Part shown: piece after piece, positions 1 to 64,000 of the stretch
How positions within the stretch are numbered: position 1 is the first letter of the stretch
How the letters are laid out: each line of letters opens with the position of its first letter
Assembly: GCF_055900595.2 (NCBI RefSeq)
Contig: NZ_CM148325.1
Length of the DNA: 64,000 bases
Reading direction: 5' to 3' (one strand)
Position numbers and translations under genes: made by a program
Notes under the pieces: generated by a model
What the model was told of the DNA's origin: nothing
What the model saw: the letters and a program-made list of their open reading frames with translations, nothing else
Database searches by the model: none

Positions 1-557
1 GTTCAATGGAACTTGACGAAATGCTCTCCCAGCGCGACAGCATCAACTCACGCCTGCTGCGTATTGTCGATGAGGCCACCAACCCGTGGGGGATTAAAGT
101 CACCCGTATTGAAATTCGCGACGTGCGCCCACCGGCAGAGCTTATCTCTTCGATGAACGCGCAGATGAAAGCGGAACGTACCAAACGCGCTTACATCCTT
201 GAAGCGGAAGGGATCCGTCAGGCGGAAATCCTCAAAGCCGAAGGTGAAAAACAGTCGCAAATCCTGAAAGCGGAAGGTGAACGTCAGTCGGCATTCTTAC
301 AGGCCGAAGCGCGTGAACGTTCTGCCGAAGCGGAAGCCCGCGCCACCAAAATGGTGTCTGAAGCCATCGCCTCCGGTGATATTCAGGCGGTGAACTACTT
401 CGTAGCGCAGAAATACACCGAAGCGTTACAACAGATCGGTTCGTCCAGTAACAGCAAAGTAGTGATGATGCCATTAGAGGCCAGCAGCCTGATGGGGTCG
501 ATTGCCGGGATTGCTGAACTGGTGAAAGACAGCGCCAACAAGCGGACTCAGCCATGA
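1..557 (+). CDS. qmcA: QmcA (YbbK) stomatin/prohibitin-family membrane protease modulator, 3' part (5' end outside window)
   Basis: ORF 6..557 translation has SPFH-family character with EAEG/KAEGE repeats; followed by overlapping ybbJ as in the E. coli qmcA-ybbJ operon. Confidence 0.85.
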
Positions 558-1012
558 TGGAGTTAATGGTCGTTCACCCACATATTTTCTGGCTCAGTCT
601 CGGCGGGTTGCTGCTGGCTGCCGAAATGCTGGGCGGCAATGGTTATCTGTTGTGGAGCGGCGTGGCAGCGGTGATTACCGGCCTGGTGGTCTGGTTGCTG
701 CCGCTGGGCTGGGAGTGGCAAGGGGTGATGTTTGCCATCCTGACGCTGCTCGCTGCCTGGCTGTGGTGGAAATGGTTGTCGCGGCGGGTGCGCGAACAAA
801 AGCACAGCGACAGTCATTTAAACCAGCGCGGGCAGCAGTTGATTGGCCAACGTTTTGTTCTGGAATCTCCGCTGGTCAACGGGCGCGGTCATATGCGCGT
901 CGGTGACAGTTCATGGCCCGTCAGCGCCAGCGAGGATCTCAGTGCAGGTACGCATGTTGAGGTGATTGCGATAGAAGGGATAACGCTGATTATCCGTGCG
1001 GTCATCGCCTGA
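554..1012 (+). CDS. ybbJ: NfeD-like inner membrane protein YbbJ
   Basis: 152-aa ORF with N-terminal hydrophobic helices and C-terminal beta domain; start overlaps qmcA stop. Confidence 0.85.
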
Positions 1013-1094
1013 TGCGACGCTGGCGCGTCTTATCATGCCTACAAAATATGCCCGAATCGTAGGCCAGATAAGGCGCTTGCGCCGCATCCGGCAT
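1011..1094. repeat. REP/BIME-type extragenic palindromic element (two REP units in inverted orientation)
   Basis: gatgcgacgctggcgcgtcttatcatgcctac ... gtaggccagataaggcgcttgcgccgcatccggcat immediately after the ybbJ stop. Confidence 0.6.
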
Positions 1095-1114
1095 ATAGCC
1101 GAGTAGAGGCAAAA

Positions 1115-1477
1115 TTACTCTTCCCGGCCTTTACCCATACTTTTTTGGTCTTCATCCGGATAATGTTTTTTTAGATATTCCAGGACGTTTTTATTGACCT
1201 TGTGTTGCGTATACACCCACCCTTTCCAGTAATCAGGCTGGTCCAGGTAAACTTCTGGCGGAATGGTGAAATCAGAAAGCGTTAACCATTCGGCTAACAG
1301 ATCGGGGTTTCGTTTCTGGATCAACTGCAACAGCATAATCAGTGACATAGCTGAGGCAGGAGCCGTACTATCGCCACTTAAATATTTCCACACTGTTGAC
1401 CGGTTCGAACGAAAAAGGATGGGAAGCAATGCCCGGTCCAGATTCATTTCATTAAAAATCTTCTCAAATTCATTCAT
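1115..1477 (-). CDS. hypothetical 120-aa protein, divergent from the autotransporter gene; possible small regulator
   Basis: ORF with plausible composition; separated from the TAA gene by an AT-rich ~370-bp region. Confidence 0.45.
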   Translation of the reverse strand: MNEFEKIFNEMNLDRALLPILFRSNRSTVWKYLSGDSTAPASAMSLIMLLQLIQKRNPDLLAEWLTLSDFTIPPEVYLDQPDYWKGWVYTQHKVNKNVLEYLKKHYPDEDQKSMGKGREE

Positions 1478-1844
1478 TTAAATGTTCCTGCCTGGCGTAA
1501 ACCTCTTAAAAATTGAGATTTATCAAAGAAACGCATTTTAGCACACATCAGGAACCGCTTCACGTTTAGTCCAGAAACAGAATTTATTTCGCTTATCAAA
1601 ACAAGTCTTTACTCTTTTATACATTGAAAGAGCACGAAATAATTTCCTTTTTTATTTATATGAGAAACATTTTTTGTTTCTTATTGGTGGTGTTTACGCT
1701 TACACCAGACAAAAATGCGCTTTACATCACACAAATGGCGGCGTAGATTTCGATCATATTGCAACGTATTTTATTTCTTATTAACAATATTATTTGTTTC
1801 TTATAGAAACATTAATGCGACTTATTTTAAACAAGAGAAAATGA

Positions 1845-2861
1845 ATGAAAACTGTAAACGTAGCTTTACTGGCACTCATAATTTCAGCAACATCCAGCCC
1901 TATTGTTTTAGCTGGTGATACCATTGAAGCGGCGGCAACAGAGCTTTCAGCCATTAACTCTGGCATGTCGCAATCGGAGATTGAGCAGAAGATTACCCGC
2001 TTTTTAGAACGCACCGACAACAGCCCCGCTGCATATACCTATTTGACTGAACATCACTACATCCCTTCTGAAACACCTGATACCACTCAGACTCCCCCTG
2101 CCCAGACAGATCCTGACGCAGGACAAAAAACCGTTGCCGCTACAGGTGATGTACAGACAACCGCCCGTTATCAGAGCATGATCAACGCCCGACAGTCTGC
2201 GGTAACTGATGCCCAGCAAACGCAAATTACAGAGCAACAGGCGCAGATCGTAGCCACACAAAAAACGCTCGCCGCGACTGGAGATACGCAAAATACTGCT
2301 CATTATCAGGAGATGATTAATGCCAGACTGGCGGCTCAAAATGAGGCTAATCAGCGCACTACCACGGAACAAGGGCAGAAAATGAATGCACTGACAACCG
2401 ATGTGGCAGCACAACAGCAAAAAGAAAGGGCTCAATACGATAAACAAATGCAAAGTCTGGCGCAGAAGTCTGTCCAGGCACATGAGCAAATTGAAAGTCT
2501 GAGACAAGATTCCGCACAAACGCAACAACAGTTAACCAACACGCAAAAACGGGTCGCAGATAACAGCCAACAAATTAACACGCTCAATAACCATTTCGAT
2601 TCGCTGAAAAACGAAGTTGAGGACAATCGTAAAGAAGCCAATGCGGGAACTGCATCTGCCATCGCTATCGCCTCACAACCACAGGTGAAAACCGGTGACT
2701 TGATGATGGTGTCAGCGGGAGCGGGAACGTTCAACGGTGAATCTGCGGTGTCTGTAGGAACATCTTTTAATGCCGGAACGCATACGGTACTTAAAGCAGG
2801 TATTTCTGCGGATACACAATCTGATTTCGGTGCGGGTGTCGGCGTGGGATATTCGTTCTAA
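1845..2861 (+). CDS. short trimeric autotransporter adhesin (signal peptide, Q-rich coiled-coil stalk with tandem ~40-aa repeats, YadA-like C-terminal membrane anchor)
   Basis: N-terminal signal peptide MKTVNVALLALIISATSSPIVLA; C-terminus ...ASAIAIASQPQ...GDLMMVSAGAGTFNGESAVSVGTSF...GAGVGVGYSF matches the YadA-type anchor pattern. Confidence 0.75.
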   Translation: MKTVNVALLALIISATSSPIVLAGDTIEAAATELSAINSGMSQSEIEQKITRFLERTDNSPAAYTYLTEHHYIPSETPDTTQTPPAQTDPDAGQKTVAATGDVQTTARYQSMINARQSAVTDAQQTQITEQQAQIVATQKTLAATGDTQNTAHYQEMINARLAAQNEANQRTTTEQGQKMNALTTDVAAQQQKERAQYDKQMQSLAQKSVQAHEQIESLRQDSAQTQQQLTNTQKRVADNSQQINTLNNHFDSLKNEVEDNRKEANAGTASAIAIASQPQVKTGDLMMVSAGAGTFNGESAVSVGTSFNAGTHTVLKAGISADTQSDFGAGVGVGYSF

Positions 2862-2914
2862 TTTTAACAGCAATTTCTTATTCGCAATTTTCCGCACATT
2901 ATTTAAGGTTAACA

Positions 2915-3337
2915 ATGATGAATAGCTCCATTAAATCGTTTTCCCTGCTGGCGGTTATATTACTGGCTGGCTGTAGTTCACCCACTTCCCGCATCGCAGA
3001 TTGCCAAGCGCAGGGAGTCAGTCATGACACCTGTTATCTCGCAGAACAACAGCGTCAGGCGGCTATTTTAAGTGCATCAGAAGCACAGGCATTTAAAAAT
3101 GCAGAAGCCGCACAACATGCCCAGGCCGCTAAAAAATCTATTTATAAAGGATTTGGCGTCACCTTCAGAATGAGCAGTAAGAACTTTGCTTATCTCAATG
3201 ATTCATTATGTGCCATAGATGAAGATAATGCCGATGCCACGGTTTATCAGTCGGGTCTGTATAACGTCATTGTTTATCATCACACAGGAAAAGTCGCCTT
3301 AATGAAAGAAGGCCAGTTTGTGGGTTATTTAAAATGA
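2915..3337 (+). CDS. putative lipoprotein (lipobox LLAGC), unknown function
   Basis: signal peptide plus LAGC lipobox; stop overlaps start of next ORF. Confidence 0.55.
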   Translation: MMNSSIKSFSLLAVILLAGCSSPTSRIADCQAQGVSHDTCYLAEQQRQAAILSASEAQAFKNAEAAQHAQAAKKSIYKGFGVTFRMSSKNFAYLNDSLCAIDEDNADATVYQSGLYNVIVYHHTGKVALMKEGQFVGYLK

Positions 3338-3528
3338 AACTCACGCTTATACATATTATGATTATTGGCGCTTTTATCTTTGCATTCTTGCAAGTGGTAT
3401 TATTAGCCTCCCTGGTTCACGCTGTGAATGTTAACAATGAAATCCAGGAAGGCTTATTTCAATCGGGGCGCATAATGGTAGAAAGTTTGCAGCATATTCT
3501 TTCGGTGCAAACGGGGATTAATGGGTAA
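3334..3528 (+). CDS. small hydrophobic membrane protein (64 aa), translationally coupled to upstream lipoprotein gene
   Basis: ATGA overlap with preceding gene; one clear TM helix (IMIIGAFIFAFLQVVLLASLV). Confidence 0.4.
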   Translation: MKLTLIHIMIIGAFIFAFLQVVLLASLVHAVNVNNEIQEGLFQSGRIMVESLQHILSVQTGING

Positions 3529-3616
3529 GGATACCGTTACCATTTCCAGAGCAATAGTCACCAGCGTAATTTTCTGGCACAGTTCAGGGAACTGAAATTT
3601 TGGCTAAGGAGTAGCC

Positions 3617-4840
3617 ATGCTTTTTCCCTGTCGAAAACCTGAAGTACGTCTACTGAATAATACCGCTGCAGGCGTCATTTTTTCGGTGAAGTCCGGGAAA
3701 GGATTTCTGTGTCAGTGTGTGATTTACGATCCGCACCCTTATGGGCTTATCCGTTCGCTCTGCTGGCAGGATGTCCCGTTAATACGTTTCTGGTCCGAGG
3801 CTGGCTGCCCCACCTGTGCGGAATTTGTCTACAGCGGTTTTGCGGATGATGAACAGGGAGCCGCCCGGTTTTTGTCTGCTCTCGAAAACTGGAATCGCCC
3901 GTGGTCTGGCATGACGGACGCTTTTGCCGCGCTGACACCGCTGTTCTCATGCATGGCTGATGGCTATTATCTGCTCGAAGATCGTGAACTTTACCCGACG
4001 GATGGCAACGGGCATTTCTTTTGGGCGGCAACGGACCATAGCGCCAGTAATCCGGCGACCGTTGCCGTCTGGGATCCTGAATATTGCTATTTCAGTGACA
4101 CCGCCCCCTGTTTTCTTCTACCCGGCCAGCCGCCATCACATTTTAATCCTGAGCGTACGACGTTTTATCGCAATAAACCGGACGCCCCCGCTCTGGCCTG
4201 GTATCTCCCTGATTCCTATCTCTGCGTTCTGCTCGACGGACACCATAAAGCAACAGCCGCCGCGCTGGAAGGGCGACCGCTCAAAACACTGGTGCTCAGC
4301 ACGGCAACCCATTTTAATGATGAGCAACAAACCCTGGTATTTCCTGGCGGAGAATGTCTGCACAAAACAGAGCTGCTGTGTCACGTTCCCAAACTCACTG
4401 AATGGAAAACATTACCGCCCAACGCATGGGAGAGTTTCGGCCCTGATAAGCACATCAGCCCATCCGAAACCTGGTCAGAAGAGTTGCAGCAGAGCGTCAG
4501 CCGGTACCCTTCACTGGATCAAGCCTGGCAAATTGTTGAGGCCGGGAATTTGAGCGAAGCTCGTATTAAGCGCATGATCCAACAAGGTTTGGAGGGGGAT
4601 GAAAAGGCTGATGTTATTTTGCAGGCACTGTTTTCCACACACTCGCCGCTTTTTGTTGACTTTGCTCGATTCGTTATCAGCCATCCGGCATACGCCATTT
4701 ATCGCCCTCTCACCTTCCGGTTGATGGCGCAAAACCGAACGCCGCAAGCAGATGCCTTTTTTCTGGATTTTGCCATCAACGATGACGGCGAACGTCCGGA
4801 GTTGACGAAAATAATGGACGACTATTTCCGTATGCCTTAA
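3617..4840 (+). CDS. hypothetical 407-aa protein, Cys-rich N-terminal part, no family recognised
   Basis: long uninterrupted ORF with RBS (aaggag) upstream; stop codon directly abuts the cueR stop. Confidence 0.6.
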   Translation: MLFPCRKPEVRLLNNTAAGVIFSVKSGKGFLCQCVIYDPHPYGLIRSLCWQDVPLIRFWSEAGCPTCAEFVYSGFADDEQGAARFLSALENWNRPWSGMTDAFAALTPLFSCMADGYYLLEDRELYPTDGNGHFFWAATDHSASNPATVAVWDPEYCYFSDTAPCFLLPGQPPSHFNPERTTFYRNKPDAPALAWYLPDSYLCVLLDGHHKATAAALEGRPLKTLVLSTATHFNDEQQTLVFPGGECLHKTELLCHVPKLTEWKTLPPNAWESFGPDKHISPSETWSEELQQSVSRYPSLDQAWQIVEAGNLSEARIKRMIQQGLEGDEKADVILQALFSTHSPLFVDFARFVISHPAYAIYRPLTFRLMAQNRTPQADAFFLDFAINDDGERPELTKIMDDYFRMP

Positions 4841-5248
4841 TTACCCCGCCCGATGATGACAGCAGCCAGAGAGATTTTCGATAATCGGGCAGTCGGCGCT
4901 GTCATCGCCAGGGCAGGCATTCGCCAGCGCCAGTAGCTGGTCGCGCATGGATTGCAGCTCCTCAATGTGTCGTTCGATCTCCGCCACTTTCTCCAGGGTG
5001 CGCCGTTTTACATCGGCGCTGTGACGCTGCGGGTCGTTAAACAGATTCACCAGTTCGCCGCTCTCTTCCAGGTTAAAGCCCACCTGGCGCGCCTGGCGCA
5101 GTAAGGTCAGTTCGTTGAGATGCTGCTGCGTGTAGGTTCGATAACCATTTTCGCTGCGCATCGGCGGCGTCACCAGCCCCTTTTCTTCATAGAAGCGAAT
5201 GGCTTTGCTGGTCAGGCCGGTAATTTTTGCTACATCGCTAATGTTCAT
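4841..5248 (-). CDS. cueR: MerR-family copper-responsive regulator CueR
   Basis: 135-aa translation [26 protein letters not shown]...[24 protein letters not shown] recognised as E. coli CueR. Confidence 0.95.
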
Positions 5249-6420
5249 CGTTCGCGCAACGCCTCCTGTGCTTTGTTAAAGGGTTTCAACAGATAATCCA
5301 GCACGCTTTTTTTGCCAGTGCGGATATCGACCGTCGCCACCATACCGGGAAATATCGGAAACTGCTGTTTGCTTTTATTTTCCAGATGGTTGCTGAAAGT
5401 GCGAATGTACACCCGATAGTAATAAACATCGCGCCGCACTTCATCCTGTACAGTGTCCGGTGAAATCACCGCCACTTCCCCTGGCAGGCCGCCGTAGATG
5501 GAGTAATCGTAAGCGGTTATTTTCACCAGCGATTTTTGCCCCGGATGGATAAACGCCACATCGCGGGGGGAGATTTTTGCCTCGATCAACAGTTGCTCAT
5601 CCAGCGGCACGATAGTCATGAGTTTACCACCGGGGGCGATGACGCCGCCAACCGTGGTGACGTCAATGTCCTGAACAATGCCTCGCACCGGCGCAGTAAA
5701 GTTGAGCCGGGTGAGAGAATCTTCCCGCCCGCGGATCACCGAACGCTGGGTTTCCACTTCCGCATTGGCTTTCGCTAACTCTTCGCGCGCTTGTACGTAG
5801 TATTGCGTACGCACGTCGCTAAGTTTGTTTTCCAGTTCATTGGCCTGGCGTTGCAGGCGCAGCACTTCAACGCTGCTCGCCGCCCCCTGTTTCACCAGCG
5901 GCTGGGTCATCGCCAGTTCGCGGTTGACCAGGCTAATCCCCTGCGTCAGCCCGGTGGTGGCTTTGTTCAACCCGTCGCGGCGAGTGTTATATAACGCCGT
6001 TTCCGACTCGATAAGTTCGGGGAATTTATTCAGTTCGTCAGGGAAGACCAGCGGTTTATTGCTCACTTCTGCCCGCAGCCGCGCCGAGGTTGCCAGCGCC
6101 GCATACAGCCGCGACATCGCTTCCTGGACGTCGGATTCCGTTTTGGTGCGGTTAAGCTGCGCCAGCGGCTGCCCCTGTTCGACAATATCGCCAACCTTCA
6201 CGTCGAGATGATACAAAATCCCGCCTTCCAGCGACTGCACCACCTGTTCGCGTCCAGAAGGTTCTACCGTGCCGCTGCCGGTGGTGACTTCATCAAGCTG
6301 GAAGTACCACGCCCAGCCGAGAAAACAGAGCAGCATCACAGCGGTAACGCGTACCGCCAGCGCCGAACGCGGCAAGCGGGGTTCAGTCAGGCCACGGTTG
6401 TATTGCAGTTGTCCGTTCAT
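5245..6420 (-). CDS. type I secretion membrane fusion protein (HlyD/LapC family periplasmic adaptor)
   Basis: 391 aa; N-terminal TM anchor, coiled-coil and beta-barrel/lipoyl motifs typical of HlyD family; overlaps ABC gene start and cueR start. Confidence 0.9.
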
Positions 6421-8579
6421 GCAGCAGACCCCTTATTCTTCTCCTGCAACACCACCCGTCGCGCCGTGGGTTCGCTCTGTTCACGCAAAATGGCCTCTTT
6501 CGCGCCATCCATCACAATCCGCCCCTGATCCATCACGATAATGCGGTCCACCAGTTGCAGCATCGCCGTGCGGTGAGTGGCGATGACCAGCGTGCGATGC
6601 CCAATCCACTGTTTTAGTTGTTCAATTAAATACGCTTCCGCCATTTCATCCAGCGAGGCGCTGGGTTCATCGAGCAGGACGATGTTGGGTTGAGAGATGA
6701 GGAGCCGCGCCAGCAGCAGCGTTTGCCGCTGGCCGCCAGAAAGACCAAATCCCCCTTCCTGAATCATGTAGTTAAGGCCGTTTTTCTGCTTCTGCACAAA
6801 CGGCAGCGCCCCGCTGAGGGTTAATGCGCGTTCGATATCTTCATCGCTGGCCTCCGGCATCCCCATGGTGAGGTTTTCCCGCAGCGAACCGAAGAACAGT
6901 CGCCCGGTCTGGCTGAGCAGCCCCATGTCGCGACGCAGATCTGCCGGATCAAGCTGCCCGATGCTGATGTTATCCAGCAGCACCTGCCCCTGCTGGGCGA
7001 TACGCATTCCGGCGAGCATTTGCAGTAGCGTTGATTTACCCGCGCCGTTGCGCCCGAGAATGGCGATTTTCTCACCGGCCTGAATGTTGAGTTTGCCAAT
7101 CGCTACATCGGCAATTTTCTCTTCTTCGTCGTAATAAAACACCGCGTTGCTAAACTGATAATTACCGTGCAGTACCGCTTTATGCACCAGTTTGCCGTGC
7201 TCCGGCTGATCCACCGGGCGCTTCATCAGTTCATCAAGCCCGTTACGCGCCACTTTCGCCTGCTGCCAGCGCGAAAGCACGCCGGATATCTGCGACAGCG
7301 GCGCGATGGTGCGCGAAGCCAGAATCGTCGTTCCGACCAGCGCGCCGGTGGTCATGTCGCCGCTCATCACCATAAAGCAGCCCACCAACAGCACCACCAC
7401 ATAGACGATGGATTGCACTTCCTGCGTCCAGGTGAGCAGCAGCCCGGTGAGAAAACGTTGCTTCATGCTGATAGATGACGCCACGTCGTTGGTGTGATTC
7501 CACTGATTCTGGAAACGCTGTTCAGCACGCAGCAGTTTAATGTCTTCAATCGACTGCACGGCCTCGACAAGCGTAGCGTTGCGCACTGCCGATTCGCGCA
7601 TCCCTTCGTTCGCCAGCCGCGCCAGCGGGCGTTGTACCAGCAGGCCGGGGATCACCAGCAACGGCAGCGCCAGCAAAACAACCAGCACCAGCCAGCCGCC
7701 GATCATCCACAGAATAAAAACAAACAGCAGGAAGAATGGCAGATCCGCTACCGCGCCAATGGTGGTGGAGGTGATCAGCTCCCGCACCGATTCCAGTTCG
7801 CGGATCTGTGAGATAAACGATCCGGTGGATTTCGATCGCACGTTATTTTTCAGCCGTAATGCGTGACCAAACACGCGATCCGAAATACGCAGATCCGCCC
7901 GTTTGCCGATCACATCGGAAAGGTGTGTGCGCACCATGCGCATACAGAACTCAAACAGGATCGCCATCATCACCCCGGCGAACAGCACCCATAGCGTCGG
8001 GTAGGACTGCGCCGGAACAACGCGGTCGTAAACCTGCATCGAGAAAATCATCGCCGCCAGCGCCAGCACGTTCGCCACCAGCGAGGCCAGCATAATATCG
8101 CCGTAGCGCCGCCAGTCTTTTAGCGAAAGATTCCAGAACCAGTTAGCCTGATACGGGCGAATGTAGTCATCCACCCGCGCATCGGGAATGGCGCTGAGCG
8201 GTCGTAGCAGCGCCAGTTCAACGATTTTGTCTTCTATATCCGTGACGTTTAGCGTAGTTTCCAGCCCTTCGTCACCGCTGAACTGAACGCTGATATTGTC
8301 GTGATTGTCGCGGCGGGTGATAACGCCAATCTGTTGATTATCAAACACCGCGATCAGCGGCAGCCGCCAGGGGTTAAGCGAATCAGCGGAAAATTCTACC
8401 AGCCGTAGCCCCATTCCCAGTTGCCGCGCCATGTCGGTGAGCAACTCTTCCCGCTTGCTGTCGCGCTCCCAGTTGACGGTCGCGCGCACATTCTCCTGGG
8501 AAAAATCGAGGCGGTAATAGCGCGCCACGGCGATCATCGCCTCCAGCCAGGCTTCCACGGACTGGGCATTTTTTTTCAT
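6417..8579 (-). CDS. type I secretion ABC transporter with N-terminal C39-like domain (HlyB/LapB type)
   Basis: 720 aa; Walker A GRNGAGKST, ABC signature LSGGQRQ, Walker B LLDEPSASLD, six-TM core, N-terminal peptidase-like domain. Confidence 0.9.
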   Translation of the reverse strand: MKKNAQSVEAWLEAMIAVARYYRLDFSQENVRATVNWERDSKREELLTDMARQLGMGLRLVEFSADSLNPWRLPLIAVFDNQQIGVITRRDNHDNISVQFSGDEGLETTLNVTDIEDKIVELALLRPLSAIPDARVDDYIRPYQANWFWNLSLKDWRRYGDIMLASLVANVLALAAMIFSMQVYDRVVPAQSYPTLWVLFAGVMMAILFEFCMRMVRTHLSDVIGKRADLRISDRVFGHALRLKNNVRSKSTGSFISQIRELESVRELITSTTIGAVADLPFFLLFVFILWMIGGWLVLVVLLALPLLVIPGLLVQRPLARLANEGMRESAVRNATLVEAVQSIEDIKLLRAEQRFQNQWNHTNDVASSISMKQRFLTGLLLTWTQEVQSIVYVVVLLVGCFMVMSGDMTTGALVGTTILASRTIAPLSQISGVLSRWQQAKVARNGLDELMKRPVDQPEHGKLVHKAVLHGNYQFSNAVFYYDEEEKIADVAIGKLNIQAGEKIAILGRNGAGKSTLLQMLAGMRIAQQGQVLLDNISIGQLDPADLRRDMGLLSQTGRLFFGSLRENLTMGMPEASDEDIERALTLSGALPFVQKQKNGLNYMIQEGGFGLSGGQRQTLLLARLLISQPNIVLLDEPSASLDEMAEAYLIEQLKQWIGHRTLVIATHRTAMLQLVDRIIVMDQGRIVMDGAKEAILREQSEPTARRVVLQEKNKGSAA

Positions 8580-8582
8580 TCT

Positions 8583-11500
8583 CTACACCACCATCAACTG
8601 ATGATTCGCCAGTAAAGTGGCGAGGTCGGTGTGCACGCCCGTCAGCGTGACCATGTTAGTTGTCGCAAAGCCGCCGCCCGTGCCGTCACGGTCGATCTGC
8701 ACGATGGTGTCGCTGCCGCTCTGGGTAACTTTGACAAAATCACCGATGTTTCCGGCCTGGGCATCCAGCGTTGCCACACCGTTGACATAGCTGGCTTTGC
8801 CGTTTCCGGTGTAGCCGCTGCCCTGTAACAGTTCACGAATATCAATGCGATCGGTGTCGGCGGTGCCTTCCCAGGTGCCTACCGTAAAGCCATTCACCAC
8901 GTCCGAACCGTTGCCCCCGGCGGCGTCACTGGCGTTAAGCAGTTTATATAGCAAGGTGTCGTGACCGCCGTTACCGATGTTGAGCGTGTCGTTGCCGCCG
9001 CGCCCTTCCAGTTGGTTATCGCCGCTGCTGCCGGTCAGAGTGTCATTAAAATTCGAGCCGGAAATCCCTTCGATATTGGTAAATGTCGAGGTATTAAAAC
9101 CGGTGGCCTGTGCGGTGGTAACGCTTAAGTTAGCGGTGACGCCCACCGTTGAGAGACGGAAATCGACCACGTCCATGCCGCCGTTCGCCAGCCAGGTTCC
9201 TGTGCCGGAGCTGTACACCCAGCCGCCGGAACCGTCGTAGGTGTCGGTGCCTGCGGTGGCGAAGAAGGTGTCGTTATAGCCAGTGCCGACAAACTTGCCG
9301 TTGTTGCTCGCCGTACCCGCTTCAGCACTGAGATCGTAAGCGTGAGTAGCATCGGTGGCCTGTAAGCCACCCCAGCTGGTATTCACCGTCTGGTCGATAT
9401 TGCTGGCGGTGGTGCCAGTGGATTTGATCAGCACCGCGTTGTAGGTTTCTCCAGCGTTAAGTCCGTAGAAGTTGACCAGCGCCGAGGTGTCGTTAACGCC
9501 CATCCCCGACTGCGGGTTGATGATTTGTGTCGCCACCAGCACGCCCGCCGAGTTGTACAGCTTCACGGTATTGCCGTAATAGACATTAATACCGTTGGGA
9601 TCGGTGATACGCAGGTGCAACGAGGTGCCGTAGCTCACCGTGTTAGTGTTACGGATGAGGAACACGCTGCCCGACTGTTTGGTTACCAGCACATCCACCG
9701 CGCCGTCCCAGTCGTAGTCCATTGCCGCCACGCCGCTGGTGGTGCCGCTCTGGCTGCCACCGAGTGCCGATTGTGTCCAGTTACTGGCGTTGCTGACGTT
9801 AGTATAAAGATACGACTGTCCGGTCTGGGCGATACGGGCGATGTCCATTAACCCGTCATGATCCCAGTCGACGGCCAGGCTGAATTGACTGGCGTAGGTG
9901 GTTGCCGTCGCGCCGACCGCCACCGGGCTACCCAGCACGCCGTTGGTGTTGAATAACAGCGAGCCGTAGTTAGCTCTTCCCTGGCTGGCGGGCAGGAAGA
10001 GGTCCATATCGCCGTCACCATCGAAATCGGCCCATGTCATGGAAACGGATGTCGAGTTTCCCCCCGAGCCAGGACTACTGAGGAAAGTATTGACGGTGTT
10101 TTGTCCCCAGACGAAGGTGCCATTGCCCTGGCTTATCAACGATGAGAGGGTGAAGTTGTTGTTCAGGTTGAAAGTGTGCTGAACCAGATCAATTCTGCCG
10201 TCATTATTAAGATCGACACCGGAACCTTCGTTGAGTGACAAATAACCTGTCACCGCCCCACCGACCGTAGCACTCCCCCCGTTATTAGCGGTGGTGGAGT
10301 TGCCTGTCAGGGTGCCGGCGTTGTTCCACAGGAAAGTGTTGGAGTCCGGCCCCCCGGCGTCGCCAATCCAGAAATCAAGATAACCGTCGCCCTCTTTATC
10401 GAACGCCACAATCGAGCCATACCACGTCAGGGTGCCAACGTTCACCTGGATGGCGCTGGAAAACGTACCGTCGCCGTTATTAGTAAAGCCGTTGATATAC
10501 CCCGTGCCGTAGTCATCACGGGTAATAAACAGATCGCCCGTACCGTTACGGTTGTAATCGGCGATGGAGCTGGTGGCATAGTTGTTGCCACTTTGCACCA
10601 GCGTCAGGGCGGTTTTCGACCAGGTGAGCGGATCGGTGGATTGCATAATTTGCTGGTTGGCCAGCACCGTCCACATCCCGTGGTTGTCGAGTCCATAAGT
10701 CAGCCCCCAGGCGGTGGATTTGCTGGTGGTGGTCCAGGTCGGTGTGTAATCTATCGCCGCGTTAACCGTTACCGTGCCAGTGCTGACGTTGGCGGTGTTG
10801 CCATTGCCCGCCGAGCTTTTCACCTGCGCGGTGACGTTATAGGCGGTCGCAGACGCCGCCAGCGCGTCGGTATCCGGCAGTTGTACATACCAGGTGTTGT
10901 GCGCCGGATCGACGACCACCGCACCGCCTGGCTGCGAAGTGTAAGTTTTGCCGTTGATCACCACTTCAACATACTGTCCGCTGGCGAGTGCCGCGGTGAG
11001 TACGCCGCTGATAATCGGCGTGGTATCGCGTGTGGTTTGATTGGTGATTTGCGCAAGCGTGGTCGGAATAGAGGTATCGACCGTCAGGACAAAATCACTG
11101 GAGGAGGTGATATTCCCGGCCAGATCCACCACTCGCGCACTGTAGGTGTACGCGCCGCTGACCAGACCACTGTCGCTGTAAGTCCAGTTCAGCGCGCCGA
11201 CCATCGTTACCGCACCTAACAGCAGACCGTTACGGTAGAGGTAAACGACTTCACCGCTGGCAAGCGGCGCAGAGAGCACGCCGTTGAGCAACGGCGTGGT
11301 GTCGTCGGTGGCCTGCGAATTGCTAAACGTCCCCTGCCGCTGCCCGACATCATCGGTATACGACACAATGGTCGGCGTGGCGGTGGGGTTAATCGTATCG
11401 ACCACCACCGTTTTCGATACCACCGGGCCTGTATTTCCCGCCAGATCCAGCACCCGTACCTGATAAACGTAGCTGCCGTCGGTCAGCGTGCGGCTGTCAG

Positions 11501-14500
11501 TGTAAGTCCACTGCGTACCGTTGGTGGTGAGCGTGGTCCAGGTCGCGCCGCCATCGAGGCTAATCTGCGCCACTTCGCCGCTGGCAAGCCCCGCCCCCAG
11601 CGAACCGGTCAGCGTGAGCGTGGTATCGCTGGTGATAAAGTCGGTGGCCGAACTCCCCGTATCGGTGCTGATGCTGGCGATGGTGAGCACCTGCGCCGGG
11701 TTAACGGTGTCAATCTGCGCCGACTGGCTGCCGGTTGCGCCAACGTTGCCCGCTAAATCAACCACCCGCACCTGCCAGGTGGTGGTGCCGTTGGTCAGCG
11801 TACGCCCGTCCACATATGTCCAGTTCAGACCGTCTGCGGCAACGGTCACGTTCACCCAGGTTGCGCCGTTGTCGGTACTGATTTGCGCGAACTCATTAGC
11901 GCCGAGCGCCGCGCCCAGCACGCCGCGCACGGTAAGCGTGGTGTCGCTGGTAATAAAATCGCTGCTGCTGGCTCCGGTGTCATCGCTGATACCGGTAATA
12001 GTGATGCTTTTCGCCGCTTCCGGGCTGATGGTGTCAACCACCACGTTTTGCGTCGCGGTCTGCCCGACATTCCCCGCCAGATCCACCACCCGCACCGTGT
12101 AATTCCATGTGCCGTCGGTGAGCGTGCGACCATCGGCATAGCTCCAGCTGGTGCCGATAACGGTTAAGGTGGCCCAGGTAACGCCACCATCAAGGCTGAT
12201 TTGCGCCCGTTCATCTGCCGCCAGCGCCGCGCCGAGCGTCCCGCGCACGGTCAACGTAGTGTCACGGGTCACAAAATCGCTGCTGCTTAACCCGGTGTCA
12301 TCGCTGATGCCCGCAATGACGATGGTTTTGCTCGCCAGCGGCGCGGTGGTATCCACGGTGACTATCTGGCTGGCGGTCGCGCCGATATTTCCGGCGGTGT
12401 CGATCACCCGTACCTGATAGTTGTAGTTACCGTCGGTCAGCGTGCGCCCGTCAAGATAAGTCCAGGTTAATCCATTTACCGCCAGATTCTGCCAGGTGGT
12501 GCCGCCATCGATACTGATTTGCGCGAACTCACCGGCAGAAAGTGCCGAGCCCAGCGTGCCGCTTACCGCAAGCGTCGTGTCGCTGGTGACAAAATCATTA
12601 GTAATCAGACCTGTATCGGTGGTGATCGCGCTAATGGCGATGGTTTTCACCGCGGGATCTGGCGCAGTAGTGTCGATCACCACATTCTGGCTATCAGTCG
12701 CCCCGACGTTGCCCGCCGCATCAATCACCCGCACCTGATAGAGATAGTTACCATCGGTCAGCGTGCGGCTGTCGTTATAGCGCCAGGTCGTGCCAGTAAC
12801 GGTAAGCGTGCTCCAGGTTACACCGCCGTCGATACTGATTTGCGCCGTCTCGTTACTGGCAAGCGCGGCGGTGAGTGAGCCGTTGACCACCACCGGGCTG
12901 ACGCTGGTGATAAAGTCGCTGGCGCTAAGGCCAGTGTCGGCTTGCAGGGAATCAATATTAATGCCCATCGCCGGGGCGCTGAGATCGACGGTAATGGTGT
13001 GATTGCTGCTACCGATGTTGCCAATGGCGTTGCTCACCGAAGCGTTAATCACATAGGCATTGCCGTCCGCCAGCGCGGTGACATCGGCGCTGCCGAGGGT
13101 GTAGCTCCAGCTACCACCGGTCTGCACCGTAGTGGTGTAGGTTTTACCGTTTAAGGTCAGAGTCAGCGTCTGCCCGACTGGGGCGGTGGTGGTGCCGCTG
13201 ATCACCAAAGACGCGCCGTGTTCCGCCGCGTTCACCACATCATCGCCCGCAAGGGTGTTAATGGTGACGGTGGGGACGTCGCCATTCAACGTCACGCCAC
13301 GGCTGGCGCTACCGGGGTTTCCGGCCTGATCGCTGACCGTCGCGCTGATGGTGTAGCTGCCGTCGCTTAATCCGGCAAACTGCTGCGCCGGAATAAACAC
13401 CGACCAGCTTCCGCCACTGCCGACCGTTGCGGTCCAGTTTTGTCCGTTAAAGGTGACGCTCACCGTCTGGCCCGCTTCGGCGGTGGTGGTGCCGCTGATG
13501 GTCTGCCCGGCAAGCTGCTCGGCGTTGTTGATAATATCGTCACCCGCCACCGTGGCGATGGTGACCGTTGGCGCAACGGTATCGACGGTCAGGGCGTGCG
13601 TGGTTTGACCGGGGTTACCGGCACGATCGTTCACGCTGGCGGTAATGGTCTGCGCACCCTGCCCGAGCGATGCCAGATCCGCCGCAGGCACGTTCAGCGC
13701 CCAAGTGCCATTGGCGGCAACCGTGGCGGTATAGGTTTTGCCGCCAAAGGTGACGGTGACCGTTTGCCCCACTTCCGCGCTGGTCGAGCCGTTAAGGGTT
13801 AACGGCTGCTGCTGTTCGGCGGCGTTGAGTCGATCGTCCGTCGAAACGGTGTTAATGCTGATAATCGGCGCGGTGAGATCCACCGCCACGCTGCGCGAGG
13901 CCGTGGCGCTGTTTCCGGCGCTGTCCTGCGCGGAGGCGCTAACCGTATAGCTGGTGCCATCCGCAAGCGCCGCAACGTCTGCCGCCGGCACGTTCACGCT
14001 CCAGCTCCCGTTGCTCTGAATGGTGGCGCTGTAGCCTTTGCCGTTAAGTAACACGGTCACCACCGTACCTGCGGCAAAGTTCGTTCCGGTGCCGCTCAGG
14101 GTCAGCGCACTGCCTGCTTCGGCGGCGTTAATCACGTCATCGCTGGCAACGGTGTTGATGCTGATTGCCACCGCCGTTAAATCGACGGTGAACGGATGGC
14201 TGACGCTGACCGGGTTTCCGGCGCTGCTCTGGCCTGTCACGTCAACGGTTAACGCCCCCGCAGGCCAGGCGCTGACGTTTGCCGCCGGAATGCCAACGCT
14301 CCAGCTTCCATCCGCCTGTACCGTGGTGGAATACGCCACACTGTTGATGGTAACCGTCAGCACAGCACCTGCATTCAGGCCGCTACTGCCGCCGGTGATC
14401 ACCAGCGCCTGACCATGCTCGATGCTGTTGACGATATCATCGCCCGCCACGGTATCCACCCGCAGCCCTGGCAGATTGGCATCAATGGTGATATCCCGCG

Positions 14501-17500
14501 TGCCGCTACCCGTATTGCCATTCGCGTTGGTAACCGAGGCGGTAATGGTCAAATCACCATTGCCCAACGCCTGGAGATCGGCTGCCGGAACGCTGACGCT
14601 CCAGCTTAAGTTGCCCTGTACCGTAGCGGTGTAAGTGTTACCGCCCAGCGTCACGGTAACTGTATCGCCAGCGGCGGCGCGGGTCACCCCCCCGCTGATG
14701 GTTTGATCGGCCCCGGCTTCGGCGGCGTTGATAATATCGTCGTCCGCCACGGTATTGATGGTGACGCCTGGCAGGCCGCTGTCGACCAGTAAATTCGCCT
14801 GGCTGCTGGCGGTGTTGCCTGCCGCACTGGTGGCGCTGGCGCTGACGGTATAGTTAGCCTGACCTAAGGCCGCCAGATCGCTCACCGGCACGGTTAAGGT
14901 CCAGTTGCCTGCTGCGTCGGTGGTAGCGCTGTAGTTATGACCGTTGAGCGTGACGGTAACCTGTGCGCCGGTCGCCAGCCCCGTACTGCTACCGCTGATG
15001 GTCAACGGCTGGCCTTTTTCATCGGCGTTCAGAACGTTATCGCTGCTGATGGCGTTAAAGGTAATGGTCGGCAGCCCGGTATTGACCGTCACCTGATGGC
15101 TGGCGTTGCCGCTGTTTCCGGCGGCGTCAGTGACGCTGGCGTTAATGGTCACCGTGCCGTTTGCCAGTGCCGAAACAACGCTTGCCGGGACGCCGACGCT
15201 CCAGTTGCCGCTGGCATCCAGCACCGTGGTGAAGGTATTTGTGCCGATAGTCACCGTCACGGTGTTACCGGTTGCCGCACCAGTGGCAGAGCCGCTGATA
15301 ATCTGCGCCTGGGCGTGTTCCGTCGCGTTGATCACATCATCACCCGCGACAGTGTTGATGGTGACGACCGGAACGGAAGTATCCACCGTCAGGTTGTGGT
15401 TAACCGAGGTCGGGTTTCCGGCCTTGTCGCTCACCGCCGCGCTGACGGTGTAGTTGCTGGCGGTCAGAGCGCTTAAGTCGGCTGGCGGTACGCTGATACT
15501 CCAGCTGCCGTCCGTTTGTACCGTGCCAGTATAGTTTGCGCCATTGAGCGTGACGGTCACCGTCTGCCCGGCTTCCGCCGTGCTGCTGCCGGTGATGGTC
15601 AGCGCCGCACCCGCTTCGGCGGCGTTAAGAATATCGTCGCCCGCAATGGTGTTAATGGTCACCGTTGGCGCGGTGGCATCGACGCTGTAAGCGTGGGTAG
15701 TGGTGGCACTGTTGCCGTTAACGTTGCTGACGCTGGCCTGCGCGCTGGCATCACCATCACGCAGGGCTGCCATATCCGCCGCCGGAACCGTGGTGCTCCA
15801 GGAACCATTCGCCGCGACACTTGCAGTATAGGTTTTACCGCCAAAGGTCACGGTGACCGTTTGCCCGGCCTCCACGCCAGAGGTGCTGCCGGAGAGCGTT
15901 AATGCCGCGCCTTTTTCAGCGGCGTTAATCACATCATCGGTGGTAATGGCGTTGATGCTGACCGCCACCGCCGAGAGATCGACAGTCACTGGATGCGTAA
16001 CGCTGACCGAGTTTCCGGCGGTAGTGCTGCCGCTCGCCGTAATCGTCACCGCCCCCGCAGGCCAGGCGCTGACATCCACCGCCGGAACGCCGACGCTCCA
16101 GGTGCCATCCGCCAGCACTGCCGCAACATAGGTTTGCCCGTTAATGGTCAGCGTGACATTGCTACCCACCGCCAGCCCAGAGCTGCTGCCGGTAATCACC
16201 AGCGCCTGACCGTGCTCGATAATGTTGACCACATCATCGCCCGCCACGGTATCGACCCGCAGACCGGGGAGATTCGCGTCTATGGTGATTTCGCGCGTGC
16301 CGTTACCGGTATTGCCTACGCTGTTCGTTACCGAAGCCGAAATGCTCAGCTCTCCGTTGCCCAACGCCTGTAACGCCGAAGCCGGAACATCGACACTCCA
16401 GCTTAAGTCTGCCTGTACCGTAGCGGTGTAAGTCGCCCCACCGAGCGTCACGGTCACCGTGTCGCCCGCCGCGGCCCTCGTGACCTGCCCGCTGATAGTT
16501 TGAGTTGCCCCCGCTTCGGCGGCGTTAATAATATCGTCCGTTGCCACAACGTTAATGGTGACGCCCGGTAGCGCGGTATTAACCTGCACGTTATGGCTGG
16601 CGGAACCGCTATTGCCATCAACATCGGTTGCGGCGGCAGTCACCGTATAAGTCGCTTCACCGAGCGTACCAACCGCAGACGCCGGAACAGTCACGCTCCA
16701 GTTCCCGGAAGCATCGGCAGTGGTGGTGTAATTTTGCCCGTTGAGCGTAACAGTTACCTGCGTGCCCGCAGGCTGGTTGCTGGTGCCGGAAATCGACAGA
16801 TCCGCGCCTTTCTCCGTGGCGTTGATGATGTCATCGACGGCGATGGTGTTAATGGCGAGTATCGGTGCACCGAGCGCCACGCTGACAGTGTGCGAGGCCG
16901 TGCCGCTGTTGCCTGCGGAGTCGGTAACCGTGGCGGTAATGGTCACATCGCCCTGGGCCAGCGCGGAAATCACGCTGGCAGGCACGCCGATGCTCCAGTT
17001 GCCGTTGGCGTCCAGCACGGTGGTGTAGGTGGTCGTGCCAATCGTCACGGAAACCGTGTTACCCGTCGTCGCGCCCGTTGCCGAGCCGCTGATAATCTGC
17101 GCCTGAGCATGTTCCGTGGCGTTAATGATGTCATCGCCTGCTACCGTGTTAATGGTGACGACCGGAGCGGCAAGATCCACCGTCAGGTTATGCGTCGCCG
17201 AGGTTGGGTTGCCCGCTTTGTCGCTGACCGCCGCGCTCACCGTATAGGGGCTGGCGGTAAGGTCGGCTAAATCGCCAGTTGGTACGCTGACGCTCCAGCT
17301 CCCGTCTGCCTGCACGTTGCCGCTGTAATTGATGCCGTTTAGCGTCACGGTCACTGTCTGCCCGGCTTCTGCGGTGCTGGTGCCGCTGATGGTCAGCGCC
17401 GATCCCGCTTCGGCGGCATTAAGAATATCGTCGCTGGCGATGGTGTTGATAGTAACGGAGGGCGCGGTGGCATCGACGCTATAAACATGCGTTGCCTGGG

Positions 17501-20500
17501 CGTTGTTACCCGCGACGTTGCTGACGCTGGCCTGGATGTTTGCTGCGCCATCCGGCAAGGTTGCGAGATCGGCTGCTGGGATCGTCAGCCCCCAGGTATT
17601 ATCCGCGGCAACCGTGGTGGTGTAGCTTTTGCCACCGAAAATAACGGTAATGGTCTGCCCCGCTTCCACGCCGGAGGTGGTGCCAGAAAGCTGCAAATCA
17701 GTGCCTTTTTCGGCGGCGTTTATCACATCGTCAGTGGAGAGTGTATTGATGGTAATCGCCACGGCAGCGAGATTGACCGTGACCGGATGGCTAATGCTGG
17801 TTGTGGTTCCGGCGGTATTAGTGCCAGAGACGGCAATATTGACCGTCCCCGTAGGCCAGTTAGCCACGTCCGCTGCCGGAACGCCGACGCTCCAGGTGCC
17901 ATCGGCGAGTACCGTTGCGCCGTAGGTGACGCTATTGATAACCACCGTCAACGCCGCGCCCGCCGCCAGTCCGGTACTACTGCCGGTGACCACCAGTGCC
18001 TGAGTGTACTCAATGCTGTTAATCACATCATCGCCTGCCACGGTATCAACCCGCAGACCTGGCAAGTTGGCATCTATCACGATGTCGTGCGTTGCGGTGC
18101 CGGTATTATTTGCGGAATTGGTCACCGAGGCGCTGATGGTCAGTTCACTGTTACCCAGCGCCTGCAAATCTGCCGCAGGCACGCTGACGCTCCAGCTTAA
18201 ATCTGGCTGCACGGTGGCAATGTATTGATTACCGCCGAGCGTGACAGTGACCGAATCTCCTGCTGCTGCCGTCCCCGTAACCTGTCCGCTGAGGGTCTGG
18301 TTAACGGCGATTTCAGCGGCGTTGATAATGTCATCGCCCGCCACGGTATTAATAATCACCCCAGGCAGGAGCGATTCGACATTCACCGTATGGGTGGTGC
18401 TGCCGTTGTTGCCCGCGCTGTCGGTGGCACTGGCGCTAATCTGGTATACCGCCTCGCCCAGTGCGCCGACCGCCGAAGCAGGCACGGTAACGCTCCAGTT
18501 GCCGGAGCCGTCGGTGGTGGCGCTGTACGCCAGGCCGTTCAACATCACGGTGACCGTAGTGCCTGCCGCCAGGCCGCTGGAGACGCCGCTGATGATCAGA
18601 TCCTGGGTTTTCTCGGTATTGTTAATGATGTCATCGCCGGAGACGGTGTTGATGGTCAGCGTCGGGCCGCTGAGATCAACGGTCACATCGTGAGTCGTGC
18701 TGTCGCTGTTGCCCGCGCGATCGCTCAGGCTGGCGGTGATGGTCTGGCTACCGGTTGCCAGTGCCGTGACATCCGCCGCCGGAATACCCACACTCCAGTT
18801 ACCGGAGGCGTCCAGCGTTGTGGTGTAGTTTTTACCGTTCAGATTAACCGTGACCACATCGCCCGCCGCCGCGCCCGTACTGGTGCCGCTCACCACCAGC
18901 GCCTGACCATGTTCGATGGCGTTGATAATGTCATCGCCCGCGACGGTATTAATGGTGAGATCCGGCGCGGTAACGTCCACCGCCAGTGCATGATCCGCGC
19001 TTGCCGGGTTGCCCGCTTTGTCGCTCACCGTGGCGGTCACGGTATAACTGCTGGCGGTTAATCCGCTTAAATCTGTCGCCGGAACGTTCACACTCCAGGT
19101 GCCATCGGCCTGGACGGTAGTCTGGTACGTGTTGTTATTGAGCGTGACAGTCAGCGTCTGCCCGGCCTGCGCCGTGGTGGTGCCGCTGATAGTTATCCCC
19201 GCGCCCGCTTCACTCACGTTGAGAATATCGTCGCTGGCGATGGTGTTGATGGTCACAAGCGGCGCGGTGGCATCGACGCTGTACGCGCGATCGGCCTGGG
19301 CGCTGTTGCCGTTAATGTTGCTGACACTCGCCTGCACGTTGCCCGCGCCGTCCGGCAACGCAGCGAGATCGGCAGGCGGCACATTCACCGTCCAGCTACC
19401 GTTGGCTTCCACAGTGGTGGTGTAATTTTTGCCGCCAAAGGTGACGGTCACCGTCTGCCCGGCTTCTACACCGCTGGTACTGCCGCTCACCACCAGCGTT
19501 TCGCCTTTTTCGACGGCATTGATCACATCATCGCCGGAGAGAGTGTTAATGGTTATGGCGACCGCCGCCAGATCGACGGTAACCGGATGGGTAATGGTGG
19601 AGGTTGTTCCGGCGCTGTTGGTGCCGCTTACCGTGATATCCACCGTACCCGCAGGCCAGTTGCTGACGTCTGCCGCCGGAACGCCGAGGTTCCATGTACC
19701 GTCAGCTAACACCGTGGCAGCGTAAGTGACGTTGTTAATCACGACCGTTAATGCCGTTCCTGCCGTCAGCCCGGTGCTGCTACCTGTTATCACCAGCGCC
19801 TGATTGTGCTCAATGCTGTTAATAACATCATCGCCCGCTACGGTATCGACCCGCAAACCAGGCAGATTGGCATCGATCGTAATATCGCGCGAGCCGCTGC
19901 CGCTGTTGCCCACGACGTTGGTGACCGAGGCGTTAACTGTCAGGTCGCCGTTACCAAGCGCCTGAATATCCGCCGCCGGAACGCTGACACTCCAGCTTAA
20001 ATTAGCCTGCACCGTAGCGGTGTAGGTGTTGCCGCCCAGCGTGACGGTGACCGTATCGCCCGCCGCCGCGCCCGTCACCTGCCCGCTGATGGTTTGCACA
20101 CTGCCCGCTTCGGCGGCATTAATAATGTCATCGGTTGCCACTGCGTTAATGGTAACGCCAGGTAAGGCGCTGTTGACCAGCACATTATGGCTGACGGAAT
20201 TACTGTTGCCTGCCGTGTCGGTAACGCTCGCCGTTACCGTGTAGTTGGCTTCACCCAACGCGCTAGCTGCCGAGGCTGGCACCGTGGCGCTCCAGTTGCC
20301 ACTGCTATCGGTGGTAGCGGTGTAATTTTGTCCGTTCAGCGTCACTGTAATGGTGGTGCCTGCGGGCTGATTACTGGTGCCAGTAATTTGCAGATCCGCG
20401 CCTTTTTCTGTGGCGTTAATCACATCATCGGTGGCGATAGTATTGATACCTATCGTTGGCGAGGTGAGATTCACGGTGACCGTGCGGCTGGCATCATCGC

Positions 20501-23500
20501 TGTTGCCTGCCGCATCGGTAATGGCCGCAGTGATGGTTTGCGGGCCGCTGCCCAGCGCAGTGACGTCTGCTGCCGGAACGCCGACGCTCCAGTTGCCGGA
20601 GGCGTCCAGCGTGGTGGTATAAGTTTTACTGTTTAACGTGATGGTGATGACATCGCCCGCTTCGCCGCCAGTGCTGGAACCGGAGATCACCAGCGCCTGT
20701 CCGTGTTCGGCGGCGTTAATGATGTCATCGCCGGAGACGGTGTTAATGGTTAAAACTGGCACGGTGAGATCCACCGCCAGGCCGTGAGTGGCGGTCGCCG
20801 GGTTACCCGCTTTGTCGCTTACCGAGGCGCTGACCGTGTACGGGCTGGCGGTCAGATTGCTGAGATCCGCCGTCGGCACGCTGACGCTCCAGCTACCGCC
20901 CGCCTGAACGGTGCCGATGTAAGCCACACCATTAAGCGTGACGGTTACCGTTTGCCCCGCTTCGGCGGTGCTGGTGCCGCTGATGGTTAACGGATTGCCC
21001 GCCTCAGCGGCGTTAAGAATATCGTCTGTGGCAATAGTGTTAATGGCAAGCGTCGGTGCCGTGGCGTCGACGCTGTAGGCGTGGGTTGCCGAAGCCGTGT
21101 TGCCGTTAATATTGCTGACACTGGCCTGTACCGTGGCGTCGCCGTCACGTAACGCGCTGAGATCGGCGGTGGGTAGAGTAGTTGTCCAGCTACCATCGCC
21201 CGCTACGGTAGCAATATAGGTTTTGCCGCCAAAGGTGACGGTGACGGTTTGCCCCGCTTCCACGCCGGAAGTGCTGCCGGAAAGGGTTAACTCTGCCCCT
21301 TTTTCAGCGGCATTAATCACATCGTCGCCGGAAACGGTGTTAATGGAGATCGCCACCGCCGCCAGATCGACGGTGACCGGATGGGTGATGGTGGAGGTTG
21401 TTCCGGCAGTGTTAGTGCCGCTTACCGTGATATCCACCGTCCCCGCAGGCCAGTTGCCCACGTCTGCCGCCGGAACGCCAACGCTCCATGTGCCATCGGC
21501 TAATACTGTCGCAGCGTAAGTGACCGTGTTAATCACCACTGTCAGCGCCGCGCCCGCCGCCAGCCCGCTGCTGCTACCGGTTATCACCAGTGCCTGAGCG
21601 TGCTCGATGCTGTTGACCACATCATCGCCCGCCACGGTATCGACGCGCAGACCCGGCAGGTTGGCGTCTATCACAATATCGCGCGAACCGCTGCCAGTAT
21701 TACCCACGCCGTTGGTTACCGAGGCATTAACTGTCAGTTCGCCATTACCGATAGCCTGAATATCCGCCGCCGGAACGTCCACGCTCCAGCTAAAATTGCC
21801 CTGCACGGTAGCGGTGTAGGTTTTCCCGCCAATCGCCACGGTAACCGTATCGCCCGCCGCCGCACCCGTCACCTGGCCGCTGATGGTCTGCGCCACGCCC
21901 GATTCCGCCGCGTTAATAATATCGTCGGTCGCCACCGGATTAATGGTGACACCCGGCAGCGCGGTATTCACCTGCACGTTATGGCTGGCGGAATTGCTGT
22001 TGCCCGCGCTGTCGGTGACGTTCGCCGTCACCGTGTAACTGGCGTCGCCCAGCGCACCGACGGCAGAGGCTGGCACCGTGGTGCTCCAGTTGCCTGCGGC
22101 GTCCGTCGTGGCGGAGTAATTTTGCCCGTTAAGCGTCACCGTAATTGTGGTGCCTGTTGGCTGATTACTGGTGCCGGAAATTTGCAGATCCGCGCCTTTT
22201 TCCGTGGCATTAATCACGTCATCGCTGGCAATGGGGTTGATGCCAATGGTCGGCGCGGTAAGGTTAACGGTGACCGTGTGCGTCTCGTTGTCGCTGTTGC
22301 CAGCCACATCGGTAACGGTCGCCGTCACGGTTTGCGGGCCGCTGCCCAGCGCAGAGACATCCGCAGCCGGAACGCCGACGCTCCAGTTTCCGGAGGCGTC
22401 CAGCGTGGTAGTGTAGGTTTTATTGTTTAGCGTGACGCTGACGATATCGCCCGCCTCCCCGCCAGTGCTGGAACCGGAAATCACCAGCGCCTGCCCGTGT
22501 TCGGCGGCGTTAATAATATCATCGCCCGCAATGGTGTTAATGGTCAGTACCGGAACGGTGAGATCCACCGCCAGATTATGCGTGGTGCTCGCCGGGTTGC
22601 CCGCTTTGTCATTGACCGTCGCCGTCAGGGTATGGCTGCCATCGGTCAATGCCTCAAGATCTGCCGCCGGAATAGTAATACTCCAGCTGCCGTCCGCCTG
22701 CACTGTTGCCTGATAGGTCTGCACGGTCGGGCTGTTAAGCGTTACCGTAACAATCTGCCCCGCTTCAGCGGTGGTGCTGCCGCTCACCGTCACGCCCGCA
22801 TCGGCTTCGCTGGCGTTGACGATATTGTCGCTGGCGACGGTATTGATAATGATGGTTGGCGCGCTGCTATCGACGCTGTAGTTATGCACCGCCGAGGCGC
22901 TATTGCCATTGATATTGCTGACGCTGGCCTGCGCGGAGGCGCTGCCCTCAGGTAATGCTGCCAGATCGGCGGCAGGAACGGTGGCAGTCCAGCTACCATC
23001 GCTCGCCACGCTGGCGGTGTAATTTTTCCCGCCAAAGTTGACGGTGACGGTTTGTCCTGGCTCTACATTAGTGGTGGTGCCGGAAAGAGTTAAATCAGCG
23101 CCTTTTTCTGCGGCGTTAATCACGTCGTCCGTGGCGATGGTGTTGATTGTGATCGCCGCCGGAGTGAGATCCACCGTTACCGGATGCGTAATGCTCACCG
23201 GATTTCCGGCGCTACTTTCCCCGGATACAGCAATAGACACTGTTCCCGCAGGCCAGGCGCTAACCTGCGCCGCCGTGACGCCCACGCTCCAGCTACCATC
23301 GACCTGCACCGCAGTGGTGTATTCCACATTATTAATCGTAACTGTAAGCGGGGTGCCTTCTGCCAGCCCCGAGCTGCTGCCGGTGACCACCAGCGCCTGC
23401 CCGTGTTCGATGATATTGACCACATCATCGCCCGCTACCGTATCGACCCGCAGACCGGGCAGATTGGCGTCGATGGTGATATCCCGCGTGCCGCTGCCGG

Positions 23501-26500
23501 TGTTGCCGTTTTGATTGGTGACCGAGGCGCTCACCGTTAAATCACCATTACCCAGCGCCTGAATATCCGCCGCCGGAACGCTCACGCTCCAGCTTAAACC
23601 GGCCTGCACGGTGGTGCTGTAAGTATTACCGCCCAGCGTAACGGTTACCGTGTCGCCAACGGCGGCTCCAGTCACCTGCCCGCTGATGGTTTGCGCAGCC
23701 CCCGCTTCGGCGGCGTTAATAATATCGTCGGTTGCCACCGGGTTAATAGTCACGCCGGGCAGCGCGCTGTCGACCAGCACGTTATGGCTGGCGGTGGCGC
23801 TGTTGCCGATATCGCTGGTCACCGCCGCCGTTACCGTATAGTTGGCCTGGCCCAGTGCGGTTACCGCCGATGCCGGAACGGTGACGCTCCAGTTACCGGA
23901 GGCGTCGGTCGTGGTGGTGTAATTTTGCCCGTTCAGCGTCACTGTGATGGCGGTATTAACAGGCTGATCGCTGGTGCCGGTAATTTGAACATCGGCCCCT
24001 TTTTCGCTGGCGTTAATCACATCATCGCCCGCAATGGTGTTAATGCCAATCACCGGCGCGGCGGTATCAACCGTGACGGTCAGTGACTGGCTACCCGTAT
24101 TTCCGGCGCGATCAGTCACTGAAACGTTGATCGGATAACTGCCGTCCACCAGTCCGCTGACAACGGAGGCCGGAACGCCCAGACTCCAGTTGCCGGAAGC
24201 ATCCACCACCGTGGTGTAATCCACATCATTCAGCGTAACGGTGACAATATCGCCCGCCTGCGCGCCGGTGACCGTGCCGCTGATGATTTGCGCCTGGGTA
24301 TGTTCCGGCGTGTTAATGACGTTATCGGTTGCCACCGGATTAATGGTCACCACCGGCGGCGTGGCATCGACCAGCGCCACCCGTGAGACGCTGGTCGGAT
24401 TACCCGCGACATCGTTCACGCTCGCGGTCACCGTGGCGTTGCCGTCAGCCAGTGCGCCAACGTTGGCGGCGGGAACGGTCACGCTCCAGGAGCCAACTGA
24501 CTGCACGACGCCCTGATAGGTCTGCCCATTAAGCGTGACGGTCACCGTCTGCCCCGGCTGAGCGTCGGTGGTGCCAGTGATTTGCAGATCCTGACCACTT
24601 TCGGCGGCGTTAATGATGTTATCAGCCGTCAGCGAGTCGATGCTTAAAGCCGGAGCCAGGCTGTCGACGGTAATGGTGCGGGAGGTGTCGCCTGTGTTAC
24701 CGCTGATATTAGTAACGGTCGCAGTGATTTCCGTCGCACCGTCTGCCTGGCTACTCACCGCGCTGGCGGGAACGGTCAGGCTCCAGCCGCCACCTGCCTG
24801 AACGGTAGTGGTAAAGGTCTGCCCGGCGAATTTCACTACTACGGTTTGCCCGGTTTCCACCAGCTGCGTGGTACCGGTCAGCGTCAATGGCGCGCCTTTT
24901 TCTGCGGCATTGATAATGTCATCGCCGGAGACGGTATTGATGGTAATAAGCACCGCGCCCGGATTAACCTCCACGTTGCGATCGATAGTAACCGGGTTCC
25001 CGGCGGGGTCCGTTGCGCTGGCATTAACCACTATCGTACCCGGCGTCAGTGCCTGTAGATCTGCCGCAGGCACGCCTACCTGCCAGTTGCCGTTGCTGTC
25101 GGTCACCCCCTGGTAGGTGTTGCCGCCGAGCAAAACAGTGACCACTCTTCCGGCGGACAAATTAGTACTGCTACCGGTGATAATCAGGTTTTGCTGCTGC
25201 TCAACGGCATTGATCACATCATCGCCCGCGATGGTGTCAATGCGCAGCCCCGGCAGCCCGGCGCTGATGGTGATATCAAGCGCACTGCTACCCGTATTGC
25301 CATGTACGGTAGTAACCGAAGCATTAATGGTTAACGCACCATCGCCCAGCGCCTGTAAATCTGCCGCCGGAACGTTCACGCTCCAGGTGAGATTGCTGCC
25401 CACCGTCGCCGTGTAAGTATTGCCGCCCAGTTCAATAGTGACCGTATCGCCCTGCGCGGCGCCCACGACGACGCCACTCAGGGTTTGATCTGCTCCCGCT
25501 TCGGCGTTGTTGACAATGTTGTCGCCCGCAAAGGTGTTGATGATCACCTGCGGCAGCACCGTATCGACCAGCAAATTGCTCTGCGCGGTGCCAGTGTTGC
25601 CGGTCACATCGGTGGCGCTGGCAGTGACGGTGTAATTGGTGTTCGCAAGATTAACAACATCACTCACCGGAACGCTCAGCGACCAGACGCCGCCGCTGAC
25701 CTGAGCGCTATACGTGACATTATTCAACGTCACGCTAACTGTACCGCCATCGGGCAAATTGCTGGTGCCGCTTAACGTTAGCGGCTGCTGAGACTCCAAC
25801 GCATTCAGTACGTTATCTCCGCTGATAGCATCTATCGCGACTTGCGGCGCGACGCCCGCCAGGGTGATGTTATGAGTCGCTGTACCGGTATTTCCGGCGG
25901 CATCGGTCACCGTGACGATAATATCGTTAGGGCCACGCGCTAGAGTGCGAGTTACCGCCGGATCAAGCGCCACATTCCAGCTACCGTCTGCCTGCACCAC
26001 GCCGGACAGAACTGTGGCGCCTAACTTGACGGTGACCGTGTCGCCAGGGGAAGCCCCACTGACCCGCCCGGAAATAATCTGCGCCACAATCTGTTCGGCG
26101 GTATTAAGAATATCGTCACCCGCAACGGTGTTAACGCTGACCACTGGCGCACCGGTGTCTACTGTGAAATTTACGCTGTTGCTGGTGGTGTTTCCTGCCC
26201 GGTCGCTGACGCTGGCATTTATGGCGTAGTCGCCATCTGCCAGCGCCTGCACTTCTGCGGCAGGCAGCGTCACTTGCCAGGTTCCGTCACTACCGACAGT
26301 TGCTGTGTGGCTTTTCCCGTTAACGGTCAGTGTTACGGTTTGCCCGGCTTCTGCGTTCGAAGTGCCGCTCACTACCAGCGAGGCATTATGTTCTGAGGCG
26401 CTGACAATGTTGTCCTGAGCGATGGTGTTGATTGCAAGTGTTGGCGGCTGGGTATCGACCGTTAGCAGCTGCGCTCCGGTGACCGTATTGCCCGTGGCAT

Positions 26501-27560
26501 CTTTCCCACTGACCAGCACCGCCTGATTGCCTTCGCCTAATGTCTGGGCGTCGGCGGTCGGCACCTGCACGCTCCACGCGCCGTTAGCGCCTACGCTGGT
26601 GGTGTAAGTTTTGCCGTTTAGCGTGACGGTGAGTTCCGTTCCCTGTGCCAGATGGCTACTGGTGCCAGAAAGGGTAAACCCGGCGGCCTGTTCGCTGGCG
26701 TTAATGATGTTATCGCCTGCGGTGGTGGCGAGCTGTACGGCGGCCTGACTATTGTCGATGGTTAACGTTATCGACCCGGCGTTGGTAATGGTGCTGCCGA
26801 CGATTTGCACCACTGACCAGGTATGTTCGCCCGCGCTTTGTGTGGGCAAATCGACGCTCCAGCGTCCATCGCTACCGACCTGGGTACTGGCGATGGTGTC
26901 ACCATTGCTGTCTTTAATCTGGATGGTCGCCCCCGCCTGTCCGCTGCCGCTAAAGGTTGGCGTAGTGTCATCGGTGATATCGTTGGCGGAAAGAATACCG
27001 CGTTGATCGCCCTGATTATCGGTTACCAAAAACGATGGAGTGGCATTGCCGGGTTCGGCTGGCGGAGGGTTGTTAACCACTTCAGTTTTTGAGTCATCAT
27101 CACCACCGCTTGCCAGTAAAGCGCCAAGCGCGCCACCACCTACCGCGGCACCCGCTAACCATCCCCACGGGAAGGCACTGGTCTGAGCGACGGTATCAAG
27201 ATACGGCGCAATGCTTTCAATTGCGGTAGTCTGAGCGGTCAGCTCCACGGGCGCTAATCCACCCGCCGCGGTATCGGCAAAGGTGACATGAGTCAGCTGT
27301 TGCCCATCGGCAAACACCAGTTCGGATTGCTCGCTGGTATTTGCCGCTTGCAGGAAATAACCATTACAGCGGATCACCGTGCCGTCCTGCATATAAATCA
27401 GCAGATCGTTTCCATCGCGCACATAACGCGCAACGGCAGAGGCCTGAGCATGAACCTGCACCACGGAGGGCTCATAAATGACAACCGTAACGTCGCCAGG
27501 ATTAATCAGCGTTTGTTTGACGGATGTTTTTCGCGAAATAACATCAATAATCAGGCTCAT
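8583..27560 (-). CDS. giant T1SS-secreted adhesin (6,325 aa): LapA-like N-terminal module, ~45-50 Ig-like repeats, FG-GAP-like calcium-binding repeats, RTX-type GG repeats and C-terminal secretion signal
   Basis: single 18,978-nt ORF; ~100-aa repeats each with the ...INT(V/I)AGDD(I/V)INAAE... core; DFDGDGDMD / DWDHDGLMD / DYDWDGAVD motifs; GGNDTLNIGNGGHDTL near C-terminus; flanked by T1SS genes. Confidence 0.9.
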   Translation of the reverse strand: MSLIIDVISRKTSVKQTLINPGDVTVVIYEPSVVQVHAQASAVARYVRDGNDLLIYMQDGTVIRCNGYFLQAANTSEQSELVFADGQQLTHVTFADTAAGGLAPVELTAQTTAIESIAPYLDTVAQTSAFPWGWLAGAAVGGGALGALLASGGDDDSKTEVVNNPPPAEPGNATPSFLVTDNQGDQRGILSANDITDDTTPTFSGSGQAGATIQIKDSNGDTIASTQVGSDGRWSVDLPTQSAGEHTWSVVQIVGSTITNAGSITLTIDNSQAAVQLATTAGDNIINASEQAAGFTLSGTSSHLAQGTELTVTLNGKTYTTSVGANGAWSVQVPTADAQTLGEGNQAVLVSGKDATGNTVTGAQLLTVDTQPPTLAINTIAQDNIVSASEHNASLVVSGTSNAEAGQTVTLTVNGKSHTATVGSDGTWQVTLPAAEVQALADGDYAINASVSDRAGNTTSNSVNFTVDTGAPVVSVNTVAGDDILNTAEQIVAQIISGRVSGASPGDTVTVKLGATVLSGVVQADGSWNVALDPAVTRTLARGPNDIIVTVTDAAGNTGTATHNITLAGVAPQVAIDAISGDNVLNALESQQPLTLSGTSNLPDGGTVSVTLNNVTYSAQVSGGVWSLSVPVSDVVNLANTNYTVTASATDVTGNTGTAQSNLLVDTVLPQVIINTFAGDNIVNNAEAGADQTLSGVVVGAAQGDTVTIELGGNTYTATVGSNLTWSVNVPAADLQALGDGALTINASVTTVHGNTGSSALDITISAGLPGLRIDTIAGDDVINAVEQQQNLIITGSSTNLSAGRVVTVLLGGNTYQGVTDSNGNWQVGVPAADLQALTPGTIVVNASATDPAGNPVTIDRNVEVNPGAVLITINTVSGDDIINAAEKGAPLTLTGTTQLVETGQTVVVKFAGQTFTTTVQAGGGWSLTVPASAVSSQADGATEITATVTNISGNTGDTSRTITVDSLAPALSIDSLTADNIINAAESGQDLQITGTTDAQPGQTVTVTLNGQTYQGVVQSVGSWSVTVPAANVGALADGNATVTASVNDVAGNPTSVSRVALVDATPPVVTINPVATDNVINTPEHTQAQIISGTVTGAQAGDIVTVTLNDVDYTTVVDASGNWSLGVPASVVSGLVDGSYPINVSVTDRAGNTGSQSLTVTVDTAAPVIGINTIAGDDVINASEKGADVQITGTSDQPVNTAITVTLNGQNYTTTTDASGNWSVTVPASAVTALGQANYTVTAAVTSDIGNSATASHNVLVDSALPGVTINPVATDDIINAAEAGAAQTISGQVTGAAVGDTVTVTLGGNTYSTTVQAGLSWSVSVPAADIQALGNGDLTVSASVTNQNGNTGSGTRDITIDANLPGLRVDTVAGDDVVNIIEHGQALVVTGSSSGLAEGTPLTVTINNVEYTTAVQVDGSWSVGVTAAQVSAWPAGTVSIAVSGESSAGNPVSITHPVTVDLTPAAITINTIATDDVINAAEKGADLTLSGTTTNVEPGQTVTVNFGGKNYTASVASDGSWTATVPAADLAALPEGSASAQASVSNINGNSASAVHNYSVDSSAPTIIINTVASDNIVNASEADAGVTVSGSTTAEAGQIVTVTLNSPTVQTYQATVQADGSWSITIPAADLEALTDGSHTLTATVNDKAGNPASTTHNLAVDLTVPVLTINTIAGDDIINAAEHGQALVISGSSTGGEAGDIVSVTLNNKTYTTTLDASGNWSVGVPAADVSALGSGPQTVTATVTDVAGNSDNETHTVTVNLTAPTIGINPIASDDVINATEKGADLQISGTSNQPTGTTITVTLNGQNYSATTDAAGNWSTTVPASAVGALGDASYTVTANVTDSAGNSNSASHNVQVNTALPGVTINPVATDDIINAAESGVAQTISGQVTGAAAGDTVTVAIGGKTYTATVQGNFSWSVDVPAADIQAIGNGELTVNASVTNGVGNTGSGSRDIVIDANLPGLRVDTVAGDDVVNSIEHAQALVITGSSSGLAAGAALTVVINTVTYAATVLADGTWSVGVPAADVGNWPAGTVDITVSGTNTAGTTSTITHPVTVDLAAVAISINTVSGDDVINAAEKGAELTLSGSTSGVEAGQTVTVTFGGKTYIATVAGDGSWTTTLPTADLSALRDGDATVQASVSNINGNTASATHAYSVDATAPTLAINTIATDDILNAAEAGNPLTISGTSTAEAGQTVTVTLNGVAYIGTVQAGGSWSVSVPTADLSNLTASPYTVSASVSDKAGNPATATHGLAVDLTVPVLTINTVSGDDIINAAEHGQALVISGSSTGGEAGDVITITLNSKTYTTTLDASGNWSVGVPAADVTALGSGPQTITAAITDAAGNSDDASRTVTVNLTSPTIGINTIATDDVINATEKGADLQITGTSNQPAGTTITVTLNGQNYTATTDSSGNWSATVPASAASALGEANYTVTASVTDTAGNSNSVSHNVLVNSALPGVTINAVATDDIINAAEAGSVQTISGQVTGAAAGDTVTVTLGGNTYTATVQANLSWSVSVPAADIQALGNGDLTVNASVTNVVGNSGSGSRDITIDANLPGLRVDTVAGDDVINSIEHNQALVITGSSTGLTAGTALTVVINNVTYAATVLADGTWNLGVPAADVSNWPAGTVDITVSGTNSAGTTSTITHPVTVDLAAVAITINTLSGDDVINAVEKGETLVVSGSTSGVEAGQTVTVTFGGKNYTTTVEANGSWTVNVPPADLAALPDGAGNVQASVSNINGNSAQADRAYSVDATAPLVTINTIASDDILNVSEAGAGITISGTTTAQAGQTLTVTLNNNTYQTTVQADGTWSVNVPATDLSGLTASSYTVTATVSDKAGNPASADHALAVDVTAPDLTINTVAGDDIINAIEHGQALVVSGTSTGAAAGDVVTVNLNGKNYTTTLDASGNWSVGIPAADVTALATGSQTITASLSDRAGNSDSTTHDVTVDLSGPTLTINTVSGDDIINNTEKTQDLIISGVSSGLAAGTTVTVMLNGLAYSATTDGSGNWSVTVPASAVGALGEAVYQISASATDSAGNNGSTTHTVNVESLLPGVIINTVAGDDIINAAEIAVNQTLSGQVTGTAAAGDSVTVTLGGNQYIATVQPDLSWSVSVPAADLQALGNSELTISASVTNSANNTGTATHDIVIDANLPGLRVDTVAGDDVINSIEYTQALVVTGSSTGLAAGAALTVVINSVTYGATVLADGTWSVGVPAADVANWPTGTVNIAVSGTNTAGTTTSISHPVTVNLAAVAITINTLSTDDVINAAEKGTDLQLSGTTSGVEAGQTITVIFGGKSYTTTVAADNTWGLTIPAADLATLPDGAANIQASVSNVAGNNAQATHVYSVDATAPSVTINTIASDDILNAAEAGSALTISGTSTAEAGQTVTVTLNGINYSGNVQADGSWSVSVPTGDLADLTASPYTVSAAVSDKAGNPTSATHNLTVDLAAPVVTINTVAGDDIINATEHAQAQIISGSATGATTGNTVSVTIGTTTYTTVLDANGNWSIGVPASVISALAQGDVTITATVTDSAGNSGTASHTVSVALGAPILAINTIAVDDIINATEKGADLSISGTSNQPAGTQVTVTLNGQNYTTTADASGNWSVTVPASAVGTLGEATYTVTAAATDVDGNSGSASHNVQVNTALPGVTINVVATDDIINAAEAGATQTISGQVTRAAAGDTVTVTLGGATYTATVQADLSWSVDVPASALQALGNGELSISASVTNSVGNTGNGTREITIDANLPGLRVDTVAGDDVVNIIEHGQALVITGSSSGLAVGSNVTLTINGQTYVAAVLADGTWSVGVPAVDVSAWPAGAVTITASGSTTAGNSVSVTHPVTVDLSAVAVSINAITTDDVINAAEKGAALTLSGSTSGVEAGQTVTVTFGGKTYTASVAANGSWSTTVPAADMAALRDGDASAQASVSNVNGNSATTTHAYSVDATAPTVTINTIAGDDILNAAEAGAALTITGSSTAEAGQTVTVTLNGANYTGTVQTDGSWSISVPPADLSALTASNYTVSAAVSDKAGNPTSVNHNLTVDTSVPVVTINTVAGDDVINATEHAQAQIISGSATGAATGNTVTVTIGTNTFTTVLDASGNWSVGVPASVVSALANGTVTINASVTDAAGNSGNASHQVTVNTGLPTITFNAISSDNVLNADEKGQPLTISGSSTGLATGAQVTVTLNGHNYSATTDAAGNWTLTVPVSDLAALGQANYTVSASATSAAGNTASSQANLLVDSGLPGVTINTVADDDIINAAEAGADQTISGGVTRAAAGDTVTVTLGGNTYTATVQGNLSWSVSVPAADLQALGNGDLTITASVTNANGNTGSGTRDITIDANLPGLRVDTVAGDDIVNSIEHGQALVITGGSSGLNAGAVLTVTINSVAYSTTVQADGSWSVGIPAANVSAWPAGALTVDVTGQSSAGNPVSVSHPFTVDLTAVAISINTVASDDVINAAEAGSALTLSGTGTNFAAGTVVTVLLNGKGYSATIQSNGSWSVNVPAADVAALADGTSYTVSASAQDSAGNSATASRSVAVDLTAPIISINTVSTDDRLNAAEQQQPLTLNGSTSAEVGQTVTVTFGGKTYTATVAANGTWALNVPAADLASLGQGAQTITASVNDRAGNPGQTTHALTVDTVAPTVTIATVAGDDIINNAEQLAGQTISGTTTAEAGQTVSVTFNGQNWTATVGSGGSWSVFIPAQQFAGLSDGSYTISATVSDQAGNPGSASRGVTLNGDVPTVTINTLAGDDVVNAAEHGASLVISGTTTAPVGQTLTLTLNGKTYTTTVQTGGSWSYTLGSADVTALADGNAYVINASVSNAIGNIGSSNHTITVDLSAPAMGINIDSLQADTGLSASDFITSVSPVVVNGSLTAALASNETAQISIDGGVTWSTLTVTGTTWRYNDSRTLTDGNYLYQVRVIDAAGNVGATDSQNVVIDTTAPDPAVKTIAISAITTDTGLITNDFVTSDTTLAVSGTLGSALSAGEFAQISIDGGTTWQNLAVNGLTWTYLDGRTLTDGNYNYQVRVIDTAGNIGATASQIVTVDTTAPLASKTIVIAGISDDTGLSSSDFVTRDTTLTVRGTLGAALAADERAQISLDGGVTWATLTVIGTSWSYADGRTLTDGTWNYTVRVVDLAGNVGQTATQNVVVDTISPEAAKSITITGISDDTGASSSDFITSDTTLTVRGVLGAALGANEFAQISTDNGATWVNVTVAADGLNWTYVDGRTLTNGTTTWQVRVVDLAGNVGATGSQSAQIDTVNPAQVLTIASISTDTGSSATDFITSDTTLTLTGSLGAGLASGEVAQISLDGGATWTTLTTNGTQWTYTDSRTLTDGSYVYQVRVLDLAGNTGPVVSKTVVVDTINPTATPTIVSYTDDVGQRQGTFSNSQATDDTTPLLNGVLSAPLASGEVVYLYRNGLLLGAVTMVGALNWTYSDSGLVSGAYTYSARVVDLAGNITSSSDFVLTVDTSIPTTLAQITNQTTRDTTPIISGVLTAALASGQYVEVVINGKTYTSQPGGAVVVDPAHNTWYVQLPDTDALAASATAYNVTAQVKSSAGNGNTANVSTGTVTVNAAIDYTPTWTTTSKSTAWGLTYGLDNHGMWTVLANQQIMQSTDPLTWSKTALTLVQSGNNYATSSIADYNRNGTGDLFITRDDYGTGYINGFTNNGDGTFSSAIQVNVGTLTWYGSIVAFDKEGDGYLDFWIGDAGGPDSNTFLWNNAGTLTGNSTTANNGGSATVGGAVTGYLSLNEGSGVDLNNDGRIDLVQHTFNLNNNFTLSSLISQGNGTFVWGQNTVNTFLSSPGSGGNSTSVSMTWADFDGDGDMDLFLPASQGRANYGSLLFNTNGVLGSPVAVGATATTYASQFSLAVDWDHDGLMDIARIAQTGQSYLYTNVSNASNWTQSALGGSQSGTTSGVAAMDYDWDGAVDVLVTKQSGSVFLIRNTNTVSYGTSLHLRITDPNGINVYYGNTVKLYNSAGVLVATQIINPQSGMGVNDTSALVNFYGLNAGETYNAVLIKSTGTTASNIDQTVNTSWGGLQATDATHAYDLSAEAGTASNNGKFVGTGYNDTFFATAGTDTYDGSGGWVYSSGTGTWLANGGMDVVDFRLSTVGVTANLSVTTAQATGFNTSTFTNIEGISGSNFNDTLTGSSGDNQLEGRGGNDTLNIGNGGHDTLLYKLLNASDAAGGNGSDVVNGFTVGTWEGTADTDRIDIRELLQGSGYTGNGKASYVNGVATLDAQAGNIGDFVKVTQSGSDTIVQIDRDGTGGGFATTNMVTLTGVHTDLATLLANHQLMVV

Positions 27561-27668
27561 AATGGCATTCCTGATAAATGGCGCATATCCTTAGCGAGTC
27601 CATTTATCTAAATAAGACAAAGGTAATCACTTAACAACGATGCATACCTGATATTAATAATGGCAGGA

Positions 27669-29024
27669 TTATTTTAAGTCGGGTAAGTCGTTGTATAAGC
27701 CCTGTTTAATTCCCGCTAATGGAATAAGGTTATTCACCGCAGCGGCATAATTTACGGCGGCGACCCAGCCATCATAATTGGCATTTATTTCAGCCGATTG
27801 CGCCTGAAAAACATCTTGCTCGACGGTTAATAGATCATTCAGGCTTCGGTTACCCAATTTATATTCATTTTGATAAACATCCCGCGTTCTGTGCGCACTT
27901 TCGGATTGCGCTAAACCGGCCTCTTCACGTCCCCGTGCCCCAGTCCAGTTGGCATACGCCACCGACGCCCGTTGCATAACATCTAATTTCGCCTGCTCAA
28001 CCTGCGAGGCAGAGATTTTTTGTTGCCCTTCGGCCTGTTGCACCTGGGCTGAAACCGCGCCGCCCTGATACAACGGCGCGTTGACGTTCAGTTGTAACTG
28101 GTCATCCCAGTACGAGCGGTCGCTGGTCTGGTAGCGCGTTTTGCCGCCCTGAATACTGAGCGTCGGCCAGTATTGCGATTTGGTTTTTTCCACACCGTAC
28201 TGAGCAGACTGACGTAAGTTTTCTGCCGCCAGAACCAGCGGTATGGACTGGTAATCAATATTTTTTAGCGACACTGGCTGCTCGGCTAATTCAGCAGGTG
28301 GCGCGGCTATCCTCTCCGGCTGTACACCAGTGAGCACCGCCAGTTGCGCTTTGGCGCTTGCCATTTGCGCCTGGTATTGCTCCAGCGTCGAGCGCATTGC
28401 CGCTATACGCGTCTGTGCCTGTAATTCATCGGATGATGAGTTAAGCCCGGCGTTGGCGCGCAGTGCCGCCATGTTGTAGACATTTTCCAGAGAGTGAATA
28501 TTACGCTGCGCAGCGTCGCACAACGCCTGATATCGGCTCACTTCCATATAGGTCGTCGCCGTTTTTTCGGCTACGTCAGTTAAGGTTGCCATCAGTTTAA
28601 AGCGGTAGCTGTCACGAGCGGCGGTTTGTAGTTTGATATCGTTATCTGTTTTACCGAAGTCATACACCAGCTGCGTCAGGGTTATGCCATAAGAGACGTT
28701 GTTATCCAGCCTGCCGCTGGAGTCCGTTTGCCGGGACGGCCCCGCGTTGCCGGTTAATCCAACGTGTGGATACCAGGCACTTTTGGCTTCATCGATTTGC
28801 GCTTCGCCAATACCTATCTGCGCCGCCTGTTGAGTGACGTCGGGATTTCGCGCAAAGGCGCGTAATATACTTTCCTGTAAAGATAATCGGGCAACTGGCG
28901 TTACCGCTGGGGCGTTCGCCCATTGTGGCAGCGGTGCAGCAATTGTAGCTTCTCCCATCACCATAAAACTTATTAAAAAAATAAGTCCATTATTTTTACG
29001 GTTTTTAAACTGGAATCGCGCCAT
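27669..29024 (-). CDS. TolC-family outer membrane channel of the type I secretion system
   Basis: 451 aa with signal peptide and two repeated coiled-coil/beta halves typical of outer membrane efflux proteins; first gene of the OMP-adhesin-ABC-MFP cluster. Confidence 0.85.
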   Translation of the reverse strand: MARFQFKNRKNNGLIFLISFMVMGEATIAAPLPQWANAPAVTPVARLSLQESILRAFARNPDVTQQAAQIGIGEAQIDEAKSAWYPHVGLTGNAGPSRQTDSSGRLDNNVSYGITLTQLVYDFGKTDNDIKLQTAARDSYRFKLMATLTDVAEKTATTYMEVSRYQALCDAAQRNIHSLENVYNMAALRANAGLNSSSDELQAQTRIAAMRSTLEQYQAQMASAKAQLAVLTGVQPERIAAPPAELAEQPVSLKNIDYQSIPLVLAAENLRQSAQYGVEKTKSQYWPTLSIQGGKTRYQTSDRSYWDDQLQLNVNAPLYQGGAVSAQVQQAEGQQKISASQVEQAKLDVMQRASVAYANWTGARGREEAGLAQSESAHRTRDVYQNEYKLGNRSLNDLLTVEQDVFQAQSAEINANYDGWVAAVNYAAAVNNLIPLAGIKQGLYNDLPDLK

Positions 29025-29327
29025 AGATAAGTCACTTCCTTCCAGGTCATTATTTTAACTGGTTTTTATAACCAGTCTCATTTTATTAAGAAGGGTAATA
29101 ACTTGTGCACCTCTTTTGTCGAACATTGAGATTGGAAAAGAAATGCAGTTAAAAAGCTTATACGTTATTTATTTAGAATACACTACGACTTTTAGATTAC
29201 CATCATACGCATTAAGAATAATCCACAGCAATAAGTGATTAGTATCACAGATTTATCGCGTATATATCATTTTTTTGTGACTTATTTATTAAAGGAATAA
29301 GAAAGGAAATTTGAATTAAAGACAAAG

Positions 29328-29350
29328 GCGCAGTACAGAAAGTACTGCGC
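29328..29350 (-). terminator. putative terminator hairpin downstream of ybaT
   Basis: perfect 9-bp inverted repeat gcgcagtac-agaaa-gtactgcgc just 3' of the ybaT stop. Confidence 0.45.
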
Positions 29351-29361
29351 GCAGAGAGGTT

Positions 29362-30654
29362 TTATACGGCTTTATTGCGCTTCATGACCATTGCCACAAT
29401 AAGGCTGAGTAAGAGTGCGCCAATAATCCATATCAGCGCACGACTGCCCTGGGACCACAGACTGTAGATGAAGCCAACGATCACCAACAACATAACCAAC
29501 GTGCCAACGATAAGAATCGGCAACGAGGCATGGATATCATGACGCAGGCGCATCGCCACCACAAACACCGCCAGGTAGCAGATCAAAAAGGTGGCACTGG
29601 CAACGCTGGCGAGTGAGCCTAAATTTAGCGCCGCCGTCATCAGCATAATCAACACCACGACGATGATGTTGCCCCAGGTACTCTGCCGCCACAGAGATTT
29701 ATTCATTAGCTTCGGCAGTTCGCGTTCGCTTCCCATGTTGTCCATGATGTTAAACACGGCGAACAGGTTCGCGTTGATGGCTGAAGCCGTCGCCAGTAAA
29801 GCACCGATGACAACGATCACATAACCCACATGCCCGAGGAGCGGAGATGCGGCCTGCGCTACGGCGGTATCGGCATATTTTTCTAACTCTAATGCCGATA
29901 CATCGCTAAGCAGTACCAGCGCCAGCGCGATGTAAAGCAGTGTGGTAACGCCAATCGCCACCAGAAACGCCCGTGGCATAATGACCGCCGGATCTTTCAC
30001 TTTATCCGCCGCGTTCGCCATCATGCCAAAGCCCGCATAGGCAAGGAAGGTTATCCCGATACAGGAGAAGAACGCACCGGAGCTGGGAGGCGCAGAGACG
30101 GAAATATGCGCCGGTTGTAGCGACCAGACACCGGCAATAATCAGCAATAACAGGATCATCATTTTAATGCCGACGAGGATCACTTCCAGCCGCCCTACCG
30201 CATGGTTGCTTAAGGAGTTGAAAAGCGTCATCACCGCAATGATCCCCAACGCGTAGAGCAAAATAAGGTGCTCCTCCTGGCTGCCTTCATGCAAAAACTG
30301 CACGGCATAAGCGCCAAAAGCACGGGCGACCATGGCGATACTCACCGCCAGCGTCAACAGGTACAGTAACGAGAGCGCCAGCGAAAAGACGCCGTTGCCT
30401 AATCCGCGACGAAAGAAGTCGATAATACCGCCATTGCTGGGATAGCTCGCCCCCAGACGCGCATAGGCATAACCGGAAAACATCGCCACAATACCGCCAA
30501 AAGCAAAGGCGACCCAGGTCGAGGCTTCCATTAGCAACGCAGCCTGCCCCAGCAGCGCGAAGATCCCCGCCCCCACCATTGCCCCAATGCCGATGGAAAC
30601 GACGTTCCATAGACCGAGAGGTTTGTTACCGTTATTACCTTCCGTGTTCATCAT
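29362..30654 (-). CDS. ybaT: APC-family amino acid transporter YbaT
   Basis: 430-aa polytopic membrane protein, immediately downstream of glsA as in E. coli. Confidence 0.9.
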   Translation of the reverse strand: MMNTEGNNGNKPLGLWNVVSIGIGAMVGAGIFALLGQAALLMEASTWVAFAFGGIVAMFSGYAYARLGASYPSNGGIIDFFRRGLGNGVFSLALSLLYLLTLAVSIAMVARAFGAYAVQFLHEGSQEEHLILLYALGIIAVMTLFNSLSNHAVGRLEVILVGIKMMILLLLIIAGVWSLQPAHISVSAPPSSGAFFSCIGITFLAYAGFGMMANAADKVKDPAVIMPRAFLVAIGVTTLLYIALALVLLSDVSALELEKYADTAVAQAASPLLGHVGYVIVVIGALLATASAINANLFAVFNIMDNMGSERELPKLMNKSLWRQSTWGNIIVVVLIMLMTAALNLGSLASVASATFLICYLAVFVVAMRLRHDIHASLPILIVGTLVMLLVIVGFIYSLWSQGSRALIWIIGALLLSLIVAMVMKRNKAV

Positions 30655-30656
30655 GA

Positions 30657-31589
30657 TCAGCCCTTAAACACGTTATAGCCGAGTTGCTTAGCGACCGATG
30701 CCACCATTTTTTGACCGCGAACACTGTTGCCTTCTTCGTCCAGCGGTGGTGAGAACGCGGCAATTCCCATCACGCCAGGGACGACCGCCAGAATACCGCC
30801 ACCTACACCGCTTTTGCCCGGTAAACCAACGCGATACGCCCAGTCACCGGAGCGACCATACAGCCCTTCCATCATCATTTCGGCCAGAATGTACGGCACG
30901 TTGTCGGCCTGAAGAACGCGTTTATGCGTCAGCGGATTCACACCACCCGCCGCCAGCGTCGCGCCAAGCGTTGCCAGTTCAATAGTATTGAGGAGCGTGG
31001 AGCACTGACGGGTATACACGTCACAGGCTTCCATTGCATCACAATAGAGATATCCGGCGGAGTACAGCAGCCAGGCTATGGCCCGGTTATGGAAGTTGGT
31101 TGTTTATTCCGACTGGTTGACTTCATCAGAGAGCGCTACCTGCTCACCAGCCAGTTGTTGTTGGATATGTAAAATTCGCTGCCAGCGTTGTTCGGCATTT
31201 TCAGCGTTAATCAGGCTGGTGGTGGCAATAGCGCCAGCATTTACCAGTGGCGAAAGCGGTTTGCCGCCATGCAACTCTAAGGCGATAACCGAGTTAAAGG
31301 GCAATCCGGTCGGGTCAGCGCCAATTTTGTCCTGTACCGCCTGCGGGCCGACATCTTCTAACGCGAGGGCTAACGTACAGACTTTTGAAATGGATTCCAG
31401 CGCAAAGCGGTAATCACTGTCACCCGCGCTAAAGACTTTACCATCGCAGGTCACGATAGCCACTGCCGCCAGTTGACTGGGCACATTCGCCAGAAAGGGA
31501 ATGTAATCGGCATTTTGTCCGCCGTTAAGTGAGTGAAATTGGGTGTAAGCCTGATCCACTGCCTGCTGTAATGTGTTTGCATCTAACAT
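30657..31589 (-). pseudogene. glsA: glutaminase 1 gene interrupted by one in-frame TAA (codon 162); otherwise full length
   Basis: ORFs 31104..31589 and 30657..31034 are in the same frame and together give the 310-aa glutaminase; minus-strand reads tcg gaa TAA aca acc. Confidence 0.8.
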
Positions 31590-31780
31590 CTTTTGTTAAC
31601 TCCTTTTTATAGATGCGGGAGGGGATTCCTCACCCCGGTGCCGATTTTCAGGCATCCTGATTTAACTTAGCACCCGCGACTTAACTACAGGAAAACAAAG
31701 AGATAAATGTCTAATCCTGATGCAAATTGAGCCGATTTTTTAATCTTTACGGACTTTTACCCGCCTGGTTTATTAATTTC

Positions 31781-31799
31781 TTGACCTTCCCCTTGCTGG
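31781..31799 (+). promoter_or_regulatory. copA promoter -35 hexamer and left half of the CueR operator, cut off at the prophage junction
   Basis: TTGACCTTCCCCTTGCTGG matches the copA promoter/CueR box recalled from E. coli K-12, but the right half of the dyad and the -10 are replaced by different sequence from about 31800. Confidence 0.55.
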
Positions 31800-31868
31800 G
31801 GACAAAGAACTGCGTGGTGTAAAATAACACCACGCAATATCAATAAGTTACATAACCACTTTAACTCT

Positions 31869-32882
31869 CTACCTCCCTTTTTCCTCAAAATGTGGACACT
31901 CAATGGACATATCACATAGCGGATTATGCATCACAGCATCGCTTAAATAATCCGGCGAAAAATGCGCATAAGTCATTGTCTGAGATATATCTGCATGACC
32001 GAGGATTTTTTGAAGAGAAATAATATTCCCCCCATTCATCATAAAATGGGTGGCAAATGTATGCCTCAATACATGAACCGCTTGACCGTCCGGCAAATTA
32101 GGCTTAGCCACCTTCAGTTTCAGCCTAAACCATTTATAACTCACCCGAAATAAACGCCCCTCCTTGCGATGTTTTACAAGCCTAACAACATCATCAGAAA
32201 CAGGAACAACCCGACGCTTATTATTTTTTGTGAAATTAAATACAACCTTATTACCGATAATATGTTCCCCCATTAGCTGATATGCTTCATTCCAGCGACA
32301 GCCTGTAGACAACAAAAGGACAGCCATTCGGTAATAATCTCCCGAACCCTTGCAGATAGAAAGAAACGCACCAATCTCTTCATGATTAAGATAAGCCATC
32401 TCTGGGGTTTTTTCCTTGAGGCGAGGAAGCGACAATACAGGGTTACTACCGTGATATTCACCAATCTCTGCCATAGCCTTTAACGCAGCGCTAAACGCAA
32501 AAAGATCATGGTTGATTGTAGATGCCTTAACCCCTTGATCGAGACGGCGCGATCTATATTCAGCAACCATGCGTTCATCAATCTCGTACATCATAGGGTC
32601 ACCCATATCAAGACAAATACACTGGAGGTTATTCAGTCTACGATTCGCGTAATCCTTGTGACGACCTATCAGTAACCACCACGTCGCAATGAAATCGCTT
32701 AAATATCGCTTGTCCAGAAGATTACCGAAAACATCAACAGAAGGGCGATCAGCAAGAACTTCGCGTTCAAATGCTACAGCCAGATTTTTTTTCTCAAACT
32801 TCCGACGAATGCGCCTTCCCTTACTTCCGTCGGGTCGAATGTCCACAAAATAGCGACCATCTTCGAGCTTCTTAATTGACAT
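31869..32882 (-). CDS. int: P2-family tyrosine integrase
   Basis: MSIKKLEDGRYFVDIRP... close to P2 Int N-terminus; C-terminal R..H..R..Y catalytic region (HVLRHTFATH, MTYAHF); ORF track start 32912 probably too far upstream. Confidence 0.9.
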   Translation of the reverse strand: MSIKKLEDGRYFVDIRPDGSKGRRIRRKFEKKNLAVAFEREVLADRPSVDVFGNLLDKRYLSDFIATWWLLIGRHKDYANRRLNNLQCICLDMGDPMMYEIDERMVAEYRSRRLDQGVKASTINHDLFAFSAALKAMAEIGEYHGSNPVLSLPRLKEKTPEMAYLNHEEIGAFLSICKGSGDYYRMAVLLLSTGCRWNEAYQLMGEHIIGNKVVFNFTKNNKRRVVPVSDDVVRLVKHRKEGRLFRVSYKWFRLKLKVAKPNLPDGQAVHVLRHTFATHFMMNGGNIISLQKILGHADISQTMTYAHFSPDYLSDAVMHNPLCDMSIECPHFEEKGR

Positions 32883-32951
32883 AAGAAGACCCTCCAACAG
32901 TCCATTCTCCATCTTGAAAACAGATAGAGAAAACGTATTCCTTATAAAGAG

Positions 32952-33251
32952 TTAACCAGTCTGTTTCCCTGATTGGGGTGACGTTGTTTCGACGTGCCCA
33001 CAGTGTGCGAGAGCCGGGGCTATTTGCCCGTGTTCTGGGTCGATGCGGTCATACATAAACCAATTCTGATACTTATGAAAACGGGGGTGACCAAATATCT
33101 TAATTGCAGATTCCAATGTCATCTTAGATTTGTCACGCTCATAGCCGTGATAGGTTGTGTAATTAAGCCCTACTAAATCAACAAATTGCTGTTTTGTTAG
33201 CCTTTCCGAATCTCGCATGATCGCTAACTTTTCACCTTGAGTATTTGACAT
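32952..33251 (-). CDS. C: P2 C-type immunity repressor
   Basis: 99 aa, MSNTQGEKLAIMRDSERLTKQQFVDL...GQIAPALAHCGHVETTSPQSGKQTG closely resembles P2 C. Confidence 0.9.
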   Translation of the reverse strand: MSNTQGEKLAIMRDSERLTKQQFVDLVGLNYTTYHGYERDKSKMTLESAIKIFGHPRFHKYQNWFMYDRIDPEHGQIAPALAHCGHVETTSPQSGKQTG

Positions 33252-33345
33252 ATTTACGAGTACTCCATATAGTTACGCAAAAACAACATTCCTAGCCTAA
33301 AACGGCAAAACACCGTCAAAGGCCGATTAGGCTAAGCAAGCCTCA

Positions 33346-33993
33346 ATGAATGGCAACCTTGGAGTGTATCAAAAAATGGCAAAACAACGAGATTTTGAAC
33401 AAATCACGACACATCAGCATTGCCGTCTCTATCCATTAGACGGCTACATCACGATGAACGTGTGCAAAATGAGTTCAACGCAGGCTGGACGCATACGTGA
33501 TATGAGTCTGAGCGACTTACAACAACAGGAGTTTGTTAGCCCAGAGGAGTTTGCATACATCACGGGGCGCACCTACAAAGCAGCCAAAAACATCATGGAC
33601 CGAAACGAAAGCCTGCTTATTAAGGAATACGCCACGCCAGACGCAACACGACCTAAGCGATTTATCAGACTCCAGCACTACTGGGCCGCAATTATCAACA
33701 ACAAAGCATCGCTGACACCACGCGAGCATCTATTTATCAATGAGATTCGAAACAACAAAACGCTTTACCGCGAGATGATGAAAATCAATCTCAAGATTCG
33801 CGAAGGGCGAGAAGTCTCGAAAAAAAACCAAGATACTCCCATCAATCGCAATCAGCGGCATAACACCAAAAGGAGTTTTCCCATGTGCGACCTGAGCAAA
33901 GCAGAGCTAATTGCAATCATATTGTTTGCCATAGATTTTGGTTTTCTTTTGAGCGGCGCAATTCTCCTTCCTGCAATTAACAGGAAAAATTAA
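33346..33993 (+). CDS. Cox/Apl-like HTH excision and switch regulator; start uncertain, C-terminal hydrophobic tail
   Basis: segment EFAYITGRTYKAAKNIMDRNESLLIKEY resembles Cox/Apl HTH; divergent from C; probable true start near 33502. Confidence 0.45.
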   Translation: MNGNLGVYQKMAKQRDFEQITTHQHCRLYPLDGYITMNVCKMSSTQAGRIRDMSLSDLQQQEFVSPEEFAYITGRTYKAAKNIMDRNESLLIKEYATPDATRPKRFIRLQHYWAAIINNKASLTPREHLFINEIRNNKTLYREMMKINLKIREGREVSKKNQDTPINRNQRHNTKRSFPMCDLSKAELIAIILFAIDFGFLLSGAILLPAINRKN

Positions 33994-34023
33994 TCACCAC
34001 TGCAAATAACAAGAGCCAACAAC

Positions 34024-34239
34024 ATGACCCCAAGACAAGTATTAATCTCCAAAAATGATGACATATTGCACTTTCAAGTAAAATACATAATAGCCACAAC
34101 AAAGGTAGGAACATCAATCTATATACACTATCAGAATTTCTATCTGGAGAGAGTCTTCGAAACGGAAGGAGAAGCCCAGAAGTTTTTGATACACATAAAA
34201 GATTGCATAGAAGGAAAAATAAGACCAGGGGATCAATAA
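34024..34239 (+). CDS. hypothetical early protein (71 aa)
   Basis: ORF in early operon; stop overlaps next start (TAATG). Confidence 0.35.
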   Translation: MTPRQVLISKNDDILHFQVKYIIATTKVGTSIYIHYQNFYLERVFETEGEAQKFLIHIKDCIEGKIRPGDQ

Positions 34240-34547
34240 TGCGAAAACATTATTCACAACCATATATCCGTAACAGTGCGCCACGCAGCAATAACCGCTG
34301 GAGCCTGCGCGAAACACACGCAACACCAGGCGGTCACGTTGTAAAACAAACTGGGGAACACACCTGGCTGATTGAGCAGGCTGGACTCGTGATCCACAGA
34401 TGCAACCGCAATCCGTTTACCGGAAACCGCATCTTTGCACTGAGCAGCGGCGACAACCAGTTCGGGCAGGATTTCACGCTACACGAAGCCCTGCGAACTG
34501 CCGACCGCTTAATCGCGGGGCGCAGCTTTCAGCACCCGGATTACTAA
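34239..34547 (+). CDS. hypothetical early protein (102 aa)
   Basis: ATG at 34239 overlapping upstream stop. Confidence 0.4.
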   Translation: MRKHYSQPYIRNSAPRSNNRWSLRETHATPGGHVVKQTGEHTWLIEQAGLVIHRCNRNPFTGNRIFALSSGDNQFGQDFTLHEALRTADRLIAGRSFQHPDY

Positions 34548-34590
34548 AGAAAAGTCGGCTTAATAAGCCCTGAGCCAGTCTTAATAAGAC

Positions 34591-34848
34591 ATGAGAGGCG
34601 ATAAGATGAAAAGAGCCTACAAAGAAATCGCTAACGACATACTTCAGAATTATCACCTAACCCTTGCAAACGAGGGTGTCGCCTATGATGAGCAATCGTT
34701 CCGCGCAATGCAGGGTGGGATTCTTGGGCTGTATATCGCCGCCACAGCCAGCGGCGACCTCGAAGCGCTGGCAGAATTAAAGGTTATCTATCCGAAAGAA
34801 CTTGGCGAAGACCTGATTAAACCCTATCTCATTGAGGAGCTGGCATGA
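34591..34848 (+). CDS. hypothetical early protein (85 aa)
   Basis: ORF with RBS; co-directional with early operon. Confidence 0.4.
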   Translation: MRGDKMKRAYKEIANDILQNYHLTLANEGVAYDEQSFRAMQGGILGLYIAATASGDLEALAELKVIYPKELGEDLIKPYLIEELA

Positions 34849-34970
34849 ATATTCTTATCTCGTGGTTAATTCTCATCCTCGCCATTATTTGCGCGGTGGG
34901 AATCATGCGAATTATTAACGGCATTAAAACCATCGAATCATTATTTACTGGCGACAAGCGCCATAAATAA
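34845..34970 (+). CDS. small hydrophobic peptide (41 aa, MNILISWLILILAIICAVGIM...), translationally coupled
   Basis: hand translation; ATGA overlap with upstream ORF; below the ORF-track size cut-off. Confidence 0.3.
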   Translation: MNILISWLILILAIICAVGIMRIINGIKTIESLFTGDKRHK

Positions 34971-35050
34971 ATAACCGGAAATTACCAGAAAGCAAGAAAA
35001 CATCCGCAACGGCGGAGGGATTCCCTTACGCCTGAAATAAGGAGCAGCGA

Positions 35051-35266
35051 ATGAGTAAACCACTAACCAGCATTGAGCGAAAAATTGTTTTTATGAATGT
35101 GGCAGGCGTGCAGTTCGAAGTGGATAAGCAGGTCATCGTCTCCGAAACGAGATGCCCGGCAGCAGGTGAGCAATGCACCTACCTGACACTGGCAGACGGC
35201 ACGCAAATAACCGCCGTCACCGACACCATTCGCGAGCTTGTGATTATCAGAGGGGTTAAACGATGA
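35051..35266 (+). CDS. hypothetical early protein (71 aa)
   Basis: ORF with RBS aaggagc; stop overlaps next ORF. Confidence 0.4.
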   Translation: MSKPLTSIERKIVFMNVAGVQFEVDKQVIVSETRCPAAGEQCTYLTLADGTQITAVTDTIRELVIIRGVKR

Positions 35267-35475
35267 CCAGCAAATACACCACCAACGCACGCAAGCCAGG
35301 CAAGGAGGCACGTCATCACATTGCCGTTCTGCGCAATCTCATCATGTGCGAAATCGACGACTTTGTGGCGGGACTGGGCCAGCCGGGCGAGCCAGCAACA
35401 CCGGGCGAAATACACAAAGAACTACGCCGCCGCATAGAAAGCGCGGTGGATTACGTCATGAACCCGAACGACTGA
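35263..35475 (+). CDS. hypothetical early protein (70 aa)
   Basis: ATGA-coupled to upstream ORF. Confidence 0.4.
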   Translation: MTSKYTTNARKPGKEARHHIAVLRNLIMCEIDDFVAGLGQPGEPATPGEIHKELRRRIESAVDYVMNPND

Positions 35476-35515
35476 CCAGAACGCGAGCGCGCGCCGGATG
35501 ACGCACGCATAACGC

Positions 35516-36001
35516 TTAGCGGGAAGCGCCAACCGTAAGGCTGGCAATGATTTTTTCGGAGAGTGAGAGAGATTCGCGATGATTAAGACCAAGAGCAGCA
35601 CAAGCTTTATTGCGCGCCGGGTTGTCCATGCATTCAAGCACCGGAGAGTCCTGCTTCTCAATTTCCACCAGTCGCGCCAGCAACACCTCCGTGCTGAGAC
35701 CGTCGCTTTCAGTAATCAGGACGTTATAGCGATGAGCCTGTTCTTTTGCAGCCTGAGCGCGTCGCCCAAATTTCCAGGCGATATTGCAGCCACTAAGCAC
35801 AGCCACGATACCACCCAGCAACCAACTGAAATTGCTGTCTGCAAACACAGTAGCCCCAGACGTAAGGATGACAGCATTAATCACCGTATCCATACGGCGG
35901 TTAAACACCTCCGAAATATGTTCAAGCCAGTAACTGTTCCAGAGACGAAACATGACCTCGTGTCGCCGTTCGGCATGATTTTCAGTTGGTTGTCTGTTCA
36001 T
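35516..36001 (-). CDS. 2-TM membrane protein encoded antisense to the early operon (possible moron)
   Basis: 161 aa with a hydrophobic hairpin (VINAVILTSGATVF ... FSWLLGGIVAVLSGCNIAW) followed by a charged helical tail. Confidence 0.5.
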   Translation of the reverse strand: MNRQPTENHAERRHEVMFRLWNSYWLEHISEVFNRRMDTVINAVILTSGATVFADSNFSWLLGGIVAVLSGCNIAWKFGRRAQAAKEQAHRYNVLITESDGLSTEVLLARLVEIEKQDSPVLECMDNPARNKACAALGLNHRESLSLSEKIIASLTVGASR

Positions 36002-36244
36002 TGCGGTTTAACCCTCCTCATCATCTCGCCCCTGCCCTTTTTCAGGCGCGGGAGCCGGTTGCCGTGGCACATGAAATTTATCGCTATCAGACATTTATTT
36101 TTTCCCGTGTGTTGTTGAACAAACTGCCCGCACAGTTTTGACGGAACGGCGGGCGCTTCAAGCGTAACACACCCTTCTTTTCCGGTTGAAGGCGAAAAAA
36201 ACCGGACAGCTACCCGACACAAACCAGACCAGCGGAGAACTGCC

Positions 36245-36799
36245 ATGTACGCACTTAAACCTATGGGGATACCAGGCAAAGCCCCGGCGCATGTGAAAGC
36301 CTGGACACAGCAGGAAGATGATTTGCTGATCACCCTGTACCCGCAGCACACAGCACGAGATATCGCCGGACGTCTGGGGCGCAGCTACGAAGGAGTTCGC
36401 GGCCGCATTTCTCGTCTGCGTGAACAGGGCAGGATTGGCATCAAGCAGCAAAGACTAAGCGATGAGATGATCGCCACGCTCATCAGGAACCGCCACACCA
36501 GGTCCCTCAAGGAACTGGCACACATGGCGAAAGTTTCGACACGCACGGTAACCAACCGATTGAGGGCGCTGGGCTACAGCCTGATCAAATGCGGAGAACT
36601 GCATAAAAACGCCGTCTACAGCGACTGCATCGTTGAGATTATCAACCAGTTACGCGACGAGCAGGGCCTGACGTTCAGGGAAATCGCGCAGCGCCTTAGC
36701 CACGAACTACAGCCGAACCCCACCCCGGCACTTGCTCGCCATCTCTACTGGCGCCGCACAGCAGCCGACGCCGTACTCCGCGAACTGTTACCAGATTGA
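36245..36799 (+). CDS. hypothetical DNA-binding protein with three HTH-like segments
   Basis: 184-aa ORF; repeated ...(R/K)x(L/I)AxxLGxSxxxVxxRLxxL... motifs. Confidence 0.5.
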   Translation: MYALKPMGIPGKAPAHVKAWTQQEDDLLITLYPQHTARDIAGRLGRSYEGVRGRISRLREQGRIGIKQQRLSDEMIATLIRNRHTRSLKELAHMAKVSTRTVTNRLRALGYSLIKCGELHKNAVYSDCIVEIINQLRDEQGLTFREIAQRLSHELQPNPTPALARHLYWRRTAADAVLRELLPD

Positions 36800-37119
36800 G
36801 CAATCACCATGTACACACAAAAAAACCGCTTGCAACAACAAACCGGAACAGGGTACGCTTCCCCCGCACCTCATAAAACGGGTGTCGGGTTTCGCAGCCT
36901 GCTGACTAGCAAAGCGCACAACCGCGCCAGCGGTTTTTTTGTGCGTACTGTATTGCCACGTCTTTTTCGCACACGAATTATGGCGGGGCGTACGGGGCCG
37001 ACTTCGGTCGGGCCGGGTTCTTTGCTAGCCGGTACTGCGAACCTCGTACGTCTCGCCACCCACAGTTTCGCAGCTCTGGATGGTGAGTTTTTAAAACTTA
37101 CTAGCAAAGAGGCCACACC

Positions 37120-37338
37120 ATGGCAAACCGCAAACAGCGCCGCGCTACTGCGGAGCATCACCACGTCCGCGCCCAAATCGACAAACGCCTTTTCCGCGCA
37201 TCACGCGTTGCACGCATCATGCACATCAACATGCTGCATGAACGCAGAGGGGCACTACCGAACACCTATATCGCCTCCGTTTTCAGCTATCTGGCGGACG
37301 ATCTCGCCGAGCTGCAACACCTCATTAACCAGCACTGA
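37120..37338 (+). CDS. hypothetical small protein (72 aa)
   Basis: ATG preceded by aaagagg RBS. Confidence 0.35.
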   Translation: MANRKQRRATAEHHHVRAQIDKRLFRASRVARIMHINMLHERRGALPNTYIASVFSYLADDLAELQHLINQH

Positions 37339-37410
37339 TAAACATCCCGAAGCCATCCTGCGCCCGTTCGCGGGAGGCTTCCACACATCTGTAGTCGGGA
37401 GGATTGCGCC

Positions 37411-37779
37411 ATGATTCTGGCTGACGATTTTCTGGAGTACCTGAACAACACCGAGCGCGACCTGTACGCGCGCGTTCTCACCCGTTACGAGAAATACAAA
37501 CTTTCACTGCCAGAGCATCAACTCCGCGAAGGCGATATCGACATTGAAGGGCGCTACATCGTCAGGCGCCGCATAGCGGGCTACGGCATCTGGCGTGTCA
37601 CCGGACTTGAGCATTCATTGCTGACCATCTGCCAGAGTCCGTCCGGCGTGATAACGGAGATCGTCGCCGATAGTCTGCGACTCACCCATCACAGCGCCAC
37701 CCCGGAAGAAACGCTGGCAGAAACCCAGCGTCTGTGTCGCGTCATTGCCAACGCCGCCCTCCGCGCAGACAGGAGGTAA
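37411..37779 (+). CDS. hypothetical protein (122 aa) immediately upstream of gene A
   Basis: ORF with RBS ggagg; ends 4 nt before A. Confidence 0.45.
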   Translation: MILADDFLEYLNNTERDLYARVLTRYEKYKLSLPEHQLREGDIDIEGRYIVRRRIAGYGIWRVTGLEHSLLTICQSPSGVITEIVADSLRLTHHSATPEETLAETQRLCRVIANAALRADRR

Positions 37780-37782
37780 GCG

Positions 37783-40272
37783 ATGGAGTTCGTCAGAGAC
37801 TGGCAAAAACCGCGCCCCGCTATCGGGCGCGAAGGCTTACCCGTACCTGAAACCGCACTGGATACCATCCTGAAGTGTTACCGCGCAGACGAAGAGCGCG
37901 CACTGCACGCTGAAGAGCAGGGTCATCCGCTTGCGGGCACAACCATCGGTAACGCGATCGACAAGTGGGAAGGCGCACAGGAGCGCCAGGAAGAGGCCAT
38001 CACGCTCACACAGGAAGCGAGAAGACACCCGCCCACCCTTATTGAGGAAACCCTCAAAGAGCTGGACACCCTGCCCAAGTGGTTGAGGCTGCCGCTGATT
38101 AAGCACCTGAACTTTTTAAGGCGCAAACAGGAGGACGAACAACAGAAAGGCAAGCGCGGCAAGGACACCCGCAAATATGAGCGCTTCCTGAAAAACGGCA
38201 TCCCCGCACGTCTTCGCCGTATTCGTGAGATTAACGCTCGCTTTGCACCGTTAAGTTTTCAGGCCGCTGCCATGCGCGAGAGTCTGGAAGAACTGATCAC
38301 ACTGCCGAACCTGAGCCGTGAACGCATCCAGAAAATAGCCGTACTGCTTGCCAGCGCCGTTAAAATGCATCTTGCCGACGCAATGGACAAGGCCCGCGAA
38401 ATAACAGGGAACGACAAAGACGACAACCTGAACAACTGGCTGATTGCCTACCAGTATATTGGTCGCCGTGTCCTGAAGCTGGGGATCACCCCACCATACT
38501 GGAGCGCCCTTGAACTCCGCCCCGACCGCAGAAGCCCCCCGGACGTGACACTGGTTCCGGGCGCTGTTTTGCGCCTGAACGACGCCGAATGGTGGAATAA
38601 AAAACTTCGCCAGATGCACGACGTCTGGCGTGAGGAACTTTTACGTGCAGCGGGCCTTGTATCCCGCCAGACCTCCGTTTATGTGAGCCGTGAAGCGCTG
38701 GCAGACTTCCGCGAAAAACAGGCCCGTACCCGCGATTTTCTCAAAGCGCACGACGTGGAGAACGAAGACGGCGAACGCATCAGTCTGGAAGATATCTACT
38801 ACGCCAGTACATCCAACCCGCATAACCGCCGCAACGAGATGATGGCGTGCGTTAAGGGAATGGAGCTTATCGCACAGGAACGCGGCGACGTGGCCTTCTT
38901 CGTCACGGTCACAGCCCCGTCTCGTTTTCACAGCGTCACCGACGCAGGCACGCTGAACCCGAAATACAAAGGCGCAACCGTAAAGGACGCCAGCGACTAT
39001 CTGGTTTATAACTTCTTCGCCTCCGCCCGCAAACTCATCAAAAAAGAGAAGCGGGGCTGGTACGGCATTCGCACCGTGGAGCCTCACCACGACGGCACGC
39101 CCCACTGGCACATGCTGGTATTCACAAGCCCTGAGAACGAAGAGCGCATCACGGAAATCATGTGCAATGCCGCCATTCGCGAAGACCGGGCAGAGCTGGG
39201 CGACGACATCACCCCGCGCTTCAAGTGCGAGAAGATAGATCCCGAAAAAGGCACGCCAACCAGCTACATCGCCACCTACATAGGCAAAGGCATTGACGCC
39301 GCTGCATTCGGCGACACGGATCCAAAAACAGGTAAACCGCCCGTTGACCACGAAAGCGGAAAACCTATGGCGGACACCGTGGAAAACGCCGTCGCCTGGG
39401 CGCGCCTGCATCGCATTCGCCAGTTCCAGTTCTTTGGCCTCCCTTCCCGTCAGGTGTGGCGTGAGTTCCGCCGCCTTGCCGGACAAATGGCACGCAACCC
39501 GAAGGGGCCGCAGGCACTGACCAACCCCAAAGCCGACGCCCTCCTTGTTGCAGCCGATACGGGGTGTTTTGCCAGCTACATCATGCATCAGGGCGGTGTG
39601 CTCATTCCCCGTAGTGAATATCTGGCCCGCACAGCCTACGTCACCGCAGAAGAGCCGAACAATTACAGCGAATTCCCCGAGCGCATTTACGGTATCCGCA
39701 TGCCGGAACTGGGGGAGGACTTCACGTTATGCACCCACCCGGAAGAGTGGAAAATCGTCAGAAAGGAACCGGAACCAGACAACCGCACGGGCGAGGGTTT
39801 TGACCTTCAGGGCGGCCCCGCCGCCCCTTGGACTCGTGGCAATAACTGTCACCCTGACGAAAAAACAACCAACAACAGCACACAAACAGAACAGTCAGAG
39901 TGGGCAAAACTGCCCCCCTTACCCCCATCGTCGGACGGTTTTGTGAGCTGGTTTAAGTCGCTTAAGAGGCCGGACAGGAAAAAACTACAAAGATTGCTCA
40001 AAAAACGCACCGAAGAGAGTCGCCAGAACGCCAGCGGCGGCACCGACACACCCACCGACACCATTAACCTGGGCGTTGTGCTGCCGGAACTGCCGGAAAT
40101 CGTGCAAGTCCGCCGCGATCTGGAAGCGCTGGGCGCGGACTTCCCCGAAGCAATGGCCCATTCCGTCTTTATGGGTGCCCGCGTTCGTCTGGGTGACGGT
40201 CGCACCGTTCACCGCGACGAGCAGACCGGGCGCATCACCGTCACCAGTCTGCAACCGGAGGCGAAACCATGA
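37783..40272 (+). CDS. A: P2 gpA-type rolling-circle replication initiator
   Basis: 829 aa; position after the early genes and length fit the P2/186 A protein; HxH-type motif region (HWHMLVF). Confidence 0.85.
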   Translation: MEFVRDWQKPRPAIGREGLPVPETALDTILKCYRADEERALHAEEQGHPLAGTTIGNAIDKWEGAQERQEEAITLTQEARRHPPTLIEETLKELDTLPKWLRLPLIKHLNFLRRKQEDEQQKGKRGKDTRKYERFLKNGIPARLRRIREINARFAPLSFQAAAMRESLEELITLPNLSRERIQKIAVLLASAVKMHLADAMDKAREITGNDKDDNLNNWLIAYQYIGRRVLKLGITPPYWSALELRPDRRSPPDVTLVPGAVLRLNDAEWWNKKLRQMHDVWREELLRAAGLVSRQTSVYVSREALADFREKQARTRDFLKAHDVENEDGERISLEDIYYASTSNPHNRRNEMMACVKGMELIAQERGDVAFFVTVTAPSRFHSVTDAGTLNPKYKGATVKDASDYLVYNFFASARKLIKKEKRGWYGIRTVEPHHDGTPHWHMLVFTSPENEERITEIMCNAAIREDRAELGDDITPRFKCEKIDPEKGTPTSYIATYIGKGIDAAAFGDTDPKTGKPPVDHESGKPMADTVENAVAWARLHRIRQFQFFGLPSRQVWREFRRLAGQMARNPKGPQALTNPKADALLVAADTGCFASYIMHQGGVLIPRSEYLARTAYVTAEEPNNYSEFPERIYGIRMPELGEDFTLCTHPEEWKIVRKEPEPDNRTGEGFDLQGGPAAPWTRGNNCHPDEKTTNNSTQTEQSEWAKLPPLPPSSDGFVSWFKSLKRPDRKKLQRLLKKRTEESRQNASGGTDTPTDTINLGVVLPELPEIVQVRRDLEALGADFPEAMAHSVFMGARVRLGDGRTVHRDEQTGRITVTSLQPEAKP

Positions 40273-40679
40273 ACCGTTATCATTGTGTACTGCCGCGCCA
40301 CTACTTCGGTCAGATTATGCGCTCGCGTATTCCGGCGGTCACGCTGCGAAACCTGAGCACGGTACCGCAGCCGGGCGATGAGCTGGAAATCGCCGTAGCA
40401 GGCCCTGACCGTTCAGCCAGCTGCGTGACCGCCGACGTGCTGAACGCCGTGCCCGTAGGTGGTGACTGGCTGGTTGCCATCCGCTTCCGCCAAGACCCGT
40501 TCGCACCTGAACCGCTCACCCCCGCAGGCCGCATCATGCAGAACTGGCGGGATGAACGCGCGAAGGCGAACTGCGAAAAACTGATTAACAGGATTGCCAC
40601 GACAAACCGACATGCCGCGCTGGCGCGCCGGATATACCCCGCAAAATCAACACAACCAACAGGAGTAAAAGGCCCATGA
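40269..40679 (+). CDS. hypothetical 136-aa protein translationally coupled to A (position of P2 orf91)
   Basis: ATGA overlap with A stop. Confidence 0.5.
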   Translation: MNRYHCVLPRHYFGQIMRSRIPAVTLRNLSTVPQPGDELEIAVAGPDRSASCVTADVLNAVPVGGDWLVAIRFRQDPFAPEPLTPAGRIMQNWRDERAKANCEKLINRIATTNRHAALARRIYPAKSTQPTGVKGP

Positions 40680-40822
40680 AAAGAATCGCCGGAACTGACT
40701 ACCAGGAGCTGCTTAAAGCGGTGGAAAACTACCGTTCAGCGCTGGTGTGGTGTGAGATTAAGCCCTGTGACCCGGGAGCAGTTAAGGATTGCAACCGGCG
40801 CGTGAGGACATTCAGCGCGTAA
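40676..40822 (+). CDS. hypothetical 48-aa Cys-containing peptide, coupled to upstream ORF
   Basis: hand translation MKRIAGTDYQELLKAVENYRSALVWCEIKPCDPGAVKDCNRRVRTFSA; ATGA overlap. Confidence 0.3.
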   Translation: MKRIAGTDYQELLKAVENYRSALVWCEIKPCDPGAVKDCNRRVRTFSA

Positions 40823-40937
40823 TTGGCTACCGCTATGTAGCAGCCATTATTGACCTTGTGAATGAACTGGAGGAAGCAAAAGAGCGCATCGCAGAACTGG
40901 AAACCCAGAATAACCCCAACCAGCAGGAGCAGAAGCC

Positions 40938-41519
40938 ATGAAAAAAAGAGACCTTAAAAAACACCTCCGTAGTCAGATTGAATATTTTGAAGATAAGGCT
41001 GCAAAAACAGGGCTTTCCGGTAAAGAGAACATGAACTTCAGGGCACACCTCCTGACGTGGAGAATACTTAATATCACGAGAGATGGACTTGAGCCGCTAG
41101 CCTACCTGATGGAAGATGGCGAGACCCTCATACAGGATCCCAATGTGGAAATGGAGAAGAAAGAGATGGACCTGCCGATAATCGGGCTGTTTGAGATCCC
41201 TGAACTAATAGGACGTTATGAACACGAAAACCGCCAGCTTGCCGCCTTTTTATCCGTGACAATCGAACGACTGGAAACCGTGAAACACGATATTCCGTTC
41301 GGTTTTGATGAGCGCACCGAGGGTGATTTGCTCAGCTTTCAGATTGCCCTGAACGTGCTCACCGCAGAGCCTTCTGCGTGGCTACGCCCGGAACGGCACC
41401 ACAACACGTTCGCATTTACCGTAATTCCCTACGATGCCGCACAGGAAGAGGATAACTTCGAGACCAGGCTTGTTCCCCTGTATCAGATTGCGGATTTCTA
41501 TACGTTGATTCGCTGGTAA
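40938..41519 (+). CDS. hypothetical 193-aa acidic protein (prophage cargo)
   Basis: ORF followed by a strong intrinsic terminator; no recognisable family. Confidence 0.55.
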   Translation: MKKRDLKKHLRSQIEYFEDKAAKTGLSGKENMNFRAHLLTWRILNITRDGLEPLAYLMEDGETLIQDPNVEMEKKEMDLPIIGLFEIPELIGRYEHENRQLAAFLSVTIERLETVKHDIPFGFDERTEGDLLSFQIALNVLTAEPSAWLRPERHHNTFAFTVIPYDAAQEEDNFETRLVPLYQIADFYTLIRW

Positions 41520-41534
41520 TCCCCCACAGTAAAA

Positions 41535-41557
41535 CAGCCCGACCGGGCTGTTTTTTT
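41535..41557 (+). terminator. rho-independent terminator
   Basis: cagcccgaccgggctg hairpin followed by T7. Confidence 0.6.
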
Positions 41558-41614
41558 ATCTGATATTTTTGATAACGTTGACCGGCTCATTAGCAAAAAA
41601 GCAAAGAGGAAAAC

Positions 41615-42001
41615 ATGAAAGCCCGTATCGGGATCATCCCGGAAAAAGCCCTGCGCCAGCACCTGATTGATATTGCCAGAGGGAAGCGAAAACCACAGCC
41701 CGACGAGCCAAAGGTATGGTTTTCATCCATCAATGCGGCAGGCCAGACGCTGAGCAATGAAAATATCGCCCTTCTGCGTCTTATGAATGAGGAGAAGCCG
41801 CAGACCATGACCGCACTTGCGGAGTTATCCGGCAGAAAACTGAGCAACCTGTCTGTAACCCTGAAAATGCTGAGCAGCTACGGTTTTGTCAGTCTGGAAA
41901 AGAAAGGGAATACTGTACACCCGAAAGCACTTTTTACCGATTTTGAAATCATCGTTGATCCGTCCGTGGGTTCAGTACATCGCGCCACCGCCCGGCCCTG
42001 A
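41615..42001 (+). CDS. standalone winged-helix DNA-binding protein (128 aa)
   Basis: C-terminal half TMTALAELSGRKLSNLSVTLKMLSSYGFVSLEKKG has wHTH character; RBS agaggaaaacATG; flanked by terminators on both sides. Confidence 0.5.
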   Translation: MKARIGIIPEKALRQHLIDIARGKRKPQPDEPKVWFSSINAAGQTLSNENIALLRLMNEEKPQTMTALAELSGRKLSNLSVTLKMLSSYGFVSLEKKGNTVHPKALFTDFEIIVDPSVGSVHRATARP

Positions 42002-42012
42002 AGTGCGCAATA

Positions 42013-42040
42013 AACAGCCCCGTTCGGGGCTGTTATTTAT
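42013..42040. terminator. bidirectional terminator between convergent genes
   Basis: cagccccgttcggggctg hairpin with T-rich flank. Confidence 0.55.
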
Positions 42041-42411
42041 TCCAGAATCAGCTGTTCAGGTGTGCAGCCGTACAGTCTGGCAAGGCGCTCAATATTTGCC
42101 CTGCGCGGGCGTTCTGTTCTTTCGAATTCGGACACGGTAGCCTGCCTGATACCCAGCGCATCCGCCACCTGCTTTTGCGTCATTCCGCGATAGATTCGCC
42201 ACGCCGCCTGCATGGTGCAGCCACGTTCCGAGAGGATGTTGACCACCTCGTTGGGATACAGCGTATCAGGCGATGCACTCGGTTCGTTCTGGACGTCCTC
42301 GTAGAGTTCGTCAAGGTCGCTGTCTCCTGCCAGTTTTTCAAACAACGCCACTGGCAGAATGACGGATACCCTGTTACCCGCACCGTCAGTAATAAACTGA
42401 ATCTGACTCAT
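42037..42411 (-). CDS. XRE-family HTH antitoxin (HigA-like)
   Basis: C-terminal MTQKQVADALGIRQATVSEFERTERPRRANIERLARLYGCTPEQL is a Cro/C1-type HTH; adjacent to RelE/ParE toxin gene. Confidence 0.7.
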   Translation of the reverse strand: MSQIQFITDGAGNRVSVILPVALFEKLAGDSDLDELYEDVQNEPSASPDTLYPNEVVNILSERGCTMQAAWRIYRGMTQKQVADALGIRQATVSEFERTERPRRANIERLARLYGCTPEQLILE

Positions 42412-42484
42412 TTGCCCCTCCTGCTAAACATCGGTTTATTTTTTAATTTGCTGCCGGTGATAAAAAACGGCGGGTCGCCCCGCC

Positions 42485-42757
42485 TTAGTATGTTGTCGAG
42501 GTTCTCCGCTGAATACGGAGGATCCTGATAACCACTATCTGCCCTCCCTCAATCGTGAACCTGACACGGTAATGATTTACCCTGAGTCTGTACTCCCCGC
42601 CCGAGTCAGTGAGCTTTTTAATATCCAGATTCTGGAACTTCGGATAGCCATAAAGCGCGTTAACTTTCTCGCGTAAGGATTTCTGATCCCTCGCTGGCAA
42701 AACCCGTAAATCTTTGATTGCCCGAGGGGTCCACATGATTTCAGTCGTCATAAACAC
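42485..42757 (-). CDS. RelE/ParE-family type II toxin
   Basis: ~90 aa with the ...EYRLRVNHYRVRFTIEGGQIVVIRILRIQRR core typical of RelE/ParE toxins. Confidence 0.7.
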   Translation of the reverse strand: MFMTTEIMWTPRAIKDLRVLPARDQKSLREKVNALYGYPKFQNLDIKKLTDSGGEYRLRVNHYRVRFTIEGGQIVVIRILRIQRRTSTTY

Positions 42758-43340
42758 ACCGGAAGCAAATTATTAAAGAGCCGTGCCCGCTGGCACACCT
42801 TAAATATAGGTTTTAACCCCTATATTGTCAAACAAAATCCCTATATCATGAAGTAAAAAAGCACCTCCCGCGACCTCCCTTTCCGGTGCACGAAAGTGCA
42901 CAAATTTGCACAATTTTTTTGAACGACTTTTTGCCCTTCCGGCCCGTGTGGCGTCTGGATCCGTCGGGGATCCGTGCGTGCACGAAAAAAGGCCTTTTTC
43001 TGCGCGCAGGTGACGGGGGAACAGCCCGCGTTTCAGGGGGTAAATAGCATTCCCTGAACGATGTTGCAGTGACACAACAGAATGGCTGTATTTCTCACGC
43101 TGAGCGTGAAAAAGACGTAAGGGCTTTTGATTTGATGGGGTGAAAGATAAGGCCGTCAAAATCGCACTGAGGCAGCGAGAATATGTCGTCAGAGTTGCGG
43201 GGTTGCGTAAGCATCCGCCCGGCGATGATGGCTACAGGGCTGGAGATGTTGTGAAATTATCTGAAGGAATAACCAGCTTGCAGGAGAACCCGGGCAAAGT
43301 CAGAATAGCGGCAGGCATCAACTCAAAAGAGGATAATGTC

Positions 43341-43844
43341 ATGAGCCACTTTAATGATTTATGCCAGATCAATCGTGAAGCTGAAGAAAAACGCGCTGAG
43401 GCAGCTCAAATTTTGCGGGATGAAGCGGCAAGGCTGATTGATTTCTATGAAGAATGGCTGGGGCTTCCATCCATGTACTGGGAAGACGATGATGGCGACC
43501 TGCACCGCTACGTGGAGACAGGCTTGCCATGTAAGACAGCGGCGGATTTTAGTCCTCTTTCAGTCCACAATATCGCATCTGCACCAGACAATATTTTCCG
43601 CATGGCCGTACGAACCTGGGTTAAGTCATCTGACAGCAGCTACCCGGTAAGCGTGGTTATTGCACTTGAATTATATTCAGTAGATGCGGAACGGGTGTCT
43701 CTGAGAGTCCGGGTGGAAGACGATATTTCTGTTCGCGTATTTATCAATAAACCCAGCGAAGAAGCCTGGGGCGATGTTGTTATGCACATGAAAAAGCACA
43801 TCGCTAATCACCTGAAAAAGCGAGCGCCATCAGCACTTCGTTAA
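43341..43844 (+). CDS. hypothetical 167-aa protein (prophage cargo); alternative GTG start at 43140
   Basis: ATG at 43341 with aaagagga RBS; followed by bidirectional terminator before Q. Confidence 0.5.
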   Translation: MSHFNDLCQINREAEEKRAEAAQILRDEAARLIDFYEEWLGLPSMYWEDDDGDLHRYVETGLPCKTAADFSPLSVHNIASAPDNIFRMAVRTWVKSSDSSYPVSVVIALELYSVDAERVSLRVRVEDDISVRVFINKPSEEAWGDVVMHMKKHIANHLKKRAPSALR

Positions 43845-43859
43845 GCAGAGCTGGAGAGT

Positions 43860-43884
43860 CGGGGCATAAATTTTTTATGCCCCG
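43860..43884. terminator. bidirectional terminator between the cargo gene and Q
   Basis: cggggcat-aaatttttt-atgccccg hairpin. Confidence 0.5.
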
Positions 43885-43910
43885 GCGAAGCAGCAGACAA
43901 GCGAAGCGCG

Positions 43911-44966
43911 TCAGGATATGGGCCGGGTGTCTAACAGTGCGTAAGGGTTAAAACGGATCACCTCTTCGCCCAGCCAGTCGTTGACGTGTTTCATTGCTTC
44001 CATGACGGGCATCAGTTCGTTAATGGCAAACACACGGGCTGCCTTCTCCACATCCCCGAATGACCCCTTCTCACCCGGCATGGCCCCCATCAGCTGAGGT
44101 GGCACGCGGTGCACAGCCAGCACGTCATCACGCGATGCGGCCTTGACGTTCATGAACTCATCCTTTGCGGTGATTTGCTGAAACGGCAAAATCTGTACGC
44201 CATCCTTACCACCTCCCGCCGCGTGGATGAGCAGATTTTTAAACGCCCCGCCACCACGCGCGCTTTGCAGTGTTTCCCGCAGTTTTTCCATGCTTTCACG
44301 GTCAACCTGCGCCGCACCGATGTAGACAATACAGCCCGCGTGTGAGCCGTTATCGTAGTAGAGCTTGCGGAAGATATCGGCGGAATGTGACAGGCTGGCA
44401 GACAGCAGGCCGCCCAGGTAATCCGGCATCCCGTAAATCTCCTGGTTGATATCAGGATTCATCAGGTGGCATATCGTCCCCTCACGAAAGCGGTACTCTT
44501 CCTGTCCTTCCTGTATATACCACCATGATTTCATATCGCTGCCACGTCGCATGTATTTCGCCAGCGCCCGGCGCAGGGCCAGCGGTTCGCCAAGCATGTT
44601 GCGCCGCAGCTCAAGACAGGCATTACCGAACACAAACCAGTCCATCGCCACCCCGGCGAACTCCTGGCGGGACAGCAGAGGATGTGGAATATAGCAGCCC
44701 AGCAGCACATTACGTTTGAAGCTGAGCGCCGACTGGTGCCAGGACGTCTGGCGGGCAGCCCGTGCCAGTCCGTACCAGTCAACGGGCGTTTCAAACCACC
44801 GCCCGTTGTCGGCGCAGTACATGCTGTCCAGCAGGTCGGCCCCTGACAGCCGGTAAGGTCCTTCAAACGTGAAGGCACTCAGTGTCGGGTCGCTTCGCAG
44901 GGAATCCGCAAGGCTGCCCTGCGCTGCGCGGGCGTTCGTACGTCGTTGTTTATTTTTTCTGCTCAT
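43911..44966 (-). CDS. Q: portal protein (P2 gpQ-like)
   Basis: 351 aa; position downstream of terminase P in the leftward P-Q operon. Confidence 0.85.
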   Translation of the reverse strand: MSRKNKQRRTNARAAQGSLADSLRSDPTLSAFTFEGPYRLSGADLLDSMYCADNGRWFETPVDWYGLARAARQTSWHQSALSFKRNVLLGCYIPHPLLSRQEFAGVAMDWFVFGNACLELRRNMLGEPLALRRALAKYMRRGSDMKSWWYIQEGQEEYRFREGTICHLMNPDINQEIYGMPDYLGGLLSASLSHSADIFRKLYYDNGSHAGCIVYIGAAQVDRESMEKLRETLQSARGGGAFKNLLIHAAGGGKDGVQILPFQQITAKDEFMNVKAASRDDVLAVHRVPPQLMGAMPGEKGSFGDVEKAARVFAINELMPVMEAMKHVNDWLGEEVIRFNPYALLDTRPIS

Positions 44967-46717
44967 CAGAACTCCGTAACACTGAAGGGGGCGGCATCAT
45001 GTTCACCGCCGACAGGTTCGTTGATAACGGCCAGCATGGTGGCCCATGCAAGATCGCCATGGCTTACGCCTCTTGCGCGATCTGTTTCGTAGGTGATAAA
45101 TCCGGCCTGCGTTTTTGTTTTGCGTACCGCGTTAAAGGCGCTCACCAGTTCGCGCTCGCTGCGGTCGTACTCCCACCGCCCGGCGCGCATGAGCTGCAGC
45201 ATCTTCAGAACCAGCGTGCGCTTTGATGACAGGGTGAAGGTGTAGGGAATGGCTGCCGGAAAAAAGCGCTTCACAATCTGATACACCGCATCCCCGTGAC
45301 CGCCGGTTACGTCAATACCGATATGCTCAACGTTATAGCGAAAGGTGAACTCTTCAATCACCTTCGCCTGCGCCTCAAACTCCAGCCCCTGCACCCGCCG
45401 CGTCTCCACGGTGCGAAAACGCCCGCCCGGTACGGCTGGCGGCACCACCACGACAACCGCCCCGCTGTCACCGTTCCCGCTACTGCCGTTGGCGTCGTAC
45501 CCAATCCACACAGGGCGGTTCCCCATCGGACGCGGTGCAAACGGCTTCCAGTCCGGCCACTCGTCGTATCCGTCAACACCGCAGCCAATCAGGATATTCA
45601 GGTTAAATGCCGATTCCCCTTCGCGAGCAAATTCACACATGTAGAGATTGCGGAACTCGTCTTCAGTGTTATTGCGCCGGATTTTGTCAATGTTGGTTAA
45701 CGTCCATCCCTGACTGACCACATCTTCCAGCGTCACAATTTGCCGCCAGATATAGTCAGGACAGATAAGGCCGTTATGAAGCGCATTCCAGCTCACATCA
45801 AAATGCTGACGTTTATGAGTACGAAGCCCTTCATTCCAGTGATCGCCGTTCCAGTATGCATACGCCTCATGTGTTTCACTTGATGGCGTGGAAAAATAGG
45901 TACACCGCAAACCATCCAGCGTTGCCATAGCAGCAGCCACCTTGCGCAGCTCTGCGAAACGCCCCGTCCAGAAAAACTCATCAAAATACAGATTCCCTGT
46001 GTACGCTTGCGCGGTGGCCGCAGAAGTGCCGAGAAAATGCAGCTCTGCACCGTTGGAGAGGATGACTTTATCGCCCCCTTTCAGTTCCACATCAACTTCA
46101 GATGCAGCCTTCTGAATAATGCTTTTAAACTGGAGCGCCTGACGACGAGACGCAGACAAAAAAATCTGGTTACGCTGGTAAGGTTGTGCCACATCGTCAC
46201 GCAGCGCCATCAGCAGCGCTTCCTGCGCAAAATACCAGGTCGCCCCAATCTGGCGGGATTTCAGGATCATCCTGTCAGTAATTCCGGCACGCTCACAGGC
46301 ACCGATAGCATCAAGCCATTTGCGCTGGTGTCCGGCCAGCCTGTCGGTAATTTTTTCCCGCAGCGCCGCGATCTGTTCCGGCGTGAAATGATTTTTGTGT
46401 TTTTTCGCCCGGCCTTTCTTTCCTGTTGCCGTCTCATCCGGCAGACCGTCATGCAGCTTTTTAAGCTGACGGGTCAGCAAATCAATTTCCTTAAAGTCCC
46501 CGCCTGTTTTATTCTGTTTTTCCGTGAGCTGAATGAGTCGCGCATCCATGGACTGCGTGACACGCTGAACCGGGGGCGTCTCATCCCACTGGTCGCGTTT
46601 TTTCCACGAATGGATCGTGTTCTGGTTGATACCCATAAGGCGGGAAATTTCCGCAACAGGGTAACCCTGCCAGTACAGCTGGCGTGCCCGCTGGCGAACA
46701 AATGTATCCTGAATCAT
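44966..46717 (-). CDS. P: terminase large (ATPase) subunit (P2 gpP-like)
   Basis: 583 aa; N-terminal HTH-like segment, ATPase and nuclease regions. Confidence 0.9.
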   Translation of the reverse strand: MIQDTFVRQRARQLYWQGYPVAEISRLMGINQNTIHSWKKRDQWDETPPVQRVTQSMDARLIQLTEKQNKTGGDFKEIDLLTRQLKKLHDGLPDETATGKKGRAKKHKNHFTPEQIAALREKITDRLAGHQRKWLDAIGACERAGITDRMILKSRQIGATWYFAQEALLMALRDDVAQPYQRNQIFLSASRRQALQFKSIIQKAASEVDVELKGGDKVILSNGAELHFLGTSAATAQAYTGNLYFDEFFWTGRFAELRKVAAAMATLDGLRCTYFSTPSSETHEAYAYWNGDHWNEGLRTHKRQHFDVSWNALHNGLICPDYIWRQIVTLEDVVSQGWTLTNIDKIRRNNTEDEFRNLYMCEFAREGESAFNLNILIGCGVDGYDEWPDWKPFAPRPMGNRPVWIGYDANGSSGNGDSGAVVVVVPPAVPGGRFRTVETRRVQGLEFEAQAKVIEEFTFRYNVEHIGIDVTGGHGDAVYQIVKRFFPAAIPYTFTLSSKRTLVLKMLQLMRAGRWEYDRSERELVSAFNAVRKTKTQAGFITYETDRARGVSHGDLAWATMLAVINEPVGGEHDAAPFSVTEF

Positions 46718-46782
46718 TTCTCCCCCTCATGTGATTCAGGCAGTTTACTCACCCCTTACAGGCCTCCTGCCATGCCCGGTGT

Positions 46783-46806
46783 TGTCGGCATTCGCTTACA
46801 ACAAAC
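46783..46806 (+). promoter_or_regulatory. Ogr-type late promoter element (TGT-N12-ACA dyad) in the divergent P/O control region
   Basis: TGTcggcattcgcttACA at 46783-46800, about 70 nt upstream of the O start. Confidence 0.45.
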
Positions 46807-46871
46807 GCACTTTGTCTGTCCCTGCCCCGTTTTGCCATCATGAGACAAACGATCATCACGAGGGCCCGACA

Positions 46872-47708
46872 ATGCCTGAACAGAAAAAAACATCCCGTAA
46901 AACATTCCGCGTGGCCGTTTCCGGTCCCACCGCAGACGGTCGCGAAATCAGTGCCGCAGATTTGCGCGCGGCGGCCAGTAACTTCAACCCTGAGATTTAC
47001 GGCGCACGCGTGAACGTGGAGCACTGGCTTTCACCGGTTCCGTCCAGTGAATTTTCCGCCATGGGTGATGTGACGGCACTGAGCACAGAAGAAATCACCG
47101 AAGGTCCGCTGGTCGGTCGTACTGCGCTGTATGCGGAAATCGAACCCACCGACCGCATGAAAAATCTGGTCTCCCGGGGTAAGAAAATTTACTCCAGTAT
47201 TGAGCTGGCACGAAATTTCACCCCTACGGGCACCCCGTATCTTATTGGCCTTGCCATGACAGACACCCCGGCAAGCATCGGCACGGAGCGTCTTCAGTTC
47301 GCCCTGCAGCAGCGCCGTTCGGTCATGACCTTCAATAATCAGCAGACGGAAGCACCGATGTTCTCTGACGCCATTGAGGCTGAAGTGATCGAACTGACGG
47401 AGCGCCGCAGCGAGGAAGGTGCGCAGTGGTTTAACCGCGTGATGAACATGATTGGGCGAGGACGCAGGGCTGACGACACCCGGTTCTCCCGCATTCATGA
47501 CGCCGTTGAGGGGATAGCCTCATCGCATGCCGACCTTCTCGACCGCTTCAGTGCACTGGAATCGCGCCATCAGGCAGACAGACAGAAAGTCGCCACCCTG
47601 TCCACTGAGCTGGCAGAGCTGAAAAACAGACTGCGCGGACTGGACGCTGATCAGCAAAGTCGTTTTACGGCAACCGGCGGGCAGTCCAGACAACTGGCTG
47701 ACTACTGA
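46872..47708 (+). CDS. O: capsid scaffolding protein (P2 gpO-like)
   Basis: start MPEQKKTS with RBS; position between P and N. Confidence 0.85.
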   Translation: MPEQKKTSRKTFRVAVSGPTADGREISAADLRAAASNFNPEIYGARVNVEHWLSPVPSSEFSAMGDVTALSTEEITEGPLVGRTALYAEIEPTDRMKNLVSRGKKIYSSIELARNFTPTGTPYLIGLAMTDTPASIGTERLQFALQQRRSVMTFNNQQTEAPMFSDAIEAEVIELTERRSEEGAQWFNRVMNMIGRGRRADDTRFSRIHDAVEGIASSHADLLDRFSALESRHQADRQKVATLSTELAELKNRLRGLDADQQSRFTATGGQSRQLADY

Positions 47709-47736
47709 CAGAAATAACCACAAGAGGTGATAACCG

Positions 47737-48876
47737 ATGAATCTGATCATGAGCGATGCCGCGCGGGCCGAGCTTTTTGCTTACCAGGCACAACAGGCAG
47801 AGATGAATAACATCACGATATCTGCGCTCTCCTCCCGCTTTTCGGTACAACCGGCAGTGCAGCAGAGATTTGAAAACGCATCAAAGGAAAGCCATGATTT
47901 TCTTCAGAAAGTCAACAGCATTGGTGTGACAGAGCAGAAAGGTGAAAAGGTACTCCTGGACACCACCGGGCCGGTTGCGCGCACGAACAGCAGTTATGAC
48001 GGCACAAATCGTCGTAACCCGCTGAATGTGGTGGACATGAAAGCGCGACGCTATGAGTGCGAGCAGGTGAACTACGACACCTTCATCTCCTACCCTCAGC
48101 TTGACATGTGGGCCGGACACCCTGACTTCCAGCTGCGTGTGAGTCGCCAGATTGCCAGACAGGTGGCACTTGATCGCATCATGACAGGTTTTAACGGTAC
48201 GCACCATGCGGAAGTCTCGGATATAAAAAAACACCCGCGACTTGAGGACGTCAATAAGGGGTGGCTGCAGGATATCAGGGACCAGGCCCCGCAACGCGTC
48301 ATGAAAGACGTGATGCTGACTGCGCGCAATATGGACAATTCGGTGGCATACACCGGCAGATACGCCAATCCCGATGCACTGATCCAGGATGCACGCTCAT
48401 CCCTGCTTGACGAATGGCACAAGGACGCAGACGACCTCGTTGTCATCATGGGGCGAAACCTCTTTAACTCCCTGCGCCTGCCGGTCCTGAACAGTATCAG
48501 CATGCAGAATCCGAATGCCGAACTGCTTGCCGGACAGCTCATTGTGTCAACGCGGACCATTGGCGGCCTTGATGTGTACCTTGCGCCATTTTTCCCGGCT
48601 CAGTCAATACTCATCACCTCATTCAGCAACCTGTCGGTTTACTGGCAGAAGGGGTCCATGCGTCGTCTCATGAAGGATGAGCCCGAATACAACCGTATCG
48701 CCATCTATCAGTCCGTTAACGACTGCTATGTGGTTGAGGACCATGGTAAGTGCGCACTGATTGAGAATATCAGCTTTGCCGAATATGACCATGACGCGCC
48801 GGACTGGTACCGGGACGCCACAAAAGCACTGTCAGCGCAGGCTGAAGACAGGGATGCAGGGGAAGAGGAGGATTAA
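47737..48876 (+). CDS. N: major capsid protein (P2 gpN-like)
   Basis: 379 aa; segments YECEQVNYD, DFQLRVSRQ, IMTGFNG align with P2 N as recalled. Confidence 0.9.
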   Translation: MNLIMSDAARAELFAYQAQQAEMNNITISALSSRFSVQPAVQQRFENASKESHDFLQKVNSIGVTEQKGEKVLLDTTGPVARTNSSYDGTNRRNPLNVVDMKARRYECEQVNYDTFISYPQLDMWAGHPDFQLRVSRQIARQVALDRIMTGFNGTHHAEVSDIKKHPRLEDVNKGWLQDIRDQAPQRVMKDVMLTARNMDNSVAYTGRYANPDALIQDARSSLLDEWHKDADDLVVIMGRNLFNSLRLPVLNSISMQNPNAELLAGQLIVSTRTIGGLDVYLAPFFPAQSILITSFSNLSVYWQKGSMRRLMKDEPEYNRIAIYQSVNDCYVVEDHGKCALIENISFAEYDHDAPDWYRDATKALSAQAEDRDAGEEED

Positions 48877-48878
48877 CC

Positions 48879-49661
48879 ATGCTGACACCGGCACAGGCTC
48901 ATTTCCAGCGCGTGATGGCTTTACGGGCAGGAACGGCAGCAGAAAACGAGGATATCGTGGCCCGCACGGCTCATGAGCAGGTCCTTCACCGTCTGCGCCT
49001 GGCACAGCAACGCATAAAGGGCGTCCAGGCAAAAGCGGCAAAGGCCGCGCTCAAGCGTGAAATGCTGCCGGGTTTTGCAGGCTGGATAGACGGCACGCTG
49101 GAAGCCGACGGCGGACAGCAGGATGAGGTGATAGCCACACTCATGGTGTGGGCCGTGGACTGTGGCGACCTGGCGCTTGCACTGCGCATCGGGGATTATG
49201 TGGTTCGCCACAACCTCACGATGCCTGACAACTTCGGGCGTACGGCAGCCACGGTACTGACCGAGGAAATCTGCAACCCTGTTCTGACACAGGCCGGAAC
49301 GGATGCACACGCCGATTTGTCCGGCTACATCGAACCGCTGGACACCCTCTGGCAAATTGTCGCGAACCGGGACATGCCCGATGAGGTCCGCGCCAAGCTG
49401 TGCAAGGCATGCGCCTTTGCCCGTCGTGGCCTGACCGATGCCGACAGCATGGCGGTGAGTCTGAAGCTGTTCCGTGAGGCAATGCACCTTAACCCGAATG
49501 CGGGGGTAAAACGTGAGATTGCCACGCTTTCACGGGCCCTGAAAAAGGCCGGACAGGATGAAGCCGCTGCCGCACAGGAGCCTGCGGCACAGAAAGATAC
49601 AACCAGAGAACAGACCACGACGCCGAAGGCGAAAGCGAAAGCGAAGGCGAAACGTGGTTAA
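48879..49661 (+). CDS. M: terminase small/endonuclease subunit (P2 gpM-like)
   Basis: 260 aa; position and P2-like order. Confidence 0.85.
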   Translation: MLTPAQAHFQRVMALRAGTAAENEDIVARTAHEQVLHRLRLAQQRIKGVQAKAAKAALKREMLPGFAGWIDGTLEADGGQQDEVIATLMVWAVDCGDLALALRIGDYVVRHNLTMPDNFGRTAATVLTEEICNPVLTQAGTDAHADLSGYIEPLDTLWQIVANRDMPDEVRAKLCKACAFARRGLTDADSMAVSLKLFREAMHLNPNAGVKREIATLSRALKKAGQDEAAAAQEPAAQKDTTREQTTTPKAKAKAKAKRG

Positions 49662-49763
49662 CGGCTGACCCCGTCAGAAGGCGGCGTGCCGGGCGTTCCG
49701 GTTACGGTTTTCCGTTCCCCTTACACCCGGCACCCACCGCTTTTTTTTCTGAAGGAGCGATTT

Positions 49764-50258
49764 ATGAGCATGGTCGCAAGACCGGAAGCCGCCCCTGCGC
49801 GGGACGACATCACCGACACCGACGACGGCGACGCCACCATCACCGCCGGGGCATTCTGGCCGGAGATTGTGCTGCGGGAGCTGCGCCTTGCAGTACGCCT
49901 GCCGGGCCGCATCACCTCCACACGTCTGGCGCACGTTGCCACGGGAGCCGTGGCTCACGTCACGCGGGAGCTGGAAGAGTGGCAGCAGGCGCAAATCGCC
50001 GCAGGATTCAGCACGCTGACAGACGTACCTGCCGCCACCATCAACGGTGAGAGCGTCAACGCCTGGCATTACCGGCACGCCGTCTACAGCGCCACCCGTG
50101 CCCTGATTCTGGAGCGCTGGCGGGATGTGGACACCACCGACAAGGGGGACCGCAGGGCTGACGCACTGGATGAGCAGGTGGAGGACCTGTGGCGCGACGT
50201 GCGCTGGGCGATTTCCGATATTCTCGGCTTTCCCCGTCTTTTTGTGGAGCTTGTGTGA
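49764..50258 (+). CDS. L: capsid completion protein (P2 gpL-like)
   Basis: ATG at 49764 with aaggagcg RBS. Confidence 0.8.
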   Translation: MSMVARPEAAPARDDITDTDDGDATITAGAFWPEIVLRELRLAVRLPGRITSTRLAHVATGAVAHVTRELEEWQQAQIAAGFSTLTDVPAATINGESVNAWHYRHAVYSATRALILERWRDVDTTDKGDRRADALDEQVEDLWRDVRWAISDILGFPRLFVELV

Positions 50259-50455
50259 TGAAAGTGAGGGCACTTCAGGGGGACACCGTGGATTTACTCT
50301 GTTTCCGGCACTACGGCACCACGCAGGGGGTGACCGCACAGGTACTTGATGCCAATCCCGGGCTCTGCCGCCAGGTAATTCTGGAAGCGGGACAGGAGGT
50401 GGAGATGCCGGAGCCGGAAAGGAAACAGCAACGCGAAAAGGTAAAGCTATGGTGA
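50258..50455 (+). CDS. X: tail protein X (P2 gpX-like)
   Basis: 65-aa ORF MKVRALQGDTVD... at the X position. Confidence 0.75.
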   Translation: MKVRALQGDTVDLLCFRHYGTTQGVTAQVLDANPGLCRQVILEAGQEVEMPEPERKQQREKVKLW

Positions 50456-50739
50456 CGGGATTTTTTCAGCGCGTCAGTGACTGGATCACCTTCTGGGCGT
50501 CAGTGACGGCAACAACCATTGGTGTTATGACCATCAGCGAAAAAATTGCGCTGGCCGGGCTGCTTCTGGGGTCACTTTCCGCCATCCATGCCTGGCGCCA
50601 CCGCAGGCGTACGGAGCAGGCAATGAAGCGCCGCAATGACCTTATCGCCCGCATCCTGGCACGTTCAGAAAACCGCGAGCTTCACGACGGTGAGAGACGG
50701 GCACTGGACAGCGTGAGACAGGACGGAGAAGAGCGGTGA
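50449..50739 (+). CDS. holin (probably pinholin, partner of SAR endolysin)
   Basis: 96 aa with hydrophobic helices, charged C-terminus; precedes endolysin. Confidence 0.7.
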   Translation: MVTGFFQRVSDWITFWASVTATTIGVMTISEKIALAGLLLGSLSAIHAWRHRRRTEQAMKRRNDLIARILARSENRELHDGERRALDSVRQDGEER

Positions 50740-51281
50740 AGCTGCCGGTAAAACGTTATGCGGTGGCGGCCATTGTGGCGCTGGGCGTCTCCATGGCACC
50801 CGGTGAACTGAGAACCTCACGGGAAGCACAGATAAAAATCGCCACCCGGGAAGAGTGCCGGGCGACACCGTACCGTGATATTGCAGGAGTAATGACCGTG
50901 GGATGTGGTTCAACAGGGGGCGTGGAGAACCGGGTTTACGGAGAAAAGGAGGTGGCCCGCCGCTGGGTGAATGACCTGCGGCACGCGGAAAACTGTATCA
51001 ACCAGAACTTCAGCGGTGCCGCCATGCCCCAGTCCGCCTTTGAGGCGATGACCGACGCGGCGTTCAACGTCGGCTGTACCGGCCTGATGTGGTACCGGGA
51101 CAGGAGCGGCAACCGGCAGCGCACCACCATCTGGAAGCACGCACAGGCGCACCGCTGGGTGGCGATGTGCGGGAGACTGACCGATTTTGTCAACAGTGGC
51201 GGACGCCGCTCACAGGGGCTGGTTAACCGCCGGGAGGAGTTCAGACAGTGGTGTCTTCGCGACACGGGAGGCAGCACATGA
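50736..51281 (+). CDS. SAR endolysin (T4-lysozyme-like muramidase with N-terminal signal-arrest-release segment)
   Basis: N-terminal YAVAAIVALGVSMAP; catalytic E-D-T spacing in REECRATPYRDIAGVMTVGCG; GTG start overlapping holin stop. Confidence 0.85.
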   Translation: MKLPVKRYAVAAIVALGVSMAPGELRTSREAQIKIATREECRATPYRDIAGVMTVGCGSTGGVENRVYGEKEVARRWVNDLRHAENCINQNFSGAAMPQSAFEAMTDAAFNVGCTGLMWYRDRSGNRQRTTIWKHAQAHRWVAMCGRLTDFVNSGGRRSQGLVNRREEFRQWCLRDTGGST

Positions 51282-51685
51282 GACCGGTTTACGCCGTGAT
51301 TGTTGCCCTCATGGTGACCGCCCTGACGGCAGTGGCCATGTGGCAGTCATACCGGCTGGGGCGTGCCGGTGAGGCACGTGACGCCGCAGAGCAGCAGCTG
51401 GGCGAATACAGCCGTGCGCTGCGTGAATCCTCCGCCGTTATCAGCGATGCCTCCGCCGTACTGCATGAGGTGATGACGCAGCGACAGCAAAGGGCACAGG
51501 AAGGAGAAGCCAGACGTGAACAGCTTCGCGAAATTACTGCGACGGATGAGTGCGCCCGCGCTCTTCCTGACCACCGTTTTACTGACCGGCTGCGCGAACA
51601 CACGGAACGCGCCACTGCCCGCGCCCTCCTTCCGGTTCATTCCGGCGGGACTGACGACGGGAACACGGCCCCCGCCCTTCCCTGA
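51278..51685 (+). CDS. lysB: i-spanin (LysB/Rz-like)
   Basis: N-terminal TM helix then coiled-coil; ATGA overlap with endolysin. Confidence 0.7.
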   Translation: MRPVYAVIVALMVTALTAVAMWQSYRLGRAGEARDAAEQQLGEYSRALRESSAVISDASAVLHEVMTQRQQRAQEGEARREQLREITATDECARALPDHRFTDRLREHTERATARALLPVHSGGTDDGNTAPALP

Positions 51686-51830
51686 ACACCCCACCTGGGG
51701 AAATATCGGGATATGGAGCGACAGCCTCCTGGATGCACTGGAAACCTGCAACGCAGACAAACAGGCCATTGAGGCGCTGGAGCGCCGGAGACTCAACCGA
51801 CAGAACGGAGGGGGACATGCTGAAAAGTAA
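51516..51830 (+). CDS. lysC: o-spanin lipoprotein (LysC/Rz1-like), overlapping lysB in another frame
   Basis: lipobox LLTGC after signal peptide; Pro-rich; overlapped arrangement as in P2. Confidence 0.7.
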   Translation: MNSFAKLLRRMSAPALFLTTVLLTGCANTRNAPLPAPSFRFIPAGLTTGTRPPPFPEHPTWGNIGIWSDSLLDALETCNADKQAIEALERRRLNRQNGGGHAEK

Positions 51831-52281
51831 ATCCCTGAGCACACACATGAGTACAGCGTGCCGGTGGTGCAGGGCCAACCCGGAAAAGTTCACCGTGTTC
51901 ATTGAACGTGGCGGGATAGAGACCACCGGCGAGACGCCGACGTTCGTGTACAACTACCGGCTCGTGATGTTCGTCATGGACTACACGGGCGACCTGGACG
52001 ACCTGACGCTGCCGCTGATTGTCTGGCTGGCAGAGAACCAGCCGCAGTTGCTGCTTAATCCTGAGCGCAACGGCGATATTCAGTTCACGGCGGCCATTAA
52101 CGACGACGACAGTGCGGACGTGCTTTTTGAGGTGCCGCTGCGCGAGCGCGTGCGCGTCACCCGCAGGGATGACGGCACCCTCACAACGGAACATCTGCCG
52201 GAGCCGAAATCGCGCATCCCGCAGGACGGCGACTGGTCGCACATTCTGGAGGATGTGACGTGGGAGGTGACCGGTGACTGA
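51817..52281 (+). CDS. R: tail completion protein (P2 gpR-like)
   Basis: start MLKSKSL with RBS ggaggggg. Confidence 0.8.
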   Translation: MLKSKSLSTHMSTACRWCRANPEKFTVFIERGGIETTGETPTFVYNYRLVMFVMDYTGDLDDLTLPLIVWLAENQPQLLLNPERNGDIQFTAAINDDDSADVLFEVPLRERVRVTRRDDGTLTTEHLPEPKSRIPQDGDWSHILEDVTWEVTGD

Positions 52282-52915
52282 CAGGGCTTTCACTGAACTG
52301 GACCGCACAATGCGGACCATCAGTAGCGGACTTTCCCCGCAGGCACTGAGCCGGATTGCCGGGCAGCTTGCCAGAGAGCTTCGCCGCAGCCAGCAACAGC
52401 GCATGCGTGCACAGAAAGCGCCGGACGGTACACAGTGGGAGCCGCGCAGACGGCGCATCAGCCGCCTGCAGCAGCGTATCCGCTTCATCCGGAACAACGA
52501 AACCCGCACGCTGAAAAACTGGCATCACGACGTGAGCAGACACGGACGCACCATCACCGGCTGGGATGAGGATAAGGGAGGCCTGCGCACCTTCTACCGG
52601 GAGGATATCACCCGTTATATTGAAATCAGCACCCGCCGCATCAGCCGCAACGCCACAAAGACCGTACCGATGTTTGCGAAGCTGCGCACGGCACGCTACC
52701 TGAAAGCCAGAGGCGATGCGGGCGGTCTGACCGTCGGTTATGACGGCGTGGCGGCACGCATTGCCCGCGTTCACCAGTTCGGGGAGCGCGACCGGGTGGC
52801 CGCAGGGGTGTATACGGATTATCCGGCCCGTGAACTTCTTGGAATAACACCGGCAGATGAACGGCTGATTGCCGACAGGTTACTGAACCGCATTGCGGGA
52901 GAAATATCATCATGA
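52274..52915 (+). CDS. S: tail completion/virion morphogenesis protein (P2 gpS-like, longer than P2 S)
   Basis: position after R; overlapping reading frames. Confidence 0.75.
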   Translation: MTDRAFTELDRTMRTISSGLSPQALSRIAGQLARELRRSQQQRMRAQKAPDGTQWEPRRRRISRLQQRIRFIRNNETRTLKNWHHDVSRHGRTITGWDEDKGGLRTFYREDITRYIEISTRRISRNATKTVPMFAKLRTARYLKARGDAGGLTVGYDGVAARIARVHQFGERDRVAAGVYTDYPARELLGITPADERLIADRLLNRIAGEISS

Positions 52916-53493
52916 ACGCGGAGCTTATGCGCCTTATCAGCAACATTATCAGAACCGGCGTGATTTTCGACGTGAACCCGCAGACCTGGGAGGTCCGGGT
53001 GCGCAGTGGCGGACTGGAGACAGGCTGGCTTCGCTGGAGCACCGCGCGGGCGGGCGCGTTCAGTGTCTGGGTGCCGCCAGCCACCGGTGAACAGGTGGCG
53101 TTCGTCTGTATCGGTGGTAATCCCGAAACCGCGATAATCATCGGCAGCCTCTGGAGCGATGATATCCCGGCACCGGGCAGCACACTGAAGGAAATCATCA
53201 TGACAGCACCGGACGGTGCGGTATTCCGCTACGATGCAGACGCCGGTGCACTGGAGGTTAAGGGGATTAAAACAGCCAGCATTCAGGCCGACACGCGCAT
53301 CACCCTGGACACGCCGGAGGTGGTGTGTACCCGCAAACTTATCACCGCCACCCTGGAGGTGCAGAACGGCGGCGAGATGCGCGGCAGCATATCCCACAGC
53401 GGCGGCAGCCTGACATCCAACGGTATCACCGTTCATACGCACACCCACGGTGGCGTCAGGACGGGCCCGGGCACCACGGGAGGCCCGCAATGA
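52912..53493 (+). CDS. V: baseplate spike protein (P2 gpV-like)
   Basis: 193 aa; conserved HTHTHGG-like C-terminal apex motif. Confidence 0.85.
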   Translation: MNAELMRLISNIIRTGVIFDVNPQTWEVRVRSGGLETGWLRWSTARAGAFSVWVPPATGEQVAFVCIGGNPETAIIIGSLWSDDIPAPGSTLKEIIMTAPDGAVFRYDADAGALEVKGIKTASIQADTRITLDTPEVVCTRKLITATLEVQNGGEMRGSISHSGGSLTSNGITVHTHTHGGVRTGPGTTGGPQ

Positions 53494-53840
53494 CCGCTGT
53501 TTACAGGGGGATGAACCCGCAGGGAACCGGCACGCTGAGCGACAGCGAACACCTGAAAAACAGCGTGCGGGATATCCTGACCACACCGCCAGGCAGCCGG
53601 GTGATGCGCCGCGAATACGGCAGCCTGTTACCGGACCTCATCGACGAGCCCATGAACGACACCACGCGTTTACAGTGCATGAGCGCCACGGTGACTGCGC
53701 TGGCGCGCCATGAACCCCGTATAGCACTGCAGAACGTCGATGTGAACTGGCGGGCTGGCGGACGCGCCGTGGTGACGTTATCCGGCATCATCACCGAAAC
53801 CATGCAGAACATCACATTCAGTATCACCATAAGGGAGTAA
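53490..53840 (+). CDS. W: baseplate wedge protein (P2 gpW-like)
   Basis: start MTAVYRGMNPQGTG; P2 order. Confidence 0.85.
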   Translation: MTAVYRGMNPQGTGTLSDSEHLKNSVRDILTTPPGSRVMRREYGSLLPDLIDEPMNDTTRLQCMSATVTALARHEPRIALQNVDVNWRAGGRAVVTLSGIITETMQNITFSITIRE

Positions 53841-53843
53841 ATC

Positions 53844-54740
53844 ATGCCTTCCGTTGACCTGTCACAGTTACCGGAACCGGCCATCATCGCGCAGCCGGAT
53901 TTTGAGTCCATCCTGGCAGACATTAAAACCATGATGGTGAGCTCCTTCCCGGAAGAATACCGCGCCGCCGTCACCCGTGCCCTTACTCTGGAATCCGAGC
54001 CATTGAACATCATTTCCCAGGCCATGGCCTTTCGTGAAATGCTGCTTCGCCAGCGCATCAATGAAGCCGCCCGCGCCTGCATGCTCAGCCACAGCCGGGG
54101 CAGTGACCTGGACAATCTGGCTGCCAACAACAACACCCGCCGCCTGGTCATTCATCCGGCCACTGATACCACGGAAGCAGTGATGGAAAGCGACACATCG
54201 CTGCGTCTGCGTGCCCAGTCAGCCTGGGACGGCCTGAGTGTGGCCGGACCGTCCGGCGCGTATGAGTATTTTGCCCGGAGCGCAAGCGGTCTTGTCCGTG
54301 ATGCGCGCGCCATCAGCCCGTCACCGGCCACAGTCACCGTCTCCATCCTGTCAGCAGACGGTGACGGCACCGCCGGTGAGGCGTTACTGAACACGGTGCG
54401 CACCGCCCTGAATGCCGAGAACGTGCGCCCGGTTGCCGACCGCCTGACTGTGCAGAGTGCTACCATCGTGAACTGGGAAATGGAAGCGAAGCTGTATTTT
54501 TATCCAGGGCCGGAGTCTGAACCCATGCTTGCGGCCGCTGACGCCGCTTTCCGTGCATGGCTGGCAGACCAGGGCCGTATCGGTCAGGATGTGGCCCTGT
54601 CAGCCATCACTGCAGCGCTGCATGTTCACGGTGTCCAGCGCGTTGAGGTCATAAAACCCACGCAGAACATCACCATCAGTGACACTCAGGCAGCCAGATG
54701 TACCACATTCAGCATCAGCGAAGGAGGACGCAATGAGTGA
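53844..54740 (+). CDS. J: baseplate protein J
   Basis: 298 aa at the J position. Confidence 0.85.
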   Translation: MPSVDLSQLPEPAIIAQPDFESILADIKTMMVSSFPEEYRAAVTRALTLESEPLNIISQAMAFREMLLRQRINEAARACMLSHSRGSDLDNLAANNNTRRLVIHPATDTTEAVMESDTSLRLRAQSAWDGLSVAGPSGAYEYFARSASGLVRDARAISPSPATVTVSILSADGDGTAGEALLNTVRTALNAENVRPVADRLTVQSATIVNWEMEAKLYFYPGPESEPMLAAADAAFRAWLADQGRIGQDVALSAITAALHVHGVQRVEVIKPTQNITISDTQAARCTTFSISEGGRNE

Positions 54741-55461
54741 CAGGAAAAAAACAGACAGCGCACAGCACAGTACATCACTGCTTCCACCGTCCGCAGGGCC
54801 ATTCATGCGCGCCACAGAGGCGACAGGAGTACGCATCAGTACCATACCGGTGGACGCCGACACCCTGTGGTCGCCGGACCGCTGCCCTGCTCACCTCCTG
54901 CCCTACCTTGCATGGGCATGTTCCGTTGACCGCTGGGACCGCAACTGGCCGGAAGAGACCAGACGACAGGTGATTGGCCAGTCCTGGAAGGTACACCGCC
55001 AGAAAGGAACGGTCAGCGCACTGAGGGAAACAGCCGCAGCATTCGGTTATGAGATGACCATCAGTGAATGGTGGGAGCATGGAGGGCAGCCGGGCACCTT
55101 TACTGTGACCATCGGGGCAGACACTCAGGGCATCGGCCCTGAAACATGGCTGGAGATGGAGGATCTGCTCAATGATGCACGTCCGGTTTCACGTCATATG
55201 ACGGGGCTTTATGCCGCCCTGCGTTCTGGCGTGACGGTTTACTGCGCTGCGGGAGCAGGCTGTGATGAGCTTGTAACCATTCACCAGAAAGCTCGCGCCT
55301 CCCTGGCGGGCCAGGTGACCATCATCGCAGCAGGAGACACACACACAACCGACAGTGTGACCGTACTGCCGGGGGTTCCGTCAGGTATGTACGGGGAGAT
55401 CTGTATCCGTACCGGCGCAGGTATATTCGTGAGTGAGATTGTGGAGGTTATCACCTTATGA
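54733..55461 (+). CDS. I: baseplate/tail protein I
   Basis: start MSDRKKTD with RBS aaggagg, overlapping J stop. Confidence 0.8.
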   Translation: MSDRKKTDSAQHSTSLLPPSAGPFMRATEATGVRISTIPVDADTLWSPDRCPAHLLPYLAWACSVDRWDRNWPEETRRQVIGQSWKVHRQKGTVSALRETAAAFGYEMTISEWWEHGGQPGTFTVTIGADTQGIGPETWLEMEDLLNDARPVSRHMTGLYAALRSGVTVYCAAGAGCDELVTIHQKARASLAGQVTIIAAGDTHTTDSVTVLPGVPSGMYGEICIRTGAGIFVSEIVEVITL

Positions 55462-56573
55462 ACACCGATTTTTATTCCGTTCTGACGGATGCCGGGCTGA
55501 AAAAACTGGCGGCAGCCGCAGCATCAGGGAATCAGATGAAAATCACCCATATGGCTGTAGGCGACGGAAACGGAAAAGCCGTAACACCCGGCAGGGCCGA
55601 CACCAGGCTTGTCAGGGAAAAATACCGTGCGCCACTGAACAGTCTGGAAGAAGACACAGAGAGACCGGGGCATGTTATCGCAGAAATGGTGATACCTGAA
55701 AAACAGGGAGGGTGGTGGATCAGAGAATTCGGATTATTCGACGAAGACGGCGGAATGATTGTTACAGGCAAATTTCCTGACACATGGAAGCCTGCACCTG
55801 GTCAGGGTGGAGCACGACTGATATCAGTGAAAGTGGTTGTGGCAGTATCACATACAGAAAACATTGTGCTGAAAGTGGATCCTTCTGTTGTCATGGCAAC
55901 CCGGGAATGGGTGAACACAAAAGCAGAGCAGTTAAAGAAAGAGCTCAGACAACCTGATGCAACCACCAAAACAAAAGGCATTGTTCAGCTTAGCAGTGAC
56001 ATCAACAGCACCTCTGAAACGCAGGCTGCCACCCCCGGAGCGGTAAAAGCCGTGAATGATCGTGTGGACGGAAAACAGGACGCGGATCCCACGCTCACAT
56101 CTCTGTCCGGGAAAAATGCACAGCAACTGAGGCAGCTTCTGGGGCTGGGCACGCTTGCCACCCTGAACAGGGGCACCGGTTCAGGGAATGTGCCGGACAT
56201 GAGTCACTTTGCGAGTAAAAAAGCAGACTACGGTTACCAGTGTTTTCCTGGCGGCATAATGATCCAGTGGCTGCGGATCCCCTCAGACCACACAGAAAGA
56301 GCTGTCAGTCAGGAAGCCCGGGTGGCACTAAGCGGCGTGCGACTGTTTTCAGTGGAGGGTAACTGGAACGGTAATAACATGATTAAGACCCTGGCAAACT
56401 ACCAGTGGCCGAGAGTTTTCGGGGCAATTTATGCGACCGTTGCAACCAGGAATCACGGATCTGCATGGCGAGTATATCCGGTGTCCGCGAACAAGGATGT
56501 GCGTGTCGTATCCATTGCCTGGGCGGGAGAAGGTACAGATGACACTTATGTGGTTGGGGTGGGAAGAGTATGA
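55458..56573 (+). CDS. H: tail fibre protein (gpH-like conserved N-terminus, short divergent C-terminal receptor-binding region)
   Basis: N-terminus MNTDFYSVLTDAGLKKLAAAAASGN..ITHMAVGDGNG resembles P2 H; 371 aa versus ~670 in P2. Confidence 0.8.
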   Translation: MNTDFYSVLTDAGLKKLAAAAASGNQMKITHMAVGDGNGKAVTPGRADTRLVREKYRAPLNSLEEDTERPGHVIAEMVIPEKQGGWWIREFGLFDEDGGMIVTGKFPDTWKPAPGQGGARLISVKVVVAVSHTENIVLKVDPSVVMATREWVNTKAEQLKKELRQPDATTKTKGIVQLSSDINSTSETQAATPGAVKAVNDRVDGKQDADPTLTSLSGKNAQQLRQLLGLGTLATLNRGTGSGNVPDMSHFASKKADYGYQCFPGGIMIQWLRIPSDHTERAVSQEARVALSGVRLFSVEGNWNGNNMIKTLANYQWPRVFGAIYATVATRNHGSAWRVYPVSANKDVRVVSIAWAGEGTDDTYVVGVGRV

Positions 56574-57016
56574 AAATGATGTGGTCGCCGTCTGTGGGCG
56601 GTTTTTTTGGTGAAGACAGCAGCCATATACCGGAAGATGCGGTGGAGGTTGATGAATCGATGTGGAGCAGGATGATGGAGGGACAACTTGAGGGAAAAAT
56701 TATCGTTAACGGCCCTGACGACCTGCCTGTTCTGGAAGAGCGTCCGGGACCGGGGCCAGAAGAATACCGGCATCAGGCTCGCCTTGAGCTTGCTGACCTT
56801 CGCCGACAGGGGCTGGAACACATAGAGTCGATGCGCTGGCGTGACAAAGCGGTCATGAACAGGCTGGGAGAAGAGGAGAAGCAGGAGTATAACGCCTGGC
56901 TTGACTGGCTCGACGCGCTTGACAGTACGGACATATCAGGGGCACCGGATGTGGTGTGGCCGGTGATGCCCGTCACGGTGGTTCCTGAACATCCTCAGAA
57001 AAAATTGCCGGAGTGA
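56570..57016 (+). CDS. tail fibre assembly chaperone (Tfa/gpG-like)
   Basis: C-terminal ...YNAWLDWLDALD...VVWPVMP resembles the conserved Tfa C-terminus. Confidence 0.65.
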   Translation: MKMMWSPSVGGFFGEDSSHIPEDAVEVDESMWSRMMEGQLEGKIIVNGPDDLPVLEERPGPGPEEYRHQARLELADLRRQGLEHIESMRWRDKAVMNRLGEEEKQEYNAWLDWLDALDSTDISGAPDVVWPVMPVTVVPEHPQKKLPE

Positions 57017-57022
57017 ACAGCC

Positions 57023-57050
57023 TCCGGCCTGAGACTGCACTCAGGCCGGA
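57023..57050. terminator. bidirectional terminator hairpin between convergent tfa and U
   Basis: 11-bp stem tccggcctgag / ctcaggccgga. Confidence 0.55.
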
Positions 57051-57057
57051 AATTCTG

Positions 57058-57504
57058 TTATCTGCCAGCATTGCGGATGATACCCGAAAGCATATCAGAC
57101 ACCGACGGCATCATTCGCTCCCGCAAATCCTCATCACAGCGTTCCATACTGACAGTGAACTCAATTTTTTTGGCCTTACCGTGGCGGTCAAGTTCGCTTC
57201 GCGTTGTGCGGACAGCCGTTATCACATACATGCCGTATATCTGCCCCACACCGTCAATCAGCGGCCATGGGCGGCCAGTGTAAGCCTGCGTCGTTAAAAG
57301 GCTGAGGGAAACCTCACCGCCGGTAATTTCGGGATAAAGCACACCGGACAACGTGATCTGGTCGTCACCCGCCCCGATATACTGCCAGCTGGCCGAACGA
57401 TTGATGCGTTCATTTTTAACGTGGCGCCAGGTTTTATTATGTTGCAGTTGTTGATGAGGCAGCGTGCGCAACTCAAAAACAAACATGCCGTAAATCATCA
57501 TCAT
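57058..57504 (-). CDS. U: tail protein U
   Basis: 148 aa; MMMIYGMFVFELRTLPHQ...ITLSGVLYPEITGG...GRPWPLIDGVGQIYGMYVI resembles P2 U. Confidence 0.85.
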   Translation of the reverse strand: MMMIYGMFVFELRTLPHQQLQHNKTWRHVKNERINRSASWQYIGAGDDQITLSGVLYPEITGGEVSLSLLTTQAYTGRPWPLIDGVGQIYGMYVITAVRTTRSELDRHGKAKKIEFTVSMERCDEDLRERMMPSVSDMLSGIIRNAGR

Positions 57505-57515
57505 GCGAGGTACTC

Positions 57516-60500
57516 CTAATCTCTGTCACGGAAACTACCGACTGTCTGGCGGATACGGCGTTCCATTTCCGCACGGACGGCATCACCCACCATTTTTGCC
57601 AGTTCGCGCGGGTTTTGCGTGTGAACATCATGCAGGTGAATATGCAGTTCGCCAGTTAATCCCCATGGTGCCGGATCACTCTGACGCGGTCGGGGCGATG
57701 CGGGGGATATGGGCTGGCGCACAGCCTCAACCACCGGACGGGATGTTGCCGTTACGACGGGTGTCATTACCGGCGCAATATTGCCGGACACTACCGGTTT
57801 AATTACCGGGGAGAGCGTCGGTATAACATCGCCAGCCATAACCGGTTTGATCGCTGGCGAAATAACCGGAGCAACAGACTCAGCCATGACGGAACTGACA
57901 GGCTGAGGCGCTCTCACTATGCCAGCATCGATAACCAGCATGAGCTCGCGTACTGCCTCAAGGACAGGACGGGATATTGCCGCCATCACTGGTGTCATTA
58001 GCGGGGAGAACGTCGGCATGACATCGTGAGTCATAACCGGTTTGATCACCGGCGAAACCACCGGCGTAATATTACCGGACAGTACCGGACGGACGACCGG
58101 AGGAATAACCGGCACATTATTCACGGACACCACCGGCTTCACGACCGGCGACACGTTCGCCGTGGTGGATATCAGCGGCGAAACACTGACAGGCGGTGGC
58201 GCTGGCAGCGGTGGCAACGAAGGCACACTGACCGACGGCACCTGCGGCAGTCTGACAGGTGGCTCACTGACACTACCCGGTAACAGGGAAGCTGCGCGGT
58301 TAAAGCGTTCCTCCTTCCACTCACCACGAACGGCCAGCGCTTCCGGCAGGTTTTTAAAGATAATATCGCCGGGACCAGTGCGTTTTTTCGCCTGTTTCGC
58401 CTCATCCAGCAGGCCACCGGTGTTATCGACGATTTTATTCAGGCGACGCATGGTGCCGGTATTCTCCCCCGTCAGCGGAGCAGTTGCTGCAGGTGCAGGT
58501 ACTGGCGGCTTTTTGTCTTTGTCATTTTGCGGCGGATTAATGACATTAACATCCGCCAGGAGCATGGCGGCTTTCTCGTTCAGCAGCTCCTTCTGCTTCA
58601 GCTCTTCCGCCTTTTTCCGGGCGCGCTCAACCGCCGACGGAATCAGCCCGAGTTTTTCCAGCACCCGGGTTAATGAGTCAATCAGCAGCGTAACCGGACC
58701 GGTCACCAGATTGCTGATAAACTCCCCGACCTTCTGCCCGAACGTCCGCCCGGCTTCCGTGCACTTGTCCAGCTCATCCTTTGTTGTGCTTACCGGCGCG
58801 AACAAATCCACGAACCACTGCCACACACGCCCGATTGTCTGCCCGACATACTCAAACAATGGTCCCAGTGGTGCCACAGCCTCGCGCAGTGGCGTAAGCC
58901 CCTGCCACAGGCCGGACAAGAACCCGCCCACGACAGCCTTCAGCTGGTCCCAGTGCCGCCAGATAAGCACTGCCGCACCGACCAGTGTCGCCACCACAAG
59001 GCCCACCGGACTTAACAGAAAACCCAGCGCCCCGCCAAGTGCGCCCACCGCACCACTCACCATCCCCCACAGTGCGGGCAGACCTGACAGTCTGAGCGCC
59101 AGTATTCCGATACCGCGCCCCAGTGAAATCAGTGCGCCGCCAGGTGAAGTGAACGCAGCCAGCAGACCACCACGCAGCGCGCCAAGTCCCGCCTGCACAC
59201 CACGAAGCCGCCCCGCAACTACGCCCAGCAGTGCAGCAAACCGTCCGGCACCGGAGGTGATACCGACAAACAGCACGCGCCAGCCACCGATACCGCCCAG
59301 CGGACCACCGAGTACGCCGCGCAGCTGCGTCAGTAACGGCAGCGCACGACCGAGGCCGGATGTGCCGGTCAGCAGGGCAAACCCAAGACGCAGTTTTGCC
59401 AGCGGCCCCATCAACACACCAGTGGCAAGTGACAGCGCCCCCATGGCCGCAACCGCAGCCAGCAGTGCACCACCGGCAATCAGCAGTTGTTTTGTCAGTT
59501 CAGGGTGCGCCTGGGCCAGCGCGGTGACTTTCGCAATAACCCGGGTGAACGACTGCGTGACAGAACGCAGCGGCCCGTCAACGAGGTCAGCGACACGGAT
59601 ACGCAGCCCTTCCCATGCGCTGTTCAGTGATTTCAGGTCGCCGTCCAGGTTGTCCGCCATGATTCTGGCGTTTTCTTCCAGTTCGCCGTTCGCTGCCTGA
59701 ATCTCACGCGTCAGGCGCGGCAGGTTTTTTTCGCCTGCCTGTTCAACCAGGCTCATCAGGGAGACATACGCCTCCTGCCCGGCAATATCTGAAAAGAACG
59801 AGACTTTTGCCGCGTTACCGTATTTACGGGTGGCCTGATACAGCTCATACAGGATATCTTCCATCGGGCGCATGTTCCCGTAAGCATCCTGCGTTTCCAC
59901 GCCCAGCTGTTTCAGCGCCTTTGCTGCCGCTTTAGGCGGGTTCACAAGGCGGGACAGACTGGAGCGCAGCGCCGTACCAGCATCACTGCCACGTATCCCC
60001 ATCGACCCAAGCAACCCGGTCATGGCTGCGGTCTGTTCAAGAGACAGACCGAGTGAGGCGGCGACCGGTCCCGTATATTTCATCGTCTCACCAAGCCCGC
60101 GCAGGTCGGTATTGGTGCGGGTGAACGTTGCGGCCAGCGTGTCACCCACGCGGTTCATCTGGTCGGCAGACAACCCGAACTGCGTAAGGATATTTGAGCT
60201 GATATCGGCCGTCTGACCGAGGTCCATGCCGCTGGCCGTTGCCAGATTCAGCACGCCGGGAAGAGCCGCCTGTATCGCCTGCGGCGTGAACCCCGCCATG
60301 GCAAGGAACGCCTGACCGCTGGCAGCATCACCTGCGGTAAACTGCGTTTCGGAGCCGAGTTTAAGCGCCTGTTCGCGCAGCGCCTTAAACTGCGGACTGT
60401 TTTTGTCAATACGGGTCAGCGCCTGGACGCGCGACATCTCCTTACCAAAACTGACCGCCGGTTGCAGGAAACGCCCGGCCGCATAGCCACCTGCCGCTGC

Positions 60501-61094
60501 CGTGCCGACTGCCGTAAATCCACCCGCTTTCAGTTTTCCCGCCATCTCCTGAGCGCGGAAATATTGCTGGCGTGCCTGCGTGACGCGTGCCAGAGTCTGC
60601 CGTTCACGTTCCAGCTGTTCGTTGTATTGCTGTGTTCGCCGTATGGCCTGTTGAATGGTGTTGTCACTGCCGGAAAGCGCAATACCGTGACGCCGCAGCT
60701 CACCACCCAGTTCGCGCATTCGCTGAACTTCACGCGCACGGACCTCATTGAGACGCTCAAGTTTGAGGCTCAAATCGTTCATCAGCTTTTTCTGTTTGTC
60801 AGACAGCACGGTTCCGGCGCGCTGAATTTGCTGAAGTGCGCTTAACTGGCGTTGTGCCCGGGCAATGCCGTTTCCGGCCTTGTTTGCAGCCTCGCGGGCG
60901 CGATCAAATGAACGGGCGTGGCGTTCCAGGTTTTTGATCGCACCCTGCGTTCTCTGTATGGAGTCGCCAAGCTGGCCCATCATGCGACGGGCGTTTTCGG
61001 TGGGACGGGTCAGCCTGTCAACAGCGCTGAAGGCGACCCGTATATCAAGCGTTTTCATGCTCTGCGTTCCCGCTGCGAAGGGCCGCCCGCTCAC
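57516..61094 (-). CDS. T: tail tape measure protein (gpT-like, 1,192 aa, with Pro/Val-rich tandem repeats near the C-terminus)
   Basis: long helical protein with a transmembrane-like glycine-rich central region; located between E and U. Confidence 0.85.
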   Translation of the reverse strand: MSGRPFAAGTQSMKTLDIRVAFSAVDRLTRPTENARRMMGQLGDSIQRTQGAIKNLERHARSFDRAREAANKAGNGIARAQRQLSALQQIQRAGTVLSDKQKKLMNDLSLKLERLNEVRAREVQRMRELGGELRRHGIALSGSDNTIQQAIRRTQQYNEQLERERQTLARVTQARQQYFRAQEMAGKLKAGGFTAVGTAAAGGYAAGRFLQPAVSFGKEMSRVQALTRIDKNSPQFKALREQALKLGSETQFTAGDAASGQAFLAMAGFTPQAIQAALPGVLNLATASGMDLGQTADISSNILTQFGLSADQMNRVGDTLAATFTRTNTDLRGLGETMKYTGPVAASLGLSLEQTAAMTGLLGSMGIRGSDAGTALRSSLSRLVNPPKAAAKALKQLGVETQDAYGNMRPMEDILYELYQATRKYGNAAKVSFFSDIAGQEAYVSLMSLVEQAGEKNLPRLTREIQAANGELEENARIMADNLDGDLKSLNSAWEGLRIRVADLVDGPLRSVTQSFTRVIAKVTALAQAHPELTKQLLIAGGALLAAVAAMGALSLATGVLMGPLAKLRLGFALLTGTSGLGRALPLLTQLRGVLGGPLGGIGGWRVLFVGITSGAGRFAALLGVVAGRLRGVQAGLGALRGGLLAAFTSPGGALISLGRGIGILALRLSGLPALWGMVSGAVGALGGALGFLLSPVGLVVATLVGAAVLIWRHWDQLKAVVGGFLSGLWQGLTPLREAVAPLGPLFEYVGQTIGRVWQWFVDLFAPVSTTKDELDKCTEAGRTFGQKVGEFISNLVTGPVTLLIDSLTRVLEKLGLIPSAVERARKKAEELKQKELLNEKAAMLLADVNVINPPQNDKDKKPPVPAPAATAPLTGENTGTMRRLNKIVDNTGGLLDEAKQAKKRTGPGDIIFKNLPEALAVRGEWKEERFNRAASLLPGSVSEPPVRLPQVPSVSVPSLPPLPAPPPVSVSPLISTTANVSPVVKPVVSVNNVPVIPPVVRPVLSGNITPVVSPVIKPVMTHDVMPTFSPLMTPVMAAISRPVLEAVRELMLVIDAGIVRAPQPVSSVMAESVAPVISPAIKPVMAGDVIPTLSPVIKPVVSGNIAPVMTPVVTATSRPVVEAVRQPISPASPRPRQSDPAPWGLTGELHIHLHDVHTQNPRELAKMVGDAVRAEMERRIRQTVGSFRDRD

Positions 61095-61571
61095 GCCAGG
61101 CGACCACCTCGCCGGGATCCATCAGGAAGATTTCAGCGGGAGACCAGTTGAAAATAACGGCGATATCCGCCACAAAGTCTTCAATATGCTCAAAGGGCAC
61201 GACGGTTATCAGCCTGCCGTCGCCGCCACGCTCTTCCCGCCAGAGTCCTGACCGGCCAAAAAATTAACCGCCACCCCGCACAGCTGAATAAAATCAGCGG
61301 ACCCCATGCGCTTAAGCAGAACCTCGTCCAGTCGCGGCGAAGTGACGCGCGGGAGTAACTCAAACATCGCGTCCGTTTTCATGTTCAGCACGTCAAGCAG
61401 TGACAGCCCGCGCAGTGAACCGGCCTGCTGTACAGCAGGCGTGATTTCCACATACGTGATTTTTTTGTTACCGAGCACAAGGGGCGTTTTCAGCGTCACG
61501 CCGCGCTCACTGGTCACGTCCGCCGCATCAGCACCGTCAGTAACAGGGGCAACAACCGGATTTTCTTTCAT
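61045..61571 (-). other. predicted E+E' product made by -1 programmed frameshift at TTTTTTG (61257-61263), extending to a TGA at 61045 and overlapping the T start
   Basis: hand translation of the -1 frame after the slippery heptamer gives ~70 more codons. Confidence 0.5.
61209..61571 (-). CDS. E: tail assembly chaperone E
   Basis: 120-aa ORF between FII and T containing a T6G slippery site near its 3' end. Confidence 0.8.
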   Translation of the reverse strand: MKENPVVAPVTDGADAADVTSERGVTLKTPLVLGNKKITYVEITPAVQQAGSLRGLSLLDVLNMKTDAMFELLPRVTSPRLDEVLLKRMGSADFIQLCGVAVNFLAGQDSGGKSVAATAG

Positions 61572-61621
61572 GAATAAAACCTCAAATCAGGGGGCGACGC
61601 CACGCGCCGCCGTGGAAAACA

Positions 61622-62140
61622 TTAACCACCAAGACCAATCGCCGAGCGCACGCGGTCCGGGAAGACGCTTTTGCCGTCCTTGCGTTCGATGTGGTTCAGT
61701 AAATCAATCTCCAGCACCGGACGGTCGTTAATGCTGAGTTTGTAGTAGGTACTTTTGACCGCATAGGTGTGAGACGTGACCTCACCCTGTTTGGCCTCCC
61801 CGGTATCAATTTCCGTCACGCGACCGCGAAGCTCAATCTCGTACAGGTCACTCTGTTCTTCATCGTTGTAGTACTCACCGACAAAGCGCAGCAGCGTACC
61901 GTCAATCGTTCCGCCGTACTTGAGGAACAGTTCGCGGGTCGGCCCGCCCATGGTGAAACTCGCATCCAGCGCGCCGTCATCCAGGCCAAGGTCGATATTT
62001 ACTGCACCGGCCATACCACCACCGCGATAGGCTTCCGTTTTACGGGTCAGTTTGGGGGCCGTGAAGCCGGTCACTCTGCCAATCTGGTTCACCCCGTCAG
62101 TAAACAGCGTGAACACCCTGAGATTTTTTGGTACGGCCAT
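61622..62140 (-). CDS. FII: tail tube protein FII
   Basis: 172 aa, position after the sheath gene. Confidence 0.9.
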   Translation of the reverse strand: MAVPKNLRVFTLFTDGVNQIGRVTGFTAPKLTRKTEAYRGGGMAGAVNIDLGLDDGALDASFTMGGPTRELFLKYGGTIDGTLLRFVGEYYNDEEQSDLYEIELRGRVTEIDTGEAKQGEVTSHTYAVKSTYYKLSINDRPVLEIDLLNHIERKDGKSVFPDRVRSAIGLGG

Positions 62141-63423
62141 TAAGCACCTCCAAGCGTCGCAAATGCAGGACCAAAGAATTCATCAGTAAACGTCTGGTAA
62201 AGTTCCATATCCTCAAGCGGCGGAACGGGCGTGTACTTGTAGCGGATACGCACGCGTCCCTGACGAAGTTCCGTGGTGCTGTTATCCACCACGTCATACC
62301 AGCACTCCGCACCAACGAGACGTCCTGACGTAACCAGCGCATCCAGTTTTGCGCGAATTGCGCTTAACACGTCTTTCACATTAGCAGGGGTCAGCGGGGC
62401 ATCAATCGTTTCAAACTGCGCTTCCGCAACAGAATCAGCCAGCACCTGAGCGGTTCGCGTGTACACCTCAAAGATATACGCCTTCGTTTCCGGCGTACGG
62501 TTGCCCCAGAAGCGGAAACCGTTACGGCGAATGATGGTGGTGATTTCCTTGTTGTTGAGATTGTTGGCATCGCTGTCTTCGGACTGAAGGGACCAGAACA
62601 CCGGGCTGGAAATACCCAGCACATTTCTTACCGGCACGTTGGACAGCGATTTATGCCAGCCCTGTTCGTGGTCAATACGTGCACGTAAACCGCAGGCGTA
62701 CGCCGCAGCCGGGAAGACCTCATTAGCGCCGGATTTCGGGTTATGGGCGATGAAGTCAGGCCAGAGCAGCATAAGTTCGCGCTCGTTAAATCTGGCGCGG
62801 TAGCTGATTGCATCAGCGGGCTTCTTGCAGTTGTGACAGCCCGCGTAGACAAATGCGCGAAGTTTTTCTGCAATTACACACAGGGATTTTGTGACAGCTT
62901 CAGTATCCAGTCCGGGCGCTGCGATGATGCGCGGACGGTAACCGATGGCATCATCCTGTTCAGCTATCAGAAGTGCATACATACCGGTATAATTACCGTC
63001 GTCATCCGTGCCACCAATGACATACTGGTCCTGCGTTTTGTGTGGGTATACAGGATGTGCATCTTCAGACTCATCAATACCAAAAAATGCCCTGTCTTCA
63101 GGATCCAGATGACCGAATGATGTAACTCCTGTATCCGGGGCGCCCTGAGAACTGGCATCAGGAACGCGCACCACAATCACCTTCGTGCTCACCTGGTCGG
63201 CGACAGCCTTAAGTGAACGGTACAGCGTGCCCTTTGTGCCGGTCTTACCCAGCACATCACTGACGCGGGTCAGCAGTATGGGTTTGTTCAGCGGGAACAG
63301 AGTTTCATCCGCGTCATCTGCCGTAGCCACAATACCAATAACACTGGAATCCACATCATTAATGGCGGTGGTAAGGCCGGTACTTTCCCTTACGCGCGCA
63401 CCATGAAAGCGTGTTTCACTCAT
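62140..63423 (-). CDS. FI: contractile tail sheath protein FI
   Basis: strong similarity to P2 FI (KLRAF, IDHEQGWHKSLSNV, RRNGFRFWGNRT, YKYTPVPPLE); likely start MSETRF at 63423. Confidence 0.9.
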   Translation of the reverse strand: MSETRFHGARVRESTGLTTAINDVDSSVIGIVATADDADETLFPLNKPILLTRVSDVLGKTGTKGTLYRSLKAVADQVSTKVIVVRVPDASSQGAPDTGVTSFGHLDPEDRAFFGIDESEDAHPVYPHKTQDQYVIGGTDDDGNYTGMYALLIAEQDDAIGYRPRIIAAPGLDTEAVTKSLCVIAEKLRAFVYAGCHNCKKPADAISYRARFNERELMLLWPDFIAHNPKSGANEVFPAAAYACGLRARIDHEQGWHKSLSNVPVRNVLGISSPVFWSLQSEDSDANNLNNKEITTIIRRNGFRFWGNRTPETKAYIFEVYTRTAQVLADSVAEAQFETIDAPLTPANVKDVLSAIRAKLDALVTSGRLVGAECWYDVVDNSTTELRQGRVRIRYKYTPVPPLEDMELYQTFTDEFFGPAFATLGGA

Positions 63424-63583
63424 ATGTTTCACCCTTGTCTGGCTGGTTGATTTTGCGTAATCATTACCCACGATGCCGCCGGTATCATCTCCTGCCCGTT
63501 CTCACCGTTCGCTTACAACAAACAGCCGTTCACCACGGTCGCACGCCGTGAAAACATGACGGGACACACCACGAGGGCAGACC

Positions 63584-64000
63584 ATGACCGACCTGTTAAT
63601 CAACGTTCCGTCACCGGATATCGAAATCACCATCAACAACAACAGACTCCGTAACGTCACGGAGCGGCTCATGACGCTGTCACTGACCGACAACCGGGGC
63701 TTTGAGGCGGACCGCGTCACCCTGACCATTGACGACGCGGACGGGCAGCTTCAGCTGGCACAGCGCGGCGCACGCCTGAACGTGATGATTGGCTGGCGCG
63801 GGGAGGCGCTGGTTAACAAGGGTGTCTACATCGTTGATGAAGTGACGTGGGAAGGCCCGCCGGACAAACTGACCATCACCGCCAGCAGCGCCGATTTTCG
63901 CGAAGAGTTCAACGTGAAGCGTGAAGTCTCCTGGCACGACGTGACGGTAAAACAGGTTGTGTCAGCCATCGCGCACCGCTACGGCCTGAAAGCACAGATA
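63584..64000 (+). CDS. D: tail protein D, N-terminal part (continues beyond window)
   Basis: MTDLLINVPSPDIEITINNNRL... resembles the P2 D N-terminus; ATG at 63584. Confidence 0.75.
   Translation, partial: MTDLLINVPSPDIEITINNNRLRNVTERLMTLSLTDNRGFEADRVTLTIDDADGQLQLAQRGARLNVMIGWRGEALVNKGVYIVDEVTWEGPPDKLTITASSADFREEFNVKREVSWHDVTVKQVVSAIAHRYGLKAQI

Follow-up and report, generated by a model that had tools for sequence, protein, structure and literature searches.

The 407-aa ORF located at 3617-4840 (plus strand) of the window, i.e. of the whole 64,000-nucleotide stretch analysed here, is a real, intact gene, hereafter called X, and its product was predicted to be built around a highly divergent version of the fold shared by ParB and sulfiredoxin (ParB/Srx). 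The reading favoured here, with a probability of roughly 55 %, sees X as an enzyme or switch of this fold that binds an NTP and works alone, and in which a conserved D-G-H-H-[K/R] motif would lie at the phosphates.

The window belongs to an E. coli chromosome and shares 99.9 % identity over 1.9 kb with several complete genomes. The ORF was retrieved where it had first been noted, and RefSeq contains the same CDS, which ends with TAA at 4838-4840 and is annotated by PGAP as 'hypothetical protein' (WP_032302595.1); the CDS ends of both X and cueR were identical in identical strains. A Shine-Dalgarno sequence (AAGGAG, 3606-3611, plus strand), read from the sequence, precedes the ATG by 5 nt, and at least 90 % of the homologues start level with the initial methionine of X in the alignment. 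Ratios of dN/dS between intact copies of X ranged from 0.15 to 0.21, compared with 0.02 for cueR and 0.05 for ybbJ; X is thus under purifying selection, though less constrained than these two genes. Its status as a real gene follows from the good ribosome binding site, from homologues, those of E. coli and of Clostridia included, that could be aligned over their whole length, and from these ratios. The CDS and its place in the family of Salmonella STM0660 are backed by RefSeq, the homologues, dN/dS and the STM0660 primers (see below).

Among 5426 complete E. coli genomes, 270 contained at least 80 % of the gene, 695 displayed a remnant and 4461 had none. Most sampled remnants covered ~58-60 % of the gene; the one from strain G749, which was considered in detail, was annotated as frameshifted. 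This scarcity, together with the weaker constraint in comparison with neighbouring genes, could be taken to indicate that X is, in E. coli, a decaying leftover without present function and intact only in appearance. Such a view is quite unlikely: the copy of the window retains every conserved residue, intact E. coli alleles display a dN/dS of 0.21 and not about 1, and intact copies are also present in E. albertii, E. whittamii and the cryptic Escherichia clades.

The original prediction had stated that no family is recognisable in X, which held at the level of sequence but not at the level of structure, where the fold could be recognised in the model described below. X displayed no match to Pfam, NCBIfam or PADLOC, and a Pfam scan of 78 homologues and seven longer family members was equally negative. 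PDB sequences searched with X as a single sequence and with a family profile gave no relevant match, and the profile retrieved no ParB/Srx protein. Neither X nor any of the 78 homologues matched Pfam families ParBc (PF02195) and ParBc_2 (PF08857) at E-values up to 1. When an HMM of residues 160-236 was compared with human sulfiredoxin, the real protein ranked behind 292 out of 2000 shuffled versions of itself, and hhalign attributed a probability of 0.1 % to the match between the X family and sulfiredoxin. When 5.8 billion proteins were searched with the domain profile, only short fragments of the X family itself came back, and no relative with a Pfam annotation was among them. The remote-homology search initially recommended hence assigned X to no known family by sequence; no tie to the ParB or Srx families was found at this level, and the fold proposed here is a matter of predicted structure and motif position only.

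Structure prediction, also recommended initially, produced a confident three-part AlphaFold2 model from the family alignment (pLDDT 89.8, pTM 0.88), in which a beta domain at the N-terminus is followed by a mixed middle part containing the ParB/Srx-fold core and by a C-terminal bundle of nine helices. All features of X given hereafter are located on the plus strand. The N-terminal domain (residues 1-75, 3617-3841) is predicted to be six-stranded, and a structural match was sought for it and none was found. The core spans residues about 164-250 (4106-4366) and the C-terminal part is a predicted alpha-helical repeat of HEAT/VHS-like appearance (residues 268-405, 4418-4831). Comparison of the model with known structures uncovered the core fold common to N-terminal domains of ParB and to sulfiredoxin. 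Matches (PDB entry and score in parentheses) comprised the free serine kinase SerK (5x0b, 7.3), KorB (8qa8, 7.1), SbnI (5ujd, 6.8), sulfiredoxin (6ky4, 6.6; 1yzs, 6.0), PadC (6ryk, 5.8), Atu1540 (2hwj, 5.3), ParB of pNOB8 (5k5d, 4.8) and Spo0J (1vz0, 4.2). The protein is cytoplasmic; the transmembrane segments said to be missing were indeed not found, the highest Kyte-Doolittle mean over 19 residues being 1.25.

Conservation was assessed on an alignment of 78 family members. The most conserved stretch was YPTDGNGHFFW (residues 126-136, 3992-4024), in which F135 is invariant. Near the start of the core, a P-G-Q triplet (residues 169-171, 4121-4129), which is P-[TS]-Q in most homologues, displayed its proline (P169) in 72 and its glutamine (Q171) in 75 of the 78 members; it resembles what we take to be Box I of ParB. 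R180 and Y184 were conserved as well. The family stretch L-L-D-G-H-H-[K/R]-A-x-A-A-A corresponds to residues 205-216 and includes the D-G-H-H-K motif of X (4235-4249), of which G208, H209 and H210 occurred in all 78 members and D207 in 76, while position 211 was occupied by K in 66, by R in ten and by G in two. According to DSSP, the model displays a strand at 202-207 and a helix at 209-218, so that DGHH[K/R] is placed at their junction. The FGGCHR motif of sulfiredoxin, whose sequence was verified against PDB, is found at the equivalent strand-to-helix place, where ParB displays GERR. In our own reading of the model, DGHHK may superpose residue by residue on GGCHR and GERR.

Characterised proteins with the ParB/Srx fold bind a nucleoside triphosphate, which is used either as a switch (CTP in ParB, Noc, KorB and PadC) or for phosphotransfer (ATP or ADP in sulfiredoxin and in serine kinases SerK and SbnI). 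By extension, X would bind an NTP at the strand-to-helix D-G-H-H-[K/R] motif, with K/R211 and H210 probably contacting the phosphates and H209 occupying the place of the catalytic cysteine of sulfiredoxin and the catalytic glutamate of ParB. The CPTC beta domain (see below), the YPTDGNGHFFW loop and the C-terminal helical repeat may then serve in recognition of a substrate or partner. Besides the negative sequence searches, two observations speak against this nucleotide-binding reading: the phosphate-binding arginine is mostly a lysine in the X family, and a Box III-like motif was not seen.

The N-terminal third had been described as Cys-rich. Of the 12 cysteines of X, seven do fall within residues 1-136, but conservation is limited to C64 and C67, which form a CPTC motif (C64-P-T-C67, 3806-3817) and were present in 74 and 70 of the 78 members, respectively. 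Combined with the two invariant histidines H209 and H210, this pair could make up a Cys2His2-type site, and X could bind metal or act in redox chemistry, its place next to cueR and copA providing the link to copper homeostasis. These two genes accompany it in Escherichia, K. aerogenes, Superficieibacter and an Enterobacteriaceae metagenome assembly. This proposal appears unlikely. X and cueR are convergent and therefore do not share a promoter; no CueR-box-like dyad suggesting control by CueR was found upstream of X, the sole match in the window to the pattern that we take to be the CueR box lying elsewhere and at chance level. The Salmonella copy is located away from cueR, between rihA and hscC, and none of 124 flanking ORFs from other phyla suggested copper.

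The X family is unnamed, mostly composed of proteins from gut Clostridia and sporadic in Enterobacteriaceae. A search of 5.8 billion proteins yielded 114 relatives, most of which were 400-460 aa long and many of which could be aligned end to end. Searching 1.84 billion cluster representatives with a profile yielded 665 clusters at E-values up to 1e-3 and 277 at E-values up to 1e-30 (clusters being defined at 50 % identity), and relatives were present in 212 genomes when one genome per species was scanned (~100,000 genomes). They were chiefly found in Bacillota (Lachnospiraceae, Ruminococcus, Oscillospiraceae, Clostridium and Paenibacillus) and also in Deferribacteraceae. The scan also retrieved Saezia, Superficieibacter, an Enterobacteriaceae metagenome assembly and, within Escherichia, E. 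albertii, E. whittamii and cryptic clades; Klebsiella aerogenes and Salmonella carry the gene as well. The Salmonella homologue was identified as STM0660 by means of published primer sequences (PMC2137926), which matched both of its ends. The sole phenotype on record comes from a screen table, in which its deletion in Salmonella is listed with 'reduced swimming only' (PMC4219756).

Gene neighbourhoods were diverse. The 13 annotated contexts differed from one another, and a Pfam census of the 124 ORFs flanking X homologues at 69 non-enterobacterial loci displayed 136 families, the commonest of which occurred five times. A conserved partner gene was consequently rejected, as no Pfam family was found in more than five of these ORFs, and X would act alone, given that no neighbour is conserved. 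A mobile-element origin was rejected as well, since the family had no match in phages and its sole 'plasmid' match was a 2.1-Mb Fusobacterium record. One Firmicute homologue (L016, 5001-6275) is located inside a conjugative element, where it is surrounded by genes for TrbL, a coupling protein, a prepilin peptidase and Flp-pilus-type functions; a gene with an SMODS domain was found nearby.

These distributions also bear on two further views of the protein. According to the first, X is a non-catalytic adaptor or an immunity-like binder, in which the helical repeat is the active part and the ParB/Srx-like part a structural relic. This is rather improbable, as the strictly invariant residues lie in the ParB/Srx core and in the loop preceding it and not in the helical repeat, neither a toxin gene nor any other partner recurs beside family members, the PADLOC search was negative and the family is absent from plasmids and phages. 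According to the second, X acts on DNA like ParB, be it in partition, as a clamp sliding on DNA or as a 'ParB-like nuclease'. ParB, Noc, KorB and Spo0J are among the fold matches, a UniRef record designates one clostridial homologue as 'ParB-like nuclease domain protein' and one homologue is the above-mentioned inhabitant of a conjugative element. A role of this kind is nonetheless very improbable: none of the 78 members displayed a helix-turn-helix or another DNA-binding Pfam domain, no ParA-type family appeared among the commonest 25 Pfam families of the 124 flanking ORFs or was seen in the annotated contexts, X is chromosomal, and DGHHK replaces the arginine patch GERRxR of ParB. In particular, X as a canonical ParB partition protein was rejected for want of a helix-turn-helix or other Pfam domain and of a ParA-type family among the commonest 25 neighbour families or in the annotated contexts.

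Returning to the favoured NTP-binding reading, a more specific and distinctly speculative version of it would make X a stand-alone NTP-dependent enzyme for protein repair or modification, following a sulfiredoxin-like logic with His209 in place of the catalytic cysteine and the CPTC pair nearby, and serving membrane or cytosolic protein quality control. This version, to which we attach a low probability, is hinted at by the position of X after qmcA-ybbJ (an SPFH/NfeD pair) in Enterobacteriaceae, with a 4-nt overlap of the ybbJ stop and the X start in K. aerogenes, and by that of the Salmonella copy beside hscC and genes of the djlB/djlC type. In Salmonella, STM0660 (L002, 8001-16440) is flanked by rihA and hscC, an Hsp70 gene, and adjoins two pairs of DjlB-type and DUF1266 genes, a second context linked to protein quality control.

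In Enterobacteriaceae, X is ancestrally preceded by ybbJ (NfeD family, 554-1012 of the window, plus strand) and is located downstream of qmcA-ybbJ on the same strand. The spacing between the stop of ybbJ and the start of X was variable: both genes overlap by 4 nt in K. aerogenes and are separated by 35 nt in Superficieibacter electus, 54 nt in the Enterobacteriaceae metagenome contig, 83 nt in Superficieibacter sp./UBA5654 and 117 nt in E. coli FEX669. In K. aerogenes (L019, 3026-7145), genes for a 722-aa protein without Pfam match and a DUF3142 protein are found between X and cueR. As several genera share this place of X between ybbJ and cueR, the gene is ancestral at the locus and was lost repeatedly.

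One such loss may be visible in K-12. In its derivative RR1 (L007, 2100-2116; compare window 1000-1012 and 4826-4843), the TAA of ybbJ directly abuts the stop of cueR, and the last two codons of ybbJ differ, the protein ending with AVSS in K-12 and with AVIA in X-keeping strains. Judging from these sequences, the K-12 junction looks like the scar of a deletion with approximate breakpoints at the 3' ends of ybbJ and X, and deletion of the intervening gene X would explain the stop-to-stop contact of ybbJ and cueR in K-12. A REP-like palindrome (GCCAGATAAGGCG...CGCATCCGGC) is located just 3' of ybbJ in the window (1063-1092); this ybbJ-side element was also found in FEX669 and O157 and is absent from the K-12 junction.

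In the window, ybbJ and X are separated by an insert of 2.6 kb. It includes a module (1115-3528) encoding a 120-aa ORF (minus strand), a 338-aa trimeric autotransporter with YadA anchor, a 140-aa lipoprotein and a 64-aa membrane peptide. O157:H7, which lacks X, carries this ybbJ-side module as well. On the other side, upstream of cueR and on the minus strand (5245-27560), are genes for an HlyD-family type I secretion adaptor (5245-6420), an ABC permease/ATPase (6417-8579) and a 6325-aa adhesin with Ig-like repeats (8583-27560), the latter being annotated as frameshifted in a strain with 99.9 % identity. The stop of the adaptor gene overlaps the start codon of cueR (ATGA, 5245-5248). K-12 (L007, 2518-2615) has kept ~115 bp of the 3' end of the adaptor gene as a pseudogene directly upstream of cueR, and its cueR upstream region is therefore the remnant of a lost secretion operon. 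That X might belong to these adhesin islands was rejected, as FEX669 displays ybbJ-X-cueR without a YadA-like module or type I secretion genes; O157:H7 has both adhesin modules without X.

The gene for CueR, a Cu(I)-responsive regulator of the MerR family (135 aa, 4841-5248, minus strand), was identified by RefSeq and NCBIfam, with 308.6 bits against the CueR equivalog NF007590 (cut-off 244) and 207.5 bits against TIGR02044 (cut-off 147.4). As originally read from the sequence, the stops of X (TAA) and cueR (TTA on the plus strand) make up TAATTA at 4838-4843 and leave no base between both genes. FEX669 and four other Escherichia species displayed the same zero-nucleotide gap at the cueR 3' end, as did K-12, where ybbJ is the partner, while X overlaps cueR by 4 or 38 nt in Superficieibacter and relatives. 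No canonical intrinsic terminator was found at the junction within about 360 nt on either strand; the nearest terminator-like sites were located ~365 nt downstream on the plus strand (5205-5223, inside cueR) and ~580 nt downstream on the minus strand. A stable hairpin with a perfect inverted repeat of 9 nt is predicted on the X transcript, shortly after the stop of X and inside the 3' coding region of cueR (4855-4906, plus strand). Its fold z-score is -3.1 and none of 200 shuffled sequences was as stable. No U-tract follows it, and it is not a canonical terminator.

From the missing intergenic bases and the missing canonical terminator at the junction, it follows that the convergent transcripts overlap or end inside each other's gene, in support of what had been anticipated from the zero-nucleotide gap. 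For K-12, cueR-ybbJ is listed among the convergent excludons that were observed in 50 % or more of the E. coli RNA-seq samples analysed (PMC12288877). The two arrangements have the cueR 3' end in common, and in both it meets a convergent gene without an intervening base; they differ in the partner, which is X here and ybbJ in K-12, the overlap seen by RNA-seq being reported for the K-12 pair (PMC12288877). By analogy, the X and cueR transcripts most likely overlap as well. Because the ybbJ stop of K-12 abuts that of cueR alike and cueR-ybbJ is a published excludon, the junction is not special to X: stop-to-stop contact is an old, ordinary and ancestral property of the cueR 3' end.

The X family appears to constitute an additional branch of the ParB/Srx (ParB-CTPase) fold that was missed by sequence models, and it is present in gut Clostridia as well as in pathogens (Salmonella STM0660, E. 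albertii and some E. coli). Should X bind and use a nucleotide, it would be a new solo enzyme or switch to characterise. None of these findings is expected to surprise a specialist.

Among known systems, the ParB-CTPase switches (ParB/Spo0J, Noc, KorB and PadC) have the same core fold as that predicted for X, and P-[TS]-Q and D-G-H-H-[K/R] of X occupy the places expected for Box I and Box II of ParB. In contrast to these switches, X displays no helix-turn-helix, dimerisation domain, GERRxR arginine patch or Box III, and it is not found on mobile elements. It lacks a ParA partner, like the 'orphan' ParB-like proteins described in a 2025 survey of the ParB-CTPase fold (PMC12704722). That survey began from Pfam PF02195 (PMC12704722); as this model does not match X, the family falls outside it. 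In comparison with sulfiredoxin (1yzs, 6ky4), X is three times larger and the catalytic cysteine of F-G-G-C-H-R is replaced by His209 in all 78 members. SerK (5x0b), SbnI (5ujd), the uncharacterised Atu1540 (2hwj) and PF0380 (1vk1) are among the closest known proteins. The likeness of X to SerK and SbnI is one of fold (~79 residues at 13 % identity), with no detectable similarity in sequence, and its gene contexts are not those of cysteine or siderophore (staphyloferrin) biosynthesis, unlike theirs. X further differs from this group by its extra N-terminal CPTC beta domain and its conserved YPTDGNGHFFW loop, and the combination of CPTC beta domain, DGHH[K/R] core and helical repeat predicted for the family is a new architecture.

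Follow-up and report, generated by a model that had tools for sequence, protein, structure and literature searches.

The cueR start codon overlaps the stop codon of the O-island 28 membrane fusion protein gene: a likely insertion scar with a putative cueR promoter inside the island gene

The stretch of DNA analysed here (the window, 64,000 nucleotides from contig NZ_CM148325.1 of assembly GCF_055900595.2) is from Escherichia coli: its cueR region is matched by 5,424 of 5,426 complete genomes. At the center of interest is the gene of the copper regulator CueR. Its product scores 308.6 bits against the NF007590 equivalog profile (cut-off 244) and 207.5 bits against TIGR02044 (cut-off 147.4), is 100% identical to the K-12 protein WP_001026747.1, and presents both metal-binding cysteines (C112 and C120). 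The gene upstream on the same strand encodes a HlyD-family T1SS adaptor (the membrane fusion protein, MFP), with 327.7 bits against TIGR01843 (cut-off 208.65). The match reaches profile position 422 of 422, and the C-terminus ...QEALRER aligns with ...TESLHER, the final HlyD residue in 8dck_C; the MFP thus stops precisely at the HlyD terminus. Strain EDL933 has the identical protein (WP_001014327.1), while the DNA of the gene is 96.0% identical. Seven alleles of the MFP gene differ at 113 sites, 100 of them at third codon positions, which argues for strong purifying selection on this gene. The order OMP-adhesin-ABC-MFP-cueR, given in an earlier note on this DNA, is confirmed by the open reading frames and the profile matches (Table 1).

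The site, the gene order, the identity of the MFP and a box for the regulator RstA identify the locus as O-island 28 (OI-28) of E. coli O157:H7. In EHEC O157:H7 this island comprises tolC28-rtxA28-rtxB28-hlyB28-hlyD28 (Niu et al. 2025, PMC12758282) and is described as an O-island that K-12 lacks; RstA and Ca2+ activate it by way of a control region preceding tolC28, and the response to RstA is common to all five genes (PMC12758282). The published RstA box, TAATTCAAATTACC, occupies positions -294 to -280 of tolC28 (PMC12758282), and the box of the window stands at that distance from the OMP start (about -294). The genome closest to the window is Z0117EC0005, with 99.9% identity over the MFP-cueR region; its adhesin gene spans 21.7 kb and is annotated by PGAP as frameshifted with an internal stop. 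The length found there suggests repeat-number variation or assembly differences.

Table 1. Features of the cueR locus. Coordinates are those of the window, except for the MG1655 start sites (U00096.2, plus strand); distances are from the cueR ATG.
Feature	Coordinates	Strand	Detail	Basis
cueR, Cu(I)-responsive MerR-family regulator	4841..5248	-	135 aa	NF007590 equivalog, TIGR02044
ATGA overlap	5245..5248	-	cueR ATG 5248-5246, MFP TGA 5247-5245	Sequence, ORF list
hlyD28-type membrane fusion protein gene	5245..6420	-	391 aa	TIGR01843
MFP 3' remnant kept in K-12-type genomes	5249..5344	-	96 nt (97 with the A shared with ATG); right deletion end 5344/5345	Alignment to K-12
Shine-Dalgarno-like AGGAGG for cueR	5262..5267	-	13 nt before ATG, in MFP codons Gln-Glu-Ala	Sequence
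Putative promoter inside MFP coding sequence	5408..5444	-	-35-like ATGAAG 5444-5439, 17-nt spacer, -10 TACTAT 5421-5416 (Tyr-Tyr), start site A5408	EDL933 start site, alignment
Segment missing from K-12-type genomes	5345..29332	-	23,988 nt	Alignment to K-12
LssB-type ABC gene	6417-8579	-		ORF list, profile search
Ig-repeat adhesin gene	8583-27560	-	6325 aa	ORF list, profile search
TolC-like OMP gene	27669-29024	-		ORF list, profile search
RstA box TAATTCAAATTTCC	29305..29318	-	294-281 nt upstream of OMP start, T1SS operon control region	1 mismatch to published box
ybaT intrinsic terminator	29328..29350	-	GCGCAGUAC-UUUCU-GUACUGCGC then CUUUGUCUUU	Fold, terminator scan match
MG1655 start site	513102	+	-115, RRS 3.7	PMC4782308
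MG1655 start site	513131	+	-86, RRS 49.2	PMC4782308
MG1655 start site	513178	+	-39, RRS 100.3	PMC4782308
MG1655 start site	513196	+	-21, RRS 2.0	PMC4782308

On the minus strand the MFP gene closes with ...GAG GCG TTG CGC GAA CGA TGA, and cueR opens in the +1 register with ATG AAC ATT AGC. The stop and the start share an ATGA with no intergenic space between the two genes, as the earlier note had read from the sequence, and the coordinates of both open reading frames bear this out. RefSeq annotates the same 4-nt overlap in related genomes, EDL933 included. No terminator separates the two genes, so that any transcript extending to the hlyD28 end necessarily continues into cueR. The overlap is real and largely ordinary. 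The 4-nt ATGA is the commonest overlap class in bacteria, and the window holds two more such stop/start overlaps (ABC/MFP at 6417-6420 and qmcA/ybbJ at 554-557); the pattern taken alone carries little information. What sets this overlap apart is that its partners are a core regulator and a gene of an island: the ATGA at 5245-5248 is the junction between island DNA and core DNA.

Comparison with other enterobacteria provides insights on how this junction arose. We took cueR loci from 80 species-level genomes and classified their upstream neighbours; 75 of these loci lie outside Escherichia. In 42 of the 75 the CueR operator (CCTTCC...GGnAGG) ends 12-14 nt before the cueR start, and a copA-cueR divergon has been described previously for Salmonella, Klebsiella, Enterobacter and some Citrobacter (Permina et al. 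2006, PMC1526738). The ybaT gene or the MFP gene stands upstream of cueR only in the Escherichia loci. All 75 loci outside the genus have NTGA at the cueR start, which indicates that the TGA used by the MFP gene is native cueR sequence, namely its second to fourth bases. On the copA side, the homology of K-12 to other enterobacteria stops within the copA-glsA spacer right after ...GGAAGGTCAAG (GGTCAAG); on the cueR side of the island-bearing strains, MFP coding sequence runs right up to the cueR ATG. The glsA-ybaT-T1SS block of Escherichia thus appears to fill a gap of about 8 nt between the copA operator region and the cueR ATG, and the ATGA overlap looks like the right-hand junction, or scar, of an old insertion. 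The block (glsA-ybaT together with the OI-28 T1SS/adhesin operon) would have come between the cueR start codon and the CueR operator of the divergent copA promoter, replacing the native Shine-Dalgarno sequence of cueR and severing the gene from its native promoter; the HlyD-type gene would now stop on cueR's own (A)TGA. The full ABC-MFP-cueR arrangement with the overlap is carried by E. whittamii and Escherichia sp. E1V33, and in one Escherichia lineage the ABC gene has decayed and the MFP gene is frameshifted.

Several further features of the window surround this small piece of core DNA. The gene cueR amounts to 408 nt of core sequence, with accessory DNA adjoining both its start and its stop codon. 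At the stop codon the neighbour is a second accessory block (window 1003-4840), with 0 nt between the two stops (TTAATTA). Its reading frames are one of 407 aa at 3617-4840 on the plus strand with no NCBIfam or PHROG match, one of 140 aa at 2915-3337, and a YadA-like autotransporter at 1845-2861; K-12 homology picks up again at ybbJ (window 1003), and EDL933 carries a shorter version of the block. At the opposite end, the copA-glsA spacer ceases to match K-12 at 31799, a position within the copA promoter's CueR operator, of which the right half, CCAGCAAGGGGAAGGTCAAG, alone remains. Beside the broken operator (window 31780-40272) lie a phage integrase (31869-32912), a P2 gpA-like nickase (37783-40272) and Rfam matches to isrK (36866-36940) and C4 RNA (36976-37063). 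It appears that a P2-like prophage sits in the copA promoter; copA itself is outside the window, and the window holds no other prophage end, one which might rebuild the operator. The glsA (ybaS) gene at 30657-31589, minus strand, has an in-frame stop at codon 162, so that its reading frame ends at 31104 and the acid-resistance glutaminase is a pseudogene in this strain; ybaT is intact.

Most E. coli genomes have lost the island. The MFP 3' region is kept in 959 genomes, while in 4,465 of the 5,424 matching genomes the match starts at window position 5344, at a distance of 96 nt from the cueR ATG. A deletion of 23,988 bp is present in about 82% of complete E. coli genomes, among them K-12; it took with it the OMP, adhesin and ABC genes, most of the MFP gene, the promoter described below and the 3' arm of the ybaT terminator. 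In the window this terminator is intact (-16.6 kcal/mol, z = -4.8). In K-12 the 5' arm and a GTA are all that is left of it, with a fold no stronger than those of shuffled sequences, and the left deletion junction lies inside this terminator. What remains on the cueR side in K-12 aligns to the last 97 nt of hlyD28 with about 95% identity and a 1-nt deletion; in K-12 and BW25113, PGAP calls it a 98-nt frameshifted pseudogene, and its overlap with cueR is the same 4 nt. Relative to the island alleles, the deletion haplotype carries three linked changes in the remnant upstream of cueR. In E. albertii the ybaT hairpin is kept, about 55 nt of diverged MFP sequence are left, and the last 21 nt are unchanged; this truncation is independent of the K-12-type deletion.

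The earlier note had proposed a comparison with strains that lack the island, and this comparison shows that the K-12 "intergenic" region consists of the final 97 nt of the MFP gene, ATGA included, and that cueR works in strains that have neither the T1SS operon nor translation of the upstream frame. The opposite polarity, in which the island-less state is ancestral and the island was inserted later beside a pre-existing 97-nt spacer that merely resembles an MFP 3' end, would accord with the minority status of the island (959 of 5,426 genomes) and with its description as an O-island absent from K-12 (PMC12758282). We consider it extremely improbable and reject it. The spacer is a frameshifted near-copy of the hlyD28 terminus, a stretch that encodes the canonical HlyD C-terminus, the left junction cuts a terminator hairpin that is intact in the island strains, E. 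whittamii and another Escherichia species carry the full genes, and E. albertii is truncated differently.

Loss of the native promoter poses the question of what transcribes cueR in strains that keep the island. Published data on EDL933, acquired by Cappable-seq in eight conditions with triplicates (Zehentner et al. 2023, PMC10469882), are informative here. A gTSS for cueR (CDS 604847-605254) was called at 604687 in eight of eight conditions, reproducibly in triplicates (PMC10469882). The site lies 160 nt upstream of cueR, at position 1012 of the 1176-nt hlyD28, with RRS values of 4.2-9.0; its signal-to-noise ratio against the in-gene background is low in several conditions and passes the authors' threshold in at least one, though not in all (PMC10469882). 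The same work tabulates the distance of the cueR start site as 160 in EHEC versus 19 in MG1655, calls a tolC28 start site (579751) in six of eight conditions, and gives further sense start sites in hlyB28 and hlyD28 (PMC10469882). Its listing has no cueR start site at -39 or -86 for EDL933 (PMC10469882).

By alignment, 604687 of EDL933 falls on A5408 of the window; the start site was mapped in EDL933, and the sequence around it is identical in the window. Alignment columns 73-143 (-200 to -130) are invariant among the window, EDL933, E. whittamii, Escherichia sp. E1V33 and SCPM-O-B-8794. The hexamer TACTAT ends 8 nt before the mapped start, the -35 ATGAAG matches the consensus at 3 of 6 positions, and the two hexamers together match at 7 of 12. 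A rough PWM scan of the 550 nt preceding cueR puts this site in third place among the sigma-70-like candidates. A consensus sigma-70 scan under a 9-of-12 rule returned no cueR-strand promoter in window 4700-6600 or in the K-12 spacer; the mapped promoters were missed because their hexamers are too weak for that rule. Nucleotide conservation was set aside as promoter evidence, as the invariant run that covers the -10 and the start site (gene positions 985-1043) is exceeded in length by another run of the gene and is not significant. A nominal deficit of variable sites is confined to the last 72 nt of the MFP gene, with 1 versus about 7 expected (p of about 0.008). The 160-nt leader folds no better than shuffles (z = -0.45), and Rfam gave no match at the MFP-cueR locus. 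The alternative left open by the earlier note, a cueR promoter embedded in the 3' end of the MFP gene, is thus largely what the EDL933 start site reveals. We propose that in island-bearing strains, this one included, cueR is transcribed mainly from a weak constitutive sigma-70-type promoter in the last 200 nt of the MFP coding sequence, the word "mainly" being our reading of these data. Read-through from the T1SS operon controlled by RstA and Ca2+ could add to this transcription, given that no terminator intervenes, and would not be required for it.

The strains that lost the island have also lost this promoter. For MG1655, Cappable-seq gave four plus-strand start sites before cueR (Ettwiller et al. 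2016, PMC4782308; Table 1), with distances counted from the ATG at 513217 in U00096.2 (513993 minus 776). RegulonDB places the K-12 start site at -19, so the start-site catalogues disagree in detail. Seven nucleotides before the -86 site stands the hexamer TATTAT (NC_000913.3 513895-513900; hexamer to start site, 513895-513907), to which the ybaT terminator arm contributes GTA(C>T) and hlyD28 contributes TAT. It spans both sides of the deletion junction and was thus assembled by the 24-kb deletion; we infer that it is the working -10 of the -86 site. In a cryptic-clade Escherichia with the same deletion, the position of this hexamer is occupied by TACTAT. The K-12 -39 site falls within the hlyD28 remnant. 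The published start sites together with the sequence suggest that the -160 promoter was lost with the deletion and that its role passed to new proximal promoters: K-12-type cueR would be served by the sites at -86 and -39, and possibly by read-through from ybaT, the terminator of which is truncated. A sigma-54 motif, CTGGCACTGGTTTTGCT, has been reported inside K-12 ybaT, 679 nt upstream of cueR (PMC4591121); it has no match at two or fewer mismatches anywhere in the window, ybaT (29362-30654) included.

Translation of cueR presumably starts from the AGGAGG that lies 13 nt before the ATG, inside MFP codons. No Escherichia locus differs in the 21 nt immediately before the ATG (ACAGGAGGCGTTGCGCGAACG), not even the E. 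albertii remnant, which has otherwise diverged, and the retention of ACAGGAGGCGTTGCGCGAACG is consistent with a ribosome-binding role for this hexamer. Its spacing is longer than optimal, so de novo initiation may be inefficient and coupling to the upstream frame could matter on read-through mRNA. A small CGUU/AACG hairpin that would shorten the distance between the Shine-Dalgarno sequence and the AUG was considered and dropped, as nothing supports it. Obligatory translational coupling is impossible, because the -160 transcript has no MFP start and the K-12 remnant is frameshifted. The proposal of the earlier note that cueR is co-transcribed with, or translationally coupled to, the adhesin export genes therefore survives in part. 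The two genes have neither spacer nor terminator between them, and read-through is physically possible; the dependence is not obligatory, and a cueR start site exists inside hlyD28 of EDL933.

Two other accounts of cueR expression deserve consideration. One makes cueR the functionally last gene of the T1SS operon, with most of its mRNA made from the tolC28 promoter 24 kb upstream and translated by reinitiation at the UGA/AUG, so that CueR dosage follows RstA and Ca2+. It draws on the lack of any terminator or spacer after the MFP gene, on the joint response of the five OI-28 genes to RstA (PMC12758282), by which long transcripts reach hlyD28, on the poor placement of AGGAGG for de novo initiation, and on the fact that ATGA is typical of coupled pairs such as ABC/MFP of the same operon. 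Yet in EDL933 the cueR start site inside hlyD28 is called in all eight conditions and that of tolC28 in six, and further sense start sites lie within hlyB28 and hlyD28. EDL933 and the closest relative have a split or frameshifted adhesin gene, which would impose polarity, and cueR is nonetheless intact and conserved there; moreover, 82% of E. coli genomes run cueR with no operon at all and a frameshifted remnant. We judge this account unlikely.

The other account gives the overlap no present role and has cueR driven by start sites other than -160, the -160 signal being a processing or background product. There are candidates for such sites: internal sense start sites of hlyD28 at 604481/2 and 603894 in EDL933, and in the window a GATTAT (5298-5293) where the K-12 -39 site has its -10 region, which could mark a proximal site. 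The low signal-to-noise ratio of 604687 in several conditions points in the same direction. Cappable-seq, however, enriches triphosphate 5' ends, 604687 is reproducible in triplicates in every condition, EDL933 has no listed start site at -39 or -86, and TACTAT stands 8 nt before the mapped base; on balance this account is very unlikely. The reading that we prefer joins an insertion scar, an embedded promoter and, in K-12-type genomes, a deletion with new start sites. As an account of the whole locus it is probable, and it builds on the observed overlap, the gene identities, the anatomy of the deletion, the ancestral arrangement and the published start sites. An extension of it is that the insertion re-wired copper sensing: read-through from tolC28 under RstA and Ca2+, with reinitiation at the UGA/AUG, might raise CueR above the basal level given by the embedded promoter. 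We regard this as rather unlikely. If true, copper homeostasis would be tuned together with a gut adhesion programme, and the published delta-hlyD28 and delta-OI-28 mutants would also be cueR hypomorphs.

OI-28 has been studied as a colonisation factor with whole-gene and whole-island deletions (PMC12758282). In island-bearing strains, deletions of hlyD28 or of the island would take away the one cueR promoter that has been mapped, so that OI-28 mutants need to be checked for copper phenotypes and polar effects. In K-12 most of the 124-nt ybaT-cueR "intergenic region" is a defunct fragment of a secretion gene with the strongest mapped start sites inside it, and it offers a clean natural case of promoter replacement for a conserved regulator. 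Across the enterobacteria, cueR would have had three successive promoter arrangements (beside the copA operator, within a gene of the island, and at the scar of a deletion), and it lends itself to the study of how essential regulation withstands insertions at a start codon. The function of CueR itself is unaffected by these findings. The island, the annotation of the overlap and the start sites were already public, and no paper connecting them was found in the literature searched: no described cueR promoter or link between cueR and OI-28 turned up, cueR is absent from the text of Mendoza-Vargas 2009, and the OI-28 paper (PMC12758282) does not mention cueR, ybaT or the operon structure. The kind of locus is known, a stop/start overlap at an island/core junction with a promoter in the upstream gene; what is added here is the evolutionary reading and the warning about mutants.

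The nearest relative of the locus is O-island 28 as found in EDL933. Both have the chromosomal site between ybaT and cueR, the gene order, an identical MFP, the RstA box and the 4-nt overlap with cueR in common. They differ in the adhesin, which is one uninterrupted 6325-aa reading frame in the window and two (rtxA28 and rtxB28) in EDL933, in their DNA, which is about 96% identical, and in the block downstream of cueR, which is unlike that of EDL933. The copA-cueR divergon of Salmonella, Klebsiella, Enterobacter and some Citrobacter has the same cueR gene and the same copA operator sequence (ACCTTCCAGCAAGGGGAAGGTCAAG); there cueR begins 12-14 nt after the operator, whereas here the operator remnant and the cueR start lie about 26.5 kb apart, with inserted genes (31779-5249) between them.

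Other likenesses are of mechanism. The pairs trpE/trpD and trpB/trpA are overlapping and translationally coupled, and they resemble MFP/cueR in the same-strand stop/start overlap and in a Shine-Dalgarno sequence inside the upstream reading frame. In contrast to the trp pairs, the partners here are functionally unrelated and of different evolutionary origins, cueR has its own start site, coupling is dispensable for it (as the K-12 remnant indicates), and the Shine-Dalgarno spacing is 13 nt. Promoters within the coding sequence of an upstream gene are known for rpoS (inside nlpD) and for ftsZ (inside ftsA and ddlB). As in those systems, the cueR start site lies in the 3' part of a same-strand reading frame and gives a long leader, and expression would proceed without the upstream gene's own promoter; unlike in those systems, the host gene was acquired horizontally and the embedded promoter would replace an ancestral one displaced by insertion. 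Finally, hybrid promoters arise at rearrangement junctions, as in the -35/-10 hybrids generated by IS elements. The -10 of the K-12 -86 site, half ybaT-terminator arm and half hlyD28, would belong with these, with the difference that its hexamer was made by a deletion and not by the end of a mobile element, and that it is found in K-12-type genomes and not in this window.

Follow-up and report, generated by a model that had tools for sequence, protein, structure and literature searches.

A diverged six-domain unit in the stalk of the Escherichia coli O-island 28 adhesin, with length variation attributed to whole-domain deletion at a domain-start motif

The stalk of the giant adhesin of Escherichia coli O-island 28 is very likely built on an ancient, diverged six-domain unit, with length changing by deletion of whole domains at a conserved domain-start motif. 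The gene was studied in a 64,000-nucleotide stretch of contig NZ_CM148325.1 (RefSeq assembly GCF_055900595.2), here called the window. In the explanation we propose, the stalk would consist of Ig-like domains of the Marinomonas ice-adhesin RII family joined end to end, with six diverged subtypes recurring in a set order. Ancient block duplication would have produced the six-domain unit before the gene diverged among Escherichia, Enterobacter, Cedecea, and Pseudocitrobacter, with purifying selection and, inside the array, occasional gene conversion or further block duplication thereafter. Present-day length differences in E. coli would be mostly in-frame whole-domain deletions that join conserved domain-start DNA, encoding INT[VI]A[GS]DD[VI][IL]NAAE. 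Through this stretch, nearly any pair of domains, of like or unlike subtype, would share 14 to 29 nt exactly, and deletions would thus not be confined to multiples of six. Slippage or short-homology recombination may be the mechanism.

The adhesin gene occupies positions 8583..27560 on the minus strand, as do all features given below, and forms a single intact open reading frame of 6325 residues. NCBIfam model NF047714 (adhesin_SiiEA) scores 515 bits against it, over a cut-off of 425, with the match at residues 1-229, and RefSeq annotates the locus as siiEA, BapA-related adhesin SiiEA. By sequence, this gene is siiEA (z0609/z0615), which encodes the type I-secreted RTX adhesin of E. coli O-island 28. 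The locus was found in 958 of 5426 complete E. coli genomes; synteny comparison shows a conserved gene order, with cueR on one side and ybaT-glsA on the other. The window allele is 100% identical to its relatives across the 5' 956 nt and 99.9% identical across the gene. Flanking reading frames make up a full type I set: a TolC-like channel (27669..29024; TIGR01844, 407 bits; also so annotated in RefSeq), an ABC permease/ATPase of LssB type (z0634/hlyB28; 6417..8579; TIGR03375, 837 bits, cut-off 693), and an HlyD-family periplasmic adaptor (z0635/hlyD28; 5245..6420; TIGR01843, 328 bits). Export of the adhesin would go through this system, whose genes lie on both sides of it.

For E. coli O157:H7, relevant passages of Niu et al. 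2025 (PMC12758282) describe an O-island 28 type I secretion/RTX system comprising z0608, z0609 (rtxA28), z0615 (rtxB28), z0634, and z0635, with a role in adherence, and report that EHEC O157:H7 needs the adhesin in the early phase of gut colonisation. The window has the same locus, flanking genes, and three secretion genes, and the same above-cut-off SiiEA match; surface adhesion, reported for the O157:H7 locus (PMC12758282), is a putative role of its product. The alleles differ in that a stop at codon 1462 splits the O157:H7 gene into z0609 and z0615, which those passages handle as two RTX proteins, whereas the window allele is one intact frame. Neither a six-domain period nor domain-number polymorphism is mentioned in the same passages, nor did a full-text term search of that paper return either.

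Outside the stalk, the N-terminal region (26874..27560, residues 1-229) resembles the SiiEA/BapA prefix, matching both NF047714 and NF033677 (biofilm_BapA_N; residues 5-69, 71.5 bits, cut-off 35), and presumably holds the protein at the outer membrane, as in LapA and MpIBP. Beyond the stalk lie five Big_13-type domains of about 106 residues (11361..12968, residues 4865-5400), which differ in kind from the stalk's extender domains and show a single-domain periodicity of 318-321 nt (DNA repeat families D12 and D13). FG-GAP_3 repeats follow (9684..10559, residues ~5668-5959; PF13517, three matches, E = 3e-8 to 3e-7); they probably form a beta-propeller and are a candidate ligand-binding region. 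At the C-terminus (8586..9293, residues ~6090-6325) are RTX nonapeptide repeats (PF00353, E = 2e-4) and a type I secretion target domain (TIGR03661, T1SS_VCA0849, 34 bits, cut-off 17.6). With this C-terminus, the secretion genes, the BapA prefix, and the extender array all present, the predicted protein is classed as a giant type I-secreted RTX adhesin of the BapA/LapA type.

The stalk itself, delimited into domains by an iterated domain HMM, is an array of about 46-47 Ig-like "Ca_tandemer" extender domains of roughly 100 residues each (12969..27026, residues 179-4864). Model NF033510 (Ca_tandemer) finds six matches per unit, totalling 548 bits over six domains, Pfam Big_13 also matches within the array, and the RII tetra-tandemer of MpAFP (PDB 4P99) matches with E = 1.8e-57, having the motif NAITSDDVINASEA in common. 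The family name and the conserved acidic motif suggest that Ca2+ between domains would stiffen the rod, and stalk length may alter the distance to which the tip projects.

In an all-against-all matrix, the domains repeat cleanly every six: identity averages about 0.65, 0.62, 0.60, and 0.57 at lags 6, 12, 18, and 24, and 0.43-0.45 elsewhere. The lag-6 mean of 0.647 compares with 0.459 +/- 0.013 (maximum 0.52) under shuffling of domain order, and none of 20000 shuffles reached it. Adjacent domains are 38-50% identical and alike domains are spaced six apart; different subtypes are about 43% identical to each other, same-subtype copies 55-90%. The motif LPGLR[IV]DT[IV]AGDD occurs in seven copies 598-601 residues apart, six of them exactly IDANLPGLRVDTVAGDD, and DNA repeat families have a spacing of 1794-1803 nt. 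The period was established from these families together with the matrix; Tandem Repeats Finder, with a longest period of 500 nt, reported no repeat in the gene. A three-domain sub-period, suggested by slightly higher identity at lags 3 and 9, was dropped since the 6x6 subtype matrix lacks a consistent pairing of each subtype with the one three places on. The earlier note had described a six-domain super-repeat, rather than a simple tandem array, recurring about seven times as DNA repeats of about 1.8 kb, and all of this stands. The count of seven is a fair one for an array of six units at 58-78% amino acid identity, one degenerate N-terminal unit, and a four-domain tail.

The degenerate first unit, U0 (24954..26744, residues 273-869), keeps the same subtype order at 45-51% amino acid identity to the others. 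It is followed by U1 (23160..24953, residues 870-1467, 598 aa), which is 58-65% identical to other units in amino acids and 63-66% in nucleotides, U2 (21357..23159, residues 1468-2068, 601 aa), U3 (19563..21356, residues 2069-2666, 598 aa), U4 (17763..19562, residues 2667-3266, 600 aa), U5 (15969..17762, residues 3267-3864, 598 aa), and U6 (14172..15968, residues 3865-4463, 599 aa). The last four extender domains, again of about 100 residues (12969..14171, residues 4464-4864), begin with a hybrid domain. The span 12860-26700, formerly assigned to the six-domain architecture, covers the whole Ig-like array, but the well-conserved units occupy only 14172-24953.

These units are old. Pairwise nucleotide identity is 63-78%, third-codon-position identity is 46-60%, dS is 0.79-1.28, dN/dS is 0.17-0.27, and synonymous sites are near saturation; even the closest pair, U2 and U3, is 78% identical in both amino acids and nucleotides, with a dS of 0.79. 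Exact matches between units reach at most 34 nt (34-36 nt overall). The description of the repeats as near-identical and of high identity therefore fails, and collapse of the array during assembly, of which the earlier note had warned, is unlikely because of this same divergence. Moreover, independent complete genomes carry identical alleles: ECSC054 and the U1 genome have one protein accession in common, and the alleles of Z0117EC0005, AST85, and E400634 are 2-3 nt apart. The related caution that copy number is uncertain loses its basis in collapse but survives in another respect, as the window's own number is unusual, nine domains fewer than in all its nearest relatives.

The six subtypes recur in identical cyclic order in orthologues from Enterobacter, Cedecea, and Pseudocitrobacter. 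In Enterobacter hormaechei, lag-6 identity is 0.62 versus 0.41, and the domains align to the E. coli subtypes with the register unbroken; it is kept also in Pseudocitrobacter faecalis, Cedecea neteri, Enterobacter cloacae, Enterobacter sp. Ag1, and an Enterobacter metagenome-assembled genome (MAG), with isolated breaks close to the C-terminal end of some of the arrays. Across genera, domains of the same subtype are 0.59 identical and those of different subtypes 0.42. This shared order implies that the six-domain unit is ancient. Certain interior same-subtype domains are much more alike than their neighbours (D18 and D24 in the window, 90%; E15 and E27 in Enterobacter, 87%), which shows that block duplication or gene conversion continued after the genera split. 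Acinetobacter and other loci from a genome scan lacked this extender type. A homologue search seeded by the C-terminal region yielded no protein longer than 1629 residues and no full-length relatives; among distant relatives, the genes of a Burkholderiaceae MAG and of Ensifer end at a contig edge, and the Pseudomonas version has 1397 residues.

Might the stalk need this order to function, as a structural super-period, rather than simply retaining it as a frozen trace of block duplication? We regard this as possible, though doubtful. Its persistence across five genera despite saturated synonymous sites between units, the low dN/dS, the distinctness of subtypes across genera, and the separation of like domains by dissimilar neighbours would all fit such a requirement. 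Rare deletion as the only form of change, however, preserves order automatically, the related MpIBP stalk functions with identical repeats (PDB 4P99), and intact alleles with broken order exist, namely the window allele (minus nine domains), CUWW06 (minus four), and the common E. coli type, missing three domains near the N-terminus.

A comparison of gene length among strains, proposed earlier as a check, bears out the expected variation as whole-domain differences. At the domain level, 15 of the 958 alleles were compared, with lengths read from annotated regions; whole-gene megablast splits the alignment into many pieces. Gene lengths among the 15 include 18975, 18978, 19584, 20469, 20478, 20748, 20775, 20778, and 21669 nt, extender domains number 46 to 55 per allele, and strains differ in the stalk by 1, 3, 4, 6, or 9 whole domains. 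Seven of the 15 are pseudogenes, the O157:H7 allele among the interrupted ones, so some deletions may reflect neutral decay rather than tuning of stalk length.

All five junctions examined fall in the conserved domain-start motif (DDVINAAE), with 14-29 nt of identity. One domain is missing at the junction in Sakai (14 nt), four in CUWW06 (about 14 nt), one in O145 strain RM9154, nine in the window allele, and six (1800 nt, with 29 nt of identity) in ECSC054 and the U1 genome relative to the otherwise near-identical CFSAN061763 allele. In the last case, where BLAST ran through out-of-register repeats, exact prefix and suffix extension resolved the junction; for CUWW06 and O145 the junctions could be placed only approximately, the compared pairs being about 95% identical. 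Deletion, as opposed to insertion, was assigned from the majority state and close relatives rather than a rooted phylogeny. Because about half of all microhomologies of at least 14 nt lie in the motif anyway (of the in-register exact matches, 114 out of 230 in the window, and 171 out of 359 in N96, lie within the first 60 nt of a domain), the finding of five in five is a modest enrichment, roughly p = 0.03.

The window allele, defined against its nearest, 99.9%-identical relatives, lacks 2691 nt in frame. The junction (14118..14132) falls on 15 nt of microhomology, reading ATTAACGCCGCCGAA on the coding strand and encoding I-N-A-A-E, and the hybrid domain it creates (13869-14171) interrupts the cycle of subtypes (...0|4-5-0-1). 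This junction occurs in none of the 958 complete E. coli genomes that carry the locus, and an exact search of a genome contig collection likewise gave no match. The nine-domain gap could then be an artefact of mis-assembly, the true gene having the length of about 21.7 kb seen in the nearest relatives: the junction has no second witness, eight genomes sharing the identical 5' end all hold its two halves apart, and draft assemblies of relatives often stop inside the adhesin gene. We nevertheless judge this quite improbable. Fifteen nucleotides of identity is shorter than any usual assembler k-mer, the junction is exactly in frame, the hybrid domain scores normally (107.7 bits), and the anatomy is that of four further deletions from independent complete genomes. 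The window allele also differs from its relatives in having neither the TAG nonsense codon nor the G8 frameshift common to them, and at 13 further sites, which marks it as a separate lineage rather than a copy of those relatives. On the sequence evidence, the window allele is intact and very probably carries a private nine-domain deletion of the domain-start-motif kind.

That near-identical 1.8-kb units drive six-domain steps by homologous recombination, and invite assembly collapse, is highly improbable: ECSC054 and the U1 genome are indeed short of exactly one unit, and the D18/D24 and E15/E27 pairs do point to duplication of blocks or gene conversion since the genera split, but the units are too diverged, with exact matches of at most 34-36 nt, independent complete genomes share identical alleles, the one in-register event used merely 29 nt within the generic motif, and four of the five events, removing 1, 1, 4, and 9 domains at microhomologies of roughly 14-15 nt, are out of register. 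The earlier expectation that the repeats favour expansion and contraction is thus borne out as to length variation, but not as to long near-identical repeats.

The adhesin of Marinomonas primoryensis is likewise a giant type I-secreted protein with a stalk of RII domains. In MpIBP a single domain recurs in about 120 virtually identical copies, and assembly collapse is a genuine problem there. Its RII domains (PDB 4P99) belong to the same family as those described here, with DDVINA[AS]E at each domain start, but the window stalk alternates six distinct subtypes in place of one domain. Periscope Proteins (Whelan et al. 2021, PMC8201768) are likewise surface rods of repeated domains whose number varies by strain, but are defined by long, highly identical repeats, with DNA identity proposed to drive recombination; the siiEA array lacks such identity, and its variation uses stretches of 14-29 nt. 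Multi-type arrays of Ig-like modules also occur in Bap of Acinetobacter baumannii (modules A-D; De Gregorio et al. 2015, PMC4647330), and paired and more complex patterns are described for RTX adhesin extenders (Hansen et al., bioRxiv 10.1101/2025.09.30.679566); these too are strain-polymorphic, with end domains less alike than interior ones. The siiEA array differs in having a period of six with strict order over up to 55 domains, in copies that are old (dS ~1), and in an order common to several genera.

Titin offers an analogy only. In this unrelated protein of a different kingdom, Ig-type domains stand in a fixed, repeated multi-domain order, like positions are more similar than neighbours, and the periods fit a partner filament; the siiEA stalk is not known to have a partner. 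As a rather unlikely speculation, the six-subtype super-period may have been selected across Enterobacterales for longer than synonymous sites record, with the domain-start motif doubling as a site of stalk trimming. If so, subtype-specific neighbour interfaces could set stalk stiffness or twist, and the separation of like domains could avert misfolding during vectorial, Ca2+-driven extracellular folding.

The conserved six-domain grammar, the range of 46-55 domains, the interrupted alleles, and the study of the O157:H7 allele as two proteins bear on annotation, typing, and engineering of the locus, and on the reading of experiments with truncated constructs. For assembly quality control, the siiEA array is diverged enough to be assembled reliably, unlike stalks of identical repeats. 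The array corrects a common assumption that variation in stalk repeat number requires near-identical repeats: a conserved motif of 14-15 nt in each domain would suffice.

An iterated domain HMM found 54 Ig-like domains in the 6325-residue product of siiEA, the giant RTX adhesin gene encoded without interruption on the minus strand at 8583-27560. About 47 of these, roughly 100 residues each, form the stalk (residues 179-4864; minus strand, 12969-27026), with five domains of another kind, about 106 residues each, plus two weaker ones, lying C-terminal to the array. When 46 domains were compared all against all, mean identity was 0.65, 0.62, 0.60 and 0.57 at lags 6, 12, 18 and 24, and 0.43-0.45 at all other lags. 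When the domain order was shuffled 20000 times, lag-6 identity averaged 0.459 +/- 0.013 and did not exceed 0.52, against 0.647 observed, so the block of six domain subtypes (numbered here 0-5) proposed in the earlier note is confirmed. The marker motif cited there occurs in six exact copies and one variant spaced 598-601 residues apart, and DNA repeat families recur every 1794-1803 nt. Six good units (14172-24953, minus strand) are accompanied by a degenerate unit on the N-terminal side (24954-26744, minus strand) and a four-domain tail. A three-domain sub-period was also suspected, and was dropped when the subtype matrix gave it no support.

The units had been described as near-identical, and this they are not. 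Pairwise identity between units is 58-78% for protein and 63-78% for DNA, agreement at third codon positions is only 46-60%, and exact DNA matches between units are at most 34 nt long. With dS of 0.79-1.28 and dN/dS of 0.17-0.27 (Nei-Gojobori), the units are old duplicates under purifying selection.

The remaining parts and the neighbors of the gene show its product to be a type I secretion substrate built as a giant RTX adhesin. Its N-terminal region matches the BapA prefix-like/SiiEA model (NCBIfam NF047714, 515 bits against a cut-off of 425), and FG-GAP_3 repeats, RTX nonapeptide repeats and a type I secretion C-terminal domain were found by profile. ORFs for a TolC-family channel (27669-29024) and an LssB-type ABC exporter (6417-8579) adjoin the gene, with an HlyD adaptor ORF nearby (5245-6420). 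The extender domains match PDB entry 4P99 (E = 1.8e-57) and are members of the Marinomonas ice-adhesin RII repeat family, sharing with that repeat the ...DDVINA[AS]E... motif that opens each domain. C-terminal to the N-terminal prefix domain, residues 97-100 (27261-27272) read TAAG, a motif that LapG cleaves in LapA-type adhesins. Just past the HlyD gene lies a plus-strand ORF of 407 residues (3617-4840) with no match in Pfam or NCBIfam; it adjoins cueR in O145 RM9154, and most of the other strains examined lack it.

To compare stalks, 14 further E. coli genomes were used as sources of the gene, and each allele was recorded as a string of subtypes. Gene lengths were 18975, 18978 (the window), 19584, 20469, 20478, 20748, 20775, 20778 and 21669/21670 nt. 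The N96 allele runs through the cycle without a break for 55 domains; in the commonest E. coli allele type three domains near the N-terminus are missing, and further lineages lack one (O157:H7 Sakai; O145 RM9154), three (ETEC6333), four (CUWW06) or six (ECSC054 and U1), only the six-domain loss being in register with the super-repeat. Several length variants recur in independent complete genomes and are therefore real alleles rather than assembly noise. Stalks thus differ between strains by whole domains, and the junctions lie at short identical stretches within the domain-start motif: all that could be resolved fall within the first 60 nt or so of a domain, in DNA encoding ...INT[VI]A[GS]DD[VI][IL]NAAE.... 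The identity spans 15 nt in the window (ATTAACGCCGCCGAA, nine domains lost), 14 nt in Sakai (GGCGATGACATTAT, one lost), about 14 nt in CUWW06 (four lost) and 29 nt in ECSC054/U1 (six lost); for O145 RM9154 (one lost) it is approximate. About half of the exact inter-domain matches of at least 14 nt fall in this stretch; use of microhomology would predict such a hot spot, and the enrichment (5/5) is only modest. The expected variation in gene length among strains is thus borne out, while the cause first offered for it, high identity between repeats, is largely wrong.

The window allele itself is 99.9% identical to those of Z0117EC0005, AST85 and E400634 on either side of a single gap, where exactly nine domains (2691 nt) are missing between the 42nd and 43rd of its domains of about 100 residues. 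A hybrid domain, which scores normally against the HMM, remains at the junction, and the cycle jumps ...0|4-5-0-1. None of the 958 complete E. coli genomes with the locus has this junction, nor does a collection of species-representative genomes. Collapse of the repeats during assembly, a risk raised in the earlier note, could also produce such a gap; however, an identity of only 15 nt would not mislead an assembler, the deletion keeps the reading frame, and its anatomy equals that of the other natural deletions. We therefore regard the nine-domain deletion, carried by one allele, as very probably real. In all three of these independent, near-identical relatives, codon 2813 carries a CAG-to-TAG nonsense change, which the window lacks. 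They also carry G8 or G10, a frameshift, where the window has an intact run of G7 on the coding strand (14687-14693; gene nt 12868-12874). Free of both lesions, the window allele is no copy of theirs. N96 reads GGGGTGG at this site, and the G run is therefore lineage-specific.

The adhesin locus and its function are already known: it is O-island 28 of EHEC O157:H7, usually annotated "siiEA, BapA-related adhesin SiiEA", and lies between cueR and ybaT-glsA. It occurs in 958 of 5426 complete E. coli genomes, always on the chromosome, and the 5' end of the window gene is 100% identical to eight of them. Allelic divergence is high for a chromosomal gene within E. coli (dS 0.12, window against N96), the first 956 nt showing just 80-90% identity in 794 of the 958. 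Niu et al. 2025 (PMC12758282) report that epithelial adherence and early colonization depend on the OI-28 secretion genes and on z0609 and z0615, described there as "two RTX proteins"; a term search of the full text, like the outline and one results section, gave no mention of the super-repeat. In Sakai (L014, 1581-22049), z0609 and z0615 (ECs_0542 and ECs_0541) are adjacent pieces of one reading frame split by a stop at codon 1462, and therefore a single interrupted gene. Stops or frameshifts interrupt 7 of 15 sampled alleles. E. coli CM2 (L101, 1231-3055) lacks the entire adhesin and secretion island between cueR and ybaT, keeping a short gene remnant, but carries the window's prophage. That element, a P2-like prophage or satellite (about 31869-40272 and beyond; integrase 31869-32912, replication-endonuclease-like ORF 37783-40272), adjoins glsA and is found at 98-99.6% identity in a few chicken-derived E. 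coli genomes. The glutaminase A gene glsA (30657-31589) has an apparent in-frame premature stop at 31104-31106, leaving ORFs of 161 and 125 residues; in CM2 it is intact (933 nt).

The six-subtype cycle is old and common to several genera. The Enterobacter hormaechei homolog, 52% identical in its C-terminal region, repeats with the period seen in E. coli (lag-6 identity 0.62, against 0.41), and for each of its domains 1-31 the best E. coli match is the subtype predicted by an unbroken 0-1-2-3-4-5 cycle. Pseudocitrobacter faecalis, Cedecea neteri, Enterobacter cloacae, Enterobacter sp. Ag1 and one Enterobacter MAG share the period and keep the order, apart from isolated exceptions toward the C-terminus of some arrays. 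Across genera, domains of the same subtype are 59% identical against 42% for different subtypes. At the array ends, E. hormaechei and E. cloacae domains pair with E. coli domains at corresponding positions. Some interior copies are more alike within a species than between species (up to 87-90%), so block duplication or gene conversion went on after the genera had diverged. The P. faecalis DSM 27453 ortholog (L019, 1-14029) is collinear with N96 domain for domain at 83-95% amino acid identity, whereas identity is much lower for the Enterobacter and Cedecea versions (50-78%), which suggests recent movement of the locus between genera.

Both strain polymorphism and multi-type extender patterns have precedents in other RTX adhesins, among them A. 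baumannii Bap (PMC4647330) and those described by Hansen et al. (bioRxiv 10.1101/2025.09.30.679566). Periscope Proteins likewise vary in length, but the highly identical repeats that define them are absent here. The literature searched contained neither the strict six-subtype grammar, nor its conservation across genera, nor the domain-start motif as a site of whole-domain deletion. Judging from family membership and from work on MpIBP and OI-28, the stalk would be a Ca2+-stiffened rod keeping the C-terminal FG-GAP/Big_13 region distant from the cell. Replication slippage or short-homology recombination may be the source of the deletions. Duplicating blocks of six unlike domains would lengthen the rod without like domains ever becoming neighbors, consistent with the tendency of neighboring domains in tandem arrays to be dissimilar.

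Follow-up and report, generated by a model that had tools for sequence, protein, structure and literature searches.

Two open reading frames on the minus strand of the 64,000-nt stretch of DNA analysed here (the window) raise the question of whether the glutaminase gene glsA (ybaS) has been inactivated in this strain by one base change, or whether its interruption is a flaw of the sequence. The answer reached is that a real, recent and strain-private C-to-T change, converting CAA (Gln162) to TAA, very probably turned glsA into a pseudogene, with loss of the glutamine-dependent acid-resistance branch AR2_Q as the expected result.

A glutaminase gene divided by an ochre codon

The original prediction held that the open reading frames at 31104..31589 and 30657..31034 share a frame and together specify a 310-aa glutaminase broken solely by a TAA at codon 162. 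Both parts of this claim were borne out, as the open reading frame list and translation gave products of 161 aa and 125 aa in one frame, and translation of 31589..30657 gave 310 codons followed by the natural TGA (Table 1). The context of the stop on the minus strand is tcg gaa TAA aca acc, the T being window position 31106, and the change is a transition (C to T on the coding strand, G to A on the plus strand) at gene position 484.

The identity of the gene was established by profile and sequence comparisons. Both fragments matched the glutaminase profile PF04960, the N-terminal one over profile positions 1-139 (E = 5e-45) and the C-terminal one over positions 165-286 (E = 8e-49). When Gln162 was restored, residues 1-310 of the protein aligned with residues 1-310 of E. 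coli YbaS (PDB 1U60) at E = 1e-203, the two differing by a few substitutions. The catalytic Ser-x-x-Lys dyad is present in the sequence LESISK (residues 63-69), which aligned to LQSCVK of human KGA and places YbaS Ser66/Lys69 opposite KGA Ser286/Lys289. The surroundings are also those of glsA: the glsA-ybaT pair lies between copA and cueR, and relatives have the order copA-glsA-ybaT with cueR further on. Here cueR is inside the window and copA is past a prophage, outside the window, while ybaT starts 2 nt past the glsA stop.

Table 1. Features of the glsA region, with coordinates on the window and the basis of each assignment.
Feature	Coordinates	Strand	Basis or remark
glsA (ybaS, glutaminase 1/A), predicted pseudogene, 310 codons with one internal ochre	30657..31589	minus	Pfam; alignment to 1U60; 1 nt from intact WP_032302592.1 of the nearest genomes
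Premature TAA, codon 162 (mutated base 31106)	31104..31106	minus	sole difference from genomes L001-L003; T and C probes; same T in the Logan SRR27886137 contig
Predicted translated product, GlsA residues 1-161 (Tyr29, Ser66-x-x-Lys69, Asn117; ends at Glu161)	31107..31589	minus	Pfam profile 1-139 of 286; KGA residue mapping; PMC4929687; PMC5695133
3' part of glsA predicted to be untranslated, codons 163-310 (Asn168, Tyr192, Tyr244, Ser247, Ser260, Val262)	30657..31103	minus	open reading frame list; Pfam; KGA alignment
ybaT (APC-family permease), downstream in the same operon	29362..30654	minus	own AAGGG ribosome-binding site; DNA identical to closest relative Z0117EC0005
Native glsA upstream region, 210 nt	31590..31799	minus	identical to prophage-free relatives (alignment)
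Prophage att core, 20 bp, CCAGCAAGGGGAAGGTCAAG, at the boundary of chromosome and P2-family prophage	31780..31799	minus	alignment
Hairpin, 12-bp stem and T-run, right after the integrase stop and before the att core	31809..31838	minus	strong
Prophage tyrosine integrase	31869..32912	minus	open reading frame list; Pfam; context only, outside the lesion
TolC-like gene flanking the adhesin gene	27669-29024		
Giant Ig-like, BapA/SiiE-type adhesin gene, 6,325 codons, repetitive, intact	8583-27560	minus	
T1SS ABC and HlyD genes flanking the adhesin gene	5245-8579		
cueR	about 4837-5248	minus	

Origin, authenticity and age of the codon 162 change

The glsA gene was compared by megablast with 5,426 complete E. 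coli genomes, 5,422 of which carry it at 80% of full length or more (at least 80%). There was no perfect (100%) match among the 5,426, and eight genomes matched with one mismatch. Three of these eight nearest genomes were retrieved (L001-L003), and in each the sole mismatch is position 484, where they have C and the window has T; C is also the base in L004, a more distant relative. Because the nearest genomes differ at that base alone, the two open reading frames are best read as a single gene cut by one base and not as a chance pair. The original prediction had guessed CAA as the sense codon and proposed a comparison with glsA alleles of related strains. Such alleles indeed have CAA (Gln162) where the window has TAA: the codon is CAA in L001-L004, L006 and L007, and elsewhere the gene remains colinear, which is the pattern of a nonsense pseudogene.

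The spread of the allele was examined with a 35-nt probe centred on the mutated base, every 28-nt megablast seed being forced to span that base. The control probe carrying C was found in 5,065 of the 5,426 genomes, 3,985 of them at 100%, and misses 361 genomes (~7%) through flanking SNPs. The version carrying T was found in none of the 5,426 complete E. coli genomes, an absence that applies to the genomes that the probe reaches. With an ancestral CAA, and a T allele absent from the complete genomes testable in this way, the inactivation does look strain-specific, as had been proposed. The host lineage is itself uncommon, with 8 of 5,426 complete genomes 99.9% identical in glsA and most E. coli at ~97.5%; those eight genomes come from a dog from Korea and from human material (Mali, Japan and other places), which is stool wherever its type is given.

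The exact 161-aa product was then found to have one source only in a collection of 15 billion proteins, the Logan assembly of sequencing run SRR27886137. The contig concerned, of 10,611 nt, is identical to window 23700..34310 at 10,611 of 10,611 positions, stop included, and the shared span runs from the beginning of the adhesin gene across the TolC-like gene, ybaT and the prophage junction. This contig is an assembly from raw reads that may share source data with the window. The C-terminal fragment (P0016, 120 aa) is found on six further contigs as well, all of them metagenomic and disrupted in other ways, by N runs, indels, chimeric joins or a different stop. Occurrence of the same lesion in these other samples was rejected, as four of the six contigs span position 484 and all have C, and two do not cover it.

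These results bear on the second alternative of the original prediction, namely that a sequencing, assembly or polishing error has hidden a true C and an intact glsA. The T allele is known from one strain and one run, and the Logan assembly may rest on the same data as the window, so an artefact shared by both assemblies, or a mutation picked up in laboratory culture, may have produced it. Nevertheless, an error is very unlikely because de novo assembly of the SRR27886137 raw reads reproduces the T in a sequence that equals the window over 10.6 kb. Moreover, the change is a substitution outside any homopolymer run, the repetitive adhesin reading frame of 18,978 nt is open in the window, and wherever the window aligns with the closest relative, the adhesin gene excepted, it has no indel. 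A Dcm (CCWGG) deamination hotspot was considered as a source of the mutation and rejected, since the mutated C lies within GGAACAAAC, which when read for the motif holds no Dcm site.

Alignment of ~31 kb of chromosomal DNA with the closest relative, Z0117EC0005, revealed 16 substitutions. Of these 16, only the glsA stop disrupts a gene in the window, and the only indel lies inside the adhesin gene and belongs to the annotated frameshift of the relative. A recent origin of the glsA mutation is suggested by this pattern, because glsA has taken a single lesion and both ybaT and the promoter region are untouched. Neither a poor assembly nor decay of the genome at large was accepted as a source of the stop, given that the stop is the sole disruptive change and the giant adhesin reading frame is intact.

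The adhesin gene differs among relatives. Its orthologue is annotated 'frameshifted; internal stop' in three of three genomes examined among the eight closest complete genomes. In Z0117EC0005 the gene is ~2.7 kb longer, the repeat number being different, and has a 1-nt indel together with TAG (amber) at codon 2813, where the window has CAG.

Predicted effects on glutaminase, ybaT and acid resistance

Translation of the mutant gene would halt after Glu161 and release a 161-residue fragment. Residues described as key to YbaS are Ser66, Lys69, Tyr244, Ser247 and Ser260 (PMC5695133, citing Brown et al. 2008). Further positions were mapped by a HMMER alignment with human KGA together with the structure paper on the KGA-DON complex (PMC4929687), the numbering offsets being those implied by the alignment. 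The residues encoded before the stop are Tyr29 (KGA Tyr249), Ser66 and Lys69, Asn117 (KGA Asn335) and, as the final residue ahead of it, Glu161 (KGA Glu381). Lost after the stop are Asn168 (KGA Asn388), Tyr192 (KGA Tyr414), Tyr244 (KGA Tyr466) and Val262 (KGA Val484, of the oxyanion hole). In KGA, the Tyr466Ala exchange strongly impaired activity (PMC4929687).

No single uninterrupted polypeptide with all active-site residues is encoded, TAA162 parting Ser66/Lys69 from Asn168, Tyr192, Tyr244, Ser260 and Val262. The fragment would therefore keep its Ser66/Lys69 dyad and be without the second half of the protein, Ser247 included; because Asn168, Tyr192, Tyr244 and Val262 fall after the stop, the predicted product would be short of roughly half the fold and half the substrate pocket. 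Reinitiation giving a useful C-terminal protein was considered and rejected, as no Shine-Dalgarno-like motif stands before any downstream in-frame start, including ATG186 (31034) and GTG191 (31019), and products of such restarts would be without the nucleophile. A suppressor tRNA nearby was likewise rejected, since ARAGORN finds no tRNA or tmRNA gene in the 64-kb window. From the loss of key residues, and from downstream in-frame starts that have no ribosome-binding site, we infer that the glutaminase is almost certainly dead. The locus is accordingly read, on its sequence, as glsA by descent and not as a functional member of the family.

It could be argued that the stop is bypassed, by an ochre suppressor tRNA, by programmed recoding or by fragments that reassemble to an active enzyme, especially as both halves of glsA are still perfectly conserved and the N-terminal fragment terminates right after a substrate-binding residue. 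This is extremely improbable. A recent mutation accounts for the perfect conservation of the halves, and no tRNA gene lies within the 64-kb window. In E. coli, UAA is recognised by both release factors and is the stop codon least prone to read-through. Programmed recoding would go with a stop conserved among relatives, whereas this one is shared by no relative (T in 0 of 5,426 genomes; CAA in close relatives). A split enzyme, for its part, would miss residues 162-185, Asn168 among them, and its C-terminal part would have to start where no Shine-Dalgarno-like motif is found.

If glsA is indeed inactivated by Q162*, then ~450 nt of mRNA between the premature stop and ybaT would be left untranslated and free of ribosomes, and expression of ybaT may drop through polarity. 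The prediction of strong Rho-dependent polarity is weak, however, as C slightly exceeds G in only the first ~100 nt beyond the stop (C/G 1.05-1.35) and the remainder is G-rich. No terminator-like hairpin was found between the premature stop and ybaT. Expression of ybaT is probably not abolished, because the gene retains its own ribosome-binding site.

The expected phenotype can be drawn from published work. YbaS and GadC suffice for glutamine-dependent survival at pH 2.5, and cells deleted for ybaS lose Gln-dependent release of ammonia and survival in acid (PMC3641589). Deletion of ybaST halved acid survival and sensitised cells to copper, and ybaST is reported to be copper-inducible (PMC9628877). 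The strain would thus be expected to be without acid-activated glutaminase 1, and with it without AR2_Q (YbaS and GadC) and the YbaS-dependent share of copper tolerance at low pH. In other words, glutamine-dependent acid resistance is predicted to be missing, and the Gad system to be kept if it is intact elsewhere in the genome.

The neighbouring prophage and other glsA losses

The statement of the original prediction that glsA sits beside prophage and adhesin islands was confirmed, with a P2-family prophage upstream and the giant adhesin/T1SS island downstream. Chromosomal homology stops at 31799, 210 nt upstream of the glsA ATG, and the prophage extends from 31800 to past the window end (64000); in the closest relatives copA is found 262 nt upstream of glsA. 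The hairpin that follows the integrase gene probably shields glsA from transcription running out of the prophage. The prophage itself is, by sequence comparison, rather diverged within the P2 family, because its structural module (portal, terminase and capsid; 43900-50000) is only ~77% identical in DNA to the nearest deposited phages, Chuche, PhiR44_2 and P88.

The attachment site overlaps a regulatory element. The reverse complement of the att core, CTTGACCTTCCCCTTGCTGG, accounts for 19 of the 27 nt in a CueR-binding copA promoter fragment, TTGACCTTCCCCTTGCTGGAAGGTTTA (PMC9004249). In strain CM2, where the other junction could be read (L016, 7483-7640), duplication of the core restores a complete promoter and operator next to copA, and the partial operator copy that faces glsA is without the AAGG half-site or the -10 element.

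The same prophage end is present at the same site in five complete genomes, which are chicken-associated, and the two of these five that were examined (CM2 and GF60) have an intact glsA with C at position 484. The prophage was rejected as the cause of the stop on the strength of these two lysogens and of the unchanged 210-nt upstream region; as judged from these sequences, it neither caused the lesion nor regularly accompanies it. One could also suppose that glsA decayed secondarily, after the insertion had silenced it by cutting off the copA/CueR side of the intergenic region. The insertion lies within the operator that CueR binds at the divergent copA promoter, 210 nt before the glsA ATG, and the copper induction reported for ybaST (PMC9628877) would fit such silencing. 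This account is nonetheless highly improbable: the 210 nt upstream of glsA are unchanged and contain the ybaS promoter region reported at -159..-49 (PMC6250119), glsA is intact with C484 in both same-site lysogens examined, and one lesion in glsA with none in ybaT is unlike long-standing relaxed selection.

Loss of glsA is not confined to this strain. Other truncated GlsA proteins on complete chromosomes include one ended by a stop codon following residue 216 and present on 28 contigs (CAM7630077.1, 216 aa), and strain E101 has a frameshift near residue 217 (EHO01245.1, 222 aa). A further variant has a 50-residue in-frame deletion, and C-terminal fragments of S. dysenteriae GlsA occur on 54 contigs (SPZ69707.1). 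Because truncated GlsA occurs in other lineages, sporadic inactivation of glsA is already a known kind of event, and the Q162* allele is new yet unremarkable.

The recurrence of independent glsA lesions in E. coli and Shigella invites the view that the loss of glutaminase 1 is adaptive and positively selected, as against a neutral or mildly deleterious accident, and loss of cadA in Shigella, considered pathoadaptive, would be a parallel. Positive selection is unlikely here, given that glsA persists at 80% of its length or more in 5,422 of 5,426 complete genomes, that the Q162* allele is confined to one strain, and that in a collection this large any non-essential gene is expected to show a few recurrent lesions. 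A broader version, in which loss of glsA is convergent as well as adaptive and Q162* is one of many E. coli/Shigella knockouts selected by niche, for example where glutamine deamidation at low pH is costly, is decidedly unlikely. With the reading of Q162* as a recent and strain-private nonsense mutation, glsA should be annotated as a pseudogene in this strain; the allele adds one more to the scattered natural knockouts of glsA and reveals no new mechanism.

Compared with E. coli K-12 YbaS/GlsA (glutaminase 1, 1U60), the enzyme of AR2_Q, the locus is alike in its repaired 310-aa sequence, in the glsA-ybaT operon and in its copA-cueR location. It differs in that codon 162 is TAA, such that just residues 1-161 could be made, and in that a P2-family prophage parts glsA from copA and the TolC/giant-adhesin/T1SS island parts ybaT from cueR. 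With the other truncated glsA alleles of E. coli and Shigella it shares the kind of event, a point or indel inactivation of an otherwise conserved gene, but those alleles are disrupted at different positions and in different lineages, and none of those inspected ends at residue 161. In Brucella abortus, GlsA Ser248Leu is likewise a case in which one nucleotide change in a natural lineage abolishes glutaminase-dependent acid resistance (PMC5695133). That change is a missense mutation, fixed in the species and verified experimentally, whereas Q162* is a nonsense mutation of one strain with a predicted effect.

Follow-up and report, generated by a model that had tools for sequence, protein, structure and literature searches.

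The core sequence used by P2-like phages is identical in attP and attB and can be deduced from both prophage junctions, and the arm-type sites of these phages follow the consensus tgTGGaCa (PMC3448106). Phage 186 integrates in tRNA-Ile and Fels-2 in ssrA (as cited in PMC3448106). The copA promoter (PcopA) has a 19-bp spacer and a CueR box, CCTTCC-N7-GGAAGG, in which the repeat overlaps the -35 hexamer by 3 bp; a scaffold reaching from -40 to +14 is described as the entire promoter specific for CueR, on which CueR-dependent complexes form (PMC8169799). Here we describe a locus in which these two systems meet, a P2-like prophage whose junction with the chromosome falls within the copA promoter, in a stretch of 64,000 nucleotides that we refer to as the window. 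Our analysis suggests that the 20-mer at this junction is very probably the int-proximal copy of the att core, with the promoter rebuilt at the ogr side of the prophage and the CueR-dependent copper induction of copA preserved.

The 20-mer, CTTGACCTTCCCCTTGCTGG, occupies positions 31780-31799 (+) and occurs only once in the window, also when three mismatches are allowed; 100 shuffles of the sequence returned no match at the same tolerance. It is identical to the intact copA promoter from about -38 to -19 and, when mapped on the published descriptions of PcopA and its box, contains the -35 hexamer TTGACC (31781-31786), the left CueR half-site CCTTCC (31785-31790), the 7-bp spacer CCTTGCT (31791-31797) and the first two nucleotides, GG, of the right half-site (31798-31799), all on the plus strand. 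The glsA-side stretch of the glsA-copA intergenic region (31590-31779) is unaltered, with 100% identity to prophage-free genomes, and the alignment of positions 31400-31799 with the prophage-free E. coli region is likewise identical throughout and ends exactly at 31799. The host/phage boundary, 31799/31800, therefore lies between the -35 and the -10, within the CueR box. The uninterrupted site (L001) reads ...aatttCTTGACCTTCCCCTTGCTGGaaggtttaacctttatcacagcc...ATG(copA), and also ...tttattaatttCTTGACCTTCCCCTTGCTGGaaggtttaacctttatcacagcc..., reaching the copA start codon; in the window, phage DNA begins at 31800 with ggacaaagaactgcgtgg... and leads into the int open reading frame. Among complete E. 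coli genomes the best match to the junction was 98%. These results are in line with the original prediction, which had assigned 31781-31799 to the copA -35 and the left CueR half (an exact match, embedded in 400 bp of contiguous identity with the glsA-copA intergenic region), had placed the divergence at about 31800, running into the 3' end of int (the integrase frame lies at 31869-32912, minus strand), and had concluded that a P2-like element sits between the copA -35 and -10, as it does at the junction visible here. The comparison that it suggested, with a prophage-free glsA-copA region, is the one that gave 100% identity up to 31799.

On the phage side of the boundary, GGGGAC takes the place of GGAAGG at the right half-site (2/6 matching), a complete CCTTCC-N7-GGAAGG repeat is absent from 31780-31830, and the hexamer 19 bp downstream of TTGACC is AGAACT rather than TAACCT, without an A at position 2. 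A sigma-70 scan of the junction, which scores spacers of 16-18 nt only and is blind to a promoter with a 19-bp spacer, detected no promoter-like site. By its sequence, the copy in the window is an orphan half-promoter fragment that lacks the right half-site and the -10, and the idea that the glsA-side hybrid acts as a promoter antisense to int was rejected because both elements are missing. No second copy of the core (up to three mismatches) is present in the window, which contains one prophage end only; neither a second core nor a full CueR box is found there, since the prophage extends past the last base of the window.

The other end can be read in related lysogens. In strain LH50-c the 20-mer is found at both prophage ends as a direct repeat, which identifies it as the att core; the glsA-side junction of this strain has the same core and phage side as the window, and its upstream host flank differs at three strain polymorphisms. 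Its copA-side junction reads ...aaaatgCTTGACCTTCCCCTTGCTGGaaggtttaacc... (in a longer read ...TGGACActacgTGGACActgattaaataatcctttcttaatcagactgttaaaatgCTTGACCTTCCCCTTGCTGGaaggtttaacctttatcacagcc..., then copA), with the -35, the full CueR box, the 19-bp spacer and the -10, TAACCT, contiguous with copA, and is common to five complete genomes at 99.7-100% identity. Additional assemblies, including L030 and L032, were found through an exact match to the tail-sheath protein. The copA-side junction of the lysogens consists of a phage arm followed by CTTGACCTTCCCCTTGCTGG, AAGGTTTAACCT... and copA, and the promoter is rebuilt in 7/7 lysogens read that carry the same integrase type as the window (type A; L003, L025, L026 and L029-L032), among which the differences amount to the usual strain polymorphisms within the 5' UTR. 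It is also rebuilt in a second lineage (L004, L010 and L015) and in Citrobacter amalonaticus (L020). In the rebuilt junctions the -35, CCTTCC-N7-GGAAGG, the 19-bp spacer and the -10 are unchanged and only the DNA upstream of about -38 is replaced, the sequence there being wholly phage-derived in the type-A lysogens.

We propose that a P2-type tyrosine integrase recombined the phage attP with the chromosomal copA promoter, which would serve as attB. According to this model, the copA promoter from about -38 to -19 would be present without any change in attP, between two arms that contain paired TGGACA repeats for Int binding, and strand exchange inside the shared 20 bp would duplicate the core on integration. 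The glsA-side junction, in which the -35 and the left CueR half-site are fused to phage DNA, would be a dead half-promoter, and the ogr-side junction, composed of phage arm, core and AAGGTTTAACCT, would restore a complete CueR-dependent promoter directly upstream of copA. Since the 20-mer would be the core identical in attP and attB, it is predicted at both prophage ends, and the copA-side junction of this strain is expected as ...TGGACActacgTGGACActgatt...aaaatgCTTGACCTTCCCCTTGCTGGAAGGTTTAACCT, then copA. The relatives establish, at sequence level, the core, its duplication and the rebuilding of the promoter; from them we infer that the rebuilt promoter also holds in this strain, whose own copA-side junction lies outside the window. 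The crossover itself probably takes place within the 7 bp that separate the CueR half-sites, or close by. Copper control of copA would most likely be retained and its expression unchanged, because the scaffold from -40 to +14 is described as a complete promoter and the rebuilt junction keeps the sequence from about -38 onward. A later deletion or rearrangement may have affected the copA-side end of this strain.

If only the junction in the window is considered, where the promoter is cut off after CTTGCTGG and no CCTTCC-N7-GGAAGG box (up to two mismatches) lies near copA sequence, copA itself being outside the window, integration would appear to part the -35 and left half-site from the right half-site and -10 and to leave copA without a functional CueR-dependent promoter. 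We regard this outcome as very unlikely, given that the full promoter is present at the other end in every related lysogen read and that core duplication is intrinsic to recombination by tyrosine integrases (PMC3448106). To speak of a split CueR operator, as had been done initially, is misleading, since the 20-mer is a duplicated att core and the full promoter stands at the other end in relatives. The accompanying caution, that copA expression may shift depending on what attR rebuilds, was a hedge, and the copA-side junction of the relatives rebuilds everything. Even less credible, to the point of being negligible, is that the 20-mer resembles the copA promoter by chance or through an unrelated similarity. 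Exact copies of the 20-mer do exist in unrelated genomes (Massilia and a Gemmatimonadetes MAG), their number being close to what chance alone predicts for 298 Gb; however, the copy in the window forms one stretch with 400 bp of glsA-copA intergenic DNA that is 100% identical, a synteny that refutes this reading, and the related prophages end at copA. The Massilia and Gemmatimonadetes matches were in turn rejected, as there is no int nearby and about 0.4 chance matches are expected.

A subtler effect, which we consider unlikely, is that the promoter is rebuilt and yet its output is altered by the new upstream context, through the loss of the native A/T-rich DNA upstream of about -38, a promoter-like site of the phage arm that reads into copA, or Int/IHF bound 40-55 bp upstream. 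In line with this, the DNA upstream of the type-A core is entirely phage, the distance from the core to the arm repeats is 38-54 nt, and the copA-side arm of LH50-c (L003 36264-36293) contains TGGACA-18-AATAAT, a sigma-70-like site with 10/12 matches that points toward copA and sits 27 nt upstream of the copA -35. This promoter-like site and the Int-binding sites could, in principle, alter basal copA expression. The site is a consensus match only, however, and its -35-like hexamer, TGGACA, is an Int arm repeat; moreover, a terminator-like hairpin lies upstream of the phage arm, and CueR activates through distortion of the spacer, which together with the completeness described for the -40 to +14 scaffold argues for the preferred reading of a rebuilt promoter with unchanged copper control.

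The element itself is a P2-like (Peduoviridae-type) prophage that fills positions 31800-64000 and is collinear with the annotated P2-type prophage of LH50-c at 97.4-99.4% identity, except for 40696-41552 and 55023-57079. The gene order of the LH50-c prophage is int, C, replication endonuclease (A), portal, terminase, capsid, tail genes, D and ogr, and by this collinearity the prophage in the window has the P2 gene order, with which the Pfam labels of the tail module concur. The window ends within gene D, and the ogr-side end of the prophage is expected about 2.4 kb past base 64000, again from the collinearity with LH50-c. The tyrosine integrase gene directly adjoins the junction, with 69 nt between its stop codon and the core; its longest reading frame (31869-32912, minus strand; phrog_1 integrase, E 3.5e-68) encodes 347 aa, all identical to the LH50-c Int, and the RefSeq annotation of the identical protein begins at an internal start and has 337 aa. 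It is followed by a helix-turn-helix immunity repressor of the P2 C type (32952-33251, minus strand; phrog_147 transcriptional regulator, E 3.6e-32), whose homolog in L003 is annotated as a helix-turn-helix protein beside int. Between the core and the int stop codon, a terminator scan detected a hairpin with a T-rich tail (31809-31838, minus strand; a 12-pair stem, then TCTTTGT), a probable int terminator that is found at the matching position in all Int lineages compared. The direct repeats TGTGGACA (31891-31898) and AATGGACA (31902-31909) lie 11 bp apart on the plus strand (31891-31909) and overlap the 3' end of int. They fit the P2-type arm consensus tgTGGaCa (PMC3448106), every lineage has such paired repeats on both of its arms, and we identify them by this match as the putative arm-type Int-binding sites of the int-side arm. 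At least two arm repeats are present on each side of the core, the int-side arm being visible in the window and the other arm in relatives and in the attP contig L005.

Over its last 11,285 nt the window differs at 8-9 positions from the prophages that L030 and L032 carry at the copA site. A tail/D module with only five differences in 11,285 nt from window positions 52716-64000 is carried by L023 (GCA_044099065.1), where the prophage occupies another chromosomal site, beside ihfA and hicAB and without the copA core, and further copies of the module lie near uvrC/pgsA and serS. Near-identical structural modules therefore pair with different int/att modules. Of the two segments that depart from the otherwise collinear LH50-c prophage, 55023-57079 is the tail-fibre region and 40696-41552 is a cargo slot after the replication gene that is absent from LH50-c and contains a 193-aa reading frame of unknown function (40938-41519). 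Close to this slot lie a weak RelE-like/HTH pair (42485-42757 and 42037-42411) and a 234-aa reading frame (43140-43844), also unknown. Defence-system and family scans of the variable cargo at 40269-43844 detected only the weak RelE/HTH pair and no convincing defence model.

A scan for the 20-mer in viral contigs and in one genome per species located it beside the 3' end of a related int in several lineages. In E. coli, Citrobacter, Rouxiella and Rahnella this 20-mer is adjoined by integrases 58-100% identical to that of the window, irrespective of the upstream host gene, which argues that the target is the promoter/operator sequence itself. Type A (Int 100%; the window, LH50-c and relatives) has the 20-bp core. 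Type B (Int 82%; H1827/12 and others) has a 29-bp core, TATTAATTT plus the 20-mer with the same end base, which in H1827/12 is found at both prophage ends, and the promoter is rebuilt here as well. Type C (Int 66%) is represented by viral contigs from IMG/VR in which the glsA flank is of the E. coli type, and no type-C lysogen was found among complete E. coli genomes. Type D (Int 62-66%) comes from Citrobacter, with a contiguous attP in L005 and a remnant in L020, and the Yersiniaceae integrases (Int 58-60%) from Rouxiella silvae and Rahnella ecdela, the upstream host gene in Rouxiella being cueR itself. The layout is common to all lineages: on one side the core is followed by a hairpin and a pair of TGGAC repeats, and on the other side lie a further pair of repeats and a terminator-like hairpin. 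L005, a 29.8-kb metagenomic phage contig, shows the attP in one piece, with int, the core and phage genes in succession and an ogr-side-type arm beyond, and its left arm is that of the C. amalonaticus copA-side junction, bar one base. A contiguous attP was found for this sister lineage only and not for type A. The C. amalonaticus ku-bf3 locus (L020 2523-5395) is a 2.85-kb remnant with only a truncated int, both 20-mer cores and copA after the second; with both cores and the rebuilt promoter kept, the site therefore outlives the decay of the prophage. In types C and D and the Rouxiella lineage, the core is directly followed by gAGGTT(T), where attB has aAGGTTT, and attP therefore holds 11/12 half-site bases of the CueR box. 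At this position the phage base is found at the int side and the host base at the copA side, as expected, which places the crossover to the left of the g/a position.

The site is rarely occupied. Among the 5422 complete E. coli genomes that have the glsA-copA region, it is uninterrupted in 5402; of the other 20, 17 have an int of type A or type B at the junction, which gives an occupancy of about 0.3% (17/5422). INPHARED contains no isolated phage with the int/attP of the window, the best DNA identity being about 70% and the best protein identity 53%. No description of the copA promoter as a phage att site was found in the literature, and a survey of P2-like att sites makes no mention of copA (PMC3448106). 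We conclude that the specificity of this multi-genus Int clade, which has no isolated representative, for an att site in the copA promoter and CueR operator is new, and that its mechanism is of the ordinary P2 type.

The regulator whose operator holds the att core is encoded in the same window. Using the K-12 CueR sequence as a tblastn query, we located cueR at 4844-5248 (minus strand; 100% over 135 aa), 26.5 kb from the junction, in agreement with the distance of about 27 kb given originally. The gene that adjoins the junction, glsA (glutaminase A; 30657-31589, minus strand), has an in-frame TAA at codon 162 (31104-31106; ...NQSE*TTNFH...), so that the gene is a pseudogene in this strain unless the codon is a sequencing error; related lysogens and prophage-free strains have glsA annotated as intact. 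Between cueR and ybaT lies an island of about 24 kb (5245-29024, minus strand) with genes for a TolC-family outer-membrane protein (27669-29024), a SiiEA/BapA-type Ca-tandemer adhesin of 6325 aa (8583-27560), an LssB-type ABC exporter (6417-8579) and an HlyD-family adaptor (5245-6420), all on the minus strand, which together form a type I secretion adhesin locus. A TolC-family gene also adjoins ybaT in strain 2013C-4282. The HlyD-family gene and cueR overlap, the stop codon of the former and the start codon of the latter sharing ATGA (minus strand, 5245-5248), which leaves no intergenic promoter region, and this arrangement could couple cueR expression to the adhesin-secretion operon.

What most likely falls away is a tempting false lead, namely that the prophage decapitates a copper-efflux gene. 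Instead, at least five integrase sublineages use one 20-bp target, which lies within a MerR-type operator and is conserved in Escherichia, Citrobacter, Rouxiella and Rahnella, and the conserved, dyad-symmetric operator of a regulator can act as a phage landing pad, as tRNA genes do. CueR occupies and bends or unwinds operator DNA in both its apo and its Cu(I) form. The gAGGTT(T) to the right of the core in attP is kept in three diverged lineages in which the neighboring sequence has diverged. It is conceivable, if improbable, that this Int clade uses the CueR repeat CCTTCC/GGAAGG as its two core-type sites, exchanges strands in CCTTGCT and is copper-responsive via CueR. If this were true, CueR would compete with or assist Int at attB and attP, and integration or excision of the phage would respond to copper. 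Moreover, the defined Int/att pair is a candidate recombination tool and a testbed for how a resident transcription factor and a recombinase interact when they share these 20 bp.

Finally, the locus can be set against the known systems to which it is closest. It is identical to the E. coli CueR-dependent copA promoter (MerR-type, 19-bp spacer) in the -35, the left half-site and the spacer at 31781-31799, and departs from it in reading GGGGAC for GGAAGG and AGAACT for TAACCT. With P2 Int and its attP-attB system (locI and secondary sites), W-phi and phiD145 it shares a tyrosine int beside attP, followed by C, a short core that is duplicated at both junctions in the related lysogens, at least two tgTGGaCa repeats on each side, and a target that lies between genes and not in a tRNA gene. 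It differs from them in its core and target, here the copA promoter and CueR operator; in addition, no deposited phage integrase exceeds 53% identity to the Int of the window, and copA is absent from the P2-like sites in PMC3448106. As in phages that use tRNA or tmRNA genes or gene 3' ends, such as 186 and Fels-2, attP copies the host sequence from the crossover to its end, the host element is, in the lysogens read, regenerated at one junction with a truncated copy at the other, and the target is conserved and has dyad symmetry. In contrast to these phages, however, the element regenerated here is a regulatory one, a -35 with a MerR-type operator, rather than an RNA- or protein-coding gene, and it is the upstream part (20-29 bp) that the phage supplies, whereas the downstream part stays host.
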